Source: Proteromonas lacertae (lineage: Eukaryota). Taken from it: 64,000 nucleotides of DNA. The position numbers and the translations under genes are program-made. Positions 1 through 64,000 of this stretch are shown piece after piece (position 1 is the first letter of the stretch; each line of letters opens with the position of its first letter). The stretch covers positions 1 to 64,000 of the forward strand of contig NGBS01000888.1 in assembly GCA_002245135.1 (NCBI GenBank). Reading direction: 5' to 3'. Below the pieces are notes generated by a model. It was not told the DNA's origin, searched no databases, and worked only from the letters and a program-made list of their open reading frames with translations.

Positions 1-3000
1 CATTCACGATGTTTATAGGATATACCTCCACCACAAGAAGCACTACATAATGACCATTCACTCCATTCACTCCAACCACCATTTATACTTTCAGGAATAT
101 CACATAATTCACCTTTATAATTATCATTACATAAACACTTTCCATCTACACATTTACCATTTACACATTTTATTCTATCACATTCACCTATACTTGATTG
201 ACTGATTGTTATTACTTGACTTATTATATGATCAAAATTAGATCGATATCTTTCATCATTTAAGGTTTTATCCATAAATTCATATATCTTTTCTTTTGTT
301 AGATTCTCATCTTTATTTACATGAATTATCACTTTTTCACCATTTATATCTAATATTCCTTTACTTATATATCCATGAACATCTTTTACATACACAATTA
401 TTTCATTATCACCACATGGTAAATATACAGATATTGTATTACTCGATGAATATTGACTTTGCAATGAGATTTCTTCATTCTTATAAATATATGCAAATTT
501 ATAACTATAAGAATTACTTGGTAAATCACTATTCCAACCATCACTTGATAATTTGAATAATGTCTTTAATTCTGTTCCATTTCGATTTTCGGCAATTATA
601 TAACCAGAACTTGGACCATTATGAACTAATAATTCGATTACATTTGAAGATTTACCATATTTACTTATCACTGTACATTTTAAGTCATATTTATAACCTC
701 TAGTTAAACTATTAGGTTTTATCATTATTGTATTATTGTTATTTGAGGGTAATATAAATATATCATCAAATGATTTATCACTTTCTATTAAACTCCAATA
801 TAATTTTATCATCTATTCGACTTGGCTCTATTACAGCTGTTATTTCATACATTTCACTTGGTAAAATATATTCTTTTGATGTGGTTAAATGAATATCTGG
901 TGGTTGGCCTTCAATTATTGTTATTAATACAACATCTTTACTTATTCTACTCATTCCAAATGCTTCTTTACTTATTGTTAATTCAAATAAATAAGTTTCA
1001 CCAATTCTCAATATTCCTGATGGAATATACCATATTGAACTTTGAGGTGATATTATTGAAGATGGACAATTCTTACCCGTTTTGTAATTACTACATTTCC
1101 ATTCATAATTTAATTCACCATAGTCATTAAATGGATCTGATGGATCAATTGATAAACTTCCATTTAATATTAATTTATTATCACTTCCTACTTCACGGTT
1201 TCCATCTTTTATTATACAAGATAATTTCTTTGCTATTATATTCAATTCTATTGTTATATTCGACTTTATTGATGGATTTCCTTCAATATAAGTTGTAGCT
1301 GTTATATAATAAATATCAATTTCTAATGAAAACGATTTTATATAAAGTGTTTTATTATCATTTGTTAAGAAATTGTTTATATCGATTTTATCATTATTCA
1401 CATTATAAATATCCCAAATAAATCGAAAATCATTCTTATCTGTTTCATAACATTCAGGCCAATAACCACGAACTGTTAAATACATATCTTCATTATTTGA
1501 CATTTCTTTTATTGTTGAACCTTCTACACTTATTTCAGGAATTCCTATTGCTTTGACATGGAAATAATGAGATGTTATATTTGACATTGGATTTAAGTAA
1601 TTCTTTACTTTTAATGATAATTTATAATAACCTGGAGATAAGGTGTGAGATGGAATATTGACTATTTTACAGTTTATTCTATTACAATCTTCTATTATTT
1701 TATTGATTCTTTTCATCCATTGTATTTTCTGATTCAACTATATTGGTTATATTTTCTAAATACCATTTCATTTCACCATCTCTTCCTGCTGTTTGAGTTG
1801 TTAATCTTCCATCAAATCTTATATCACTACAATATGATATTGAAGTAAAACCACTTATTACTGGATAAGGAATTGGTAATTCATTGGGTAATAAAACATT
1901 TATACATCCACTTGAACCATATTTACTTGATAATGTGGATTTTATCATATTATCTATCAAATACAAGGATTTATTCTCATCACATTCATTATTATTAATA
2001 GATATATCTTCAGGTATTATTGTTGCACTTATTCCTAAAGTTATTCGAATTGAATTCTTTGAACTGAATTGACAATAACAACCATAACCTAAATTATTAT
2101 TATTAAACAATAATGAACAATCAACACTTCCATTTACATTATTATTCAATAATTCACTGTAAATATCTCGATCAAAATACACTAAAATTGATACTCCACT
2201 TGAAGAGAATTGACTGGATATCATCTTAGGAACAGATTCTCGCAAACTTATTATAATCTTTCCTGTTGAATATAATATACTATTCTCACTTCCTTTTATT
2301 CCTCGATTTCCATCTTCATTTAATTCTATTACACTATTCTCATTTATTTCACTGTTATAGTTTATATTACCTAGGTATATATTCATCTCATTATTTGATA
2401 TCCATTCACAACTACTATTCATTCCTAATAATAACATTGTCTTATTACTAAATAAACCATTACAATCATACTTTCGATATTTGCCCATATCATTTACATA
2501 GCAATCACTATCAAATACTAACTTTATTATATCATCAGATTCTTCTAATTTTGCTAATATCATTTTAGGTGGCTTTGTTATATCACTTATTATTTCATCT
2601 TTTATTATCAATTTCAATGTTGGAACACTCATATTTTTATAATTTACATCATTTGAATTGACTTTAAATCCGATTGAACTACCAAATGGATAAATATAAA
2701 AACTATTACTTATGTATTTCACTTCTATCTCTTTTTCAACATTATAATTATCTCCATTAAATAAGATTGAACTTTCATTTAACAATATCAACGTTTCATC
2801 ATAATTAAACTGAATTTCTACTGAATCTGATGGTTTGGTTGATAATCTTAAACTGAATGTTGCTTTATAATTTATATTATTATTATTATTATTATTATTG
2901 GTATATAACTGTAATAGATTCTTTGATAATATCAATTCAGCTTTATCATTTTCTATTATTTCAAATACAAAATCATCGATTTTTATATTATTATAAAATA

Positions 3001-6000
3001 TATCATTACTTTGACTTATAAAACCAATTACACCATTCATATTCTCATTCTTTACTTCATTATCACTTTCACTCTTTATATTTAATACTTTTGGAATAAA
3101 CCATTCATCGGCTTTTATTATTATTAATCCATCTTCATTCTCATTCTCATTTGTTGTTGAACATTTTATATTTGAACTACACATATAATATAATCTAATT
3201 ATATCATTTGGTTTACTATTTAATATCAGATTTACATATCCATTATTATTCTCATAAAATGGATTTGCTAAATAAGAAACTACACTTATTGAGGGAATTG
3301 TTACATCATGAATTGAGATTATTGTGGGAATTATTTCTTGATTATTATAGATTTCATCATTACTCTTTAATTCATATCTTATTTCTTCACTATAATTACC
3401 TCGAGCTATTACATCTTCATATACACTTATTATCATTCGAATCTTATTATTGTAATTTATTGGATTAAATCGAATCTTTAAATCATTTTCATTTTCATTA
3501 TTCTCTATCTTACAATCGATTGAAGATGGACAATGAATATAAACATCTACTGAACTTGTTGGTCTTTCACTTAAATAGTAGAATATTTCTCCTTTTTCAC
3601 CTTCTTTTATATAATCAAATATTTTATTTTCTACTATTAATGTTGATATTAAATCATATATTTTCATTTCACTTAGATATAACACTATACTTTTAAACGT
3701 TGAATCACCATCAGTCTGATAACTTATATAATACAAATCTTTATTTCCATCACTTAATAATGATTTTGATGGATTAATCTTCACTTCAATTGTTTCATTC
3801 CAATTTGAATTATCAAATATTATTGTTGATTGGCTTGTACTTATTCGATTATCAGATACTTCTATTTTTATTGAATAAGCTGTTTCTGGTTTACAACCTA
3901 AAGAGATTCGAATTATTCCATCTAAAGTCTCATAAAATGGAACTGGGAAATAGTATTTTATATCCACTGAAGCTACATCGATATTATTTATCATTATTTC
4001 ATCATTTTCTAATACTATTGAGTTATATTTTACATCTATTGAACTGACTGTATAGCTTATTATCACTTTTGAATTACCATATTGAATATTATCATGAGTT
4101 GATTCATAATCTATTAAATATTGACTATTCCAACCATTTTCTAATATATCTATATTATTACTACTACTTATTAACTTAACATTCTTATTCTCATTTATCA
4201 TATTTATTGAGATTGTTACTGGATTTGTTGGTTTCGAAGTTAATTTGTATAAGATTGGACATTTCTCACCTTCATTTATCTCATTTTTACATTTTCTTTC
4301 TATTTCTATTCCACTTTTATCTATATTCTCTATTGTTAAATCAACATTTGGAATGGTTATTACTTTATAATCATTATCAACTGTATTGATGCTTTGTTTT
4401 ATCTCAATTATTTCATTCATTGTGTCTATATAATTATGATCAACTCTTAATTCGATTTTATGATTTATATTCCATTCATTACTTATTATTATTACGGAAC
4501 TTGCAATATTGATTGTATTGTATAAACAATTTTCGATTGATAGTCTGATTTCTACTGAAGATGAAGGTATTGTTGTTAATTTATAATTCAATTCACATTT
4601 TTCACCTTCTTTTATATTCCCATTACAGTTAGTTGTCATCACTATATTTGGAATATCATTATCTTTTATTGTTATTGAATGAGATGGAATACTCAATATT
4701 TCATAATCATTATCATCACTTCTTATTTCAAAATTTATCATATTTGATATATCGCCTGTTTTCTTATTATCTTCATTTGTACTTATTATTACTCTCTGTT
4801 TTATATTCCAATTATCATCATCAAATGATAATTTTTCTTCACTAAATATCAATGGTAAATCACTTACTCCATTATCACTAAAAATTATTTCTACATTCCA
4901 ATAGGGAATACTTGTTAAATAGAATGAATAACTACAATTATCACCTTCTATCAATGCATTAGTACAATCACTTTCATACATTATTTCAGCTTTATCAATA
5001 TCTTCAATACTTATATATAATGGATCAATATTTAGAGAATGATATCTTATATCATCACTTTCCATCTTTACTCTTATATTATATGGCATTATTCTATTTT
5101 CATTTACTCTTTTATCATGAATTAATGTCATATTTACTTTATATAAACTATTATAATTATTCATATTGAATATATGTTCATTATTACTACATAAGATTCT
5201 ATTCACATCACTACATTCGATTGTCAGTTTTACATCTTTATTTGGTTTTTCACTTAATACAAAACTATATTCTAATGTCTCATTCTCTTTTCCACTTCTA
5301 TCATAACTTGGCTTTATTAAATTCACATTTACATTATTCAATATTGAACTACAATAGATTTCTGGAGTTATTTCATAGGATATTAAACCACTTGTTTTAA
5401 ATGGAAGTAATATTGAATTGGGATATTTGAATTTCACTATATAACTTTGACTAACTCCAAAATTGATTATATTATATATTATCTCACTTTTACTTAATTC
5501 TATATAATCTTCACTCTTCATTTTTATTACTAAATCAGGATCAGCTGCATAATTTGTATTTATATCAACTTGGATTTCATCATTATTATTTAATGTTATT
5601 GCGGAGTTTATATTGCTTGTTATATATGGAATTGTTTGATATTCGATTGCATTTAAGACTATTCCATCATATACTGGATCAACTGTTGATAGTATTGATT
5701 TACTTATTATATTCTTATTTATTCCATTAGATGTACTTTCATAAGATAATCTTATATTATAAACATTGCTTAAACTAATTAATCGAACTTCTATGTAATG
5801 ATTTCCACTTTCTAAATTCACTTCAATTGATTCTTCAATAGAATTACTATTAAATATTCTTAATACATTATTCAAATCAATTAATAAAATACACCAACTA
5901 TTACATTGCAAATATAACTTATATAAACCACTAACAGAGATTTTTAAGGTAGAATAAACAGATACACCATAATTTGATATATCATTTAAACTTTTAGATA

Positions 6001-9000
6001 TTTCAAAATCACTTTCATAATATTCATTTATTCCTCTTTTTCTCCATTTTGAAACATCACTAAATCTTATATCATTCAAATTTCCTGAATATTTTATTTC
6101 ATTTATTGATTCATAATATTCAACTATTATACCTTTCTCATATCCATAAGATAAGGAGATTCTTTGAATTCCACTTACTCTGTCATCTTTCACTTTTAAT
6201 ATCGAACTAAAATCTGTTCCACCATTCGATACTTCAGATATCACATTGATTGTATTTGGAATTGTCATCTTTATATTATATTTATAATATGGCTTTGTTT
6301 TTGTTGTAAATCTTAAGCTATTTTCATCAGGATATCTCATCACAAAATTATTGGAATCATTGATTATATATTCTGCATTTGATAGATTGGAATTGACTCT
6401 TAAGGAATAATCTATTGGTTTTTCAATTATTACATTTTTATAAGGATTTTCATAGTATATTCCATTCAATATACAACTATTTGAGGATTTAGATAATTTC
6501 ATTTTATAGTTTTCATCATTTTCTATTATCATTTTTATTTCCATTTTATGAATTCCTATTTCCACATTTAAACTTATATCATTATCACAATTTCCATTAC
6601 ATCTAAATACTACTGTATTATCAACTAATATTTCACATTCATTCTCACTTATTAATCTCAATCTCATATTATCAATACAATCTGTATAAATATAACCACT
6701 CCATTTTATTCCTATTTTCTTTTCCACTAATAGATTTGGGATTAATTTATTATTATCATTCTTATCATAATCTATTATTATATTATTATTGGTGGATATA
6801 ACACTATTCTTATCTTTATAGACTTTATAATAATAATCATTACTTTCAAAATCAAATATATTACTTGGACTTAATCTCATCACATAATATTCAGCTAATA
6901 AACTGCCATATAATAATTCTGGAATATGATGAGTTATTCTCAAACTAGCTAAATTCAAAAATAATATATCTTCATCTTTCAATTCAAAACTCACTTTATG
7001 ACTTTGGGTGTTTTTATTTAATATAATCTTATTACTTGAACTTTTAAATACTTCTGGAACATCTAATTCCATTTCAACATCATTTTCTATATCATTCATA
7101 TTATAATTATAACTATATATCTTATTGTTACTCACATCCAATATATTGTTAGTATTATCACTTGAACCACTTATTATTATTTTATCATTATCAACTAATT
7201 GTAATGGAAGAATTAATCCACTATTATATTCAAAACTTGGATCTGTACATGATATGATATTCAACAAATTTACATAAGAAGTTCCAGTTGCATGACGATA
7301 TTTAATATCTATAAAACCTTCACTTCCTTTTTCATAGTTGTATAATATATCAATCTTATGATATCCTACACTCAAATAACCTGATGATATTTTAATTGTC
7401 ATTCCACTATTACTGTAACTTTCGATTGACATTAAACCATTCACATTTATTTCACAATTACTTCGACATTGCAATGAAAATACATAAACTTTTGCTATAT
7501 TTACTTTTATGAAGGTAATTATATGATATAATCTACCAGCTTCACTTAAACTAGAATCAGGATAATTCAAGTTAAAACTATCATAGAAATATTCATTTCT
7601 TTTCTCCCATCTTGGATCATCTAAATTTGGTTTACTTTCAAATCCAAATGGTGATGAATTAATTGTTCCATATTCTTCAACATATAATTTATTCTTACTT
7701 TTAACATCAATATACAAAAATGAATTGTTTAAACTATTCACTATTTTATCTTCAGCATAAGAAATAACAACATCATAATTATTAGTAGTTTTATCATACA
7801 CTAATTCATTATTACTACAGCTTAAGAATGGACCAGTTTGAAGTGATATAAATACTTTCAAATATATTTGGTCATTATTTATCAATGTTAACTTAATAGA
7901 TAATGAACTGCCTTCATTTACAGTATTGGATTTCATTGTTGCTTTAATTGAAGCTTTTGTAGTAGAAACATCAAGCATATTTTCAACAATTGGTTTTGGT
8001 TTATACAATAAAATACCTTCTTCTACATTATAGTTTACATTTGCACTGATAACCTGTTTGCCTTGTTATTCCACATATTCACTTTCTAATTCTAACTTTA
8101 CACATAAGTAGTTAAATACAGTATTATGCCATATATTTATCTGATGATATCCTTCTTCAATATATAGAACCAAGCACGTAACTGTATGCAATAGTCGTAG
8201 AATGATAACCGAACAGATTAGCTACCAATTCATTATCAATGAATAATGCCACAACTTTTAACACAAGTCAAATAGAATTGATAATAACCACTACAGGATG
8301 TATAATACATAGCCAGATACAAGTACTAGTATAAGCATAATAACTAATACTACTACTGGAAAGTCATACTACTTGTATCTATTGTATTAATACGATATTG
8401 ACCTAAAGAACCCCAAACTTGATGATGAAAGGTCAGGAATACCATGACATAATCAGAATAAATATTACCATTAAATCTATATGATCTTGTGTTAATTGCA
8501 ATTTACTAGTAGAAGTATGCTGCTATATATGGTATAACATATTCTTGTGGTGATATATATTGATGTATATCTTGTGTCTTTCTTATTGTTGTATAGCTAA
8601 ATACTGGAATACTAGATCCTTGTGCAGCATTAACAGTAATTTGACCAGGATTACATATAATTCCTTTAGTACACTTAAAATTATACTGAATATCACTCAT
8701 AATGTTTTTATTAAGTTGAAATTCTAAAGTATCAGTGATAGATCCAGAAATAGTAAAATCAGTAGCACTTGTTACCGCAATATCATAATCAACAACATGA
8801 TTCATAACAATTTCAATATTTGGATTTTTATTCAAATATATACTATCAATATGATAGAATAAGTTATTTTTATCAAATAAATCCAGAATATTTACATCTA
8901 CACATTTACCAGTAAGTGGGAAATGTAGTTTACTTATATTATAACTATATATTTCTAAATGATAATAGCCTTTATCAAAAGTTTTTATTTTCTCTTTGAC

Positions 9001-10282
9001 ACATGTAATACCTTCATAACAATACAATACTAATTCATTATCAATATAAACATAGAATCTATCATTATCACTTACATCATATTTCAATATATAATCAGCA
9101 TATCTTAAATTATAGAAATATGTATCAATATTTCCACCACATATAATACTAGACACACTGTTTACACTTGTTTCATCTATTCTTTTACCTTCAATTGTAT
9201 TACTATTAATTAAATTCCATCTACTTTTATCATTAAAATCAATCACTACTTGTGGTATAATTTTATTATTACTTAGCAATTGATAATAACTGAAAGTATA
9301 ACCTTTAGTATCAATAACTGGAACTAATTCTAATTTATATTTCTTATTAATATAATCTAATGGATCATTATAATATTTTAAATTAATATTTACATTACTA
9401 TACACAGTTGATGTAAATGAAATAGGTATAGAATCAGTAATACAATGAGGACCACAATAGATAGAATAATAAATAGTATAAATTGGAGCTTCAGTTAATG
9501 ATAATTGAAATGAATTACTACTACTTCCTGCATTATCTAAATCAACAATACTTTTTGATGTTATTATTTCACCATCTACGAGTTTTAATAATATTTCATT
9601 GTTTATATCTGATGTGATTGTATTATCATAGGATGGAACGGTTAAGTATTGATTTATTGCAACATACTCACTACTACCTGGAAATTGAACTAATACCATA
9701 TCTTTACCATTATTTGGATTTATTGCATCTAACTCAAAAGTATGTCGACTGCTGTCTAATAAGATAGATGCTGTTTTACTAACTGATGTATAATCGATTA
9801 CAATATTTCCATCTATTTTTAATCGAAGATAACTAGCTCCAGTCACTTGAAAACTATATTCTTGATTATTACCAACTTGACATCCTTCCATGTGAATTGC
9901 ATTTTGTAAATAATCATTGTTTTTATGCACTTTGAAGGAAGGAGAGACGATATCTTCTACTTCTATCCAATAAGAATTATCTGTAAATTCTGGGAATGAA
10001 CCATCGATCGTACCTTTGTGATAATAATATTTCCCAGCTACACCTCTGTTAGAATGCACTTTATAAGCTATCTTGTAGGTATTTGACACCAGAGAGCTTA
10101 ATGATATTGGGGCTCTTACTACAACATTCGCACCATCGTTCCAATTGGATGAAGTCAATTTAATCTCTGAACGTGAACATTCCAAATCAGTTGGACAATC
10201 TATTGATATAGAAACATAATCTGTTGGTGATTGACTTAATGTAAATTTAATATTCACATTTTTACCTATACTGAGATTTGTG
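1..10282. repeat. Left arm of >10 kb inverted duplication (partner 21174-31409)
   Basis: Position 1 pairs with 31409. The sequence is near-identical except at ~8020-8530 and ~8810-9580. The arm probably extends beyond the window start. Confidence 0.95.
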
Positions 10283-10401
10283 GGTGTATGTGAAACTAAT
10301 ACATTCGTTGAACCTATAGTATAAAAACCTATAAAAATAATACTAGTAAAACTGATAAGAATTAATATGATTAAAATTTTATTTAAAGAGTAATAAAACA
10401 T
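1..10401 (-). CDS. Giant polycystin-1/REJ-GPS-like surface receptor, copy 1 (runs off the window start; broken here by apparent indels)
   Basis: ORFs 8506-10401, 1700-8008 and 778-1737 are the reverse-complement match of 21201-31409. ATG at 10401 starts a hydrophobic signal peptide containing a 30-nt in-frame phase-1 GT-AG intron (10314-10343). Relative to copy 2 there are single extra bases in homopolymers at ~1710 and ~805, and an indel-rich stretch at ~8020-8530. Confidence 0.85.
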
Positions 10402-10592
10402 TTTCTGTTAAGAGAAAGAATAACTTTACTTTTCAGATTTGTATGTGTAGTAATATTTCTAATTGATTATCAAAGAATTTTAATTCAACTGTTATACAAA
10501 ATAAACTGTGTAATGTATGAATTTAAATTCATTTAAAGTATTTTTTCCCATCAAATAATCTGTACAAGTGAAAAAAGAAAATAAGTTATTAG

Positions 10593-11789
10593 TCAGTGAC
10601 GAATCGGTGATGATACTGATTCTACTTTGAAAATCTGCTGAACAGCGTCATGAACATTATTTACAACATACTTAGCAGGGTTCACAAGATCATTTCCCTC
10701 ACCATTGAAAATACCAGTTCTTACTAAAATTGAAGTCCAGTGTTTGCCAGCTTTGTTAGCTCCTTTTATATCTGAGTTAGGATTATCTCCAATACCATAA
10801 AAACGTTTTAACTATAATATAAAATGCAATTATACTGGAATTGGAGATAAATCATTTAACATCTTCTCTGCATAATTGTAAGTAGGTCTAGATGGTTTAC
10901 CATATGTTACTATTAATTTAAAATGAGTTATTAATACTAATATTTAAATCACTACCTGTTAATGATTTGAATATCTCTCTCAAACATCTTCCAAATGCTC
11001 CTCCAGCTAATCTGGGATATGCATAATTAGTACTAAACAATAAATCGTCATTAGATTGATAAATTGGTATTGCTTGACCAAATCCATGAGCTAATATATA
11101 ACAATAACAATATAAACTAATACTGCTAATCCTTCCTGCTGTTAATAAGTCTATACAAACTTGTAAGTCAGGATACCAATCATATGAATCAGAATAAATC
11201 ATTATTGCACTTATTGGTTCATTACAGTATTGACTATTTTTAGATTGATATGTTTTAAACGCATGTAAACGAGGGTGTTCTTGAATATATCCTGTTGTAT
11301 CAATAGATTTATAAAAACCATAGGATTTAGCAACATTTAGTGAATCTTTTGCTCCAATAATCTATATATACATATATAAATTATAAATTGTTTGTACTAA
11401 TATTCTACAATCTTTATATCTTTGTATTAGACTTTTATATGGTGTATGTGAGAGTAAAATTTGTGATTCATTTATAGGTACTCTTAGTTTTTCTGTTAAA
11501 TACTTTGCTTTTACTGATTCTGTCATACCACCTCCATTAGTAGCAAATATAAATGGAACTCTAAGAAATTAATCAAAAAAATACTTGAATTCATGTAACT
11601 GTTCAATAGTAGATGCAGCACCTGGAATTACATTTTCACCTTTCATCATCACTCCTATAGGAGTATAATTAAAATAAACATACCATCAATATCAAATATT
11701 ATTCCAAAATCCTTTCTTAATTCCCTAGATGTTATAGTTCTTTTGAAAGTCCTTATAGTTTGTTTTGTCAATCTAGCTAAACAAATCAT
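10593..11789 (-). CDS. HAD-superfamily class IIA hydrolase (HDHD5/CECR5-like), multi-exon, with possible mitochondrial/MRO presequence
   Basis: Spliced translation gives FGIIFDIDG-VMMKGENVIPGA, YGKP, GDNPNSDIKGANKAG..WTSILVRTG and PAKYVV. Several 24-36 nt GT-AG introns. Basic, acid-poor N-terminus MICLARLTKQTIRTFKRTITSR. TGA at 10593-10595. Confidence 0.85.
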
Positions 11790-11830
11790 TTCCCAAAAAC
11801 GAATGAAAAACTAGCGAGTAAATTGAAATT

Positions 11831-13029
11831 ATGAAAAGTGAAGTAGATAGTGAAGAAAATGAACTAAAAAAGAAAGCTGTATTTTTTAGTGCTTATTGTA
11901 CATAAAATAGAGGAGAGAGAAATTGCTTGATCCAAATAGATTAAAGATACTTTCAGAAAATATGTCAGATTTTCCTGAAGAGTTGAAACCAGAAGAAGAG
12001 GAATTGGTAAATGTTGATGAAAAGAATATTTCGAGAGTGAAAGAGTTATTTGAAACAGTAGCTCAGTCTCAAGATTTTCAGAAGAGAAACATATTATATT
12101 GGATAAGAAGAGTGAGTATAGTTGTTATTTTGTTTGGATTTTCATTAATGATATGTATTTTTTAAAATTATTATATAAATAGGTTTAAATCCACAAAATT
12201 TTTATTCTATTGATAAATTGTTTATTAAATTGTTGATGTTTTCATTTTTTTCATCCATATTATCAGTAGTTGTTTGTTCATCAGCATTTGGAATGAAATT
12301 TTCAATGTATGATATCTTTTCATATCTATTTTGAATTTATTTATTTCTTTAATATAAAGTTACATATGATAGGTACTAACTGGGTAGCTAAACTATTAAT
12401 ATCTCTATTAAATGTTCCACAATATATTGTTATAATAATTGACTTTGGCATTACATTCTACATTAGTTTATCAATCTTAGTATTTAGTTTGACTGCTATA
12501 ACAGCTTATCAAACATATATTCAAGATTATATCAATATATTCAATATAAGTGTAATTATCTCGATTGTTGTTGGAATTATTAGTTTTATTGTGATGATTA
12601 AGAGAAATAGAGATACAAGTAATAGAATTGAAGTAATTGTTGAATATTTATATTATGAATTATCACTCATTCCAGTTAGTGTAGAAGTAAAGTATAATTC
12701 ATATATATATATTAAAAAATTAATAGAAAAATGCTTAAAAAAGATAAAGATTCTGTAAATTGTAAAACAGATAAAAGAGCAGTTGAATATGAAGAGTTGC
12801 TAGAAAGAGTATGTAAATTGACAGAATATTTTGGAGATGATATAAAGCAATTCATTAAGAATAACAAGACAGCTATTTATAATAAATTAGAAAATGATGA
12901 AAGATTTAAAGTATTTGAAAAAGATGTAGAAAAGAAAGGTGAAGGTGAAAAAAAAGTAGGATCTTTTACAATGATGTATATATTTATCATATTTTATATA
13001 TTAGATGGGCTAAACCTGCAAAATTGTAG
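11831..13029 (+). CDS. Multi-pass membrane protein; C-terminus weakly resembles a MAN1/Src1-type winged-helix domain
   Basis: ORF pieces 11923, 12309 and 12731 are joined by GT-AG introns and one AT-AC intron (12312-12363). Several hydrophobic segments. Ends LENDERFKVF..GEG..MIWAKPAKL*. The family assignment is tentative. Confidence 0.6.
12312..12363 (+). other. U12-type (minor spliceosome) AT-AC intron, 52 nt
   Basis: 5' ATATCTTTT, branch-like TTCTTTAAT at 12345-12353, 3' AC. Removal joins ..FSMY-D-MIGTNW in frame. Confidence 0.85.
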
Positions 13030-13124
13030 AATATCATTAATTTTTATTATTATGGAATTTCATACTATGTTGTTTTTGTTATTCACTAATAATGAAAAGA
13101 AATAAATAAAATATATTTCTTATA

Positions 13125-13521
13125 TTAAAAAAATCCATTACTTCTACCATTACCATTGCCTGGATTGCCTGGTCCACTACCGTTTGATAAATCACTTAAT
13201 CCCATCACATTGCCTGTTGATCTATATCCTCTTGTATTACTGGTACTAGATGTACTTGCTTGATAAGTTTCATTACTTAACTTCCAATTTGTACGATTAA
13301 TAAAAAAGAAATAACCTATTGTTATTCCAAATATTAGAGCAACTGCTAATCTACCAATAAGTAATGCAGAAAGAGTAACGACAGTAATATAGGCGATTAT
13401 CTACAGTAAATGAATAAAATACTTTTGTTTTGGTTCCACAATTATGTGAACTAGCTGTATTGTTTATTTCATCTCTCAAGTCATGAAAATCCATATCATC
13501 AGTTTTGTTTTCGCTTGACAT
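13125..13521 (-). CDS. Small membrane protein with Gly/Asn/Ser-rich tail, function unknown
   Basis: ATG at 13521 and a 22-nt GT-AG intron (13401-13422) lead into a hydrophobic segment IIAYITVVTLSALLIGRLAVALIFGITIGYFFF, then ..GNVMGLSDLSNGSGPGNPG..GFF* (TAA 13125-13127). Confidence 0.65.
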
Positions 13522-13675
13522 AAAGAAGAAAAGAAAAAAAAGTAATTGACAAGTCAAAATTACTCACTTTTTTTGTTTTGTTATGAATAAGTTAAAACAA
13601 TAAAACTAATAAGAATGAAATGAAGAAGAATCATAAAAAGAAATAATAATAATAATAAAGCTAATTAAAGAATGT

Positions 13676-16600
13676 TTAAATTCTTACACCAGCATCTTTT
13701 GAAGCATCAACCATTTGTTCAGCTGTTTTTCGAACATGTTTTGTTCTTCCACCTACTCTGACGTAAATACAATAACCTCCTAAGAATACAACTCCTCCCA
13801 ATATTATACAACCAATTATTATTCCAACTAAAGCACCTGTTGTACTTCCTGAACATTCATCAATTGGACTTTCCCAGATTGCATTCCCATCTACATAAAT
13901 ACATCTTCTCATTATAAAACCAGATCGACCTCCTCCACATTTTATTACTGCTTGATCACCTACTAGAGTTTCTGGAAAACCATCATTAGCTGGACATTTC
14001 TTTGCTTTAAACTCTAATTTGATTGTTACACTTGCTGATTTTCCATTTGAATCTGTTACTGTTATTACATAATCTTGTTTTGAAACATCAACCACTGAAA
14101 GTCCTTGTAAATATCCAGAAGCAGATATTACAAAACCATCAGGTAATGGTGGATTTATTGATACTGATAAACCATCTCCAACTGCATCAAATAATTGAAT
14201 TGATACCATTGTTCCTGTTGCTACTTCTATATCTTTCTTTACTGTTGAATCAGGAATTACTGGTGTTTCACTTTTTACTACTACTATTAACATTTTAATC
14301 TGAATTGAGTTTTTACCATTAGATACATTGATTGTATAAGTTGTATTTTGAGTATCTACTTTGCCATAACCATTAAATGTTCCTGTTTTAGAATCCATTG
14401 TTATTCCACTTGGTAATGTGGGAGTAATTGAATAAACTAAATTTGATCCACTCACTGTAAAGAATCTCTCATTAAATAATTCTTGCCCTGTTGTTAAGAT
14501 TACAGATTCATTTTGACTAATTACAACTGGAATATCATCACCTTGAATTACTGATACTAAAATATCTTTTGAAACTGTTTGACTTTTACCTGTACAAGAG
14601 AATTTGTAGCTAACTGCTGATTGAGCTGAAGCGGTTACTTTTCCTTTCATTGCACCTGTTGTTGCATTGTAAGTTAAACTGGCTGGTAAATTCTTATCAA
14701 TGCTATAAGTTAAGGGATTTGAATAACATAATATTGGATATTGATTATCATAATCCATCATATAGACTAAATCTAATTTATCTACAGATTCAACCATCAC
14801 TGGTTCATTAGGTATTGTGATTAAAAAGGAAATTTGTCTTGATGTCGATTGACCAGCTGTATTAGAAATTGTAAACATACTGGAGGACATACCTGGTCTT
14901 GTTGCTTTTCCTTTAATAAAACCAGTTGAAGAATCCAATTCTATACCGAATGGTAGCTGATTTACACTATAACTCACAGGTGATGCACTTTCTACCCAAA
15001 ATATTTGTTTATGTTGTTCATCTATTTCTTCATAAACATTAGCCACTACTGCAGGCATATATTTCCATATAATAATATTGTTAGTTGCTTTAATGATTAG
15101 TGTCATTGTTATTTTACCTGAACCATATTGGTTTGTAGCAGTAAATGTGATTGAATAAGTAGCTCCTTTATATGGAGTTCCATTTATTAAACCAGTGGTT
15201 GTATTATATTTTAATCCTGGAATAAACTCACCTGGTTCACAACTTGGACATGAAAAACTATAAAATGTTGGATTTCCTGTGACTTCATATATTGATTCAT
15301 CTACATAAGTCACACCAGCATCAAAAGTAAATGTCAATTCTGTATTTATGAATTTAGGAACTTCTCCACAAGTAGAATTTACTTCAATCCATAAAGCAAA
15401 GTTTGAACAATAGAAATATCTTTCACCTACAGCGCCTTCTTGACTACAATTAGCTTTATAGAATGTATTCGATATTCCTTCAGGTAATTTTTCGGTTGGA
15501 TTAGCTACACATTTCTTAGTTCGACATAAATGATATCCAATTTCTCTCACTTCCATTCCTTTATTAACATAATCATATTGGTTTGACTTGGGTATATCAA
15601 TTCTTACACTTTTATATAATGTATAAGGATCTACGTTGAAGGTTGCTCTTCCTGGTGTATATTTCTTTGTTTCAAAGTAATAAACTGGATCTAATGAACC
15701 AATCGACACTGTCGATGTGTCTGTTTTACCTGTTAATGACACTTTCATTGGATAATGAGTTTGTTGACCAGTACCAGCTCTCATTGTGAATTGATTAAAG
15801 GTATAATGACTATTACTACCAAATGTATAATCAGCATAGGAATAGCCATCTACAGTTCCATAATAATCATCCCATGATGATTCAACTGATAAATCAAATG
15901 CTGCATGAGCAAAAGATGATTCATATTTACCAAAACTTTTACTAGATGAATCACTTACACTTCCACCATAAAGTGTAACTAAAATACAATCTTCATCATT
16001 ATCTCCATCTAATGGGAATATAAAAAATCTATCCTCATTTGGGAAATTATCATCCGTTGGACTTTTATGAATTTCATAAGTTATTATTGCTGTATCATTT
16101 AAATCATCGATTGGTAATATGAAATTCTCTTCTCTCGCTCTTTCATAAGCAGTATCTCCTGGAGTATTTGGACCTATATCTCCACTTGGTAAATTATCTC
16201 TGAATATTACTCTTCCATTTACTCTGACTATTACACCAGATCTATGTTTAATTCGAAGGAAATAACCTGAATATTTGTCATAATTTGGGAATGATAATGG
16301 ATATCTCAAATAATATGTTGGCATAGTAAGTGGAGGTTGAGCCAATGTTGTTATTGGTGATGTTGGCCATGTTAAAGTGAAGTTTTTAAATTCCCAATTT
16401 GGAACATATTGTCGATTATATTGCCATTGTGTTCGAGTATCCATCAAATATGTAACTATAGAAATTATAAAACAATTAATATATACAATCAGTTGTTATA
16501 TTTACTTCACCATTATCAGTATAAGACACAGTATATCTACCAATTATGGAATTACCTGCATAGATTGTCATATTGGAATTTCCCCAACCACTTCCACTTA

Positions 16601-19600
16601 TATCAATCAATCTCAATGTATACCATCCTTTTGTTATACACATCTTTATACTGTTTATTGAGTTTTCAGTAAATGTATTATCTACTCTTTCAAATACAAC
16701 TTCATCTTTTGAATTGATTAATTGATAAGCAGGTCTATCATATTCTTTTCCTACAGCTAAGGTTAATCCAATCAAGAATTTTCCTGCATTTTCACAATCA
16801 TCTTCTTGAGTATCAGGAATTATATGTATTATCATTTCTACACTCTTTCGACCTTTATCATTTATAGCTGTGATTGTGTATGTTGTTGCATTGGTAATAA
16901 AACGAGCTGTTCCATATATTCTTCCTGTTATATTGTTGAATCTAATACCTCTTGGTAATGCTGAAGGAGTAATAGTGAAATAATCAACAAATGTTTCTAT
17001 TGTTGGAATTAATAGGATTTGATTACCTTGATAATAGGTTGCATTATTGGTAATATATTTAAAATTAGGTTCAACAGGATCTATTCAATTACATATAATT
17101 AAATAATATATACCTGTGTTAAGTACAACTGTATGAGAATCAGTAACAGGAAAATCACCAGTATATCGATAGATTCTTACACCATCATTATAAACAGTAA
17201 ATACATAATCAAACATTCCACTTATATATATTGTATAGGTATCTACTGGAAGACACATACTGTAAGTTCGAGGTAAACTAACTGTGGTAGTTTCATATAC
17301 ATACATCACTCTTGTACCATTTGATGCTGTTACTCTTAACACTAAATATTGACCATTATCAACAAAATCATTACTGAAATGGAAGGAATGTCTTTTTCCA
17401 CTTTCACATCCACCTTCAGCTTTTATTCCAAATTCAAATTGTTTATTATCACCATCAGAAGGAAGAACAACTGCAGTTACTGTCACTTTTGTATCTAATT
17501 TTTCTCTCGGACTTCCTGAAAGAGTTGATGATTTCCAATCATATGTAAAACCAACTGGAATATTCTCAGCTCTAAATTCAATTACATAACCAGATTTCAC
17601 ATGGAATTGAAGATCATAAAATTCACCCACAACTAAGGATATTGAATCAGTATATTCTTTTCCAGTTTGAAGATCTATTACATAAAAATCTGCTGGTGAT
17701 TGAACAGCTATTTAAGATAATAAAAATAAATGAATTATACTTTTCACAGATATATAGATAGTAGTTGAAATAGATTTATCAAGTGTACTTGTAACTTTGA
17801 TTTTATGAGCTGTCATTTCAACATAACTACTCACATCTGGAACACCAGTTATAACTACAGGCATACGATCACTTCCTGAACAAATTTCTCTCAAACCATT
17901 TGGCAATGGTGGATCAATAACTATACTCTTACATCCAAACTTTTCAACTGCAATAACCTGATTTTTTACTGTTTGACCATTAAGATATGTCGCTGTACTT
18001 TGAGTCATTAGGAAATAATCATTTACTGGAACATAATGGAAATACATATTTGTCTCCCTATATTCATCTTCATCAGCAGTATTTAGCTTACTTAAAAGTT
18101 TAAATGTAGCATGACCATTGTGTGAAACATAATAAATCTGAACCAAATAATCATCATCAGTCATATTAAAATCAAAGAATCCTTCATCTTCAATTGTATT
18201 TCTTCCTGGCTTAGCTAATACTTCTTTATGATTAAAATAAACCCAATAACCACCATCTGCAATAACTTTAAAATTATAAAGACCTACAATAACAAATGTA
18301 GGATATAAATAACCTTCCCAATAAACACCATAATCATCAAGAAATTCTATACTCAATCCATCAGGATGTGGCTGTTCTTGAGATTCTACAATAGATGGTC
18401 TGTCTTGTCTTTGGATGTATAATGGATCAATACCATCAACTTCTGGACCATATTTTGTATATAAACTAGTATCGAAATTATAAGGTTTGTAATAATAAGC
18501 TCTTACTCCATTAACTACAGTATCTGTAACACGAAGTTTCAAGGCTATTTCATTTGTTTCACTGTCTTGATTTTTACATTTGATTTTAACTTCTGTATAA
18601 TCCATCATAGATTGTGGATGACCTGTTATACCACTCACTGTTACTTCTGATCCCTCTGGTAATTCAACATTATTACTTATCCAACAACTTTCAGCTTTAC
18701 CTTTTGATACATGTATTGGAGTTAAACTAAAGGCATCTAATTTCCAACTAACTTCGGCAACATCAGCAGATAGAAACATTACTGGATTAAAATTTGAATA
18801 ATCTATTCAGATAATAAACAATATATATATATACAATATTTAAATGGAATGGTTTTTCTTATACTACTTCCTGCAGTGGAATAATCTAATACAAATTTGA
18901 AATCTAATCCTTCACCTCCCATAAAATCTACTATCACTCTTCTATAACCACTTTCTAATTTCACTGTTTTCTTCATTGGATCATCATTCCATGGTTTACA
19001 TTCACTCCAATCAGATAATACTTCAACATCATCAATAAACACTCTAGCATTCATTTCATTACCAGTTTGCATATAAAAGGTATAATCACCAGCTGTTTCA
19101 ATATTGATAAATCCATCCATTGTACCATTAAATGTTGTTATTATACCCCAAGGTGATACTTGCATTTTTTGAATCCAACTTTCATAATTGGTTAAGTTAT
19201 CTAAATTATTCATTGGAGCTTCAAATGGAAATTCATATGTAGGGATACCATCATAATAATTACCACATTTCGTTGTCTCCAAATCATAAAATGTTACAAA
19301 TATACCATCTTTTAATTCAGGATTCTCTACTTTAACAATATCAATGTCAAAACTTCCAGTTCCAGCATCATTTCTAGCTTCAATAGTAATTTTCATGTTA
19401 GTTTGAGGATTGAAATTTCGAAATGTCAAATAGGGACCATCTTGAGAAACACCTCGGATTTCTTTGGGTGTCATTGACCAACTATCATCGGAAGCATCAC
19501 CTGTTGAAGTACAAGTAATAACTGTATTAATAAGAGAGACTGTTGTTAGTTTTGATACACCACAATTTACAACAGGAGCAGACATACCTAGTCAAATTAT

Positions 19601-19951
19601 ATATATAATTGATAAATATACAGACTATCATCAATATGCACGATGCTTGATCATCTTGACCTGCATTATAAACGATTGTATGACTTGTCCAAGATTGAAC
19701 TGTTGGAGTTCCGGAGATATATCCTGTCTTTGAATCAAGTGATAAACCATCTGGTAAGTCTGGTGAAACAGTGTATGATCCTTCTTTTGAAGGGTTTGGT
19801 TTATTTTCGGTAATAACACTTCCTACCACATAAAATGGATGCATATCTTCATAATCGAATGTCAAAGCACAAGAACAACTTGCCATGCATAGTACTATTA
19901 AATAATAATAATAATAATCATACACACAACTGTTAATGCTAAGAATCTCAT
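13676..19951 (-). CDS. Type I single-pass surface protein (~2,027 aa): signal peptide, putative-Ig (He_PIG-like) repeats, PA14-like domains, Cys-rich HRM-like modules, TM, short tail ending GVRI
   Basis: Seven exons. Introns 19895-19923, 19588-19621, 18803-18834, 17708-17740, 17081-17113 and 16456-16486 join the listed ORFs in frame (6,084 nt). Repeated LP.G...D..TG.I.G.P motifs, PA14-like G.Y.F...DG..V..D motifs, C-terminal CPANDGFPET..C..RRC..W..C, and TM GALVGIIIGCIILGGVVFLGGYCIY. Confidence 0.85.
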
Positions 19952-20199
19952 CTTAGATTTTTTTTTAATGACGCGTTTTGATTTAATTTTAACCAATCAA
20001 AAGCGATAATTTTAAATTACAAACTATTAAACACAAGCTACACGTTCCAATTCTATGCAAACTATATCTCATAAACTATACAAGTAGATTAACCGGATAA
20101 TTTGAGCTATTTTAAATATCATAAATGCTATAATTTGAAACAATTAGACTTTCAATCAACTAACACTACATTAACTAGCATAAATCCATCAAGACACCA

Positions 20200-20990
20200 A
20201 AATATCATAACATAAACCAGGAAGAACTGATTTTTAACAAGATCATTTTTCAAAAAAAGTAATATATAAGCATCAGGACTTCTCCTAAAAACTAATTTAT
20301 TTTTTTATAATCTACTGATAACATGTTATTCATATTGTACTTCACAAATCTCTCTAATTTACCTAATCTTTCATTTTAAGTACAGCAACAAATTAACACC
20401 AAAATATACCTCACAGTCATTCGTTTAGAAGGTCAATTTTGTAGTGGCGTAAAAATTTATTTCCAAATACACCTTCTTATTCTTTTTCTTTAATATATTA
20501 AATTAAAATACTTGATGAATAACTCTGCCAGAGAGTTGTCTTCAACATAATACTTCATATCCTTTAATATCCTTGTATCAGGCATTCTTGCAATTATTTT
20601 AGACTAATATAAACTTATTATCGTTTTTAAAGCAATATAAAATATCATGAATACTCCCTGAACTAATGATCTCAAAACTCTGATCAGCAATAATACAAGC
20701 ACAAATGAAATAATAATAATAATAATTCCTATTTTGAGTTATAATGCATATATATAAGCGACTATTATAACATTCAATGATCTGATTGAGTAGTTAAATT
20801 ACAAAATAAACTTAATTTTAGTTTCTTTGTACTAAACTATTGAATATAATAGCAACAGCTAGTCCAGAACTCATCAATCTATGATATTCTGATATAGCTA
20901 AAATAAATACAATAATGAATTGATATACATTAACCAAACATATCAATAAGTCCTACTAGTAATTTTATTTCAAATAAATATGATAAATTA
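20200..20990 (-). pseudogene. Possible decayed gene remnant
   Basis: GT-AG intron-like segments and short coding-like stretches (e.g. KIIARMPDTRILKDMKYYVEDNSLAELFI) are interrupted by stops. No family recognised. Confidence 0.25.
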
Positions 20991-21058
20991 AAATGATTGT
21001 GTAATTATGTAAATTACAGTCAAAAATCAAGTTATAACTGATTAAATTCATTTGATTT

Positions 21059-24000
21059 ATGTTCTTTAATTCAATTCAAATTTTACTCACTCTCAGCATT
21101 TTACTTAAGGTTGCATGTATAAATAGTATTATATCATATTTTAGTTTCAAACAATGTTAATACGTTAGTTTCGCCAACAAACCTCAGTATAGGTAAAAAT
21201 GTGAATATTAAATTTACATTAAGTCAATCACCAACAGATTATGTTTCTATATCAATAGATTGTCCAACTGATTTGGAATGTTCACGTTCAGAGATTAAAT
21301 TGACTTCATCCAATTGGAACGATGGTGCGAATGTTGTAGTAAGAGCCCCAATATCATTAAGCTCTCTGGTGTCAAATACCTACAAGATAGCTTATAAAGT
21401 GCATTCTAACAGAGGTGTAGCTGGGAAATATTATTATCACAAAGGTACAATCGATGCTTCATTCCCAGAATTTACAGATAATTCTTATTGGATAGAAGTA
21501 GAAGATATCGTCTCTCCTTCCTTCAAAGTGCATAAAAACAATGATTATTTACAAAATGCAATTCACATGGAAGGATGTCAAGTTGGTAATAATCAAGAAT
21601 ATAGTTTTCAAGTGACTGGAGCTAGTTATCTTCGATTAAAAATAGATGGAAATATTGTAATCGATTATACATCAGTTAGTAAAACAGCGTCTATCTTATT
21701 AGACAGCAGTCGACATACTTTTGAGTTAGATGCAATAAATCCAAATAATGGTAAAGATATGGTATTAGTTCAATTTCCAGGTAGTAGTGAGTATGTTGCA
21801 ATAAATCAATACTTAACAGTTCCATCCTATGATAATACAATCACATCAGATATAAACAATGAAATATTATTAAAACTAGTAAAAGGTGAGATATATACTG
21901 ACATTAATCCTACTCTCAGCGCCTCAGGTTCAACTACCGTTAAACTTTCATTAAGTGAACCTCCCAGTTATGATTTTACATTTGCAGTTTATTGTGGTCC
22001 TCATTGTATGACTGATATTAATCCATATACATTAACTACAAGTGATTATAAAGATAAAAGTATTATTTTACATTATAAAGAGAACAGCGATTATGTTAAT
22101 AAACATTATAAATTAGAATTAGTTCCAATCATTAGCACAAGAGGTACATTATTTACAATATATCAATTAATAACTGGTAAAACAGTCACAATGGTAAAAC
22201 CTGATTTTACTGATACTACAAAATGGACAACTTATATAAGTGTAGTAAAAGATGATAAGCCAATAAATGAAGTTAAACTCAATGGTGGAATAGCTAATAC
22301 AATGTATGGTTCAGATGTAAATACATACTTCTATAATAGCAGAGATGGATATTATACAATAAAATATGATGTTAATGATAATGATAGATTCTTTCTATAC
22401 ATTGATAACGAATTGATATTGTATTGTTATGAAGGTAGAACATGCGTTAAAGAGATTATTAGATATTTTGAAGTTGGTTATTTCAATCTACATATCGTTA
22501 GTTATAATGTAACAGAATTAACATTCCCACTTACTGGTAAATGTGTTGATGATATAAATGTTGATATATTCTTATATACTCACAGTTTTCGTAATATTGA
22601 TAGTACTTATTATAATCAACAACCAAATGCTAAAGTTACAATGAATCATGTTGTTGATTACGATATTGCGGTAACAAGTGCTACTGATTTCACTATTTCA
22701 TCAACAATTACTGATACAGTTCAATTTCAACTTAATAAAAACATTATGAGTGATATTCAGTATAATTTTAAGTGTACTAAAGGAATTATATGTAATCCTG
22801 GTCAAATTACTGTTAATGCTGCACAAGGATCTAGTATTCCAGTATTTAGCTATACAACAATAAGAAAGACACAAGATATACATCAATATATATCACCACA
22901 AGAATATGTTATACCTACAATCACTACTTCCACAAAATTGCAATTAACACAAACTATATTCTATTTTAAGAATGGTATGGCTGATTATGTTGGTATTCCT
23001 CCATTAGCAACAAGTGTTTGGGCAGTAAAGAAAACTTCTTTGATTGATAGAATAGATTATGTTGGTGTTGAGTATTATGTAGATAATGCTTATACAATAC
23101 TTGTATCTGGTATGTATTATGCTTCTTGCAGTGGTAATTATAAATTCTATTTAACTTGTTATAAAGGATGTGCATTATTTGTTGATAATGAGTTAAAAAT
23201 CAATATGTTTTTTAATCAACCTATTGCATTACAATTTACTACTTGGGTTTATATTGAAGAAGGATATCATCAAATTAATGTATGGCATAATACTTATTTA
23301 ACTACTTATGGTGTAAAGTTAGAATTAGAAAGTGAAATATGTGGAATAACAAGGCAAACATACAGTGCAAATATAAACTATAATATTAAGGAAGGTATAT
23401 TGTTATATAAACCAAAACCAATTGTTGAAAATATGCTTGATGTTTCTACTACAAAAGCTTCAATTAAAGCAACAATGAAATCCAATACTGTAAATGAAGG
23501 CAGTTCATTATCTATTAAGTTAACATTGATAAATAATGACCAAATATATTTGAAAGTATTTATATCACTTCAAACTGGTCCATTCTTAAGCTGTAGTAAT
23601 AATGAATTAGTGTATGATAAAACTACTAATAATTATGATGTTGTTATTTCTTATGCTGAAGATAAAATAGTGAATAGTTTAAACAATTCATTTTTGTATA
23701 TTGATGTTAAAAGTAAGAATAAATTATATGTTGAAGAATATGGAACAATTAATTCATCACCATTTGGATTTGAAAGTAAACCAAATTTAGATGATCCAAG
23801 ATGGGAGAAAAGAAATGAATATTTCTATGATAGTTTTAACTTGAATTATCCTGATTCTAGTTTAAGTGAAGCTGGTAGATTATATCATATAATTACCTTC
23901 ATAAAAGTAAATATAGCAAAAGTTTATGTATTTTCATTGCAATGTCGAAGTAATTGTGAAATAAATGTGAATGGTTTAATGTCAATCGAAAGTTACAGTA

Positions 24001-27000
24001 ATAGTGGAATGACAATTAAAATATCATCAGGTTATTTGAGTGTAGGATATCATAAGATTGATATATTATACAACTATGAAAAAGGAAGTGAAGGTTTTAT
24101 AGATATTAAATATCGTCATGCAACTGGAACTTCTTATGTAAATTTGTTGAATATCATATCATGTACAGATCCAAGTTTTGAATATAATAGTGGATTAATT
24201 CTTCCATTACAATTAGTTGATAATGATAAAATAATAATAAGTGGTTCAAGTGATAATACTAACAATATATTGGATGTGAGTAACAATAAGATATATAGTT
24301 ATAATTATAATATGAATGATATAGAAAATGATGTTGAAATGGAATTAGATGTTCCAGAAGTATTTAAAAGTTCAAGTAATAAGATTATATTAAATAAAAA
24401 CACCCAAAGTCATAAAGTGAGTTTTGAATTGAAAGATGAAGATATATTATTTTTGAATTTAGCTAGTTTGAGAATAACTCATCATATTCCAGAATTATTA
24501 TATGGCAGTTTATTAGCTGAATATTATGTGATGAGATTAAGTCCAAGTAATATATTTGATTTTGAAAGTAATGATTATTATTATAAAGTCTATAAAGATA
24601 AGAATAGTGTTATATCCACCAATAATAATATAATAATAGATTATGATAAGAATGATAATAATAAATTAATCCCAAATCTATTAGTGGAAAAGAAAATAGG
24701 AATAAAATGGAGTGGTTATATTTATACAGATTGTATTGATAATATGAGATTGAGATTAATAAGTGAGAATGAATGTGAAATATTAGTTGATAATACAGTA
24801 GTATTTAGATGTAATGGAAATTGTGATAATGATATAAGTTTAAATGTGGAAATAGGAATTCATAAAATGGAAATAAAAATGATAATAGAAAATGATGAAA
24901 ACTATAAAATGAAATTATCTAAATCCTCAAATAGTTGTATATTGAATGGAATATACTATGAAAATCCTTATAAAAATGTAATAATTGAAAAACCAATAGA
25001 TTATTCCTTAAAAGTTCAATTCCAATCTATCAAATGCAGAATATATAATCAATGATTCCAATAATTTTGTGATGAGATATCCTGATGAAAATAGCTTAAG
25101 ATTTACAACAAAAACAAAGCCATATTATAAATATAATATAAAGATGACAATTCCAAATACAATCAATGTGATATCTGAAGTATCGAATGGTGGAACAGAT
25201 TTTAGTTCGATATTAAAAGTGAAAGATGACAGAGTAAGTGGAATTCAAAGAATCTCCTTATCTTATGGATATGAGAAAGGTATAATAGTTGAATATTATG
25301 AATCAATAAATGAAATAAAATATTCAGGAAATTTGAATGATATAAGATTTAGTGATGTTTCAAAATGGAGAAAAAGAGGAATAAATGAATATTATGAAAG
25401 TGATTTTGAAATATCTAAAAGTTTAAATGATATATCAAATTATGGTGTATCTGTTTATTCTACCTTAAAAATCTCTGTTAGTGGTTTATATAAGTTATAT
25501 TTACAATGTAATAGTTGGTGTATTTTATTAATTGATTTGAATAATGTATTAAGAATATTTAATAGTAATTCTATTGAAGAATCAATTGAAGTGAATTTAG
25601 AAAGTGGAAATCATTACATAGAAGTTCGATTAATTAGTTTAAGCAATGTTTATAATATAAGATTATCTTATGAAAGTACATCTAATGGAATAAATAAGAA
25701 TATAATAAGTAAATCAATACTATCAACAGTTGATCCAGTATATGATGGAATAGTCTTAAATGCAATCGAATATCAAACAATTCCATATATAACAAGCAAT
25801 ATAAACTCCGCAATAACATTAAATAATAATGATGAAATCCAAGTTGATATAAATACAAATTATGCAGCTGATCCTGATTTAGTAATAAAAATGAAGAGTG
25901 AAGATTATATAGAATTAAGTAAAAGTGAGATAATATATAATATAATCAATTTTGGAGTTAGTCAAAGTTATATAGTGAAATTCAAATATCCCAATTCAAT
26001 ATTACTTCCATTTAAAACAAGTGGTTTAATATCCTATGAAATAACTCCAGAAATCTATTGCAGTTCAATATTGAATAATGTAAATGTGAATTTAATAAAG
26101 CCAAGTTATGATAGAAGTGGAAAAGAGAATGAGACATTAGAATATAGTTTTGTATTAAGTGAAAAACCAAATAAAGATGTAAAACTGACAATCGAATGTA
26201 GTGATGTGAATAGAATCTTATGTAGTAATAATGAACATATATTCAATATGAATAATTATAATAGTTTATATAAAGTAAATATGACATTAATTCATGATAA
26301 AAGAGTAAATGAAAATAGAATAATGCCATATAATATAAGAGTAAAGATGGAAAGTGATGATATAAGATATCATTCTCTAAATATTGATCCATTATATATA
26401 AGTATTGAAGATATTGATAAAGCTGAAATAATGTATGAAAGTGATTGTACTAATGCATTGATAGAAGGTGATAATTGTAGTTATTCATTCTATTTAACAA
26501 GTATTCCCTATTGGAATGTAGAAATAATTTTTAGTGATAATGGAGTAAGTGATTTACCATTGATATTTAGTGAAGAAAAATTATCATTTGATGATGATAA
26601 TTGGAATATAAAACAGAGAGTAATAATAAGTACAAATGAAGATAATAAGAAAACAGGCGATATATCAAATATGATAAATTTTGAAATAAGAAGTGATGAT
26701 AATGATTATGAAATATTGAGTATTCCATCTCATTCAATAACAATAAAAGATAATGATATTCCAAATATAGTGATGACAACTAACTGTAATGGGAATATAA
26801 AAGAAGGTGAAAAATGTGAATTGAATTATAAATTAACAACAATACCTTCATCTTCAGTAGAAATCAGACTATCAATCGAAAATTGTTTATACAATACAAT
26901 CAATATTGCAAGTTCCGTAATAATAATAAGTAATGAATGGAATATAAATCATAAAATCGAATTAAGAGTTGATCATAATTATATAGACACAATGAATGAA

Positions 27001-30000
27001 ATAATTGAGATAAAACAAAGCATCAATACAGTTGATAATGATTATAAAGTAATAACCATTCCAAATGTTGATTTAACAATAGAGAATATAGATAAAAGTG
27101 GAATAGAAATAGAAAGAAAATGTAAAAATGAGATAAATGAAGGTGAGAAATGTCCAATCTTATACAAATTAACTTCGAAACCAACAAATCCAGTAACAAT
27201 CTCAATAAATATGATAAATGAGAATAAGAATGTTAAGTTAATAAGTAGTAGTAATAATATAGATATATTAGAAAATGGTTGGAATAGTCAATATTTAATA
27301 GATTATGAATCAACTCATGATAATATTCAATATGGTAATTCAAAAGTGATAATAAGCTATACAGTCAGTTCAATAGATGTAAAATATAACTCAATAGTAT
27401 TAGAAAATGATGAAATAATGATAAATAATATCGATGTAGCTTCAGTGGATATAAAATACTATTTCCCAGTTCCATTTTATGAGACTTTAGATGGAATAAT
27501 TCGAATCTCTTTAGGTTGTAAACCAGAAACAGCTTATTCAATAAAAATAGAAGTATCTGATAATCGAATAAGTACAAGCCAATCAACAATAATATTTGAT
27601 AATTCAAATTGGAATGAAACAATTGAAGTGAAGATTAATCCATCAAAATCATTATTAAGTGATGGAAATAAAGATTTGTATTATATAAGTTATCAGACTG
27701 ATGGTGATTCAACGTTTAAAAGTATAGTGTTATATCTAAGTGAAATGAAAATATATGATTTAATATCAACATTAATAGTAGAAAATAAAATATTTGATTA
27801 TATAAAAGAAGGTGAAAAAGGAGAAATATTCTACTATTTAAGTGAAAGACCAACAAGTTCAGTAGATGTTTATATTCATTGTCCATCTTCAATCGATTGT
27901 AAGATAGAGAATAATGAAAATGAAAATGATTTAAAGATTCGATTTAATCCAATAAATTACAATAATAAGATTCGAATGATAATAAGTGTATATGAAGATG
28001 TAATAGCTCGAGGTAATTATAGTGAAGAAATAAGATATGAATTAAAGAGTAATGATGAAATCTATAATAATCAAGAAATAATTCCCACAATAATCTCAAT
28101 TCATGATGTAACAATTCCCTCAATAAGTGTAGTTTCTTATTTAGCAAATCCATTTTATGAGAATAATAATGGATATGTAAATCTGATATTAAATAGTAAA
28201 CCAAATGATATAATTAGATTATATTATATGTGTAGTTCAAATATAAAATGTTCAACAACAAATGAGAATGAGAATGAAGATGGATTAATAATAATAAAAG
28301 CCGATGAATGGTTTATTCCAAAAGTATTAAATATAAAGAGTGAAAGTGATAATGAAGTAAAGAATGAGAATATGAATGGTGTAATTGGTTTTATAAGTCA
28401 AAGTAATGATATATTTTATAATAATATAAAAATCGATGATTTTGTATTTGAAATAATAGAAAATGATAAAGCTGAATTGATATTATCAAAGAATCTATTA
28501 CAGTTATATACCAATAATAATAATAATAATAATAATATAAATTATAAAGCAACATTCAGTTTAAGATTATCAACCAAACCATCAGATTCAGTAGAAATTC
28601 AGTTTAATTATGATGAAACGTTGATATTGTTAAATGAAAGTTCAATCTTATTTAATGGAGATAATTATAATGTTGAAAAAGAGATAGAAGTGAAATACAT
28701 AAGTAATAGTTTTTATATTTATCCATTTGGTAGTTCAATCGGATTTAAAGTCAATTCAAATGATGTAAATTATAAAAATATGAGTGTTCCAACATTGAAA
28801 TTGATAATAAAAGATGAAATAATAAGTGATATAACAAAGCCACCTAAAATGATATTAGCAAAATTAGAAGAATCTGATGATATAATAAAGTTAGTATTTG
28901 ATAGTGATTGCTATGTAAATGATATGGGCAAATATCGAAAGTATGATTGTAATGGTTTATTTAGTAATAAGACAATGTTATTATTAGGAATGAATAGTAG
29001 TTGTGAATGGATATCAAATAATGAGATGAATATATACCTAGGTAATATAAACTATAACAGTGAAATAAATGAGAATAGTGTAATAGAATTAAATGAAGAT
29101 GGAAATCGAGGAATAAAAGGAAGTGAGAATAGTATATTATATTCAACAGGAAAGATTATAATAAGTTTGCGAGAATCTGTTCCTAAGATGATATCCAGTC
29201 AATTCTCTTCAAGTGGAGTATCAATTTTAGTGTATTTTGATCGAGATATTTACAGTGAATTATTGAATAATAATGTAAATGGAAGTGTTGATTGTTCATT
29301 ATTGTTTGTGAATAATAATTTAGGTTATGGTTGTTATTGTCAATTCAGTTCAAAGAATTCAATTCGAATAACTTTAGGAATAAGTGCAACAATAATACCT
29401 GAAGATATATCTATTAATAATAATGAATGTGATGAGAATAAATCCTTGTATTTGATAGATAATATGATAAAATCCACATTATCAAGTAAATATGGTTCAA
29501 GTGGATGTATAAATGTTTTATTACCCAATGAATTACCAATTCCTTATCCAGTAATAAGTGGTTTTACTTCAATATCATATTGTAGTGATATAAGATTTGA
29601 TGGAAGATTAACAACTCAAACAGCAGGAAGAGATGGTGAAATGAAATGGTATTTAGAAAATATAACCAATATAGTTGAATCAGAAAATACAATGGATGAA
29701 AGAATCAATAAAATAATAGAAGATTGTAATAGAATAAACTGTAAAATAGTCAATATTCCATCTCACACCTTATCTCCAGGTTATTATAAATTATCATTAA
29801 AAGTAAAGAATTACTTAAATCCAATGTCAAATATAACATCTCATTATTTCCATGTCAAAGCAATAGGAATTCCTGAAATAAGTGTAGAAGGTTCAACAAT
29901 AAAAGAAATGTCAAATAATGAAGATATGTATTTAACAGTTCGTGGTTATTGGCCTGAATGTTATGAAACAGATAAGAATGATTTTCGATTTATTTGGGAT

Positions 30001-33000
30001 ATTTATAATGTGAATAATGATAAAATCGATATAAACAATTTCTTAACAAATGATAATAAAACACTTTATATAAAATCGTTTTCATTAGAAATTGATATTT
30101 ATTATATAACAGCTACAACTTATATTGAAGGAAATCCATCAATAAAGTCGAATATAACAATAGAATTGAATATAATAGCAAAGAAATTATCTTGTATAAT
30201 AAAAGATGGAAACCGTGAAGTAGGAAGTGATAATAAATTAATATTAAATGGAAGTTTATCAATTGATCCATCAGATCCATTTAATGACTATGGTGAATTA
30301 AATTATGAATGGAAATGTAGTAATTACAAAACGGGTAAGAATTGTCCATCTTCAATAATATCACCTCAAAGTTCAATATGGTATATTCCATCAGGAATAT
30401 TGAGAATTGGTGAAACTTATTTATTTGAATTAACAATAAGTAAAGAAGCATTTGGAATGAGTAGAATAAGTAAAGATGTTGTATTAATAACAATAATTGA
30501 AGGCCAACCACCAGATATTCATTTAACCACATCAAAAGAATATATTTTACCAAGTGAAATGTATGAAATAACAGCTGTAATAGAGCCAAGTCGAATAGAT
30601 GATAAATTATATTGGAGTTTAATAGAAAGTGATAAATCATTTGATGATATATTTATATTACCCTCAAATAACAATAATACAATAATGATAAAACCTAATA
30701 GTTTAACTAGAGGTTATAAATATGACTTAAAATGTACAGTGATAAGTAAATATGGTAAATCTTCAAATGTAATCGAATTATTAGTTCATAATGGTCCAAG
30801 TTCTGGTTATATAATTGCCGAAAATCGAAATGGAACAGAATTAAAGACATTATTCAAATTATCAAGTGATGGTTGGAATAGTGATTTACCAAGTAATTCT
30901 TATAGTTATAAATTTGCATATATTTATAAGAATGAAGAAATCTCATTGCAAAGTCAATATTCATCGAGTAATACAATATCTGTATATTTACCATGTGGTG
31001 ATAATGAAATAATTGTGTATGTAAAAGATGTTCATGGATATATAAGTAAAGGAATATTAGATATAAATGGTGAAAAAGTGATAATTCATGTAAATAAAGA
31101 TGAGAATCTAACAAAAGAAAAGATATATGAATTTATGGATAAAACCTTAAATGATGAAAGATATCGATCTAATTTTGATCATATAATAAGTCAAGTAATA
31201 ACAATCAGTCAATCAAGTATAGGTGAATGTGATAGAATAAAATGTGTAAATGGTAAATGTGTAGATGGAAAGTGTTTATGTAATGATAATTATAAAGGTG
31301 AATTATGTGATATTCCTGAAAGTATAAATGGTGGTTGGAGTGAATGGAGTGAATGGTCATTATGTAGTGCTTCTTGTGGTGGAGGTATATCCTATAAACA
31401 TCGTGAATGTAATAATCCTAAGCCATTGTATGGTGGATTAGATTGTATAGGAAATGAATATGAATCTGTAGTTTGTAATGATATTCCATGTGGTGATAAG
31501 AAGATAAATGGTGGATGGAGTGAATGGAGTGAATGGTCATTATGTAATTATGACTGTAAATCTGATGATTATGGTTATCATGAAGGTTATGAAGAAAGAA
31601 AACGAAGTTGTACAAATCCATCTCCAAGTATAAATGGTGATATGTGTATTGGTAATGAAATAGAAAGAAGAAATTGTAGTGTAATTTGTGATAGTAAAAT
31701 CAAATTATGTCCAAATGAATATCGTGATAAAAGTGGTAAAATATTTGGTAAAGCTTGTAGTGGTAATGGAAAGTGTTATTATAGTATATCTGGTGAAGAA
31801 AAGAATGAGAATTTCAAATGTAATGAAGGAGAAAAAGGTTGTTTTACATATTGTAAATGTGAAGATAAATATGAAGGTGAAAAATGTAATATATTGAAAG
31901 ATGAGATAAAAGAAAGAAAAGATTTAAATCATGATTTATTAGTATATATTGAACAAGGAATAAGCAATATAATATTGCGAAATGAATTATATTATCAATT
32001 GATAAGTTCGTTTAAGATCTTTGTAGAAGAAGCTAGTGAAATATATAATGAAGATTTAAAAGTGATATTAAGAATATTAAGTGAAAATATGAAATTATTA
32101 AGTAAATCAAGTGATATAATGGATAAGAATAATATAAAATCATTATTTGATGTAGAGAATAAGATTTATATGGAATTATATCGAAGTGATATAGAAAATA
32201 TTCCAAATGAAATTGAATATTTGAATGAGATGTTTAAAGATATAGAAAAACAATTATATGTTCAATATTACCCATCTGAACCAGCATTAGAATATAAGAA
32301 TGAATTATTTTCATATTATTTCTATAAAGAGAAAAGTTCTCCATATGAAAGTCATCGGATCAATTCTTTAAGTGTTTCATTACCAAAGAGTTATAGTTAT
32401 AATAATAATTATCGAAGTGTTCAACTAATTGATTGGATATTAAATCCATTTGTATCAAATGAACAATTGAATAGTTCAATAGTATCAATATCATTATTAA
32501 GTAATGAAAATGAGAATAATAATCTATCTTCAATAAAAAATAGTAAAAATGAAGATAATAAATATAATAGAGATAATGTAATAACATTTACAATAAAGAT
32601 TCCATCTCAATCTGATAGTCGAAATTATGAATGTGTATATTTTGATCCAATAAGTAAAGAATATCGAAGTAAAGGTGTAATATTGATGGGAATATATAAA
32701 GATAAAGCGAATGATACTTATATAATGTGTATGTCTTTACATTTAACAGAATTTGGTTCAAGACAAGCGAAATATGTTCCATCAGTGAATTTAGTAAATC
32801 CAATTAAAGATGCTTCTTTATTAGCCAATTATGATGTAAATTCGATGTTTGTTCCAATAATCTTAGGAGTGTTATTGTTATTCTTTATATTGATGTGGTT
32901 CTATTTACATAATAAAGATTGTGAAGCCTATGAAATATTTGCAGATAAACAGTATGAAATGTTTGCCAAAGCAGGTAAAATCGATGATTTACCTCCAGAG

Positions 33001-34368
33001 AAAAGTGGAATAGATGAATCAAGTATAAGTGTATTTTTCTCTCAATTGAAAAGTCAACATACTTGGATTGGTCCAATAATTGCTCCAAATGAGAATATAA
33101 TCTTAGTAAGTCGAGCTGAAAGATGTGTTTGCATATTTGCGATATTATTAACAGATATAGCTGTATTAGCAATGTTTCATGGTACAAGAACTGAATCTGT
33201 GACATTAATATTTACAACTGGAATAATCTCCGCTTTAATATCATTGCCTGCTTCAGTATTAATTCCTCATTGTTTCATGTTTGCTAATAAATTTTCTTCA
33301 GCAACAATAAAAGATTTTAATATCTTCAAAAGATTTGCAAAAGTAAAGAAATCAATAGATAATTCTTTGTTATTTAAACATGAAAGTGATGATGCAAATG
33401 AATCAAAGAAGTTGAGAATAAGATTCCATATAATGATTTCCACCTTTATTTTGTCATTTATCTATATAGTTTCTGTAATAATAGGATTTTTCACATTTGG
33501 GATAGACGGACTTGGATTTATGTTGTTTATAATAAATATAATCTATACAATCCATTCAATCTGTGGAGTAAAATTAGGTTCATCTGATTTCCTTCGATCT
33601 TTCAAGATATTCCTATGTTGTACAGTGTTATTATTAATAATGGAAATAGTATTTATTGGAATGTTATTTAGTTTTACCTCTGAAAGTAGTGGTGAAAATA
33701 TGTGGATATTTGGATATAAAGTATTAAAACCAGTAATCAAAGATATAGAAAGTTATGGTGAATGTTGTGGTTATTCTTCAATCTATAGATATGCAGTTCA
33801 TGATTGTATGAATCCCAATTTATTAGCAACTGGTTATAATCCAATAAACTGTATGAATACAGTAAGTAAATTATTGAAAGAATATTCTCCTTTATTATTT
33901 ATTTGGTTTATTAGTTCGATAGTAATAAATACCTATTTAGTAATATTATGTATAAAATTCTTAAGATTACCAGTTTATGTAGTAAAAGAAGATAAATTGA
34001 CAGTAAAAAAAGTGACAGAAGAACAAAGACATGCTGCTCATAAGATTCAAGGATGTTTATTGAAAGTAGTAGCAAAAAAGAATGCAATAAGAAGAGAAGA
34101 ATATAAGAAATGGTATAGACAAAGAAAAGATAGAAAAGCCTTGACAATGTTAGTATATACATTTACAATCGTTTATTGTATATTTATGATGTATTTGAAT
34201 TTATTATATGGAATTAAGTTTGGTAAAAGTCAATCAGTTGGATGGATAATAGCTTGTGTTGTAACGATATTAATCGATGTATTTATTCAACAACCAATAT
34301 TTATATTATGTAAATCAGTTGCTGGAACAACAATAATTCGAATAATAAGCATGGCAACTCATGTTTAA
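21059..34368 (+). CDS. Giant polycystin-1-like receptor, copy 2 (~4,426 aa if one frameshift is corrected): signal peptide, PA14-like domains, Calx-beta/cadherin-like repeats, REJ-like region, EGF, 2x TSP1, GPS, PKD1-type TM segments, tetraspanin-like module, IQ motif
   Basis: ATG 21059 and a 28-nt phase-1 intron (21117-21144) lead in frame into ORF 21201. A +1 base at ~25015 relative to copy 1 separates ORFs 21201-25055 and 25069-34368. Motifs: NGGWSEWSEWSLC twice (TSP1), CVYFD..CMSLHLTEF (GPS), SRAERC, YGIKFGKSQSVGW, GECCGY, AAHKIQ. Confidence 0.88.
21174..31409. repeat. Right arm of >10 kb inverted duplication
   Basis: Reverse complement of 1-10282. Identical shadow ORFs appear in both arms (e.g. 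4633-4845 and 26567-26779). Confidence 0.95.
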
Positions 34369-34419
34369 TATTATAATTAAATTATTATTATATTTTATTA
34401 ACAGCTGTGTGTTTGATTA

Positions 34420-34809
34420 TCACATTATACCCATCTTAGCATCAAAATTTCGATCTTTTATGTATTTTCGAGAAACTCTTCTCCAATAATTACCTTCCTC
34501 AGCTAGACTCAAATCATCAGTTCCTTTTCTTTCTATTTCTTCTATTGTTTTAACTGGTTCCTAACAAAACACAAAAATTAACAAAATATATACTGTTAAC
34601 CTCCACAACCATTCAGGATATTCTTTATCATCTAATTCTACAGGATCTTTACCTGTTTTTAGGATGTTTATTGGAATAACAGTTCCAACTTTGTTTAAAT
34701 GAATACTTCCACTTGATCCCTTCTTTGCAAATGCTGGTTTAGTTGCAGTTATAAAGTTTCGAATAAACAAAATACTGTTTTTCTTATTCATTGCTTTTAA
34801 AAATGACAT
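34420..34809 (-). CDS. MRPL54: Mitochondrial large ribosomal subunit protein mL54 (yeast L37-like)
   Basis: Contains [25 protein letters not shown] and, after a 33-nt intron (34561-34593), [15 protein letters not shown]. Basic N-terminal presequence. TGA at 34420-34422. Confidence 0.85.
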
Positions 34810-34876
34810 TTTATAATTCAAGCTTTTGCTTGACAATTATTCTTTGTTTTTGTTATTTGATTGTCATATACAAAGA

Positions 34877-37781
34877 ATGAGTGAAGAAAATATAAATGAA
34901 TGGTACGATTTTACAGTGGTTAGTCCATTGGAGGAGTTTATTTTGAAGCTTGAAGAAGTGTTTCGAAGTTTGTTAAGCGGTAAAAGAATTGAAGCAACGA
35001 GTATGATATTTGTTGATATGTAATAGAATTGAAATTGAGTGGAAGTGAATATGAGTTAATTTATAAGAATGAGAGTGAGTTATTGGAATACAATGAAGAA
35101 AATGAATGTTATGATGGTCCAATAATAGAGTTATTGAATAATAGATATGATTTTGTTAAAAGTGATGTGGTTAGTAGTTTATTTGGTGTAAGAGAATACT
35201 TTGTTATTCATCGTATTGGTTCATCGAATTATGTTCGTTCTCTTTCGAATGAGACGTTAAAAACAATCGAAAGTGGAATATCTGTAGCAATGAATAATAC
35301 TCAATTAGATATACCAATATTTATAAGTGTATTTTTATATTCTATTTATTGATATAATTAAAATAGATAGATGAAAGTAAACAGTATTATACAGGAATGT
35401 GTAATTCAACCTATTTGTCAAACTATTCACTTCATTTTGATTCAACATTAGAAGTGTATAAATGTATTATATATTTAGAGATTCATTTTTATATTATTTG
35501 AATGAAGTGATAAAATATTTTATGAAAGAATGTAATTTAAAAGAAAGAGAGATAGGAAATCTAAGATTATCGTGTAAATATACATATTATTATATTCCAA
35601 ACAATTATACAAAGGATAAAGAGATTGATGTATAAATAGACAATATTATATCATTATAGTATGAATGGCAAAATGTGAATAAAATAAAATTGAATGAAAG
35701 AAATGAGAAAATAATAAAATATCTTGAAGGGCCAATAACAATTCCATTATGGGGAACAATGATAAATCCAATAAATATATTATTAGTTGATGTAATTTGG
35801 AATGATTTGAAAGTGATTTATGAAGATAATAGAAGAAGTCAAATGGATGTAATGAAAAGTAAGAGATGGTTATTATCTGGAAATTGGAAAAGTAATATAG
35901 AAAATCCATTGTATAATGGTTTAAAAGAATTATTGAAGATATATAATCAATCAAAAGAGAAAGGAAATGTGTTAATAAAACAGTTGATTCGAATAAAAGA
36001 TGATGTAATTCCAACTCCAATTTATGATAAGAATGAGCATGGTTCACAAACAGCTGCAATATTAGGATCAACAGTTGGTTATTTAGCAAGAAAATTAATC
36101 GTATTTATTATGTTTAATAATATGAAATAGCTTTCAAGAAGACAAAAGAAAATGAAGAATAAAGATGGTGATAGTAATAATGAAGTAGATAATGATAGTT
36201 TATTAATAAATGAACTAATCAAAGAAATATTTCAGAATTCTTATTTAATAGATGAAGAAAATGAAAGTAATGATATTCCTAATACAAAAGAGAAAAGTCG
36301 AATAGATAATTTATTTTATTATATTGATAGTTTACCAGGAATTGATTCAATATTTAGTTTATTTACATTGAGATGTATAGATTTAAATGAAATTACTTTA
36401 TCAAGTGTATGTGAATTATATATTGAGTTTGTAAAGAAATGTAGATGGTATTGGGATAATGTATATTATTATTATTATTATTATTATTTAGTCTTTACTA
36501 ATCCCAAATCTTGGAATTCCCTTATCTGAAGATGGAAAGAATAGAAAGAATTTACCAATAAAACCAGATTTAAACAACTTAATAATATATCAAAAATTAC
36601 AGTTATTGAATTGTTGTATAGATTTGAAACAGAGATTAGAATATAAGAATTGCTTATTAGAAAGAGATAGTGATGGTGAAATCTTTGAAGATGCAATAGA
36701 TGATGAAATAGGTATAGGAATAAAAGAAGAGAGTGAAATAAAGTTATTAAAAGTTGATAAAAAGATGAATATCCCAATAACTCAAGAAGAGATGTTATAT
36801 ACAAGTGATATAATCCATCAACAAGAGACATTATTGAGTGGTTTAGGTGATAGTGATGAAGCATCAAAAATTCGAAATCAATTACAATCAATAGCATTAG
36901 AAAGTGATATGATGGCATTTAAAGCAGCTAATCCTGGTTGTATAATCGAAGATTTTGTTCGATGGCATTCTCCAAAAGATTTAATAATAGAAGATGATGG
37001 TAATTATCATTTAAGTGAAAGAATGTCAAAAGAAAACAATTTATGGATTCAATTATGGAATAAAAGTAAAGCAGAAAGTGTAGATAAACAGAAACAATTA
37101 TTTGATCCAATAAAAGAAGGTGAAAAAGTATTAAATTATTTGGAGAATATAAAACTAAGTGATTTATTTTATGAAATATTATTAACCTATTTTTCAACAT
37201 GTTTATTTATCTATGAAAATTGTGATAATGAAAGTGTAAAAATGAAGATAATAGAAGATAAAATAAAAGAAACAAAAAGTGAATTAATTGTATATTTGTA
37301 ATATTTATAATGAAAAATAGAGAATAAGAAATCATAGTGTGACATTATCTAAAGAAGAAAATATGAAAGAATATGTTGATTTAATGGATAATTACAAATA
37401 CATTGAAGAATTATTATCCAAATCTACATCTTTGTTATATTCATTTAATAATAATGTATAAACATTAATTTATATAATAATAATTAGAAAGAATTGGTAG
37501 AAAAGATATTAAATATGAGTATAAAAGAAGATGATGATGTAGAAGGAGAAGAATATTTCCATATAAAAATAGAAGAAGAGAAAGATAAAAAGAGTTTGTT
37601 AAAGATATATGATTTTGAATTAAAAGAAGATGAAACAGTGAAAATAGATCCAGATTATAAAGAGATAATAATAAGATATAAAAGTGAGAATAAAGTTAAT
37701 CCAATATATCGTTTCTATTTAAGAACAGGTGAGAGTGGTCCATCAGTGATTTCTTTGAGTGAAGTAGATTATGAGACTTAA
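34877..37781 (+). CDS. RAB3GAP1: Rab3 GTPase-activating protein catalytic subunit, multi-exon
   Basis: N-terminal DFTVVSPLEEFILKLEEVF and the catalytic-region signature ESDMMAFKAANPGCIIEDFVRWHSPKD..LSERM. Multiple short GT-AG introns link ORFs 34826-37781. Confidence 0.9.
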
Positions 37782-37903
37782 TAAAATTATTATTTATCTG
37801 TTTGATTTGTTGAGTTGATTATAAAAATGATAAGAATTTGTAATATCAATCATTCTGTGTAAAAATAAAATGAAATTGAAACGAATAAATATTTTGAAAC
37901 AAA

Positions 37904-40900
37904 ATGTTTTTTTTAAATTCTTTCGCAGATGATGTATTTTGCTCAATTCTACCATCTGAAACTCAAGTATTTTGATTGATTTATATTTTATAGATAAAAG
38001 AGAGGAGAGAAAAAAGTAGAAATGAGCTAGATTTGGTTGTACAACATGGAAATACTATTAGGATGGTAAAAATTGTAAATGTTGTTGGATTAAAAGAGAA
38101 GAATATTTTAAAATTCCATGAAAATCACTCATTTCTGAAGAAATGTTGTTCAGGAATTGTAAACCCTTCTAGAATACTTCAGATGAATATTAGTAATGAC
38201 TTTGTATTAATAACACGAAAATACTACTCGAGAGATTTAGAAGAGATAAATCAAAGTAAATTCTTATCTGATGGTGATATCTGTAATATGATATGTTCAA
38301 TATGTGATATTATGATGATATTATGTGAATATGGAATAGTGGTTTGCAATCTGAAGAGTTCAAATGTTATAATTGATATAAATAATAATAAAAAGATGTG
38401 TGATTTATGTTTGAATGAGTTGAGAAAAGAAGAAGATTTGAGAGTGTATGACTTGTGCTTCAAAAGCCCTGAAGAGATGAATGGATTGGAGTGTAATGAG
38501 AGAAGTATGGTTTGGTCAATTGGTTGTTTATTATATGAAATGATAAACAAAAGATTACCATTTAATGAAGATGATAACATAATTAAAACAATGAGCAATA
38601 TTATGAAATGCAAATACAGTATGTATATAAAATGTGATAATATGATGAAAGAAATGATAGAAAGGATGTTAAAAGTGAAAAATAAGGATAGAATGAGTTT
38701 GAAAGAGTTGAGAAAAGAAATGATAAAAATGAGTGAAATATTGAAAGATAAAGAAAGTAATTTGATGATATATAAAGAAAAAAAAGAAATATTGTTTAAT
38801 GATGATTATGCAATTATTAAATTTCCAATAATATATCCATCTGAATATTATCTTGAAAGTGATAAATGGAAAATTATTCGCAATAGATTGATAAAATCCT
38901 ACAATAAAGAGCCAAATGAAAGAGTTTTATCCATTTTAGTGATGATGAAATTATTAAAAAGTGATTATTTAATAAAAGATAAACTAAAATTTCAGATTTG
39001 TCATAAATGTAAAGATAGTAAAAAATGTTATTTAGATGAAAAAATATTCAATCTATTATATGATGATTATGGAATTATTAGAGTATATTCCTATTCTATT
39101 TGTCGTTGTGAAGAAGGAATGAGTTATTTGTTCAGCATAATAAAGCTAATCAATCCAAAGAAACTTAAATTTTGTATAATTTCAATCATTTTCTTGAATA
39201 TTCCAATTCAGTGTCAATCATTATTTGGATCATATTTTACTGAATTATCAAATCTAATAGAATTAGATATATTATTGTGTCATCTTTCTTTTCATTTCAT
39301 TGAATCATTTGTTAAATCAATTCCATCCACAAAATTGAAATATACAAATCTTACATGTATTTGTTATGATATATATTATTTGATATAGGCAATCCAATTG
39401 GTATAAATGGATTCAAATTGTTACTTCCATATTTATATTTATTTATAGATGGAAAGGATAATTTTATTGAGAATCTTTTTCAAATGAATCTTTACGAAAT
39501 GAATTTAGATGATGAATCAATGATATTATTATCCAAAGAATTATATAAATATCCAAATCTGAAATATATAAATATTACATGCAACAAAAAAATTCATTCA
39601 GCAGGATTAAAAGCTTTATTCTCAAAATTTCCTATTTCAAAGATCAAATTCAATTTTAATGGAAGTAAAAAATTACTGATTGATAAAGAAATTCCAGAAT
39701 TAATCAAATACCTTAAAGATCATAATAATGAATTGAAATTGAGTGATTTAGAGATAGATGATTGTTTCTTTAAAGCATTAATTTCTTTAAGATCAAAAGA
39801 ATTGAAAAACATAATAATATTAGATTTAAGAAGTATGATTTTAATATTTTTATTTTATTTAGATAATAACCTCACATATAAAAGTATAGAAGTAATGATA
39901 GACAATGTATCTTCAGTTCCGAATCTTCGCTATCTTGAATTGTATGGTAATAAAATAGGAGATGAAGGAATGAAAATATTATCTCCACATTTGCATTTAT
40001 TAAAAAATGATGATAGAATTTATTGTAATAGTATTATAATTGCTATTATATATTAAATAAAATTAGGATTATCTTCTATTGGATTAAAATATATATTAGA
40101 TGGTTTAAAGAATATTCATGGAAAGAGAAAGCTTGATATAAGTGATAATAATATTGATTCATCTGGACTAGAGTATTTGATGAATTATGAGAAAGAGAAT
40201 CACAAAATAAAGTACATATTCATTCACAGTATGTATGTATATACTATTTTTGAAATAGATAATCCAATTGGTAATAAAGGATTTAAATTATCGTTAAATA
40301 AAGTAAAAATGTTAAATATTGTTCGTGAGATGAATTTGAGTAATATCTCAATAGATGATGAAAGTGTGATGCTATTATCAGAAAAATTAGATTCAATTGG
40401 ATATTGTGAAGCAATAAATCTAAAAGGAAATAATATTAAAATGGTTGGATTAAAATCAATGTGTGAAAAATCATTAGAAAAAGAAGATTATCCATTTATA
40501 AAGATGAAATGTTTATCATGGACAAATGAAGAGTTTGAATATTATTTGAATTATTGTATTATAAAGAAAAGAAGAGATTATAGGGAATATGATTTTTCAA
40601 GTATAAATTCTCATCATCTAATGAAATAGATATGAATATTAATGATTCTCATATTTCCATAATTAAACAGTTAGATTATGAAAAACTTGATTTGTCAAAT
40701 AACAAAATTACCATTAAAGGATTTATAGAATTAATGGAAATGTCTAAATGGGCATTTATATTCATATCTAATAATCCAATTGGAGATGAAGGAATAGAAA
40801 TTATATATAGATATATAGGTAAATTTGTATATCAATACACATTAAATTTTTCAAGTATTTAATTAACTATGTTTATTCTTCTAATTCAAATAGATATTGG

Positions 40901-41171
40901 AATGACTGAAAATGGATTGAGAATGTTAATGGAAAGATTAGAGGATTATGAAGCATTATGGAGTATAAACCTAGAAGGAAATGAATTAAATGAAAGTGAA
41001 TTGAGATTAATGAAAGAACACTTAGAAATATTCAAATATGTAGAAGATTTATCAATCACCTTAAAAGAAAATATTGATAAATCTGAAGTAAAATCATTTT
41101 TAGAAACATTCTACTCTGTTGAAAGAATCAAATTGAATGGAATGAAGGAAGAATTATTTGATATTGAATGA
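37904..41171 (+). CDS. Pseudokinase + RI-like leucine-rich-repeat protein, copy A
   Basis: ATG 37904, intron 37967-37993. Kinase fold with a degenerate catalytic loop (VCNLKSSNV) and DFG replaced by DLC, retaining SPEE and VWSIGC. Followed by L.L..N.IG..G repeats split by phase-1 introns. Confidence 0.8.
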
Positions 41172-41502
41172 ATAACATTATGATGAATATGTGTTTGTTT
41201 TCTACCTAGAATCCATATTTATGCTTTAAAACACAATCTAATTATACCACTGTCTGAAATGCTTTTATATGGGTAAAAAATACAATCATTCTGCATAAAA
41301 TCAACAATATAAAGTTTAAATAACTATATTACAATGAATAAATTCAAAAAAATGAATATAAGTTTGATTATATGTTTGAGAAAATATTTTGAGAATATTT
41401 AAAAAATTTTAATGTATAGAAAAATCCTATTTAAAAATACCGTTATTCTATACCCCCTTCCAACATCATTCTATAGGGTTTATTGCAGTTTTCTCTTCAT
41501 AA

Positions 41503-42943
41503 AGTATGTATTATGATATTATAATTTATAGTGAGAATCTTAGATATAGTAAAGCCTGCATTGGTAGTTTTACCAGGAGTAGAAGAGCCAACAAGAAAAG
41601 TTCCTTTTAGAGAACGTGTATTATGGACCGTTGTTGGATTGTTTGTATTCTTAGTGTGCTGCCAATTACCTTTATATGGTATAAAGAGCAGCAATAGCTC
41701 AGATCCTTTCTATTGGATTAGAGTTATTCTTGCATCCAATAGAGGCACAGTTATGGAATTGGGTATTTCTCCAATTGTTACATCATCAATGATTATGCAA
41801 TTATTAGCAGGAGCTAAGATTATTGTCGTAGATCAAAGAAACAAAGATGATATGACATTATTCCAGGGTGCACAAAAATTATTAGGTATTGTAATGACTC
41901 TTGGTGAATCAATTGCCTACGTATGCTCAGGTATGTATGGAGATTTAGGTTCTCTTGGTGCTGGTAATGCTGTATTATTAATTTTACAATTATTAGTAGC
42001 AGGAATCATCATTATTTTACTTGATGAGTTATTAGAAAAAGGATACGGTTTAGGTAGTGGTATATCGTTGTTCATTGCAACAAATATCTGTGAGACAATC
42101 ATGTGGAAAGCATTATCACCAACCACCATCAACACAGGAAGAGGAACTGAATTTGAAGGTGCAATAATTGCATTATTCTACACATTATTAACTAAATCCG
42201 ACAAAGTCAGAGCTTTAAGAGAAGCATTCTACAGACCAAACTTACCCAATTTAATGAACTTATCTGCCACAGTATTGATCTTCTTAGTTGTAATCTATTT
42301 CCAAGGATTCAGAGTAGATGTTCCAATTAAGCATAGAAGATACAGAGGTCAAACTGGTACATACCCTGTGAAGTTATTCTACACCAGTAACATGCCAATT
42401 ATCTTAGTTACTGCATTAGTCAGTCAATTATACTTTGTCAGTCAATTATTATCAGGAAAATGGCCAAATAATTTGATTGTCCGTTTAATTGGTGTATGGA
42501 AAGATGTAAATGGTGGAAATGCCAGACCTGTTAGTGGATTAGCTTACTATGTAACACCACCAGTCTCAATGGGAGAAATCTTAGCAGATCCAATCCACGT
42601 TTTATTATACATAGTGTTTATGTTAGCCTCTTGTGCTATATTAAGTAGATTATGGATTGAAGTAAGTGGATCAAGTGCAAAAGATGAAGCTAAGAAATTA
42701 TTAGATCAAGATATGGTGATTGAAGGACATAGAGAAACTAGTGTTATTAAGGTATTAAATAGATATATTCCAATTGCTGCTACTTTTGGTGGATTATGTA
42801 TTGGAGCATTGACAGTTGTAGCTGATATGATGGGTGCTATTGGTAGTGGAACTGGTATATTGTTGGCTGTAACAATTATCTATCAATACTTTGAGATATT
42901 TGCTAAAGAAAAGACTGAATCACTTGGTTTTCTTGGATTTTAA
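41503..42943 (+). CDS. SEC61A: Protein transport protein Sec61 subunit alpha
   Basis: Strong conserved motifs ([59 protein letters not shown]). The start codon appears to be A(41503)+TG(41532-41533) across intron 41504-41531. Confidence 0.96.
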
Positions 42944-43086
42944 TTAAATTAGAATTAAAAATCTAAAAATATTTCTTCCTTGCCATCTTTCAAATCCCAC
43001 AATTTTGTTGTTGTTTTATGGGTTATTTAACAATCACAAAAATAATATTTAAATACAATACAAATAAAGAAAATAGAAAAATATTA

Positions 43087-44151
43087 TTATTCAATTTTTC
43101 TACGTTTTAATTTCTGTATTCTTGAAGTATTTACTGTTTTGGATTTTGATTTCTCACTGATTTCTGATTGTACATTCTTCATAAATACAGGTAATTTCTT
43201 AATCTTTCTACCTTGATTTAATTCTGTTTCATTATCTTCCTCTTCATCATCATCATTATCATTTACTTCTAAATCTTTATCCAAACGTTGTCCCTCTTTC
43301 AAATTCATCATTTGCCTGTAATTGTCATTCTTTTTAAATATCAATTTCAGCCAACTATCTATTAATTTCCTTAAAAATTCTCTATTGGCTGATGTTTCAT
43401 CGTAATGACGATATAGTTGCAATATAGTTTTGCCTATGTCAGAATTTTCTAACTGAGTTATATTTAAGTTGTATTCTCTCAATATTTCATACATTGATGT
43501 TCTAACGTATATTATAATTAAAGAATAAACGAATAATAGAGTAAGGTAATAAAAAGATATATCAATATTTGGTAATGATCCATCATCATATGGTTGAATC
43601 CATGCATTTATTGCATCTACTAGATGTGCTTCTATTAAACTATGTAAATATATTATAAATGTAAACTATATTATACTCTGATCTCATGTATTGTCTCATT
43701 AACACATTTCTTATTATTGGCAAATTATGTAATTTGTTTAATGCTGGTAAACCTCTAGCATGACAATCTAAATCCGCATCACGAAGCTGCATCATCTTTG
43801 AGTATAATCTCTTTGCTACTTTAGCAAATTCTGCTGGTCCTGCTTTTTCATCACATGCAAATTCATCATCTTCATCATCATCACTATCATGATCACTGTA
43901 TTCTTGTTGATTTTTATATGTATTTGTTATATCCTGTAAGTCATCGTGTTCATCAATGAAATTACGATCTTCTTCAGTTACTTCTTCGTTTGTTTGTTGT
44001 AATAGTTGAGGTTGAGGTTGGGGAGTATCATCTTGCGGTTTTGATGGGTCATACTCATCTTCATCATCAAAAATATCTTCATTATCTAATAACAATTAAT
44101 TAAGACAATTATACCATCTCCATCATTAACTAGTAAGTCTTTTGTAGACAT
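43087..44151 (-). CDS. IWS1: IWS1/Spn1 transcription elongation factor (TFIIS N-terminal-like domain)
   Basis: Acidic N-terminus, GLPALNKLHNLP, AWIQPYDDGSLPNID-VRT and SDIGKTILQLYRH..ETSANREFLRKLIDSW. Two GT-AG introns and one AT-AC intron. Confidence 0.85.
43507..43560 (-). other. U12-type AT-AC intron, 54 nt, in IWS1
   Basis: Minus strand reads 5' ATATCTTTTT ... TTCTTTAAT (43517-43525) ... AC 3'. Removal restores GSLPNID|VRTSMY. Confidence 0.9.
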
Positions 44152-44201
44152 TTTTTAAAATGAATTTGATCAAGCTGTAAGTTTGAGAGAAAGAAATAAA
44201 A

Positions 44202-45622
44202 ATGGCAAATATTGAGTCAGAGGATGAATTAAAATCATTTTGCAAACCAGTTAAGCATTCCTTAGAGAGTTATATTGAAGATAAAGTAGTAGGATCAGGT
44301 ACATTTGGGTATATAATTGTTTTCATTTATTTTATGTGTAGAGAAGTTCGAAAGTATTATTTGAAAGAAGATAACAGTAAATTTGTTGCAATAAAGAAAT
44401 TAAAGTTAGATCATCTTGATAGTACAAAGAATGGAGTATAAAAATAAGGCAATTATTTTGGTTATATAGATACCCATGCTAGCATTTCGTGAAATTACTT
44501 TATTGAGTATTTTGAATAGAGTAGACCTTGATGAAAAAGATCCACATAAGAAACGAAAAGCAAGAAATATATCAAAGTTTAAAGGAATAATAACACATGA
44601 AAATGGTGATAAATCAATAATATCTCCAAGTCAATTGTTGTCATTATCATTAGTGTTTGATTTCTATCCAACAGATTTAGAGAAAGTGATACATAAATTA
44701 GAGAAACCAATATCTCCAGGAGTTGTTCGATTCTTTGCTAGAGAGATTTTAAAATCAATATGTGATATGCATAGTAGAAGAATTGTTCATAGAGATTTGA
44801 AACGTATATTATATATATATATATAAAAAATTATTCATTGATTTATAAATTAGCTGCTAATATATTAATCAGTAATAAATGGCTTCCTCAGCTAACAGAT
44901 TTTGGTTCAGCAATGAGATTGAAAGTATTTAAGAAATATATTATTTATTTGAATTTTATCATTTTTAGGATGATGGTACAGTTGAAGATGCTCAAAAAGT
45001 AGTAACACTATGGTATAGAGCACCAGAGTTATTATTTGGACAGACGAAATATGATGAGAAAATAGACATATGGAGTGTAGGATTAATACTTATAGAGTTT
45101 TATACTGGATATCCATTACTACGTGGTAAAGAGTTCATGAGTAAGTCGATGGAAACTAATAGTGGTTTAATGTCTCAATTAACGACTGTGATTAAACTAT
45201 TTGGCAGACATATCATTTTTATGTTTATAATTTATGTATTTTATACATAGTATTGTTCTTTAATTTCAATTTTCTATTGTAACGACCAATAAGGAATGGA
45301 ATGGAGTAGAAGATTATAAATCTTATAACGGAATAAGAGATTTGATGGTTGGAGACTTTGTAAAAGAAAGATTAGAGTATAAGTCAATATATATATTTAA
45401 CTCTTTATTAATAGGAAAATAATACCAAATGACAGTCAAGCAGTTGATTTAATCTCTCGCATGTTAATATATGATCCTCAAAAAAGAATAAGTGCAAAGG
45501 ATGCATTATTGCATGATTTTTTCTACAATAAAATAATAAACATAGAAAAGCCAAAAGAGTATTTTCACTCATTTTTCTGTATTTCTTGTAATAGATCGTT
45601 AGAATTTGTTATATCCAAGTAA
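44202..45622 (+). CDS. Cyclin-dependent kinase (transcriptional CDK9/CDK11-like), multi-exon
   Basis: [24 protein letters not shown] (PSTAIRE-equivalent helix), [30 protein letters not shown] and [18 protein letters not shown]. Confidence 0.88.
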
Positions 45623-45836
45623 TTTGTAATTAAAATAATATATTTTGGTATTTTTTTAGTGTATTATCTTAATCATTTTAAATTAGAAAAATCAGTATTT
45701 AAATTTCATTTTATTACTATTATTCTGCTGTTATTAATGTTTTTTTGATGAAACGTTAAAATGTATTCTGAACAAATAGGTTTGATCAGTTATTTTTTTA
45801 TTTTTTATTTTTTTGATATAAAATATATAATCTAGG

Positions 45837-47512
45837 ATGTCTCGTAAACGTGAAACTCCAACAGATGTAGTTAATAAAGCAAGAGAAGAAGTAAACTACT
45901 ATCCTAGTTCTTGGTATAGTTATTTTATTAAACAATGTAGTCACTCATCTCAACGTTCTAGTTATAACTCAGCAATGTCTGCAAAATCAGAAAAACCTAG
46001 AACTTCAAGAAATGGGTATAGTAATATAGATTTTATGTATTTAGGATAAAAGTAGTAGCAAGAGTTAGACCAATGATGGAAAATGAAGTTAAAAAGAAAT
46101 ATAAGCCATGTGTTACTGTTAGAGGTAATACAATCGAAGTATTATAAAATAGTTTTATATATTTTGCATATTAGTTAATGTCTTCTACTATAGGTGTACA
46201 GCAACCAACAATAAAACAATTTACATATGATAGATGTTTTGATCCAAACACTACACAGGAATTATTCTATAAAAACAGTGGAATAGAGCAATTAGTCAAT
46301 TTTAGTCTAAATGGAAGTAATTCAACAATATTTGCTTATGGACAAACAGGAAGTGGTAAAACATATACAATTACTGGTTCAGATGATGATATAATTGGTG
46401 GATATGTCCAACCACTAGAAATGGAAGGTGTTTTACAAAGATCTTTAAGATATTTATATGATCAAAGTGTAACAAGTAGTTTAAGAATAAGAGCTAGTTA
46501 TTGTGAAATATATAATGAAATGGTTTATGATTTATTAAACTTAGAAAATAAAAAATTACAATTAAGATATAACGAATTTCATGGTTTTTATGTAAACGGT
46601 TTAACTGTAATACAATGTGATTCTTTAGAGGAAATAATGGAAGTGGTAAGTGAAGGAAGAAGAAATCGTACAGTAGGAAGTCACGAATTAAATAAAGAAA
46701 GTAGCCGAAGTCACAGTTTACTCACTGTCTATTTAGAAAAAATGTTAGATGAAGAAGAAATACTAAGTCAAGGAAAACTAACCTTCATTGATCTTGCTGG
46801 TAGTGAAAGATTAAATGAAAGTAATAGTGAAGGAATAATGAAAAAAGAAACAGGTTCAATTAATAAAAGTTTATTTACATTAGGTAAAGTAATAACAGCA
46901 TTAAGTCAACCCAATAGTAATAACAATAGTCATATTCCTTATCGTGATTCAACACTGACGAAATTATTAATGGATTCAATAGGAGGATCTGCTTATACTG
47001 TAATGATAACTTGTATTAATCCATGTGATAAATATTATGATGAAAGTTTATCTACTTTGAATTATGGTAGTAGAGCTAGTCAGATCATTAACCATCCTAC
47101 TATTAAGATGATGGATAAAAGAGATGAGTTGATTTTGAAGTTAGAGAATGAGATTGAAAGATTGAAAAATGAATTAAATAATAGAATGAGTTATCCAATG
47201 AATATTATGGGATTAGGAGGTGGAATAGCAAATAGTTATAATAATAATAATAATAATAATAGTCCTTATAAACCTAATACACCAGATGTTAGAAGAAATG
47301 AAGAAATGATGAATGAGTTGATTAGATTAAGACAAGAGAATGATCAGTTGAGAAATGAATCTATTGCATTACACGATCGATGTGAACAATTGACAAATGA
47401 GAATAATGAGTTGTATTTTAGATTAGAAGAATTAGAGACGTTATTTGGAAATTCAATGCCAAATACTATGCCAACTAGTAATAATTATAGTTATATACAA
47501 TCATCTAAGTAA
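45837..47512 (+). CDS. N-terminal-motor kinesin, KIF12/kinesin-16-like, with C-terminal coiled coil
   Basis: VVARVRP, FAYGQTGSGKT, SSRSH, DLAGSE and HIPYRDSTLTKLL. Short introns in the 5' part. The subfamily call comes from remembered similarity only. Confidence 0.9.
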
Positions 47513-47685
47513 AAACAACCTAATTTTCTATAAAATTTTAACTTAATTTCATATATTTTTCGTCTTTTAACTCTTTATGTTGTTTATTTTATTTATTATG
47601 AATTAAAATTAAAAATAGAAAAACAATTATATAGGATTGGAGTGAAATAATCATCTTTTATTTTAAATTAGTCAAATCGTTTATT

Positions 47686-50582
<2,897 letters not shown>

Positions 50583-50687
50583 ATTAACCTTCTTGATTAT
50601 AATCTCATTTTTTATTTATTTGGGTTTTAAATAATTTAAAACAATACAAACAATAATTATCTAGATTATGACAGTTGATTATTTATA

Positions 50688-53613
50688 ATGTCTGATTATT
50701 TACTTAATGGCAAGTATATTCTAACCAAAAAGTTGTCAGAAAACTCTAAATGTATTGTATATAAAGGAGCAGAGAGAAATAAAGAAGCATTTTCAAATTA
50801 CACAATAACATGTTTGAAAATACCTAAAATACATTGGGAAATAGCGAAAGCTGAAGTATTTGTAGTGTAATATTATATTATAGTATGAAAAACATAAAGA
50901 TTTAGATCATCCAAACATATTGAAGTTTGTAGATTGTTTTGACTTTAAAGAACGATTTTATATAGTCCAAGAATATTATGAATTCACTTTTGATACCTAT
51001 ATTCAAAAAGAATTATTAAAAGAAGGATTAGCCAGTCAACAAGTAATATTTTTTATAATTTTATTTCTAGGATTACATTTATTATTTCATTCAAATTGCT
51101 TCTGCATTGAGTTATATCCATTCCAAGAATTTCATTCACATACACTTATGTCCATCAAATATTGGTGTAGTAATTCCACAAACAAACACACAATATAACA
51201 AAGAAAAAGTAAAACCAATTCTAAAACTCATATTTAACAACAATACACAGCCAGATCCATTTTTAACTTACTCAATTGTTTCTCCTCCCAATTTTCTATT
51301 AGATTTATATTCTCCAGTAGAACTTTACACAATACCAGGAGCAATAACACCATCTATAGATATATGGTCATTTGGAATAATGTCTTATTATTTTATAACT
51401 CATAGAATGCCATTCAAATCAAAAGAAGACATTTATAATTCATTAAATAACCCACCTTCTACTTATTTCTCTTCTATTAATTGTTATAGATATGATGTTA
51501 ATTATATATTGAAAGAATGTTTATCTCCTGATCCGTCATTAAGACCAACAAGTCAGAAATTATATGAAACATTAAAAAATATTGAATTAGCTATGAATAA
51601 ACAATGTATAATTATTAACATTTTTATTTCTTAATATTTATATAAATAGTGAAAGAATCAGAAGATAAGAAGAAGAAATTACTTGAAAAGTCAGGTTTTA
51701 TATCAACCAATAAGCAAATATCTGAAAATGAAGAAACAATCAAAGAGAAAAGATTAACTACAAATCTGGATGTTATGACAATTACACAAGCTCCACCAAG
51801 TATTTTTCATTATTATATATATATATATATATATATTATGATTAGTTCCAATACAATCCAGTGATAAACCAACAATATTAAATCACAAATTCATCCTAAA
51901 AGATGAAATAGAGAGAAATAGTCAATATGTAATGTGTAATGGAAGTTATTATGAAAATAGTAGAGAAAAGAAATGTCTTATTCTTTTAATGAATATTGTA
52001 AAACCTCAATATTCATTAGCTAAAGTTGAAGTATAAAAATAAAATATTATTATACTCTCAATAGTATGAAAAACTCAAGAATTTTACTCATCCATATCTA
52101 TTGCATATAATAGACTGTTTTGAAGATAATGGCAAGTTTTATATTGTTGAAGAATATTATAATCTCACATTTCAAGATATTATAGATAATGAGTTATATA
52201 TTGAAGGAGCTGCTCCATTGAAATACTATTTATATTATTTCATACAAATATCTGGAGCATTGAATTATTTACATGAAAGAAATTACATCCATGAAGAACT
52301 TAAACCAAAGAATATTGCTGTTATATATTCATCTGATTCTTCTGATTTACCAACGCTAAAGTTGATTAATGTATCATTGAAACAATGCAATAATAATAAC
52401 AGCAATCAAATTACTACATTATCTACAACTAATGTAAACTCTGCTACCTCAAATTTTGACTGTTTTTTGCCAATAGAATTATACTCATTTCCAACAGGAA
52501 TATCCAACAAAATTGATATTTGGCAATTTGGTGTTTTATCCTATTTATATATTACACATTCTTTACCTTTTAATTCAATTGATGAACTTTATAAATCAAT
52601 TAACAATAATCCTTGTGATTATATACCAAAAATTAATTCTTATAGGATGGATATAAACAATCTAATTGAGAATTGTATATCACCAATACCTGACAATAGA
52701 CCAAAAATAAATACAATTTATTATACACTGTCTAATATTAAAGTTGATCCATGTATACTACCTCTTTAATTATTATTATTTTAGATCGAAATGTAAAAGT
52801 TGATAATGTTAATAAGAACAATACTACAATAGAAATGAAAACATTATCTAATAGTATATTCATTTAATTTATAATCTTTTTAGTTTCTACAAAATCTTTG
52901 ATAAGTATGAGTAGACAATTAACAGATGAATTAAAGCATATAAATAAAAGTGATAATTCAAAAATATGTTTAGATTCTATCTCATTATCATCATTAAATG
53001 AAGATAAGTCAAATAATCCAATAAAGTTAGTCAAATCAATAAAATCTCCTCCAAAATGTATAATAGTTTGTAATTTTGTTCTTATATAGATTATACTTTT
53101 TCAGGAAAATTAAAATCTCCATGTATAAAACTAAACACAACAAATACAATTATTTCAATACATAAACATGAAGATCACCAATATGAACCAATCTTTTTAA
53201 CAACAACATTTAGAAGAGGATTAGCAGTAGTAAGATATGAAATATTAGAAGATTTGAATAACAGAGGATGTATTGTTTTTGGTGCTAGTTTAGATAATGA
53301 AACTGTGAAAGAAAATATACATAGAAATGAGAATAATACCTACTGTTATTATTGTAATGATGGTCACATTTCAGGATTTGATAAAAGTAAGAAATATAAG
53401 AATAATGTAAGAGCTAAATCAGGTAATATTATTGATTTTATAATGGATATGGATAAATTTGAAATTCGTTTAGCAATAGACAAAAAAGAGATTGGTGTGT
53501 TATTCGAAAATGTTTCAAGACCATTAACACCATTCGTTGAGCTTTTAGGTAATCCTATATATGGAGGAGGTAATCAAAGCGTTCAAATCAATTTAGTTAG
53601 TGATTATTATTAA
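50688..53613 (+). CDS. Tandem pseudokinase-pseudokinase-SPRY/B30.2-like protein, multi-exon
   Basis: Two kinase folds (HPNILKFVDCF..FYIVQEY..IDIWSFG and HPYLLHIIDCF..FYIVEEY..IDIWQFG), neither with HRD or DFG. C-terminal GNIIDFIMDMDKFEIRLAID..IGVLFENVSRPLTPFVEL is SPRY-like. Confidence 0.75.
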
Positions 53614-53618
53614 GTAAA

Positions 53619-54180
53619 TTATTTATTTTCTTCTTCTAAAATACCATCTATTTTTAAATTTTCTATTGCTGAAAATGTTTCTAAAAATGATTCCATTTCT
53701 GATTTATCTATATTTTCTTTCACCGTTATTGACATTTTTTTAATGTAATCAAATATTTCTTGATTTTCTTCCATTAGTCTTAAATCATTTTCATCCAATT
53801 CATTTCCTGAGAGATTTAAATTTCTTAGTGGATGATAATCTCTTAATCTTTCTATTAGCATTTTTAATCCTTTTTCGTTCATTCTAATATCTATTCATAT
53901 TATAAAATTATACAATATTCGTATTAATACTTGATAGATTTAATGATATTAGTCTATCATAATCATATTTTTCAACAAATTTATCTAAATATTTACATAT
54001 TATTTCTATTCCTTCATCTCCAATTAGATTAGTAAATATTAATATATATTCTACACTTTTTTGTAAAATATCTGTTAATTCTTTCAACCCTTTTGAAGTA
54101 ATTTTATTATTGGATAAATCAAGTCTTTCATACTTGATCTGTTTTATTAATGAAATGAACATGTTACTAATATTCTGTGC
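53619..54180 (-). pseudogene. 3'-terminal fragment of a pseudokinase-LRR family gene
   Basis: ORFs 53908-54162 and 53619-53882 match the last two LRR exons of copies A and B. No upstream exons were found before the inverted repeat at 54380. Confidence 0.65.
53659..54025. repeat. Direct repeat (~370 bp), partner 60409-60775
   Basis: Near-identical sequence at a constant offset of 6,750 bp. Confidence 0.9.
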
Positions 54181-54379
54181 TTAACAGATCATATTCTTCG
54201 GCTTTTCTCCTTTTCTTTTTAATATAGTAATTCAAATAATATTAATCATTGCTATTAATATTCCATCTAATTCTTGACTTTTCTATCATTATTACATTTC
54301 TATTTTCTACTATTCATATACATATTTTTTTAAAATTTAGCAATAATCACTATCACAGTTATACTGTTATGCTTCATAC

Positions 54380-56907
54380 TTATTTATATTTCTATTCTTA
54401 TCACTACATTTTTTAAATATTCTAAAAATCTTGTCAGCATATATTCAAACTATAAAAATCAATTTTATTCATCTTTCAATGGCTCATTTCTATCTAACTT
54501 CATCAAACAATACTTTAAACACTCACTATCTAACAAGTTTCAAAACTTTGTAAAGTACATTCAATATCATATCTATATTAGTTTTCTAATATACAACCAT
54601 TTTCTATTATACACAGTCAACTAGTTCAAATACTACTTTATACTTACATCAAGTAATTATTCTTTTATTCATATCTATTTCGTTCCACCAACCATTGTAA
54701 AATAATCATACCACATACTGATACACATATTATATTAATAACATATAAATTTGAAAAAAGAATCAAGCTTTCAAAATTAGTAATTCGAGCTATTTTTGTA
54801 TTTCTGTTTTTTATGAGTTTAAATGATGGAATAACGAATATAAGATGTGAAAAAACAAATTCAATACAACAAGAAAGAAATATAAGATTAATAATAAAGC
54901 TCAACAAATCTATAACAATTGTATTCCTAGTTTCTTTTTCTTTCTATCTTCTATTTCTGCATCAGACAATAATTTAAATATGTAAATCATTCCATTATAT
55001 GTTCCGACTAATATACTCAAGTCGATTTCGTCAAATTGTATAGTTGCTGGTTTTATTAAACTAAATCGATCATCTAAATCTGCTGAATCATTATTATTAA
55101 AAACGTCTTCCCAACATAATATATCGAGAGTAGCTGCCTCTAAAGATATTATGTGTGGTTTACCTTGTAGCATGTATATATATAGGATACCTTCCTTTTC
55201 TACTACATATTTTTGTTCAACAATAAAGTCGATTCTTAATTCACATCTCCTTCTTCCTGTTAAATCATATACGCAAATTCTATGCTTAGGTAAAAAGAAA
55301 ATTATTTTGCTCATATCTCTATCTATGATTATAAATCTACCTTCCCCATTAGTATCGTTTAATACTACTTTTTTTTTCTCATCATATTTGAAACGAATTG
55401 TGATATTATTATTTTTAGTAGCGTAAATAATTGTATCATGCATTATATCGATCAATTCTATCTCTCTATGATTAGTAATAGGAAGATTAAAAGTTGTTGT
55501 AATACTCTTCTTTACATCATATACTCTACATACTCCTTTTCTGCTTGCAAATAATAATAAATTATTTCTATCATCTATTTTTACATAGTCTATATGACCA
55601 AATCCAAAAAAATTTATCATTTCATAATTTCTAATATCATACACATTTATTACACCATTCTCACTTGTAATCATATATTTATTTGAACATAAGAATGGGC
55701 TGTAAGAAGTAAATGATTTATCAGTTGGTACTATATATTCCATATCAATTATGCTAACATCAGTTGACTTGTTTTTCTTTATTATGTAGTTGTGCTTTTC
55801 ATCGAAATATATATCATCAACCATTTCATCTTCTTCTGTTTCTAGGAGACACTTAAAAGTCCAGCAGTCTTTAAATTATAATTATAAATATATCAGTACT
55901 TCTTTTGTATATTGATACATAGTCTAATCTACTTTTAACTAAGTTATATTCTGCGGTTTGAAGAATTTGACTAACATCTGTAGGAATAAGATAACGTAGT
56001 TCATCATTTCTGGTTTCTCTACCACGAATAGTGTCAACTTTTGCCTTTTGGAATTAAATTAATAAGAGTACTACACATATAAAATGATCAGCTCTGAGTT
56101 TGTATTTAATCAACTCTTCAGGATGTGTAACTATGTTGCACATTAATCTTAATTGAGGACAAAGGAAATTCATCTTAAAATCAAAAGAAGAAAAAAGTGA
56201 TAAATATTTCTATTCTATTATGCAAATACATCACTATGAGAATTTTCTAAGTGCTTTTTTTGTTTTTTTTGTTATTTATCTCAGCAACTAAAAGGAATTA
56301 GAAAATAAAAATTTCACAAATTGTGACTAATGTTATAAGGTCTATGAAAATATACTTAGTTACTATATTACCTAATTTAGGTAATTTTTTCATTTTTCAG
56401 TTTATTTAAATTAATTTTCTAGATATTACTAAATTACATCATATATTTTTGATTTTACTAATTATTAACTCAAAATTCTGTTTTTATCACTCAAAAAATG
56501 AATTTAAAAAAACAAAAAAGTTCGTGAGATTTGAGTCAAAATTGGACATTTTTGAGCTTTTCAGCCGAAGGAGGAATCATATTTAAACGGCTTTATAATA
56601 TTTTCCGGGAAATGGGATTTGCAAATTTTTAGTATGCTTACTTTTTGAATAGGAGGTGAATGGTATTTGAGTGGTAATTCCATATTTTCGTAATTTTATT
56701 GGATTACAATATAATATATCAGGTATCTATTTTGTAGTAATAATATTTTTAACTAATTCACTCTAATTATGGAGATATTCCGAATAGTACATAGAATCAA
56801 TAGGTGGTGTATATGGTTGTATAATATTATATAAACACAATAAATATATATAAAATACTTAAAATTACTTCTACAGTACTTTAATTCACTTCATTCTCTT
56901 CTCTTCT
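54380..56907. repeat. Left arm of a 2,528-bp inverted repeat
   Basis: Reverse complement of 57844-60371 (paired coordinates sum to 114,751). I noticed one mismatch, at 54403/60348. Confidence 0.95.
54910..56173 (-). CDS. WD40/beta-propeller-like protein, copy 1
   Basis: 304-aa ORF with repeated GVINVYDIR, GVCRVYDVK, RICVYDLTG and VGTYNGMIYIF, plus probable upstream short exons. The start is uncertain. Confidence 0.7.
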
Positions 56908-57136
56908 TTTATCCACATTCACTAGTTAGAAAGTAATTAGAGATATAGTAATTGTAACATGGAACGCTAACCCTAACACCATGTAATATATAACAACAAA
57001 AAACTATTTATGATTAACAGAATAATGTATGAGTAGTTTGTTTCATATATGTTTTTAGACCACAATCTGCAGCCCGCTACAAACTGGTGTCTATATTCCT
57101 GGCTGTATAATTTTAAGCTCAACTTTTGTTAGTCAA

Positions 57137-57870
57137 ATGGGAAATGGAGTATTTGAAGTTGTTTTGGAAAGTGAAGATATTAACTGTAGCAAATTGTAAA
57201 CAAGCAATTCAAGAAGTATTAATATTAAGAAGACTTATCCATTCCAATTTCCTTCATTATTACAACACTTTTGTAGAACAAAGAGTATATATATTTTAGT
57301 TTTTATGTAGAGGTTAAATATTGCAATGGAATGTATAGCAAATGGTGATTTAGATCAACTGATAGCATATAAGAAACAAAGAAAAGTATATCATCATATC
57401 ACATTATGTATAGAGATTTAAAACCTTCTAACATATTTCTAGATGAGAAAAACAACCCTAAAATTGGTGATTTAGTAACTTCAGAGACACTACGAAGTGA
57501 GAAATATAGTTATCCAGTGGATATTTGGTCATTAGGAGTAGTATTATATTGTATGATGAAATTTAACTTACCTTTTCTATCAAATAATACAAAGAAATAG
57601 AATATTTAATTAGTATATTATATTATATTGTTAATAGAGTATAAAGAAATAAAGGAATTACCATCTTGTTATAGTAATAATTTAAGAAGATGTGTAAATG
57701 GAATGTTAAAGAAAAATCAGTATGATAGATATAATGTGAATGATATAAAGCTATGTTATTCAGATCAGATTAAGGAACTATTTAATGATTCTTATAACAG
57801 TAACAATCAGTATTTAAAGGATACTATCAGTATAGAAGAGAAGAGAAGAGAAGAGAATGAAGTGAATTAA
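57137..57870 (+). pseudogene. Degenerate NEK-like Ser/Thr kinase in the inverted-repeat spacer
   Basis: Fragments LNIAMEC..GDL, YRDLKPSNIFLD..KIGDL and YSYPVDIWSLGVVLY..LPF. The activation segment is deleted and there are in-frame stops. Confidence 0.75.
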
Positions 57871-60371
57871 AGTACTGTAGAAGTAATTTTAAGTATTTTA
57901 TATATATTTATTGTGTTTATATAATATTATACAACCATATACACCACCTATTGATTCTATGTACTATTCGGAATATCTCCATAATTAGAGTGAATTAGTT
58001 AAAAATATTATTACTACAAAATAGATACCTGATATATTATATTGTAATCCAATAAAATTACGAAAATATGGAATTACCACTCAAATACCATTCACCTCCT
58101 ATTCAAAAAGTAAGCATACTAAAAATTTGCAAATCCCATTTCCCGGAAAATATTATAAAGCCGTTTAAATATGATTCCTCCTTCGGCTGAAAAGCTCAAA
58201 AATGTCCAATTTTGACTCAAATCTCACGAACTTTTTTGTTTTTTTAAATTCATTTTTTGAGTGATAAAAACAGAATTTTGAGTTAATAATTAGTAAAATC
58301 AAAAATATATGATGTAATTTAGTAATATCTAGAAAATTAATTTAAATAAACTGAAAAATGAAAAAATTACCTAAATTAGGTAATATAGTAACTAAGTATA
58401 TTTTCATAGACCTTATAACATTAGTCACAATTTGTGAAATTTTTATTTTCTAATTCCTTTTAGTTGCTGAGATAAATAACAAAAAAAACAAAAAAAGCAC
58501 TTAGAAAATTCTCATAGTGATGTATTTGCATAATAGAATAGAAATATTTATCACTTTTTTCTTCTTTTGATTTTAAGATGAATTTCCTTTGTCCTCAATT
58601 AAGATTAATGTGCAACATAGTTACACATCCTGAAGAGTTGATTAAATACAAACTCAGAGCTGATCATTTTATATGTGTAGTACTCTTATTAATTTAATTC
58701 CAAAAGGCAAAAGTTGACACTATTCGTGGTAGAGAAACCAGAAATGATGAACTACGTTATCTTATTCCTACAGATGTTAGTCAAATTCTTCAAACCGCAG
58801 AATATAACTTAGTTAAAAGTAGATTAGACTATGTATCAATATACAAAAGAAGTACTGATATATTTATAATTATAATTTAAAGACTGCTGGACTTTTAAGT
58901 GTCTCCTAGAAACAGAAGAAGATGAAATGGTTGATGATATATATTTCGATGAAAAGCACAACTACATAATAAAGAAAAACAAGTCAACTGATGTTAGCAT
59001 AATTGATATGGAATATATAGTACCAACTGATAAATCATTTACTTCTTACAGCCCATTCTTATGTTCAAATAAATATATGATTACAAGTGAGAATGGTGTA
59101 ATAAATGTGTATGATATTAGAAATTATGAAATGATAAATTTTTTTGGATTTGGTCATATAGACTATGTAAAAATAGATGATAGAAATAATTTATTATTAT
59201 TTGCAAGCAGAAAAGGAGTATGTAGAGTATATGATGTAAAGAAGAGTATTACAACAACTTTTAATCTTCCTATTACTAATCATAGAGAGATAGAATTGAT
59301 CGATATAATGCATGATACAATTATTTACGCTACTAAAAATAATAATATCACAATTCGTTTCAAATATGATGAGAAAAAAAAAGTAGTATTAAACGATACT
59401 AATGGGGAAGGTAGATTTATAATCATAGATAGAGATATGAGCAAAATAATTTTCTTTTTACCTAAGCATAGAATTTGCGTATATGATTTAACAGGAAGAA
59501 GGAGATGTGAATTAAGAATCGACTTTATTGTTGAACAAAAATATGTAGTAGAAAAGGAAGGTATCCTATATATATACATGCTACAAGGTAAACCACACAT
59601 AATATCTTTAGAGGCAGCTACTCTCGATATATTATGTTGGGAAGACGTTTTTAATAATAATGATTCAGCAGATTTAGATGATCGATTTAGTTTAATAAAA
59701 CCAGCAACTATACAATTTGACGAAATCGACTTGAGTATATTAGTCGGAACATATAATGGAATGATTTACATATTTAAATTATTGTCTGATGCAGAAATAG
59801 AAGATAGAAAGAAAAAGAAACTAGGAATACAATTGTTATAGATTTGTTGAGCTTTATTATTAATCTTATATTTCTTTCTTGTTGTATTGAATTTGTTTTT
59901 TCACATCTTATATTCGTTATTCCATCATTTAAACTCATAAAAAACAGAAATACAAAAATAGCTCGAATTACTAATTTTGAAAGCTTGATTCTTTTTTCAA
60001 ATTTATATGTTATTAATATAATATGTGTATCAGTATGTGGTATGATTATTTTACAATGGTTGGTGGAACGAAATAGATATGAATAAAAGAATAATTACTT
60101 GATGTAAGTATAAAGTAGTATTTGAACTAGTTGACTGTGTATAATAGAAAATGGTTGTATATTAGAAAACTAATATAGATATGATATTGAATGTACTTTA
60201 CAAAGTTTTGAAACTTGTTAGATAGTGAGTGTTTAAAGTATTGTTTGATGAAGTTAGATAGAAATGAGCCATTGAAAGATGAATAAAATTGATTTTTATA
60301 GTTTGAATATATGCTGACAAGATTTTTAGAATATTTAAAAAATGTAGCGATAAGAATAGAAATATAAATAA
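57844..60371. repeat. Right arm of the 2,528-bp inverted repeat
   Basis: Mirror of 54380-56907. Confidence 0.95.
58578..59841 (+). CDS. WD40/beta-propeller-like protein, copy 2 (identical ORF)
   Basis: Same 304-aa ORF as 54910-55824. Intron 58852-58882 links upstream coding sequence. The start is uncertain. Confidence 0.7.
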
Positions 60372-60386
60372 TAAAAAAAGGAAATG

Positions 60387-63300
60387 TTATTCATTATTCA
60401 ACATTAAGTTTTCTATTGCTGAAAATGTTTCTAAAAATGATTCCATTTCTGATTTATCTATATTTTCTTTCACCGTTATTGACATTTTTTTAATGTAATC
60501 AAATATTTCTTGATTTTCTTCCATTAGTCTTAAATCATTTTCATCCAATTCATTTCCTGAGAGATTTAAATTTCTTAGTGGATGATAATCTCTTAATCTT
60601 TCTATTAGCATTTTTAATCCTTTTTCGTTCATTCCAATATCTATTCATATTATAAAATTATACAATATTCGTATTAATACTTGATAGATTTAATGATATT
60701 AGTCTATCATAATCATATTTTTCAACAAATTTATCTAAATATTTACATATTATTTCTATTCCTTCATCTCCAATTTCATTGTTATTATGTATTGATATAT
60801 ATCTATTTGAATAATTTACTGAACAATTCACTAATTCTTTTAATCCTTTCGAAGTAATTCTATTATTGGATAAATCAAGTTTGTAATAATTATTAATCTG
60901 TTTAATTAAAGAAATGTGAGAATCATTGATATTCAAATCTATATCATTATAAGTATAGATTTTATACTTGACAAATCATATTTTGAAAAATGATTATCTC
61001 TCTTCTTTTTCATACAATATTTTAAATAATAATCTAATTCTTCATTTGTCCATGAAAGATATTTCATTTGAATAAATGCATACTTTTTACTTTCTAATGA
61101 TTTTTCACAAAGCGTTTTCAATCCATTCATATGTATTTCATTTTCATTTAGATTTATTATGTCACAATGATTAATTAAATCCATATTATTTGTTAATAAT
61201 AATACACTTTCATCATCTATTAATATATTACTCAAATCCATTTCAAATTGCATTGTAATGTTATTATGGCATACTAACATATTCAAATTGTCTTGTAATA
61301 TTATAATACCAGCGTTACTAATTGGGTTACCTATTAAACAATATATAATATATAAAAAACATTTAAATAATCATACTATGAATCAAGAATTTATAAATAT
61401 TATAATTTTCTCTCAAATAATTCATCAAATATTCTATTCCAGTCGAATCTATATTATTACCACTTATATCAACTGTTATTTTATCATGAATATTCTTTAA
61501 ATAATTTAATAAGTATTTTAATCCAACTGAGGATAATCCCATTTCTATTACATATTAAATGTTATTATTCATACTTGAACAATTCATTCTATTGTTATAC
61601 TCAACACAATGTAATAATAAATGTATATGTGGAGATAATATTTTCATTCCCTCATCTCCTATTTCATTTCCATGCAGTGCAACTTTTTTGAGGTTTGAAA
61701 ATGAAGATAAATTGTTGATTAATATCTTGATACTTTCATGTTTCAGTTTATTATCTTAATAATAAAAAAATATCAAAATATACCACTCAAATTTAATGTT
61801 TCTATTTCTTCTAATTCATTTGATCTCAACGTTATGAATGATTTGAATATTTTATCATTAATTTCACAATTATTCAGAAGTAATTCACCATTATTATCAT
61901 CTTGGATAGATTTAATCAGTTCTGGTATATCTTTATCTATCAGTAGTTCTTTACTTCTATTTAAATCAAATTTGATTCTTGATATGGGAAATCTGGCAAA
62001 TAGAGCTTTTATTCCTTTGTAATGAATACTATTACTTCTAATATCTATTCTTTTAAGATTCGTAAACTTACATAATTCTTCTGATAATAATATCATTGAT
62101 TCATCATTTAAATTCATTTCTTTAAGATACAACAGATCATCTTTGTTGATTAATAAATGCATATGTGGAAGCAATAATTTGAATCCTTTTAAACCAACTG
62201 GGTTACCTAATTCAATATAAACATTAAACAGAAACAATAAATACAAGTAATGTTAACATATTTTAATTTCATAAAAAATGGATTTGTTTTAATCAATGAT
62301 TTAATGAAATGAGAACTAACACTACATCTTGATAATTCTAATTCCTGTAGATTCGGTAATTGAGAAAATAAGGATAGAAATGATAATTGATATTGGATTG
62401 GAATTGTAAAATTATCTATATTAATAAAACTATTAAAATTATACTGCATTTAAGTTTTGTAGGATTTATAAGCTTCAATATTCGGAGGAAAAAATTCCTT
62501 TTTTCTTCACATAAACACATATTCCATGATTTAATTAGAATTTTTTCATTTTCTTTTTCACAAAATATTAAAATCATTTCATCTAAATAACACTTTTCAC
62601 ATTTTTCACATTCATGATGAATATGATACTCCATCATGCCTATTCTTGCATCTTCATTGCACAATCTCATCATTACTATTACAGATAGTATTCTTTCATT
62701 TGGCTCATTATTGTTGTAATTTTTTATCAATTCGTATAGATGTTCTATTAATATTATTATATTTTATTTATACTTTTCCATTTGTCACTTTTCACATAAT
62801 ATTTTGTTTGACATATAATATATGGTGAAATTTCTATGAAATAATCATTATTATATAATATTACTTTTCTATCTTCACATATCATTAAATTATTATTCTC
62901 ATCTCTCATCATTTCGCTCATTTTCATCATTTCTTCTCTCAGCTCTTTTAAACTCAATCTATCCTCACTTTTCCCTTTTAACATTCTTTCTATCACCTCT
63001 TTCATCCACTCATCACATTCTACATCAATACTGTATTTACATCTCGCAATATTCTCTTTTGTTTTACTAATATTATCATCTTCAGAAAATGGTAATTTCT
63101 TGTTTATTATTTCATATAATATACATCCAACTGACCAAATCACACTTTTCTCTTTGCATTCTAATCCATTCAATTCTTCTGGGCTTTTAAAACACATATC
63201 ATATAATCTCATTTCCTCTTCTTTTCTCAATAGATCTAGGAACAAATCACATAACTTTACATCATTATCTCTTTCATATATTATATTACTACTCTTCAAA

Positions 63301-63716
63301 TTACTTATTTTTATATCATATTCACTCAATATTATCAATATATCACATATACTACATATCATATAAACAATTTCAGCATTTGAAAGAACTTTACTTCGAA
63401 TAATCTCTTCCATATCTTGAAAGTAATATTTTCTTTCTAATAGCAGCATACTACCCCCGATTAAGTGTATTTTAGATGGTATGATCATAGATAAACAACA
63501 ATCTAACAGCAATGAGATATTTTCTATCTTTTTCAATACTTTTCTCTCATTCATTTCATCAATATTTATCACCTTCAGCATTTTCTTTTCATTCTCTTTT
63601 TCTACGAAGAAATTTAACTCATTTTTACTCTTTTCTCTTCGTTTAATTATCTATTATATAAACATTATACTAGATACTTTCAAATTTGGTATATTACATG
63701 TTACGAATTTGTCCAT
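60387..63716 (-). CDS. Pseudokinase + RI-like LRR protein, copy B
   Basis: ATG 63716 and a 27-nt intron (63651-63677) at the same position as in copy A. ISNLKSSNI, CDLF, KSPEE and IWSVGC. LRR exons are paralogous to 39418-41171. Confidence 0.8.
60409..60775. repeat. Direct repeat, partner 53659-54025
   Basis: Near-identical at an offset of 6,750 bp. Confidence 0.9.
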
Positions 63717-64000
63717 ATCATGTATTTGAGAAGAAAATATCATTCTTGAAAATTTAGTCGTTTCTATGGAATGTTCTATTCTTCTTTTTTTATTTTATTA
63801 CCCATTTTCTATATTAATTCAACATCCATCATGTTTCAACACTCTTATATTATACTGTTGATGTAATTTCACTTTAACTATGTGATAACTCATTTCTTCT
63901 AATAATTTGATATGCAGTTAGTGCATCACTTTAAATACTAGCGCATTATTGATATATCAATTTAATTGCTTAGAAAATAAGAAAAATAATTTTGTTTCAA

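Follow-up and report, generated by a model that had tools for sequence, protein, structure and literature searches.

Two copies of a giant receptor-like gene lie in inverted orientation in the window (the whole 64,000-nt stretch of DNA that was analysed), and two extracellular segments differ strongly between them in otherwise nearly identical sequence. Does this arrangement represent a programmed system that reshuffles the receptor tip, or a duplicated gene whose copies have been homogenised in some parts and have escaped homogenisation in others?

The two arms (1-10284 and 21174-31409) share 95.8% identity over 10,306 columns and are separated by 10.9 kb (Table 1). From the 5' end, unlike leaders are followed by s1 (99.4% identity), V1 (67%), s2 (a 190-bp block identical in the arms), V2, and a stalk of 99.9% identity that reaches the window edge; over its 8,005 nt the arms differ at 9 columns, 6 of them by substitution and 3 by indel. 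This block pattern is real and far beyond chance. The alternation of near-identical and diverged blocks reported in the preliminary description was reproduced in the arm alignment, as were the different signal peptides: the leaders look unrelated, and both are hydrophobic. The block boundaries, described as sharp, are so only in part, since the 3' edges of V1 and V2 fade through scattered changes, in V1 through a patch of ~65 nt with 2 changes (8810-8746) and in V2 as far as 8006. In the module alignment, the edges of V2 coincide with those of the PA14 insert of module 3. No third copy of the V1/V2-bearing gene was found in the window, and the presence of a further inverted duplicate with 99.9% identity indicates that inverted duplication is ordinary in this window.

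Table 1. Positions of the receptor gene copies, their blocks and the sequence between them.
Feature	Positions	Strand	Partner
Right copy (B), giant receptor-like gene, ~4,400 aa	21059-34368	+	
Copy B leader exon; predicted 28-nt intron at 21117-21144	21059-21116	+	
Left copy (A), runs off window edge; frame broken in V2, at 1713 and at 807	1-10401	-	
Copy A leader exon; predicted 30-nt intron at 10343-10314	10401-10344	-	
s1, module 1: Ig-like domain with PA14-like insert, homogenised	21183-21878	+	9583-10276
V1-B, module 2 and linker: Ig-like (21879-22139), PA14-like (~22140-22548)	21879-22722	+	
V1-A, uninterrupted frame, 51% amino-acid identity with V1-B	8724-9582	-	
s2, Ig-like core of module 3, identical 190 bp	22724-22915	+	8531-8722
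V2-B, PA14-like insert of module 3, clean frame	22916-23405	+	
V2-left, homologous PA14-like insert, scrambled, 14 frameshifts	8006-8530	-	
Homogenised stalk: modules 4-6, at least 7 clear Ig-like repeats, REJ (~29960-31050), EGF, TSP1 start	23406-31409	+	1-8005
TSP1 repeats, GPS-like motif (His-Leu-Thr at 32740), 8 hydrophobic segments (32845-34302)	31327-34368	+	
Unique centre, 10.9 kb	10285-21173		
HAD-family hydrolase in unique centre	~10600-11780	-	
Small ORFs without Pfam match in unique centre	12300-13520		
Multi-exon He_PIG/PA14 membrane-protein gene in unique centre	~13676-19950	-	

Each arm is a complete gene that has a leader, an intron and a stalk of its own; silent cassettes or partial ORFs are absent. 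In each copy, a hydrophobic leader exon precedes a putative phase-1 intron of 30 or 28 nt. The predicted protein comprises six Ig/PA14-like modules, an Ig-like stalk, a REJ domain (PF02010, E 7.5e-36), EGF/TSP1 domains, a GPS-like motif and ~8 membrane helices, and four of the six PA14-like domains are homogenised between the arms. Its internal repeats escaped self-BLAST at E 0.01 and are visible only with profiles. The His-Leu-Thr motif, located 35 aa before helix 1 and also present in Cantina, gave no Pfam GPS match; we take it to be GPS-like from its resemblance to the GPS consensus. No Pfam match to PLAT (PF01477) or the PKD channel (PF08016) was obtained for the receptor, which has 8 hydrophobic segments. 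In the literature, no description of a receptor of this type (PA14 tip, REJ, GPS-like motif and multi-helix tail) was found. Single-base indels outside V2 also break the frames (near 25015 in the right copy; at the two stalk positions of the left copy listed in Table 1). The +1 frameshift near 25015 coincides with a two-letter insertion beside an arm difference and is likely an assembly error.

V1-A and V1-B share 66.8% nucleotide identity over aligned codons and 144 of 281 amino acids, with 0 frameshifts. The dN/dS ratio of V1, a pairwise average in which single selected sites may be hidden, is 0.59 (95% bootstrap 0.42-0.81; dS 0.61), with values of 0.48 in the PA14 part and 0.82 in the Ig part, the interval of the latter spanning 1. 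Because the frame is kept and dN/dS is about 0.6, the V1 divergence, as far as codon comparison can reveal it, shows purifying rather than diversifying selection and an old origin. The preliminary description had invoked diversifying selection between the copies and proposed a dN/dS calculation, which for V1 did not bear it out. A Sawyer-type test found no clustering of synonymous identity within V1 (P 0.73 and 0.50), and the segment therefore looks old throughout its length; on the same values, mosaic tracts within it were rejected.

V1 and V2 are each predicted to contain a PA14-like core, by fold or profile. V2 matched PA14 in Pfam below the cut-off (E 4e-4), with our own profile at iE 7.5e-12 and with Foldseek at E 1e-6. 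For V1, the profile match was weak (iE 0.08, then 0.011), the model had a pLDDT of 55, and the second fold match was Cea1A (E 9e-4). These fold matches are not independent, because PA14 sequences had served as seeds for the alignments behind them. A search of the ESM Atlas with V1 yielded a single lead, a Calx-beta cluster, whose score of 0.78 falls short of the reliable range. The earlier assignment of both segments to PA14-like domains thus stands for a core in each, V1 being a whole Ig+PA14 module and not PA14 alone. The calcium motif of PA14 lectins, DcisD, is defined in the accounts of PMC6218569 and PMC6852018. At its position, none of the six modules has Asp-Asp in the module alignment: V1 has Asn-Asp in both arms, and V2 has no acidic residue. 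Since no PA14 module keeps the Asp-Asp calcium motif, the carbohydrate binding suggested earlier for V1 and V2 retains the PA14-like fold and loses the motif, and it may be taken as a lead at the fold level only.

The left V2 does not share the clean frame of V1. Against the right-arm protein it contains 14 frameshifts (10 insertions and 4 deletions) in 566 nt, so that an earlier characterisation of both segments as diverged but ORF-preserving applies to V1 and not to left V2, which is no clean cassette. All 14 frameshifts fall in V2 and none in V1 (P 1.7e-6 under uniform decay). At 8311, 8327, 8119 and 8250, a B letter stands beside another letter, by eye at the third codon position in three of these four cases. 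In simulations with a simplified POA consensus, which used V1 as a stand-in for V2 and differs from the real assembly pipeline, a second variant at up to 30% produced 0-3 frameshifts in 36 of 36 runs, whereas 5-14 arose at 45% (12 runs) and 12-18 at 50% (12 runs), both ranges including the observed 14. Only protein-aware counts were compared, since compensating gaps raise those made at the DNA level (to 37 for the clean V1 pair). The identity of left V2 to V2-B, 0.85, lies within the range of simulated blends at 45-50% (0.78-0.91), although it could also mean that V2 is simply less diverged.

Left V2 is therefore likely to be a consensus of two read populations. Because the simulated signature needs a 45-50% mixture, the left arm may hold a second V2 version, in the form of a heterozygous conversion tract, a mixed culture or a collapsed copy; alternatively, polishing may have mis-assigned reads. 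On the letters of such a blend, a third variant would be indistinguishable from B. Haplotype mixing by polishers is documented in PMC8092372, and PMC12129017 describes Blastocystis as diploid. A simple mis-assignment model, which leaves aside short-read polishing on a collapsed draft, gave 1-32% foreign reads, with V1 and V2 about equal. The insertion near 25015 beside an arm difference suggests that reads of the two arms were mixed in the stalk and so favours an artefact for V2. We somewhat prefer a real second haplotype, V1-A with V2-B, to mis-assigned reads.

Database searches returned no locus orthologous to the receptor pair in the protein and metagenome collections covered. With V1-s2-V2 as the query, none of 3,412 candidates among shorter proteins passed, the 13 weak matches among 50% representatives (9 PA14-type and 4 Ig-repeat-type) included none that was close, and neither JGI metagenome scan gave a confirmed pattern match (0 of 98 and 0 of 19). 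In an exact look-up of 8 proteins of the window, one (beta-tubulin) was present in the collection, and relatives of the Sec61 of the window were found at 99% and 90% in Logan records. The host is likely an opalozoan protist, probably one living in the gut; among the 120 Sec61 matches listed, none was a named protein of Blastocystis. The 3' motif of Blastocystis, TGTTTGTT, is present at only 5 sites in the window and gives no help in placing the host.

Several explanations compete for these observations. In a programmed shufflon, to which the preliminary description likened the locus, a dedicated site-specific recombinase would invert segments at short sites and change the receptor tip. The locus would resemble such a system in outcome only, with variable ligand-binding parts on a constant stalk. 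Pfam revealed no recombinase, integrase or transposase family among the 109 ORFs of the window, where short exons could escape detection, and the five boundaries have no common motif beyond chance: among 10 boundary pairs, the longest shared word is 9 nt (null 95th percentile, 10) and the mean is 7.4 (null mean, 7.3). Lacking a recombinase in these ORFs and a site common to the boundaries, and consisting of complete genes without silent partial ORFs in a eukaryotic host with introns, the locus makes the shufflon the least probable of the readings weighed. General homologous recombination could also invert the 10.9-kb centre by crossovers in s1 or s2, re-pairing leader, V1 and V2. The geometry permits this, since the inverted arms share blocks of 190 and 696 bp, and with an 8-kb stalk the entire centre could plausibly turn over silently. 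However, a crossover in the stalk, by far the largest target, would alter neither protein, and common crossover in s2, one of the re-pairing routes suggested earlier, would be expected to scramble both V2 segments, as in all 12 simulated 50% mixtures, whereas the right V2 has a clean frame. Such inversion appears quite improbable. Active cassette exchange, in which segmental conversion swaps whole PA14 modules between the copies or from extra donors and maintains several V1/V2 combinations per culture, serving to widen the ligand range or to vary antigens, accommodates the match of the V2 edges to the PA14 insert, the near 50:50 appearance of left V2 and the near-identical blocks that flank each variable segment and could seed repair. 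Yet just two V1 versions were seen, both clean, with dN/dS below 1 and no mosaic tracts; extra variants were not found in the databases searched, a weak argument because the collections may omit the receptor of this organism. We give this reading a small chance. That a swap is under way, with half of the left-arm molecules carrying V1-A joined to V2-B as a third receptor type encoded by neither reference copy, has a low but appreciable probability.

Errors of assembly or decay of one copy might also mimic parts of the pattern. The arms might be misjoined haplotypes or unlinked paralogs, or the stalk identity might stem from polishing with the same reads; indel errors do persist (the alpha-tubulin gene is split by a frameshift near 49770, and the stalks contain three single-base indels), and haplotype mixing by polishers is on record (PMC8092372). 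We consider this improbable: leader and V1 are unlike in the two arms, the stalks are set apart by 6 substitutions, each leader joins a different unique centre sequence, and alleles would have common upstream sequence, whereas the upstream regions of the two copies are no more similar than shuffled sequence (equal or higher scores in 112 of 200 shuffles). Pseudogene decay of the left copy, or its uptake of a decayed V2 from a donor that is itself a pseudogene, is very improbable. The broken frame of left V2 and two more frameshifts in the left stalk would suit it, but V1-A is free of frameshifts with a dN/dS of 0.6, and a read blend reproduces the insertion-rich pattern. Decay of the left copy was rejected on the intact V1-A and the clustering of frameshifts in V2.

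The pair is probably an old inverted duplicate of a giant receptor gene that was made alike by gene conversion, which the leaders and PA14 modules 2 and 3 escaped, with a blended left V2. Silent sites included, s1 (4 of 231 codons differing), s2 and the stalk (9/8,005) are far too similar for a duplicate as old as the V1 dS of 0.61 implies, which is the mark of a paralog pair in concerted evolution. Gene conversion, raised in the preliminary description as a further reading, fits the block pattern, and the blend is an indirect sign of two V2 versions linked to the left arm. Under this explanation, one gene for a predicted surface receptor would have been duplicated in inverted orientation long ago, as the deep differences in leader, V1 and V2 (V1 dS ~0.6) and the unchanged place of the intron suggest. 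Repair-driven, non-reciprocal conversion between the arms would then have wiped out differences in tracts of unequal age (stalk 99.9%, s1 99.4%, s2 100%); conversion deduced from two copies in one assembly conveys neither direction nor rate. V1 and V2 may have been kept apart by selection for two ligand specificities or by a 30% divergence that blocked more conversion, and neutral escape fits equally as well as selection against conversion. Both receptors would be displayed at once in one cell. Left V2 would be a polishing blend of the A version and, likely, the B version, the latter somewhat more likely from a conversion tract still heterozygous or segregating, on a haplotype with V1-A and V2-B, than from mis-assigned reads.

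If so, the locus is a natural experiment in which conversion removed the differences along 9 kb while two of the six PA14-like modules stayed distinct, marking these modules as the parts of an uncharacterised protist receptor likeliest to set ligand choice. A biological origin of the left-V2 blend would mean a domain swap caught while segregating; with mis-polishing, the locus would be an unremarkable case of concerted evolution that shows how such blends can mimic pseudogenes.

The receptor type is common in part to Cantina marsupialis, whose EP01029_P006583/4 (P0154, P0002) is the closest full-length relative, with 24% identity over 1,658 columns spanning the Ig-like stalk, REJ, EGF, TSP1 and the GPS-like motif; unlike the present receptor, it has a cysteine-rich N-terminal part, in which Pfam finds no PA14. 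The PKD channel region of polycystin-1 has 11 helices, whereas ~8 are predicted here, without a PLAT or PKD-channel Pfam match and with PA14-like rather than C-type lectin tips; the Hydra polycystin-like matches carry PF01477/PF08016, absent here. Polycystin-1/REJ receptors, including Ectocarpus Esi0130_0068, are similar in REJ and perhaps in a GPS-like motif before the first membrane helix, and sea-urchin REJ1 in bearing lectin-type domains at the tip, as described in PMC4700764. The PA14 lectins presented in PMC6218569 and PMC6852018 (Epa/Flo/Cea1 adhesins and clostridial RsgI sensors) are fold matches for the V1 and V2 models, but differ in the Asp-Asp that all modules here lack.

Among paralog pairs, PfRh2a/PfRh2b are likewise protist surface proteins encoded head to head with long identity (~8 kb), although their unique part is C-terminal. 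The IncI shufflon (Rci/pilV), which uses Rci and 19-bp inverted repeats according to PMC5430464, likewise mounts alternative ligand-binding tips on a constant body, and its mixed cultures also corrupt assemblies; the present locus has two complete intron-bearing genes and no recombinase, 19-bp sites or silent partial ORFs. In bovine CEACAM32, paralogs under gene conversion have protein-domain exons spared, a pattern that PMC7042247 reads as selection against conversion. In those paralogs conversion reaches the leader and introns and passes over the Ig exons; in the present pair it covers most of the mature protein, and only the leader and two PA14-like modules are left out of it. The Plasmodium falciparum paralogs DBLMSP/DBLMSP2, as portrayed in PMC10919680, are also neighbouring protist surface genes in which non-allelic conversion moves a ligand-binding domain with deep dimorphism; in these, the binding domain alone is shared and the remainder has diverged, the mirror image of the receptor pair described here.

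The inverted receptor pair in the window is real: self-BLAST recovered it as a single long pair, and the order of its blocks along the 5'-to-3' direction of the genes was resolved by global and codon alignments (see table). The block coordinates of the preliminary description were correct to within about 90 bases. In the 415 bases located 5' of the shared block, the similarity between the arms is no greater than that of shuffles.

Coordinates of the receptor pair (s1 and s2, near-identical blocks; V1 and V2, diverged segments) and of other features in the window
Feature	Left or first copy	Right or further copies	Observation
Receptor genes	1-10401 (-)	21059-34368 (+)	right copy about 4,400 aa, provided that the lone +1 base near 25015 is erroneous
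Inverted pair	1-10284	21174-31409	95.8% identity over 10,306 columns
Leaders (5'-most)			hardly alignable between arms
s1 (after leaders)		21183-21878	4/231 codons differ, 3 of these silent
V1 (after s1)	8724-9582	21879-22722	66.8% nucleotide identity; 144/281 amino acids identical
s2 (after V1)		22724-22915	about 190 bases, identical in both arms
V2 (between s2 and stalk)	8006-8530	22916-23405	
Stalk (after V2, to window edge)		23406-31409	8,005 nt, in which the arms differ by 6 substitutions and 3 one-base indels
Stalk frameshifts	1713, 807	25012-25015	3/3 are +1 insertions; at 25015, two letters side by side, adjoining an arm difference and resembling the left-V2 blend
Cysteine-bearing inter-helix loop		33400-34000	at the position of the Cantina tetraspanin-like segment; no Pfam hit
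Membrane protein between receptor genes	13676-19950 (-)		multi-exon; He_PIG Ig repeats and two PA14-like domains; third PA14 surface protein of the cluster
Second inverted duplicate	54380-56913	57838-60371	3 differences in 2,534 bases; 924-nt spacer with kinase fragment; 304-aa WD40-like ORF in each arm
70% pair	37965-41110	60424-63679	together with 53654-54157, a local expansion of dispersed kinase-LRR paralogs that lie in opposite orientations and are 70-92% similar
Beta- and alpha-tubulin genes	47686-50582		back to back; a frameshift near 49770 interrupts alpha-tubulin and is likely a sequencing error left uncorrected
33-nt match (97%)	36456-36488, near Rab3-GAP gene	28513-28545, 2867-2899 (receptor stalk)	may be low complexity

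Both copies begin with a hydrophobic first exon, and appear to share a GT-AG phase-1 intron (28 or 30 nt) at the identical place; a second possible intron accompanies the 28-nt one in the right arm. A profile built from PA14 hits identified six PA14-like domains, of which five have iE values of 2e-3 or better, while the sixth, in V1, is weak (iE 0.08); the best reversed control for the first PA14 profile had an iE of 2.8. According to the module alignment, each PA14 domain sits within an Ig-like domain. V1 is the whole of module 2, and s2 and V2 are the Ig core and the PA14 insert of module 3, respectively. PA14 domains 1, 4, 5, and 6 are homogenised between the arms. C-terminal to the modules are Ig-like stalk repeats, followed by REJ (E 7.5e-36), EGF, and TSP1 domains, with a GPS-like motif and eight hydrophobic segments beyond TSP1. 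Among 13 hits, a Cantina marsupialis protein was the only relative spanning most of the C-terminal half; this relative (P0154) carries a tetraspanin-like segment within its membrane region (residues 3880-4054; PF00335, E 1.3e-10).

V1 and V2 had been described as covering PA14-like domains, a family known for carbohydrate binding, and the PA14-like fold was supported. Low-confidence structure models (mean pLDDT 55 and 52, respectively) match the PA14 structures Cea1A, Epa1A, and Lg-Flo1 (V1) and RsgI PA14 dyads (V2), but these matches are not independent support because the model alignments contained PA14 sequences. At the DcisD position, the Asp-Asp calcium motif of PA14 lectins, Asp-Asp is present in none of the six modules, and V1 of both arms has Asn-Asp. 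In a clostridial PA14 domain (PMC6852018), loss of this motif accompanied loss of calcium and pectin binding, and sugar binding by the receptor modules is therefore a lead only.

Shufflons depend on inverted repeats of 19 bp and on the Rci recombinase (PMC5430464). Two sets of ORFs from the window, 22 and 87 in number, were scanned against Pfam; they comprised 35/35 ORFs of at least 55 aa in the unique 10.9-kb centre between the arms (10285-21173) and 70/74 of at least 70 aa in the right flank. Twelve ORFs were scanned from the start codon, and four mirror copies belonging to the second repeat were omitted. No family of recombinases, integrases, or transposases was matched. The five block boundaries share no common word longer than chance, and the shufflon-like system proposed earlier was rejected on these two grounds.

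The V1 pair contains no frameshifts, with a dS of 0.61, a dN of 0.36, and a dN/dS of 0.59 (bootstrap 0.42-0.81; 0.48 for the PA14 part and 0.82, indistinguishable from 1, for the Ig part). No clustering of silent identity was found inside V1 in the codon alignment. These data indicate that V1 divergence is old and constrained, and the near-identical blocks thus represent the derived state. Non-allelic gene conversion would be their homogeniser, of which they are the usual signature (cf. PMC7042247 and PMC10919680); V1 and V2 may escape conversion through selection or because they are too diverged to convert. Accordingly, in the other earlier proposal, gene conversion with diversifying selection, the first component agrees with the block pattern and the age of V1, but the second is not supported by the dN/dS between the two copies. 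The receptor pair is probably shaped by gene conversion, not by a shufflon.

The left V2 is scrambled. Frameshift-aware alignment revealed 14 frameshifts in its 566 nt (10 insertions, 4 deletions), compared with none in 894 nt of V1, a concentration (P 1.7e-6 under uniform decay) that makes decay a very improbable explanation. At four sites, the base of the right-arm version and another letter are adjacent. In simulations, in which partial-order consensus was applied to mixtures of the clean V1 pair and frameshifts were counted protein-aware as for the left V2, a second variant at 0-30% yielded 0-3 frameshifts in 36/36 runs, whereas 40, 45, and 50% yielded 1-8, 5-14, and 12-18 (mostly insertions), respectively (12 runs each). 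Since mixtures near 50% give comparable counts, the left V2 is likely a near-parity blend of two read populations.

We somewhat favour the reading that the left arm carries a genuine second version of V2. Its source could be a conversion tract that is heterozygous in a diploid (diploidy is reported for Blastocystis in PMC12129017), a culture of mixed strains, or a third copy that was collapsed. Geometric modelling of right-arm reads placed on the wrong arm predicts 1-32% foreign reads, about equally at V1 and V2, yet V1 is clean. However, the simulation is simplified, short-read polishing lies outside the models, and a 40% mixture already scrambles at depth 10; moreover, haplotype mixing by polishers is known (PMC8092372), and the two-letter insertion at 25015 suggests mixing of the arms' reads. 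An artefact, in which reads of the arms or haplotypes were mixed in polishing, is thus a serious contender, though at somewhat less than an even chance. Real exchange at V2 would be one-way conversion rather than reciprocal inversion, because the right V2 is clean. The left V2 hints that a domain swap may still be segregating; that PA14 modules are swapped between both receptor genes by segmental conversion, with a swap caught in progress, seems unlikely.

Inverted duplicates are common in the window, which also encodes Sec61, tubulins, kinesin, and kinases (Pfam), with introns near 30 nt and a GC content of 21-37% per kb. Together with the Cantina relative, these traits suggest that the host is an opalozoan stramenopile of low GC content, perhaps related to Proteromonas or Blastocystis; genomes of 21-27% GC are reported for this kin (PMC12129017). 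Of 1,334 Sec61 hits, the 120 listed include no named Blastocystis protein. Logan records contain relatives of Sec61 that are 99 and 90% identical (P0028 and P0031 clusters; one member on 22 contigs), and public runs of the organism or close kin therefore exist. No further V1/V2 variants were found in protein collections and metagenome scans, which may lack the receptor gene altogether.

The receptor architecture and locus were not found in the open literature (Blastocystis and PA14, stramenopile REJ/GPS, and Blastocystis gene conversion), and the main text of PMC12129017 does not mention PA14 or REJ; an Ectocarpus REJ-GPS protein is described in PMC4700764. The mechanism, gene conversion between paralogs, is already known. 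Inverted duplicates feed gene conversion in avian Ig loci, according to a preprint (10.64898/2026.09.05.749481), which offers a parallel to the rival of cassette exchange at the receptor pair.

Follow-up and report, generated by a model that had tools for sequence, protein, structure and literature searches.

A tetraspanin domain nested in the membrane region of a polycystin-1-type GAIN receptor of Proteromonas lacertae

The stretch of Proteromonas lacertae DNA analysed here (the window; 64,000 nucleotides of contig NGBS01000888.1, assembly GCA_002245135.1) is AT-rich eukaryotic DNA with 22-35% GC per 2 kb. It carries a gene for a very large receptor, the features of which are collected in Table 1. 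Two long frames of this gene, an upstream frame and a main frame, share an overlap of 44 nt. An inverted paralog crosses the equivalent of this junction in a single frame, and the two copies differ by one base near 25016, where the ectodomain frame of the 21123-34368 copy is broken. Because the paralog runs through the junction in one frame, we take both frames to belong to a single gene of about 4,400 amino acids, split near 25016 by a probable sequencing indel. The paralog, for its part, is interrupted by single-base insertions at two places, opposite 29699 and 30604. Translation of the receptor likely starts at the ATG of the predicted first exon, and the 28-nt intron that follows was picked from four short introns that keep the frame after this ATG.

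The paralog's membrane region falls past the left edge of the window, and the copy ends before any insert would show. An N-terminal part of about 2 kb (about 21900-23360) is far more divergent between the two copies, a pattern suggestive of a tip that varies or of recent gene conversion. Genes for Sec61, kinesin, tubulin and kinases are also present in the window. A multi-exon gene at 13676-19950 on the reverse strand has several He_PIG Ig-like repeats, represents a second type of large surface protein and is transcribed divergently from the receptor gene. Kinase-LRR genes occur as inverted paralogs (70%) at 37965-41110 and 60424-63679, and two tubulin genes on opposite strands (47686-50582) adjoin the kinesin gene, the forward copy being divided between two frames. 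Finally, a 2.5-kb inverted duplication with a WD40-like frame, 99.9% identical between its copies, lies at 54380-56913 and 57838-60371.

Table 1. Features of the receptor gene and its paralog in the window
Feature	Position	Strand	Evidence or remark
Inverted near-identical paralog of the receptor gene	1-10284	-	95.8% identity over 10306 columns to 21174-31409; REJ match
Predicted first exon	ATG 21059	+	signal-peptide-like hydrophobic stretch; then 28-nt GT-AG intron (21117-21144) into upstream frame
Upstream long frame	21123-25055	+	1310 aa; N-terminal third of ectodomain; weak PA14 match, no membrane segment
Main open frame	25012-34368	+	3118 aa stop to stop; rest of ectodomain and whole membrane region, no intron
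REJ domain	29959-31050	+	Pfam PF02010, E 7.5e-36
EGF-like module and first of two TSP1 repeats	31249-31491	+	Pfam EGF_Teneurin E 7e-5 (under cut-off); TSP_1 E 7.6e-12, two stretches
GPS motif HL-TEF, end of GAIN-like region, predicted autoproteolysis site	32740-32754	+	sequence
Polycystin-1-type TM1 (32845-32901), TM2 (33124-33180), TM3 (33208-33264)	32845-33264	+	hydropathy; structure alignment to PKD1
Tetraspanin module	33397-33984	+	profile, fold, ESM Atlas
Insert helices T1, T2, T3, T4	33430-33486, 33514-33570, 33607-33663, 33892-33948	+	hydropathy
Large loop of insert	about 33667-33876	+	hydropathy
CCG (33763-33771) and loop Cys at 33805 and 33850 (four-Cys large loop)	33763-33852	+	sequence, alignment
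Degenerate IQ-like basic helix, predicted cytoplasmic	34045-34086	+	sequence; no Pfam IQ match
Polycystin-1-type TM4 (34141-34197), TM5 (34246-34302), short tail, stop	34141-34368	+	hydropathy; structure alignment to PKD1

The domain order of the main frame is REJ, EGF, TSP1, the GPS motif and nine hydrophobic helices. A profile built from a 27-row alignment of the family matched the GAIN region of ADGRG6 (E 3.5e-10), and the Pfam GPS model was above cut-off in a relative, P0015. A hydropathy scan found exactly nine hydrophobic segments in the frame, all past the GPS motif; four of them lie between TM3 and TM4, just where four extra helices had been proposed.

The remaining five helices form a core of polycystin-1 type. 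The segments SRAERC (33109-33126) and YGIKFG (34207-34224), which the initial annotation took to be PKD1-type sequence flanking an insert, are where it placed them and share one stop-free frame. When the insert is skipped, helices 1-3 and 8-9 align with TM1-TM5 of human PKD1 (Z 16.8, rmsd 3.3, 192 residues). This alignment ranked first among 48,161 chains in VIA-align and pairs model residues 6-517 with residues 3063-3610 of 8z6b_A. The family profile also matched PKD1 weakly at TM4-5 (E 0.011). PKD1 has a PLAT domain between TM1 and TM2. PLAT is absent from this loop of the window protein, which has 69 residues as against the 117 positions of the PLAT model, is helical in the AlphaFold2 model and has no Pfam match. 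The channel half and the long tail are absent as well: the stop comes 15 residues past the TM5 match, and 56 of 57 family rows end within 190 residues. Polycystin-1 has eleven helices, a channel half and a tail of about 200 residues (according to the accessible part of PMC4810088). The window protein has in common with polycystin-1/REJ-family receptors a giant ectodomain, REJ, a GAIN region with an HL-T GPS and the TM1-TM5 fold, but it lacks PLAT in loop 1-2, the six-helix channel half and the long tail. It also differs in having TSP1 and EGF modules ahead of GAIN, a tetraspanin and an IQ helix in loop 3-4, and nine helices instead of eleven. Since loop 1-2 holds no PLAT and there is no channel half, the receptor is not a true polycystin-1; the name polycystin-1-like receptor, used in the initial annotation, suits the REJ-GAIN-TM1-5 part but does not extend to PLAT or the channel half.

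In the insert, three membrane helices are followed by a large loop and a fourth helix, the 3+1 spacing of tetraspanins. Tetraspanins are normally small stand-alone membrane proteins of 200-300 residues. Since the insert is internal to a frame of 3118 residues, we classify it as a tetraspanin domain and not as a tetraspanin protein. Its large loop has 70 residues, with model helices at 308-321, 323-333 and from 365 onward; the large loop of tetraspanins spans 69-132 residues and has constant helices A, B and E (accessible part of PMC2650405). The small loop measures about 9 residues between hydropathy windows and is a 4-residue turn in the model, with uncertain helix ends, against the 13-31 residues quoted for tetraspanins. 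The CCG and both other loop cysteines are at least 90% conserved in the 27-row alignment, as are the Arg and Glu of the post-IQ helix and the Trp of TM5. Exactly four loop cysteines are present in 25 of the 27 rows, and the remaining two rows are fragments without the full loop. As the rows were chosen for CCG, only the two other cysteines count as unselected evidence. The A/B helices of the loop and its four cysteines are kept at an overall identity of about 20-25%, and the inter-cysteine parts vary in length (62-119 aa). Juxtamembrane cysteines are present too.

The motifs from which a tetraspanin had been proposed can be found in the main frame, including LLLIMEIVF (33628-33654) and INCM (33844-33855). 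The CCG, the further cysteines and the INCM Cys are all there, but the loop cysteines now number four in all. The polar Glu of the third insert helix aligns with tetraspanins in the window protein but is not conserved across relatives. The insert resembles tetraspanins (Pfam PF00335; CD81, CD9, CD53, TSPAN15) in its four helices, in a short loop on the inner side, in a large outer loop that has A/B/E helices and a CCG with two further cysteines (the four-Cys type of CD81 and CD9), and in having both ends predicted to be cytoplasmic. Unlike them, it forms an internal part of a receptor of about 4,400 residues, its small outer loop seems to be shorter and its polar transmembrane residues are poorly kept.

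Taken alone, the window's module gave only E 0.34 with Pfam Tetraspanin. Searching solved structures by phmmer with the membrane region as a single sequence returned no matches, and the module folded without an alignment (pLDDT 52.5) had no meaningful structural match. Given the single-sequence E value, the proof of a tetraspanin comes from the relatives. Among solved structures, the profile of the 27-row alignment matched TSPAN15 (E 3.8e-11), CD53 (3.4e-10), CD81 (5.5e-8), TSPAN7 (2.3e-7) and CD9 (4e-7), and these alignments keep the register of the four helices, the CCG and both later loop cysteines. The profile also matched Sm-TSP-2, a loop-only construct (E 0.0014), so the tetraspanin match does not reflect hydrophobicity alone. 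With the AlphaFold2 model of the membrane region (pLDDT 79.5, pTM 0.61), the seven top rows in Foldseek were tetraspanins, the best at E 0.011 and none at or below 0.001, and the tetraspanin fold matches cover model residues 213-408. In VIA-align over the insert, tetraspanins gave the longest alignments (183-196 residues, Z 10.9-12.6; for TSPAN15, Z 12.6, rmsd 5.7 and 193 aligned), those to TSPAN15, CD53, PRPH2, uroplakin and CD9 leading in length. Sarcospan (Z 13.7, 119 residues), MS4A2 and two designed bundles tied with or exceeded TSPAN15 in Z, on 110-139 residues only. ESM Atlas features named Tetraspanin for 30 of 30 matches (best 0.93). Profile and fold thus uphold the tetraspanin assignment. 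These results demonstrate tetraspanin homology and a nested 3+4+2 order of helices, and the window protein almost certainly carries a complete tetraspanin inside the TM3-TM4 loop of a polycystin-1-type GPS/GAIN receptor.

The topology of the membrane region was predicted from the Lys+Arg content of eight loops in 17 of the 27 alignment rows, the 10 fragments being left out. The values alternate strictly, with 17.7, 17.1, 22.3 and 22.0% in the predicted inside loops and 9.7, 2.6, 7.5 and 6.9% in the outside loops; the CCG loop has 7.5%. N-glycosylation sequons were not enriched in the CCG loop (14 versus 11.3 in shuffled sequence). Because Lys/Arg alternates as expected, we place the CCG loop outside, in agreement with the topology first proposed. 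Neither of the outcomes named beforehand as refuting the proposal, a lack of profile or structural matches to tetraspanins or a CCG loop predicted in the cytoplasm, was seen. Considered with the sidedness of the PKD1 membrane loops, the TM3-TM4 loop is predicted to be cytoplasmic, with the tetraspanin's ends inside and its four-Cys loop outside, adjoining the GAIN domain.

Relatives were sought by phmmer with the 535-residue membrane region against 1.84 billion representatives, a query whose insert favours insert-bearing matches. Word-indexed homologue searches gave no matches, among them no stand-alone stramenopile tetraspanin as a possible donor, but these blanks carry little weight, because relatives do occur in the collection searched. 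There were 153 relatives at E<=0.001, and among the 150 matches listed, 40 had CC[GAS] in the last 600 residues. Pfam Tetraspanin matched 16 of 28 relatives scanned, all chosen for CCG; 10 were at or above the curated cut-off, five of these with REJ in the same chain, and 12 had no match. As controls, none of 12 four-helix CCG-less and none of seven insert-free relatives matched (0/19 together) versus 3/3 further CCG relatives. The named insert carriers among 30 proteins looked up were from Cantina marsupialis (four paralogs), Platysulcus tardus (two) and Bicosoecida sp. CB-2014, which show the same nesting in stramenopile relatives. The sources include Trinity transcripts of these three organisms, which argues against gene-model fusion. 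The insert is conserved across deep stramenopile lineages. Cafeteria roenbergensis has a CCG-less form, and Platysulcus also has a protein, P0117, with the same ectodomain and a 41-aa loop without an insert.

Fifty-seven rows had both halves of the core. After removal of two isoform duplicates, they comprised 22 with a CCG insert, 15 with four helices but no CCG, and 18 without an insert; P0047 was later taken out of the CCG class. Inserts between TM3 and TM4 nearly always have zero or about four helices, which keeps the orientation of the core. Many relatives are insert-free or have four helices without the large loop; thus, the insert is not needed for the receptor core. A tree of 52 rows (three dropped for low coverage), built on core columns only, was poorly resolved. 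A single clade of the 21 CCG rows was not rejected (AU p 0.5), and a single old capture of the tetraspanin insert is allowed, not shown. Grouping every four-helix insert into one clade, by contrast, was rejected (AU p 0.018, under a simple model with long branches). When a profile of the CCG-less four-helix inserts (9 rows) was compared with that of the tetraspanin module, no homology was indicated (probability 1%), and the CCG-less inserts could be a second kind of insert. Four closely spaced helices without a large loop were seen at this position in P0020, P0025, P0029, P0030, P0033, P0110, P0127, P0150 and P0037. Other cargo was also observed in the TM3-TM4 loop: in P0114 a PDZ domain comes after a tetraspanin, and P0040, which is insert-free, has PLAT and IQ, its PLAT lying after TM3 and not after TM1 as in PKD1. 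A PLAT in this loop fits a cytoplasmic location.

Downstream of the insert, the family profile matched the IQ proteins CFAP91 (E 3.5e-6) and Sp17 (E 0.002). The IQ consensus is [FILV]Qxxx[RK]Gxxx[RK], and it was found in full in 10 of 22 CCG, 4 of 15 CCG-less and 6 of 18 insert-free rows. Because relatives without an insert also have the full motif, the IQ motif is, judging from these sequences, a feature of the host receptor family and not part of the insert. The window copy shares with the calmodulin-binding motif (PF00612) a basic amphipathic helix beginning with IQ, but it has no RG core, departs from the consensus and has no Pfam match, so calmodulin binding by the window protein is doubtful. 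The initial annotation had embedded an IQ motif with the tetraspanin; an IQ-like stretch does exist there, but it is degenerate and belongs to the wider family.

Tetraspanins gather membrane partners. With modest confidence, we infer that the insert is a built-in lateral organiser, which would sort the receptor into a membrane domain and recruit partners to it. The receptor would cleave itself at HL-T, and its ectodomain may bind a surface or sense pull on one. Having no channel half, it must signal through partners, and the nine-helix fragment could do so by way of those gathered by the tetraspanin, namely free tetraspanins, a PKD2-type channel or other membrane proteins. The basic IQ-type helix past the insert may allow tuning by calcium-calmodulin in many family members, less surely in the window protein. 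A complex prediction of the insert with the receptor core gave a score of 0.30 (mark 0.34). The fusion would hard-wire a loose partnership of GAIN receptor and tetraspanin known from ADGRG1 (GPR56), which associates with CD81 (accessible part of PMC13197933). The ADGRG1-CD81/CD9 complex likewise unites a GAIN-domain adhesion receptor with a tetraspanin (same source), but it consists of separate proteins in a reversible complex with a 7-helix GPCR, whereas the window protein is one chain with a polycystin-type core.

The setting is perhaps the flagellum or flagellar vesicles, a guess from the named organisms and a published domain table. The named carriers (Cantina, Platysulcus and the bicosoecid) we take to be flagellates. 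The table, as far as the accessible part of PMC12129017 goes, gives domain counts without a description of the fusion. For Cafeteria and Proteromonas it lists REJ (8 in each), TSP1, GAIN, IQ and polycystin-channel domains; the eight Blastocystis strains, where cilia genes have been lost, have zero REJ, TSP1, IQ and GAIN and no polycystin-channel domains either (PMC12129017). No tetraspanin homologue was found by BLAST in a Blastocystis ST7 genome, according to the accessible part of PMC9648668.

The main rival to the organiser is rather unlikely: the insert would act in cis as a chaperone and clamp, its large loop binding the receptor's own GAIN/stalk for ER exit or holding the cleaved ectodomain. 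TSPAN15 does so for ADAM10 and CD81 for CD19, and both of these complexes, ADAM10-TSPAN15 and CD19-CD81, are among the closest matches with a solved structure. A cis role also agrees with the predicted position of loop and GAIN on the same face and with the retention of the A/B helices and four cysteines at such low identity, but Platysulcus P0117 has the same ectodomain and manages without an insert. We consider it improbable that the loop is instead a second outward ligand site, or that the four-helix cone carries lipid or bends the membrane for ectosome release, with little sorting of partners. The inter-cysteine parts of the loop do vary widely in length, as interaction surfaces do, and tetraspanins mark ciliary vesicles and are proposed membrane benders (accessible part of PMC8492061); however, these roles overlap with that of an organiser and are inseparable from it by sequence.

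It is very unlikely that the window copy is a decaying pseudogene of a real family or that the nesting is an assembly artefact. The extra base that breaks the ectodomain frame and the two insertions in the paralog might suggest so, but wherever one copy is broken its counterpart is whole, a pattern expected of sequencing indels, and a single open frame spans the membrane region. In one study of a related organism, gap-free contigs extend over 33286-33887 and 33829-34370 at about 87-91% identity, and transcripts from other species show the nesting again; no contig of that organism, in two runs of the one study, joins TM3 itself to the insert. Convergence of a generic four-helix bundle on a tetraspanin-like form, for which the weak single-sequence score, the Z of 12.7-13.7 for sarcospan, MS4A2 and designed bundles and the CCG-less inserts in the same loop might speak, is largely refuted and scarcely credible given profile matches over four helices and loop with the cysteines in register, 10 relatives at the Pfam curated cut-off against 0/12 CCG-less inserts, and the uniform ESM Atlas result.

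We retain the lateral organiser as the preferred reading. Only tentatively, we would extend it to an ancient class of stramenopile adhesion receptors with nine helices, where the captured tetraspanin may replace the channel half as signalling output, build a flagellar tetraspanin domain and couple to a PKD2-type channel. If true, this would offer a natural single-chain model for the engagement of GAIN receptors by tetraspanins. No description of a tetraspanin-in-receptor fusion was found in the full-text literature searched, whose coverage leaves out most subscription journals, in line with the initial view that the fusion had not been described. A tetraspanin nested in a channel-less polycystin-1-type GAIN receptor is apparently undescribed, though both parts are of known kinds. 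It represents a covalent, fixed-ratio complex of GAIN receptor and tetraspanin, open to structure solving and dissection, and indicates that the TM1-5 unit of polycystin-1 exists alone as the core of a receptor whose cytoplasmic loop is modular. It also means that the tetraspanins of stramenopile genomes include internal domains that stay hidden from single-sequence searches. In automatic databases, members of the family are named 'PKD/REJ-like domain-containing protein'.
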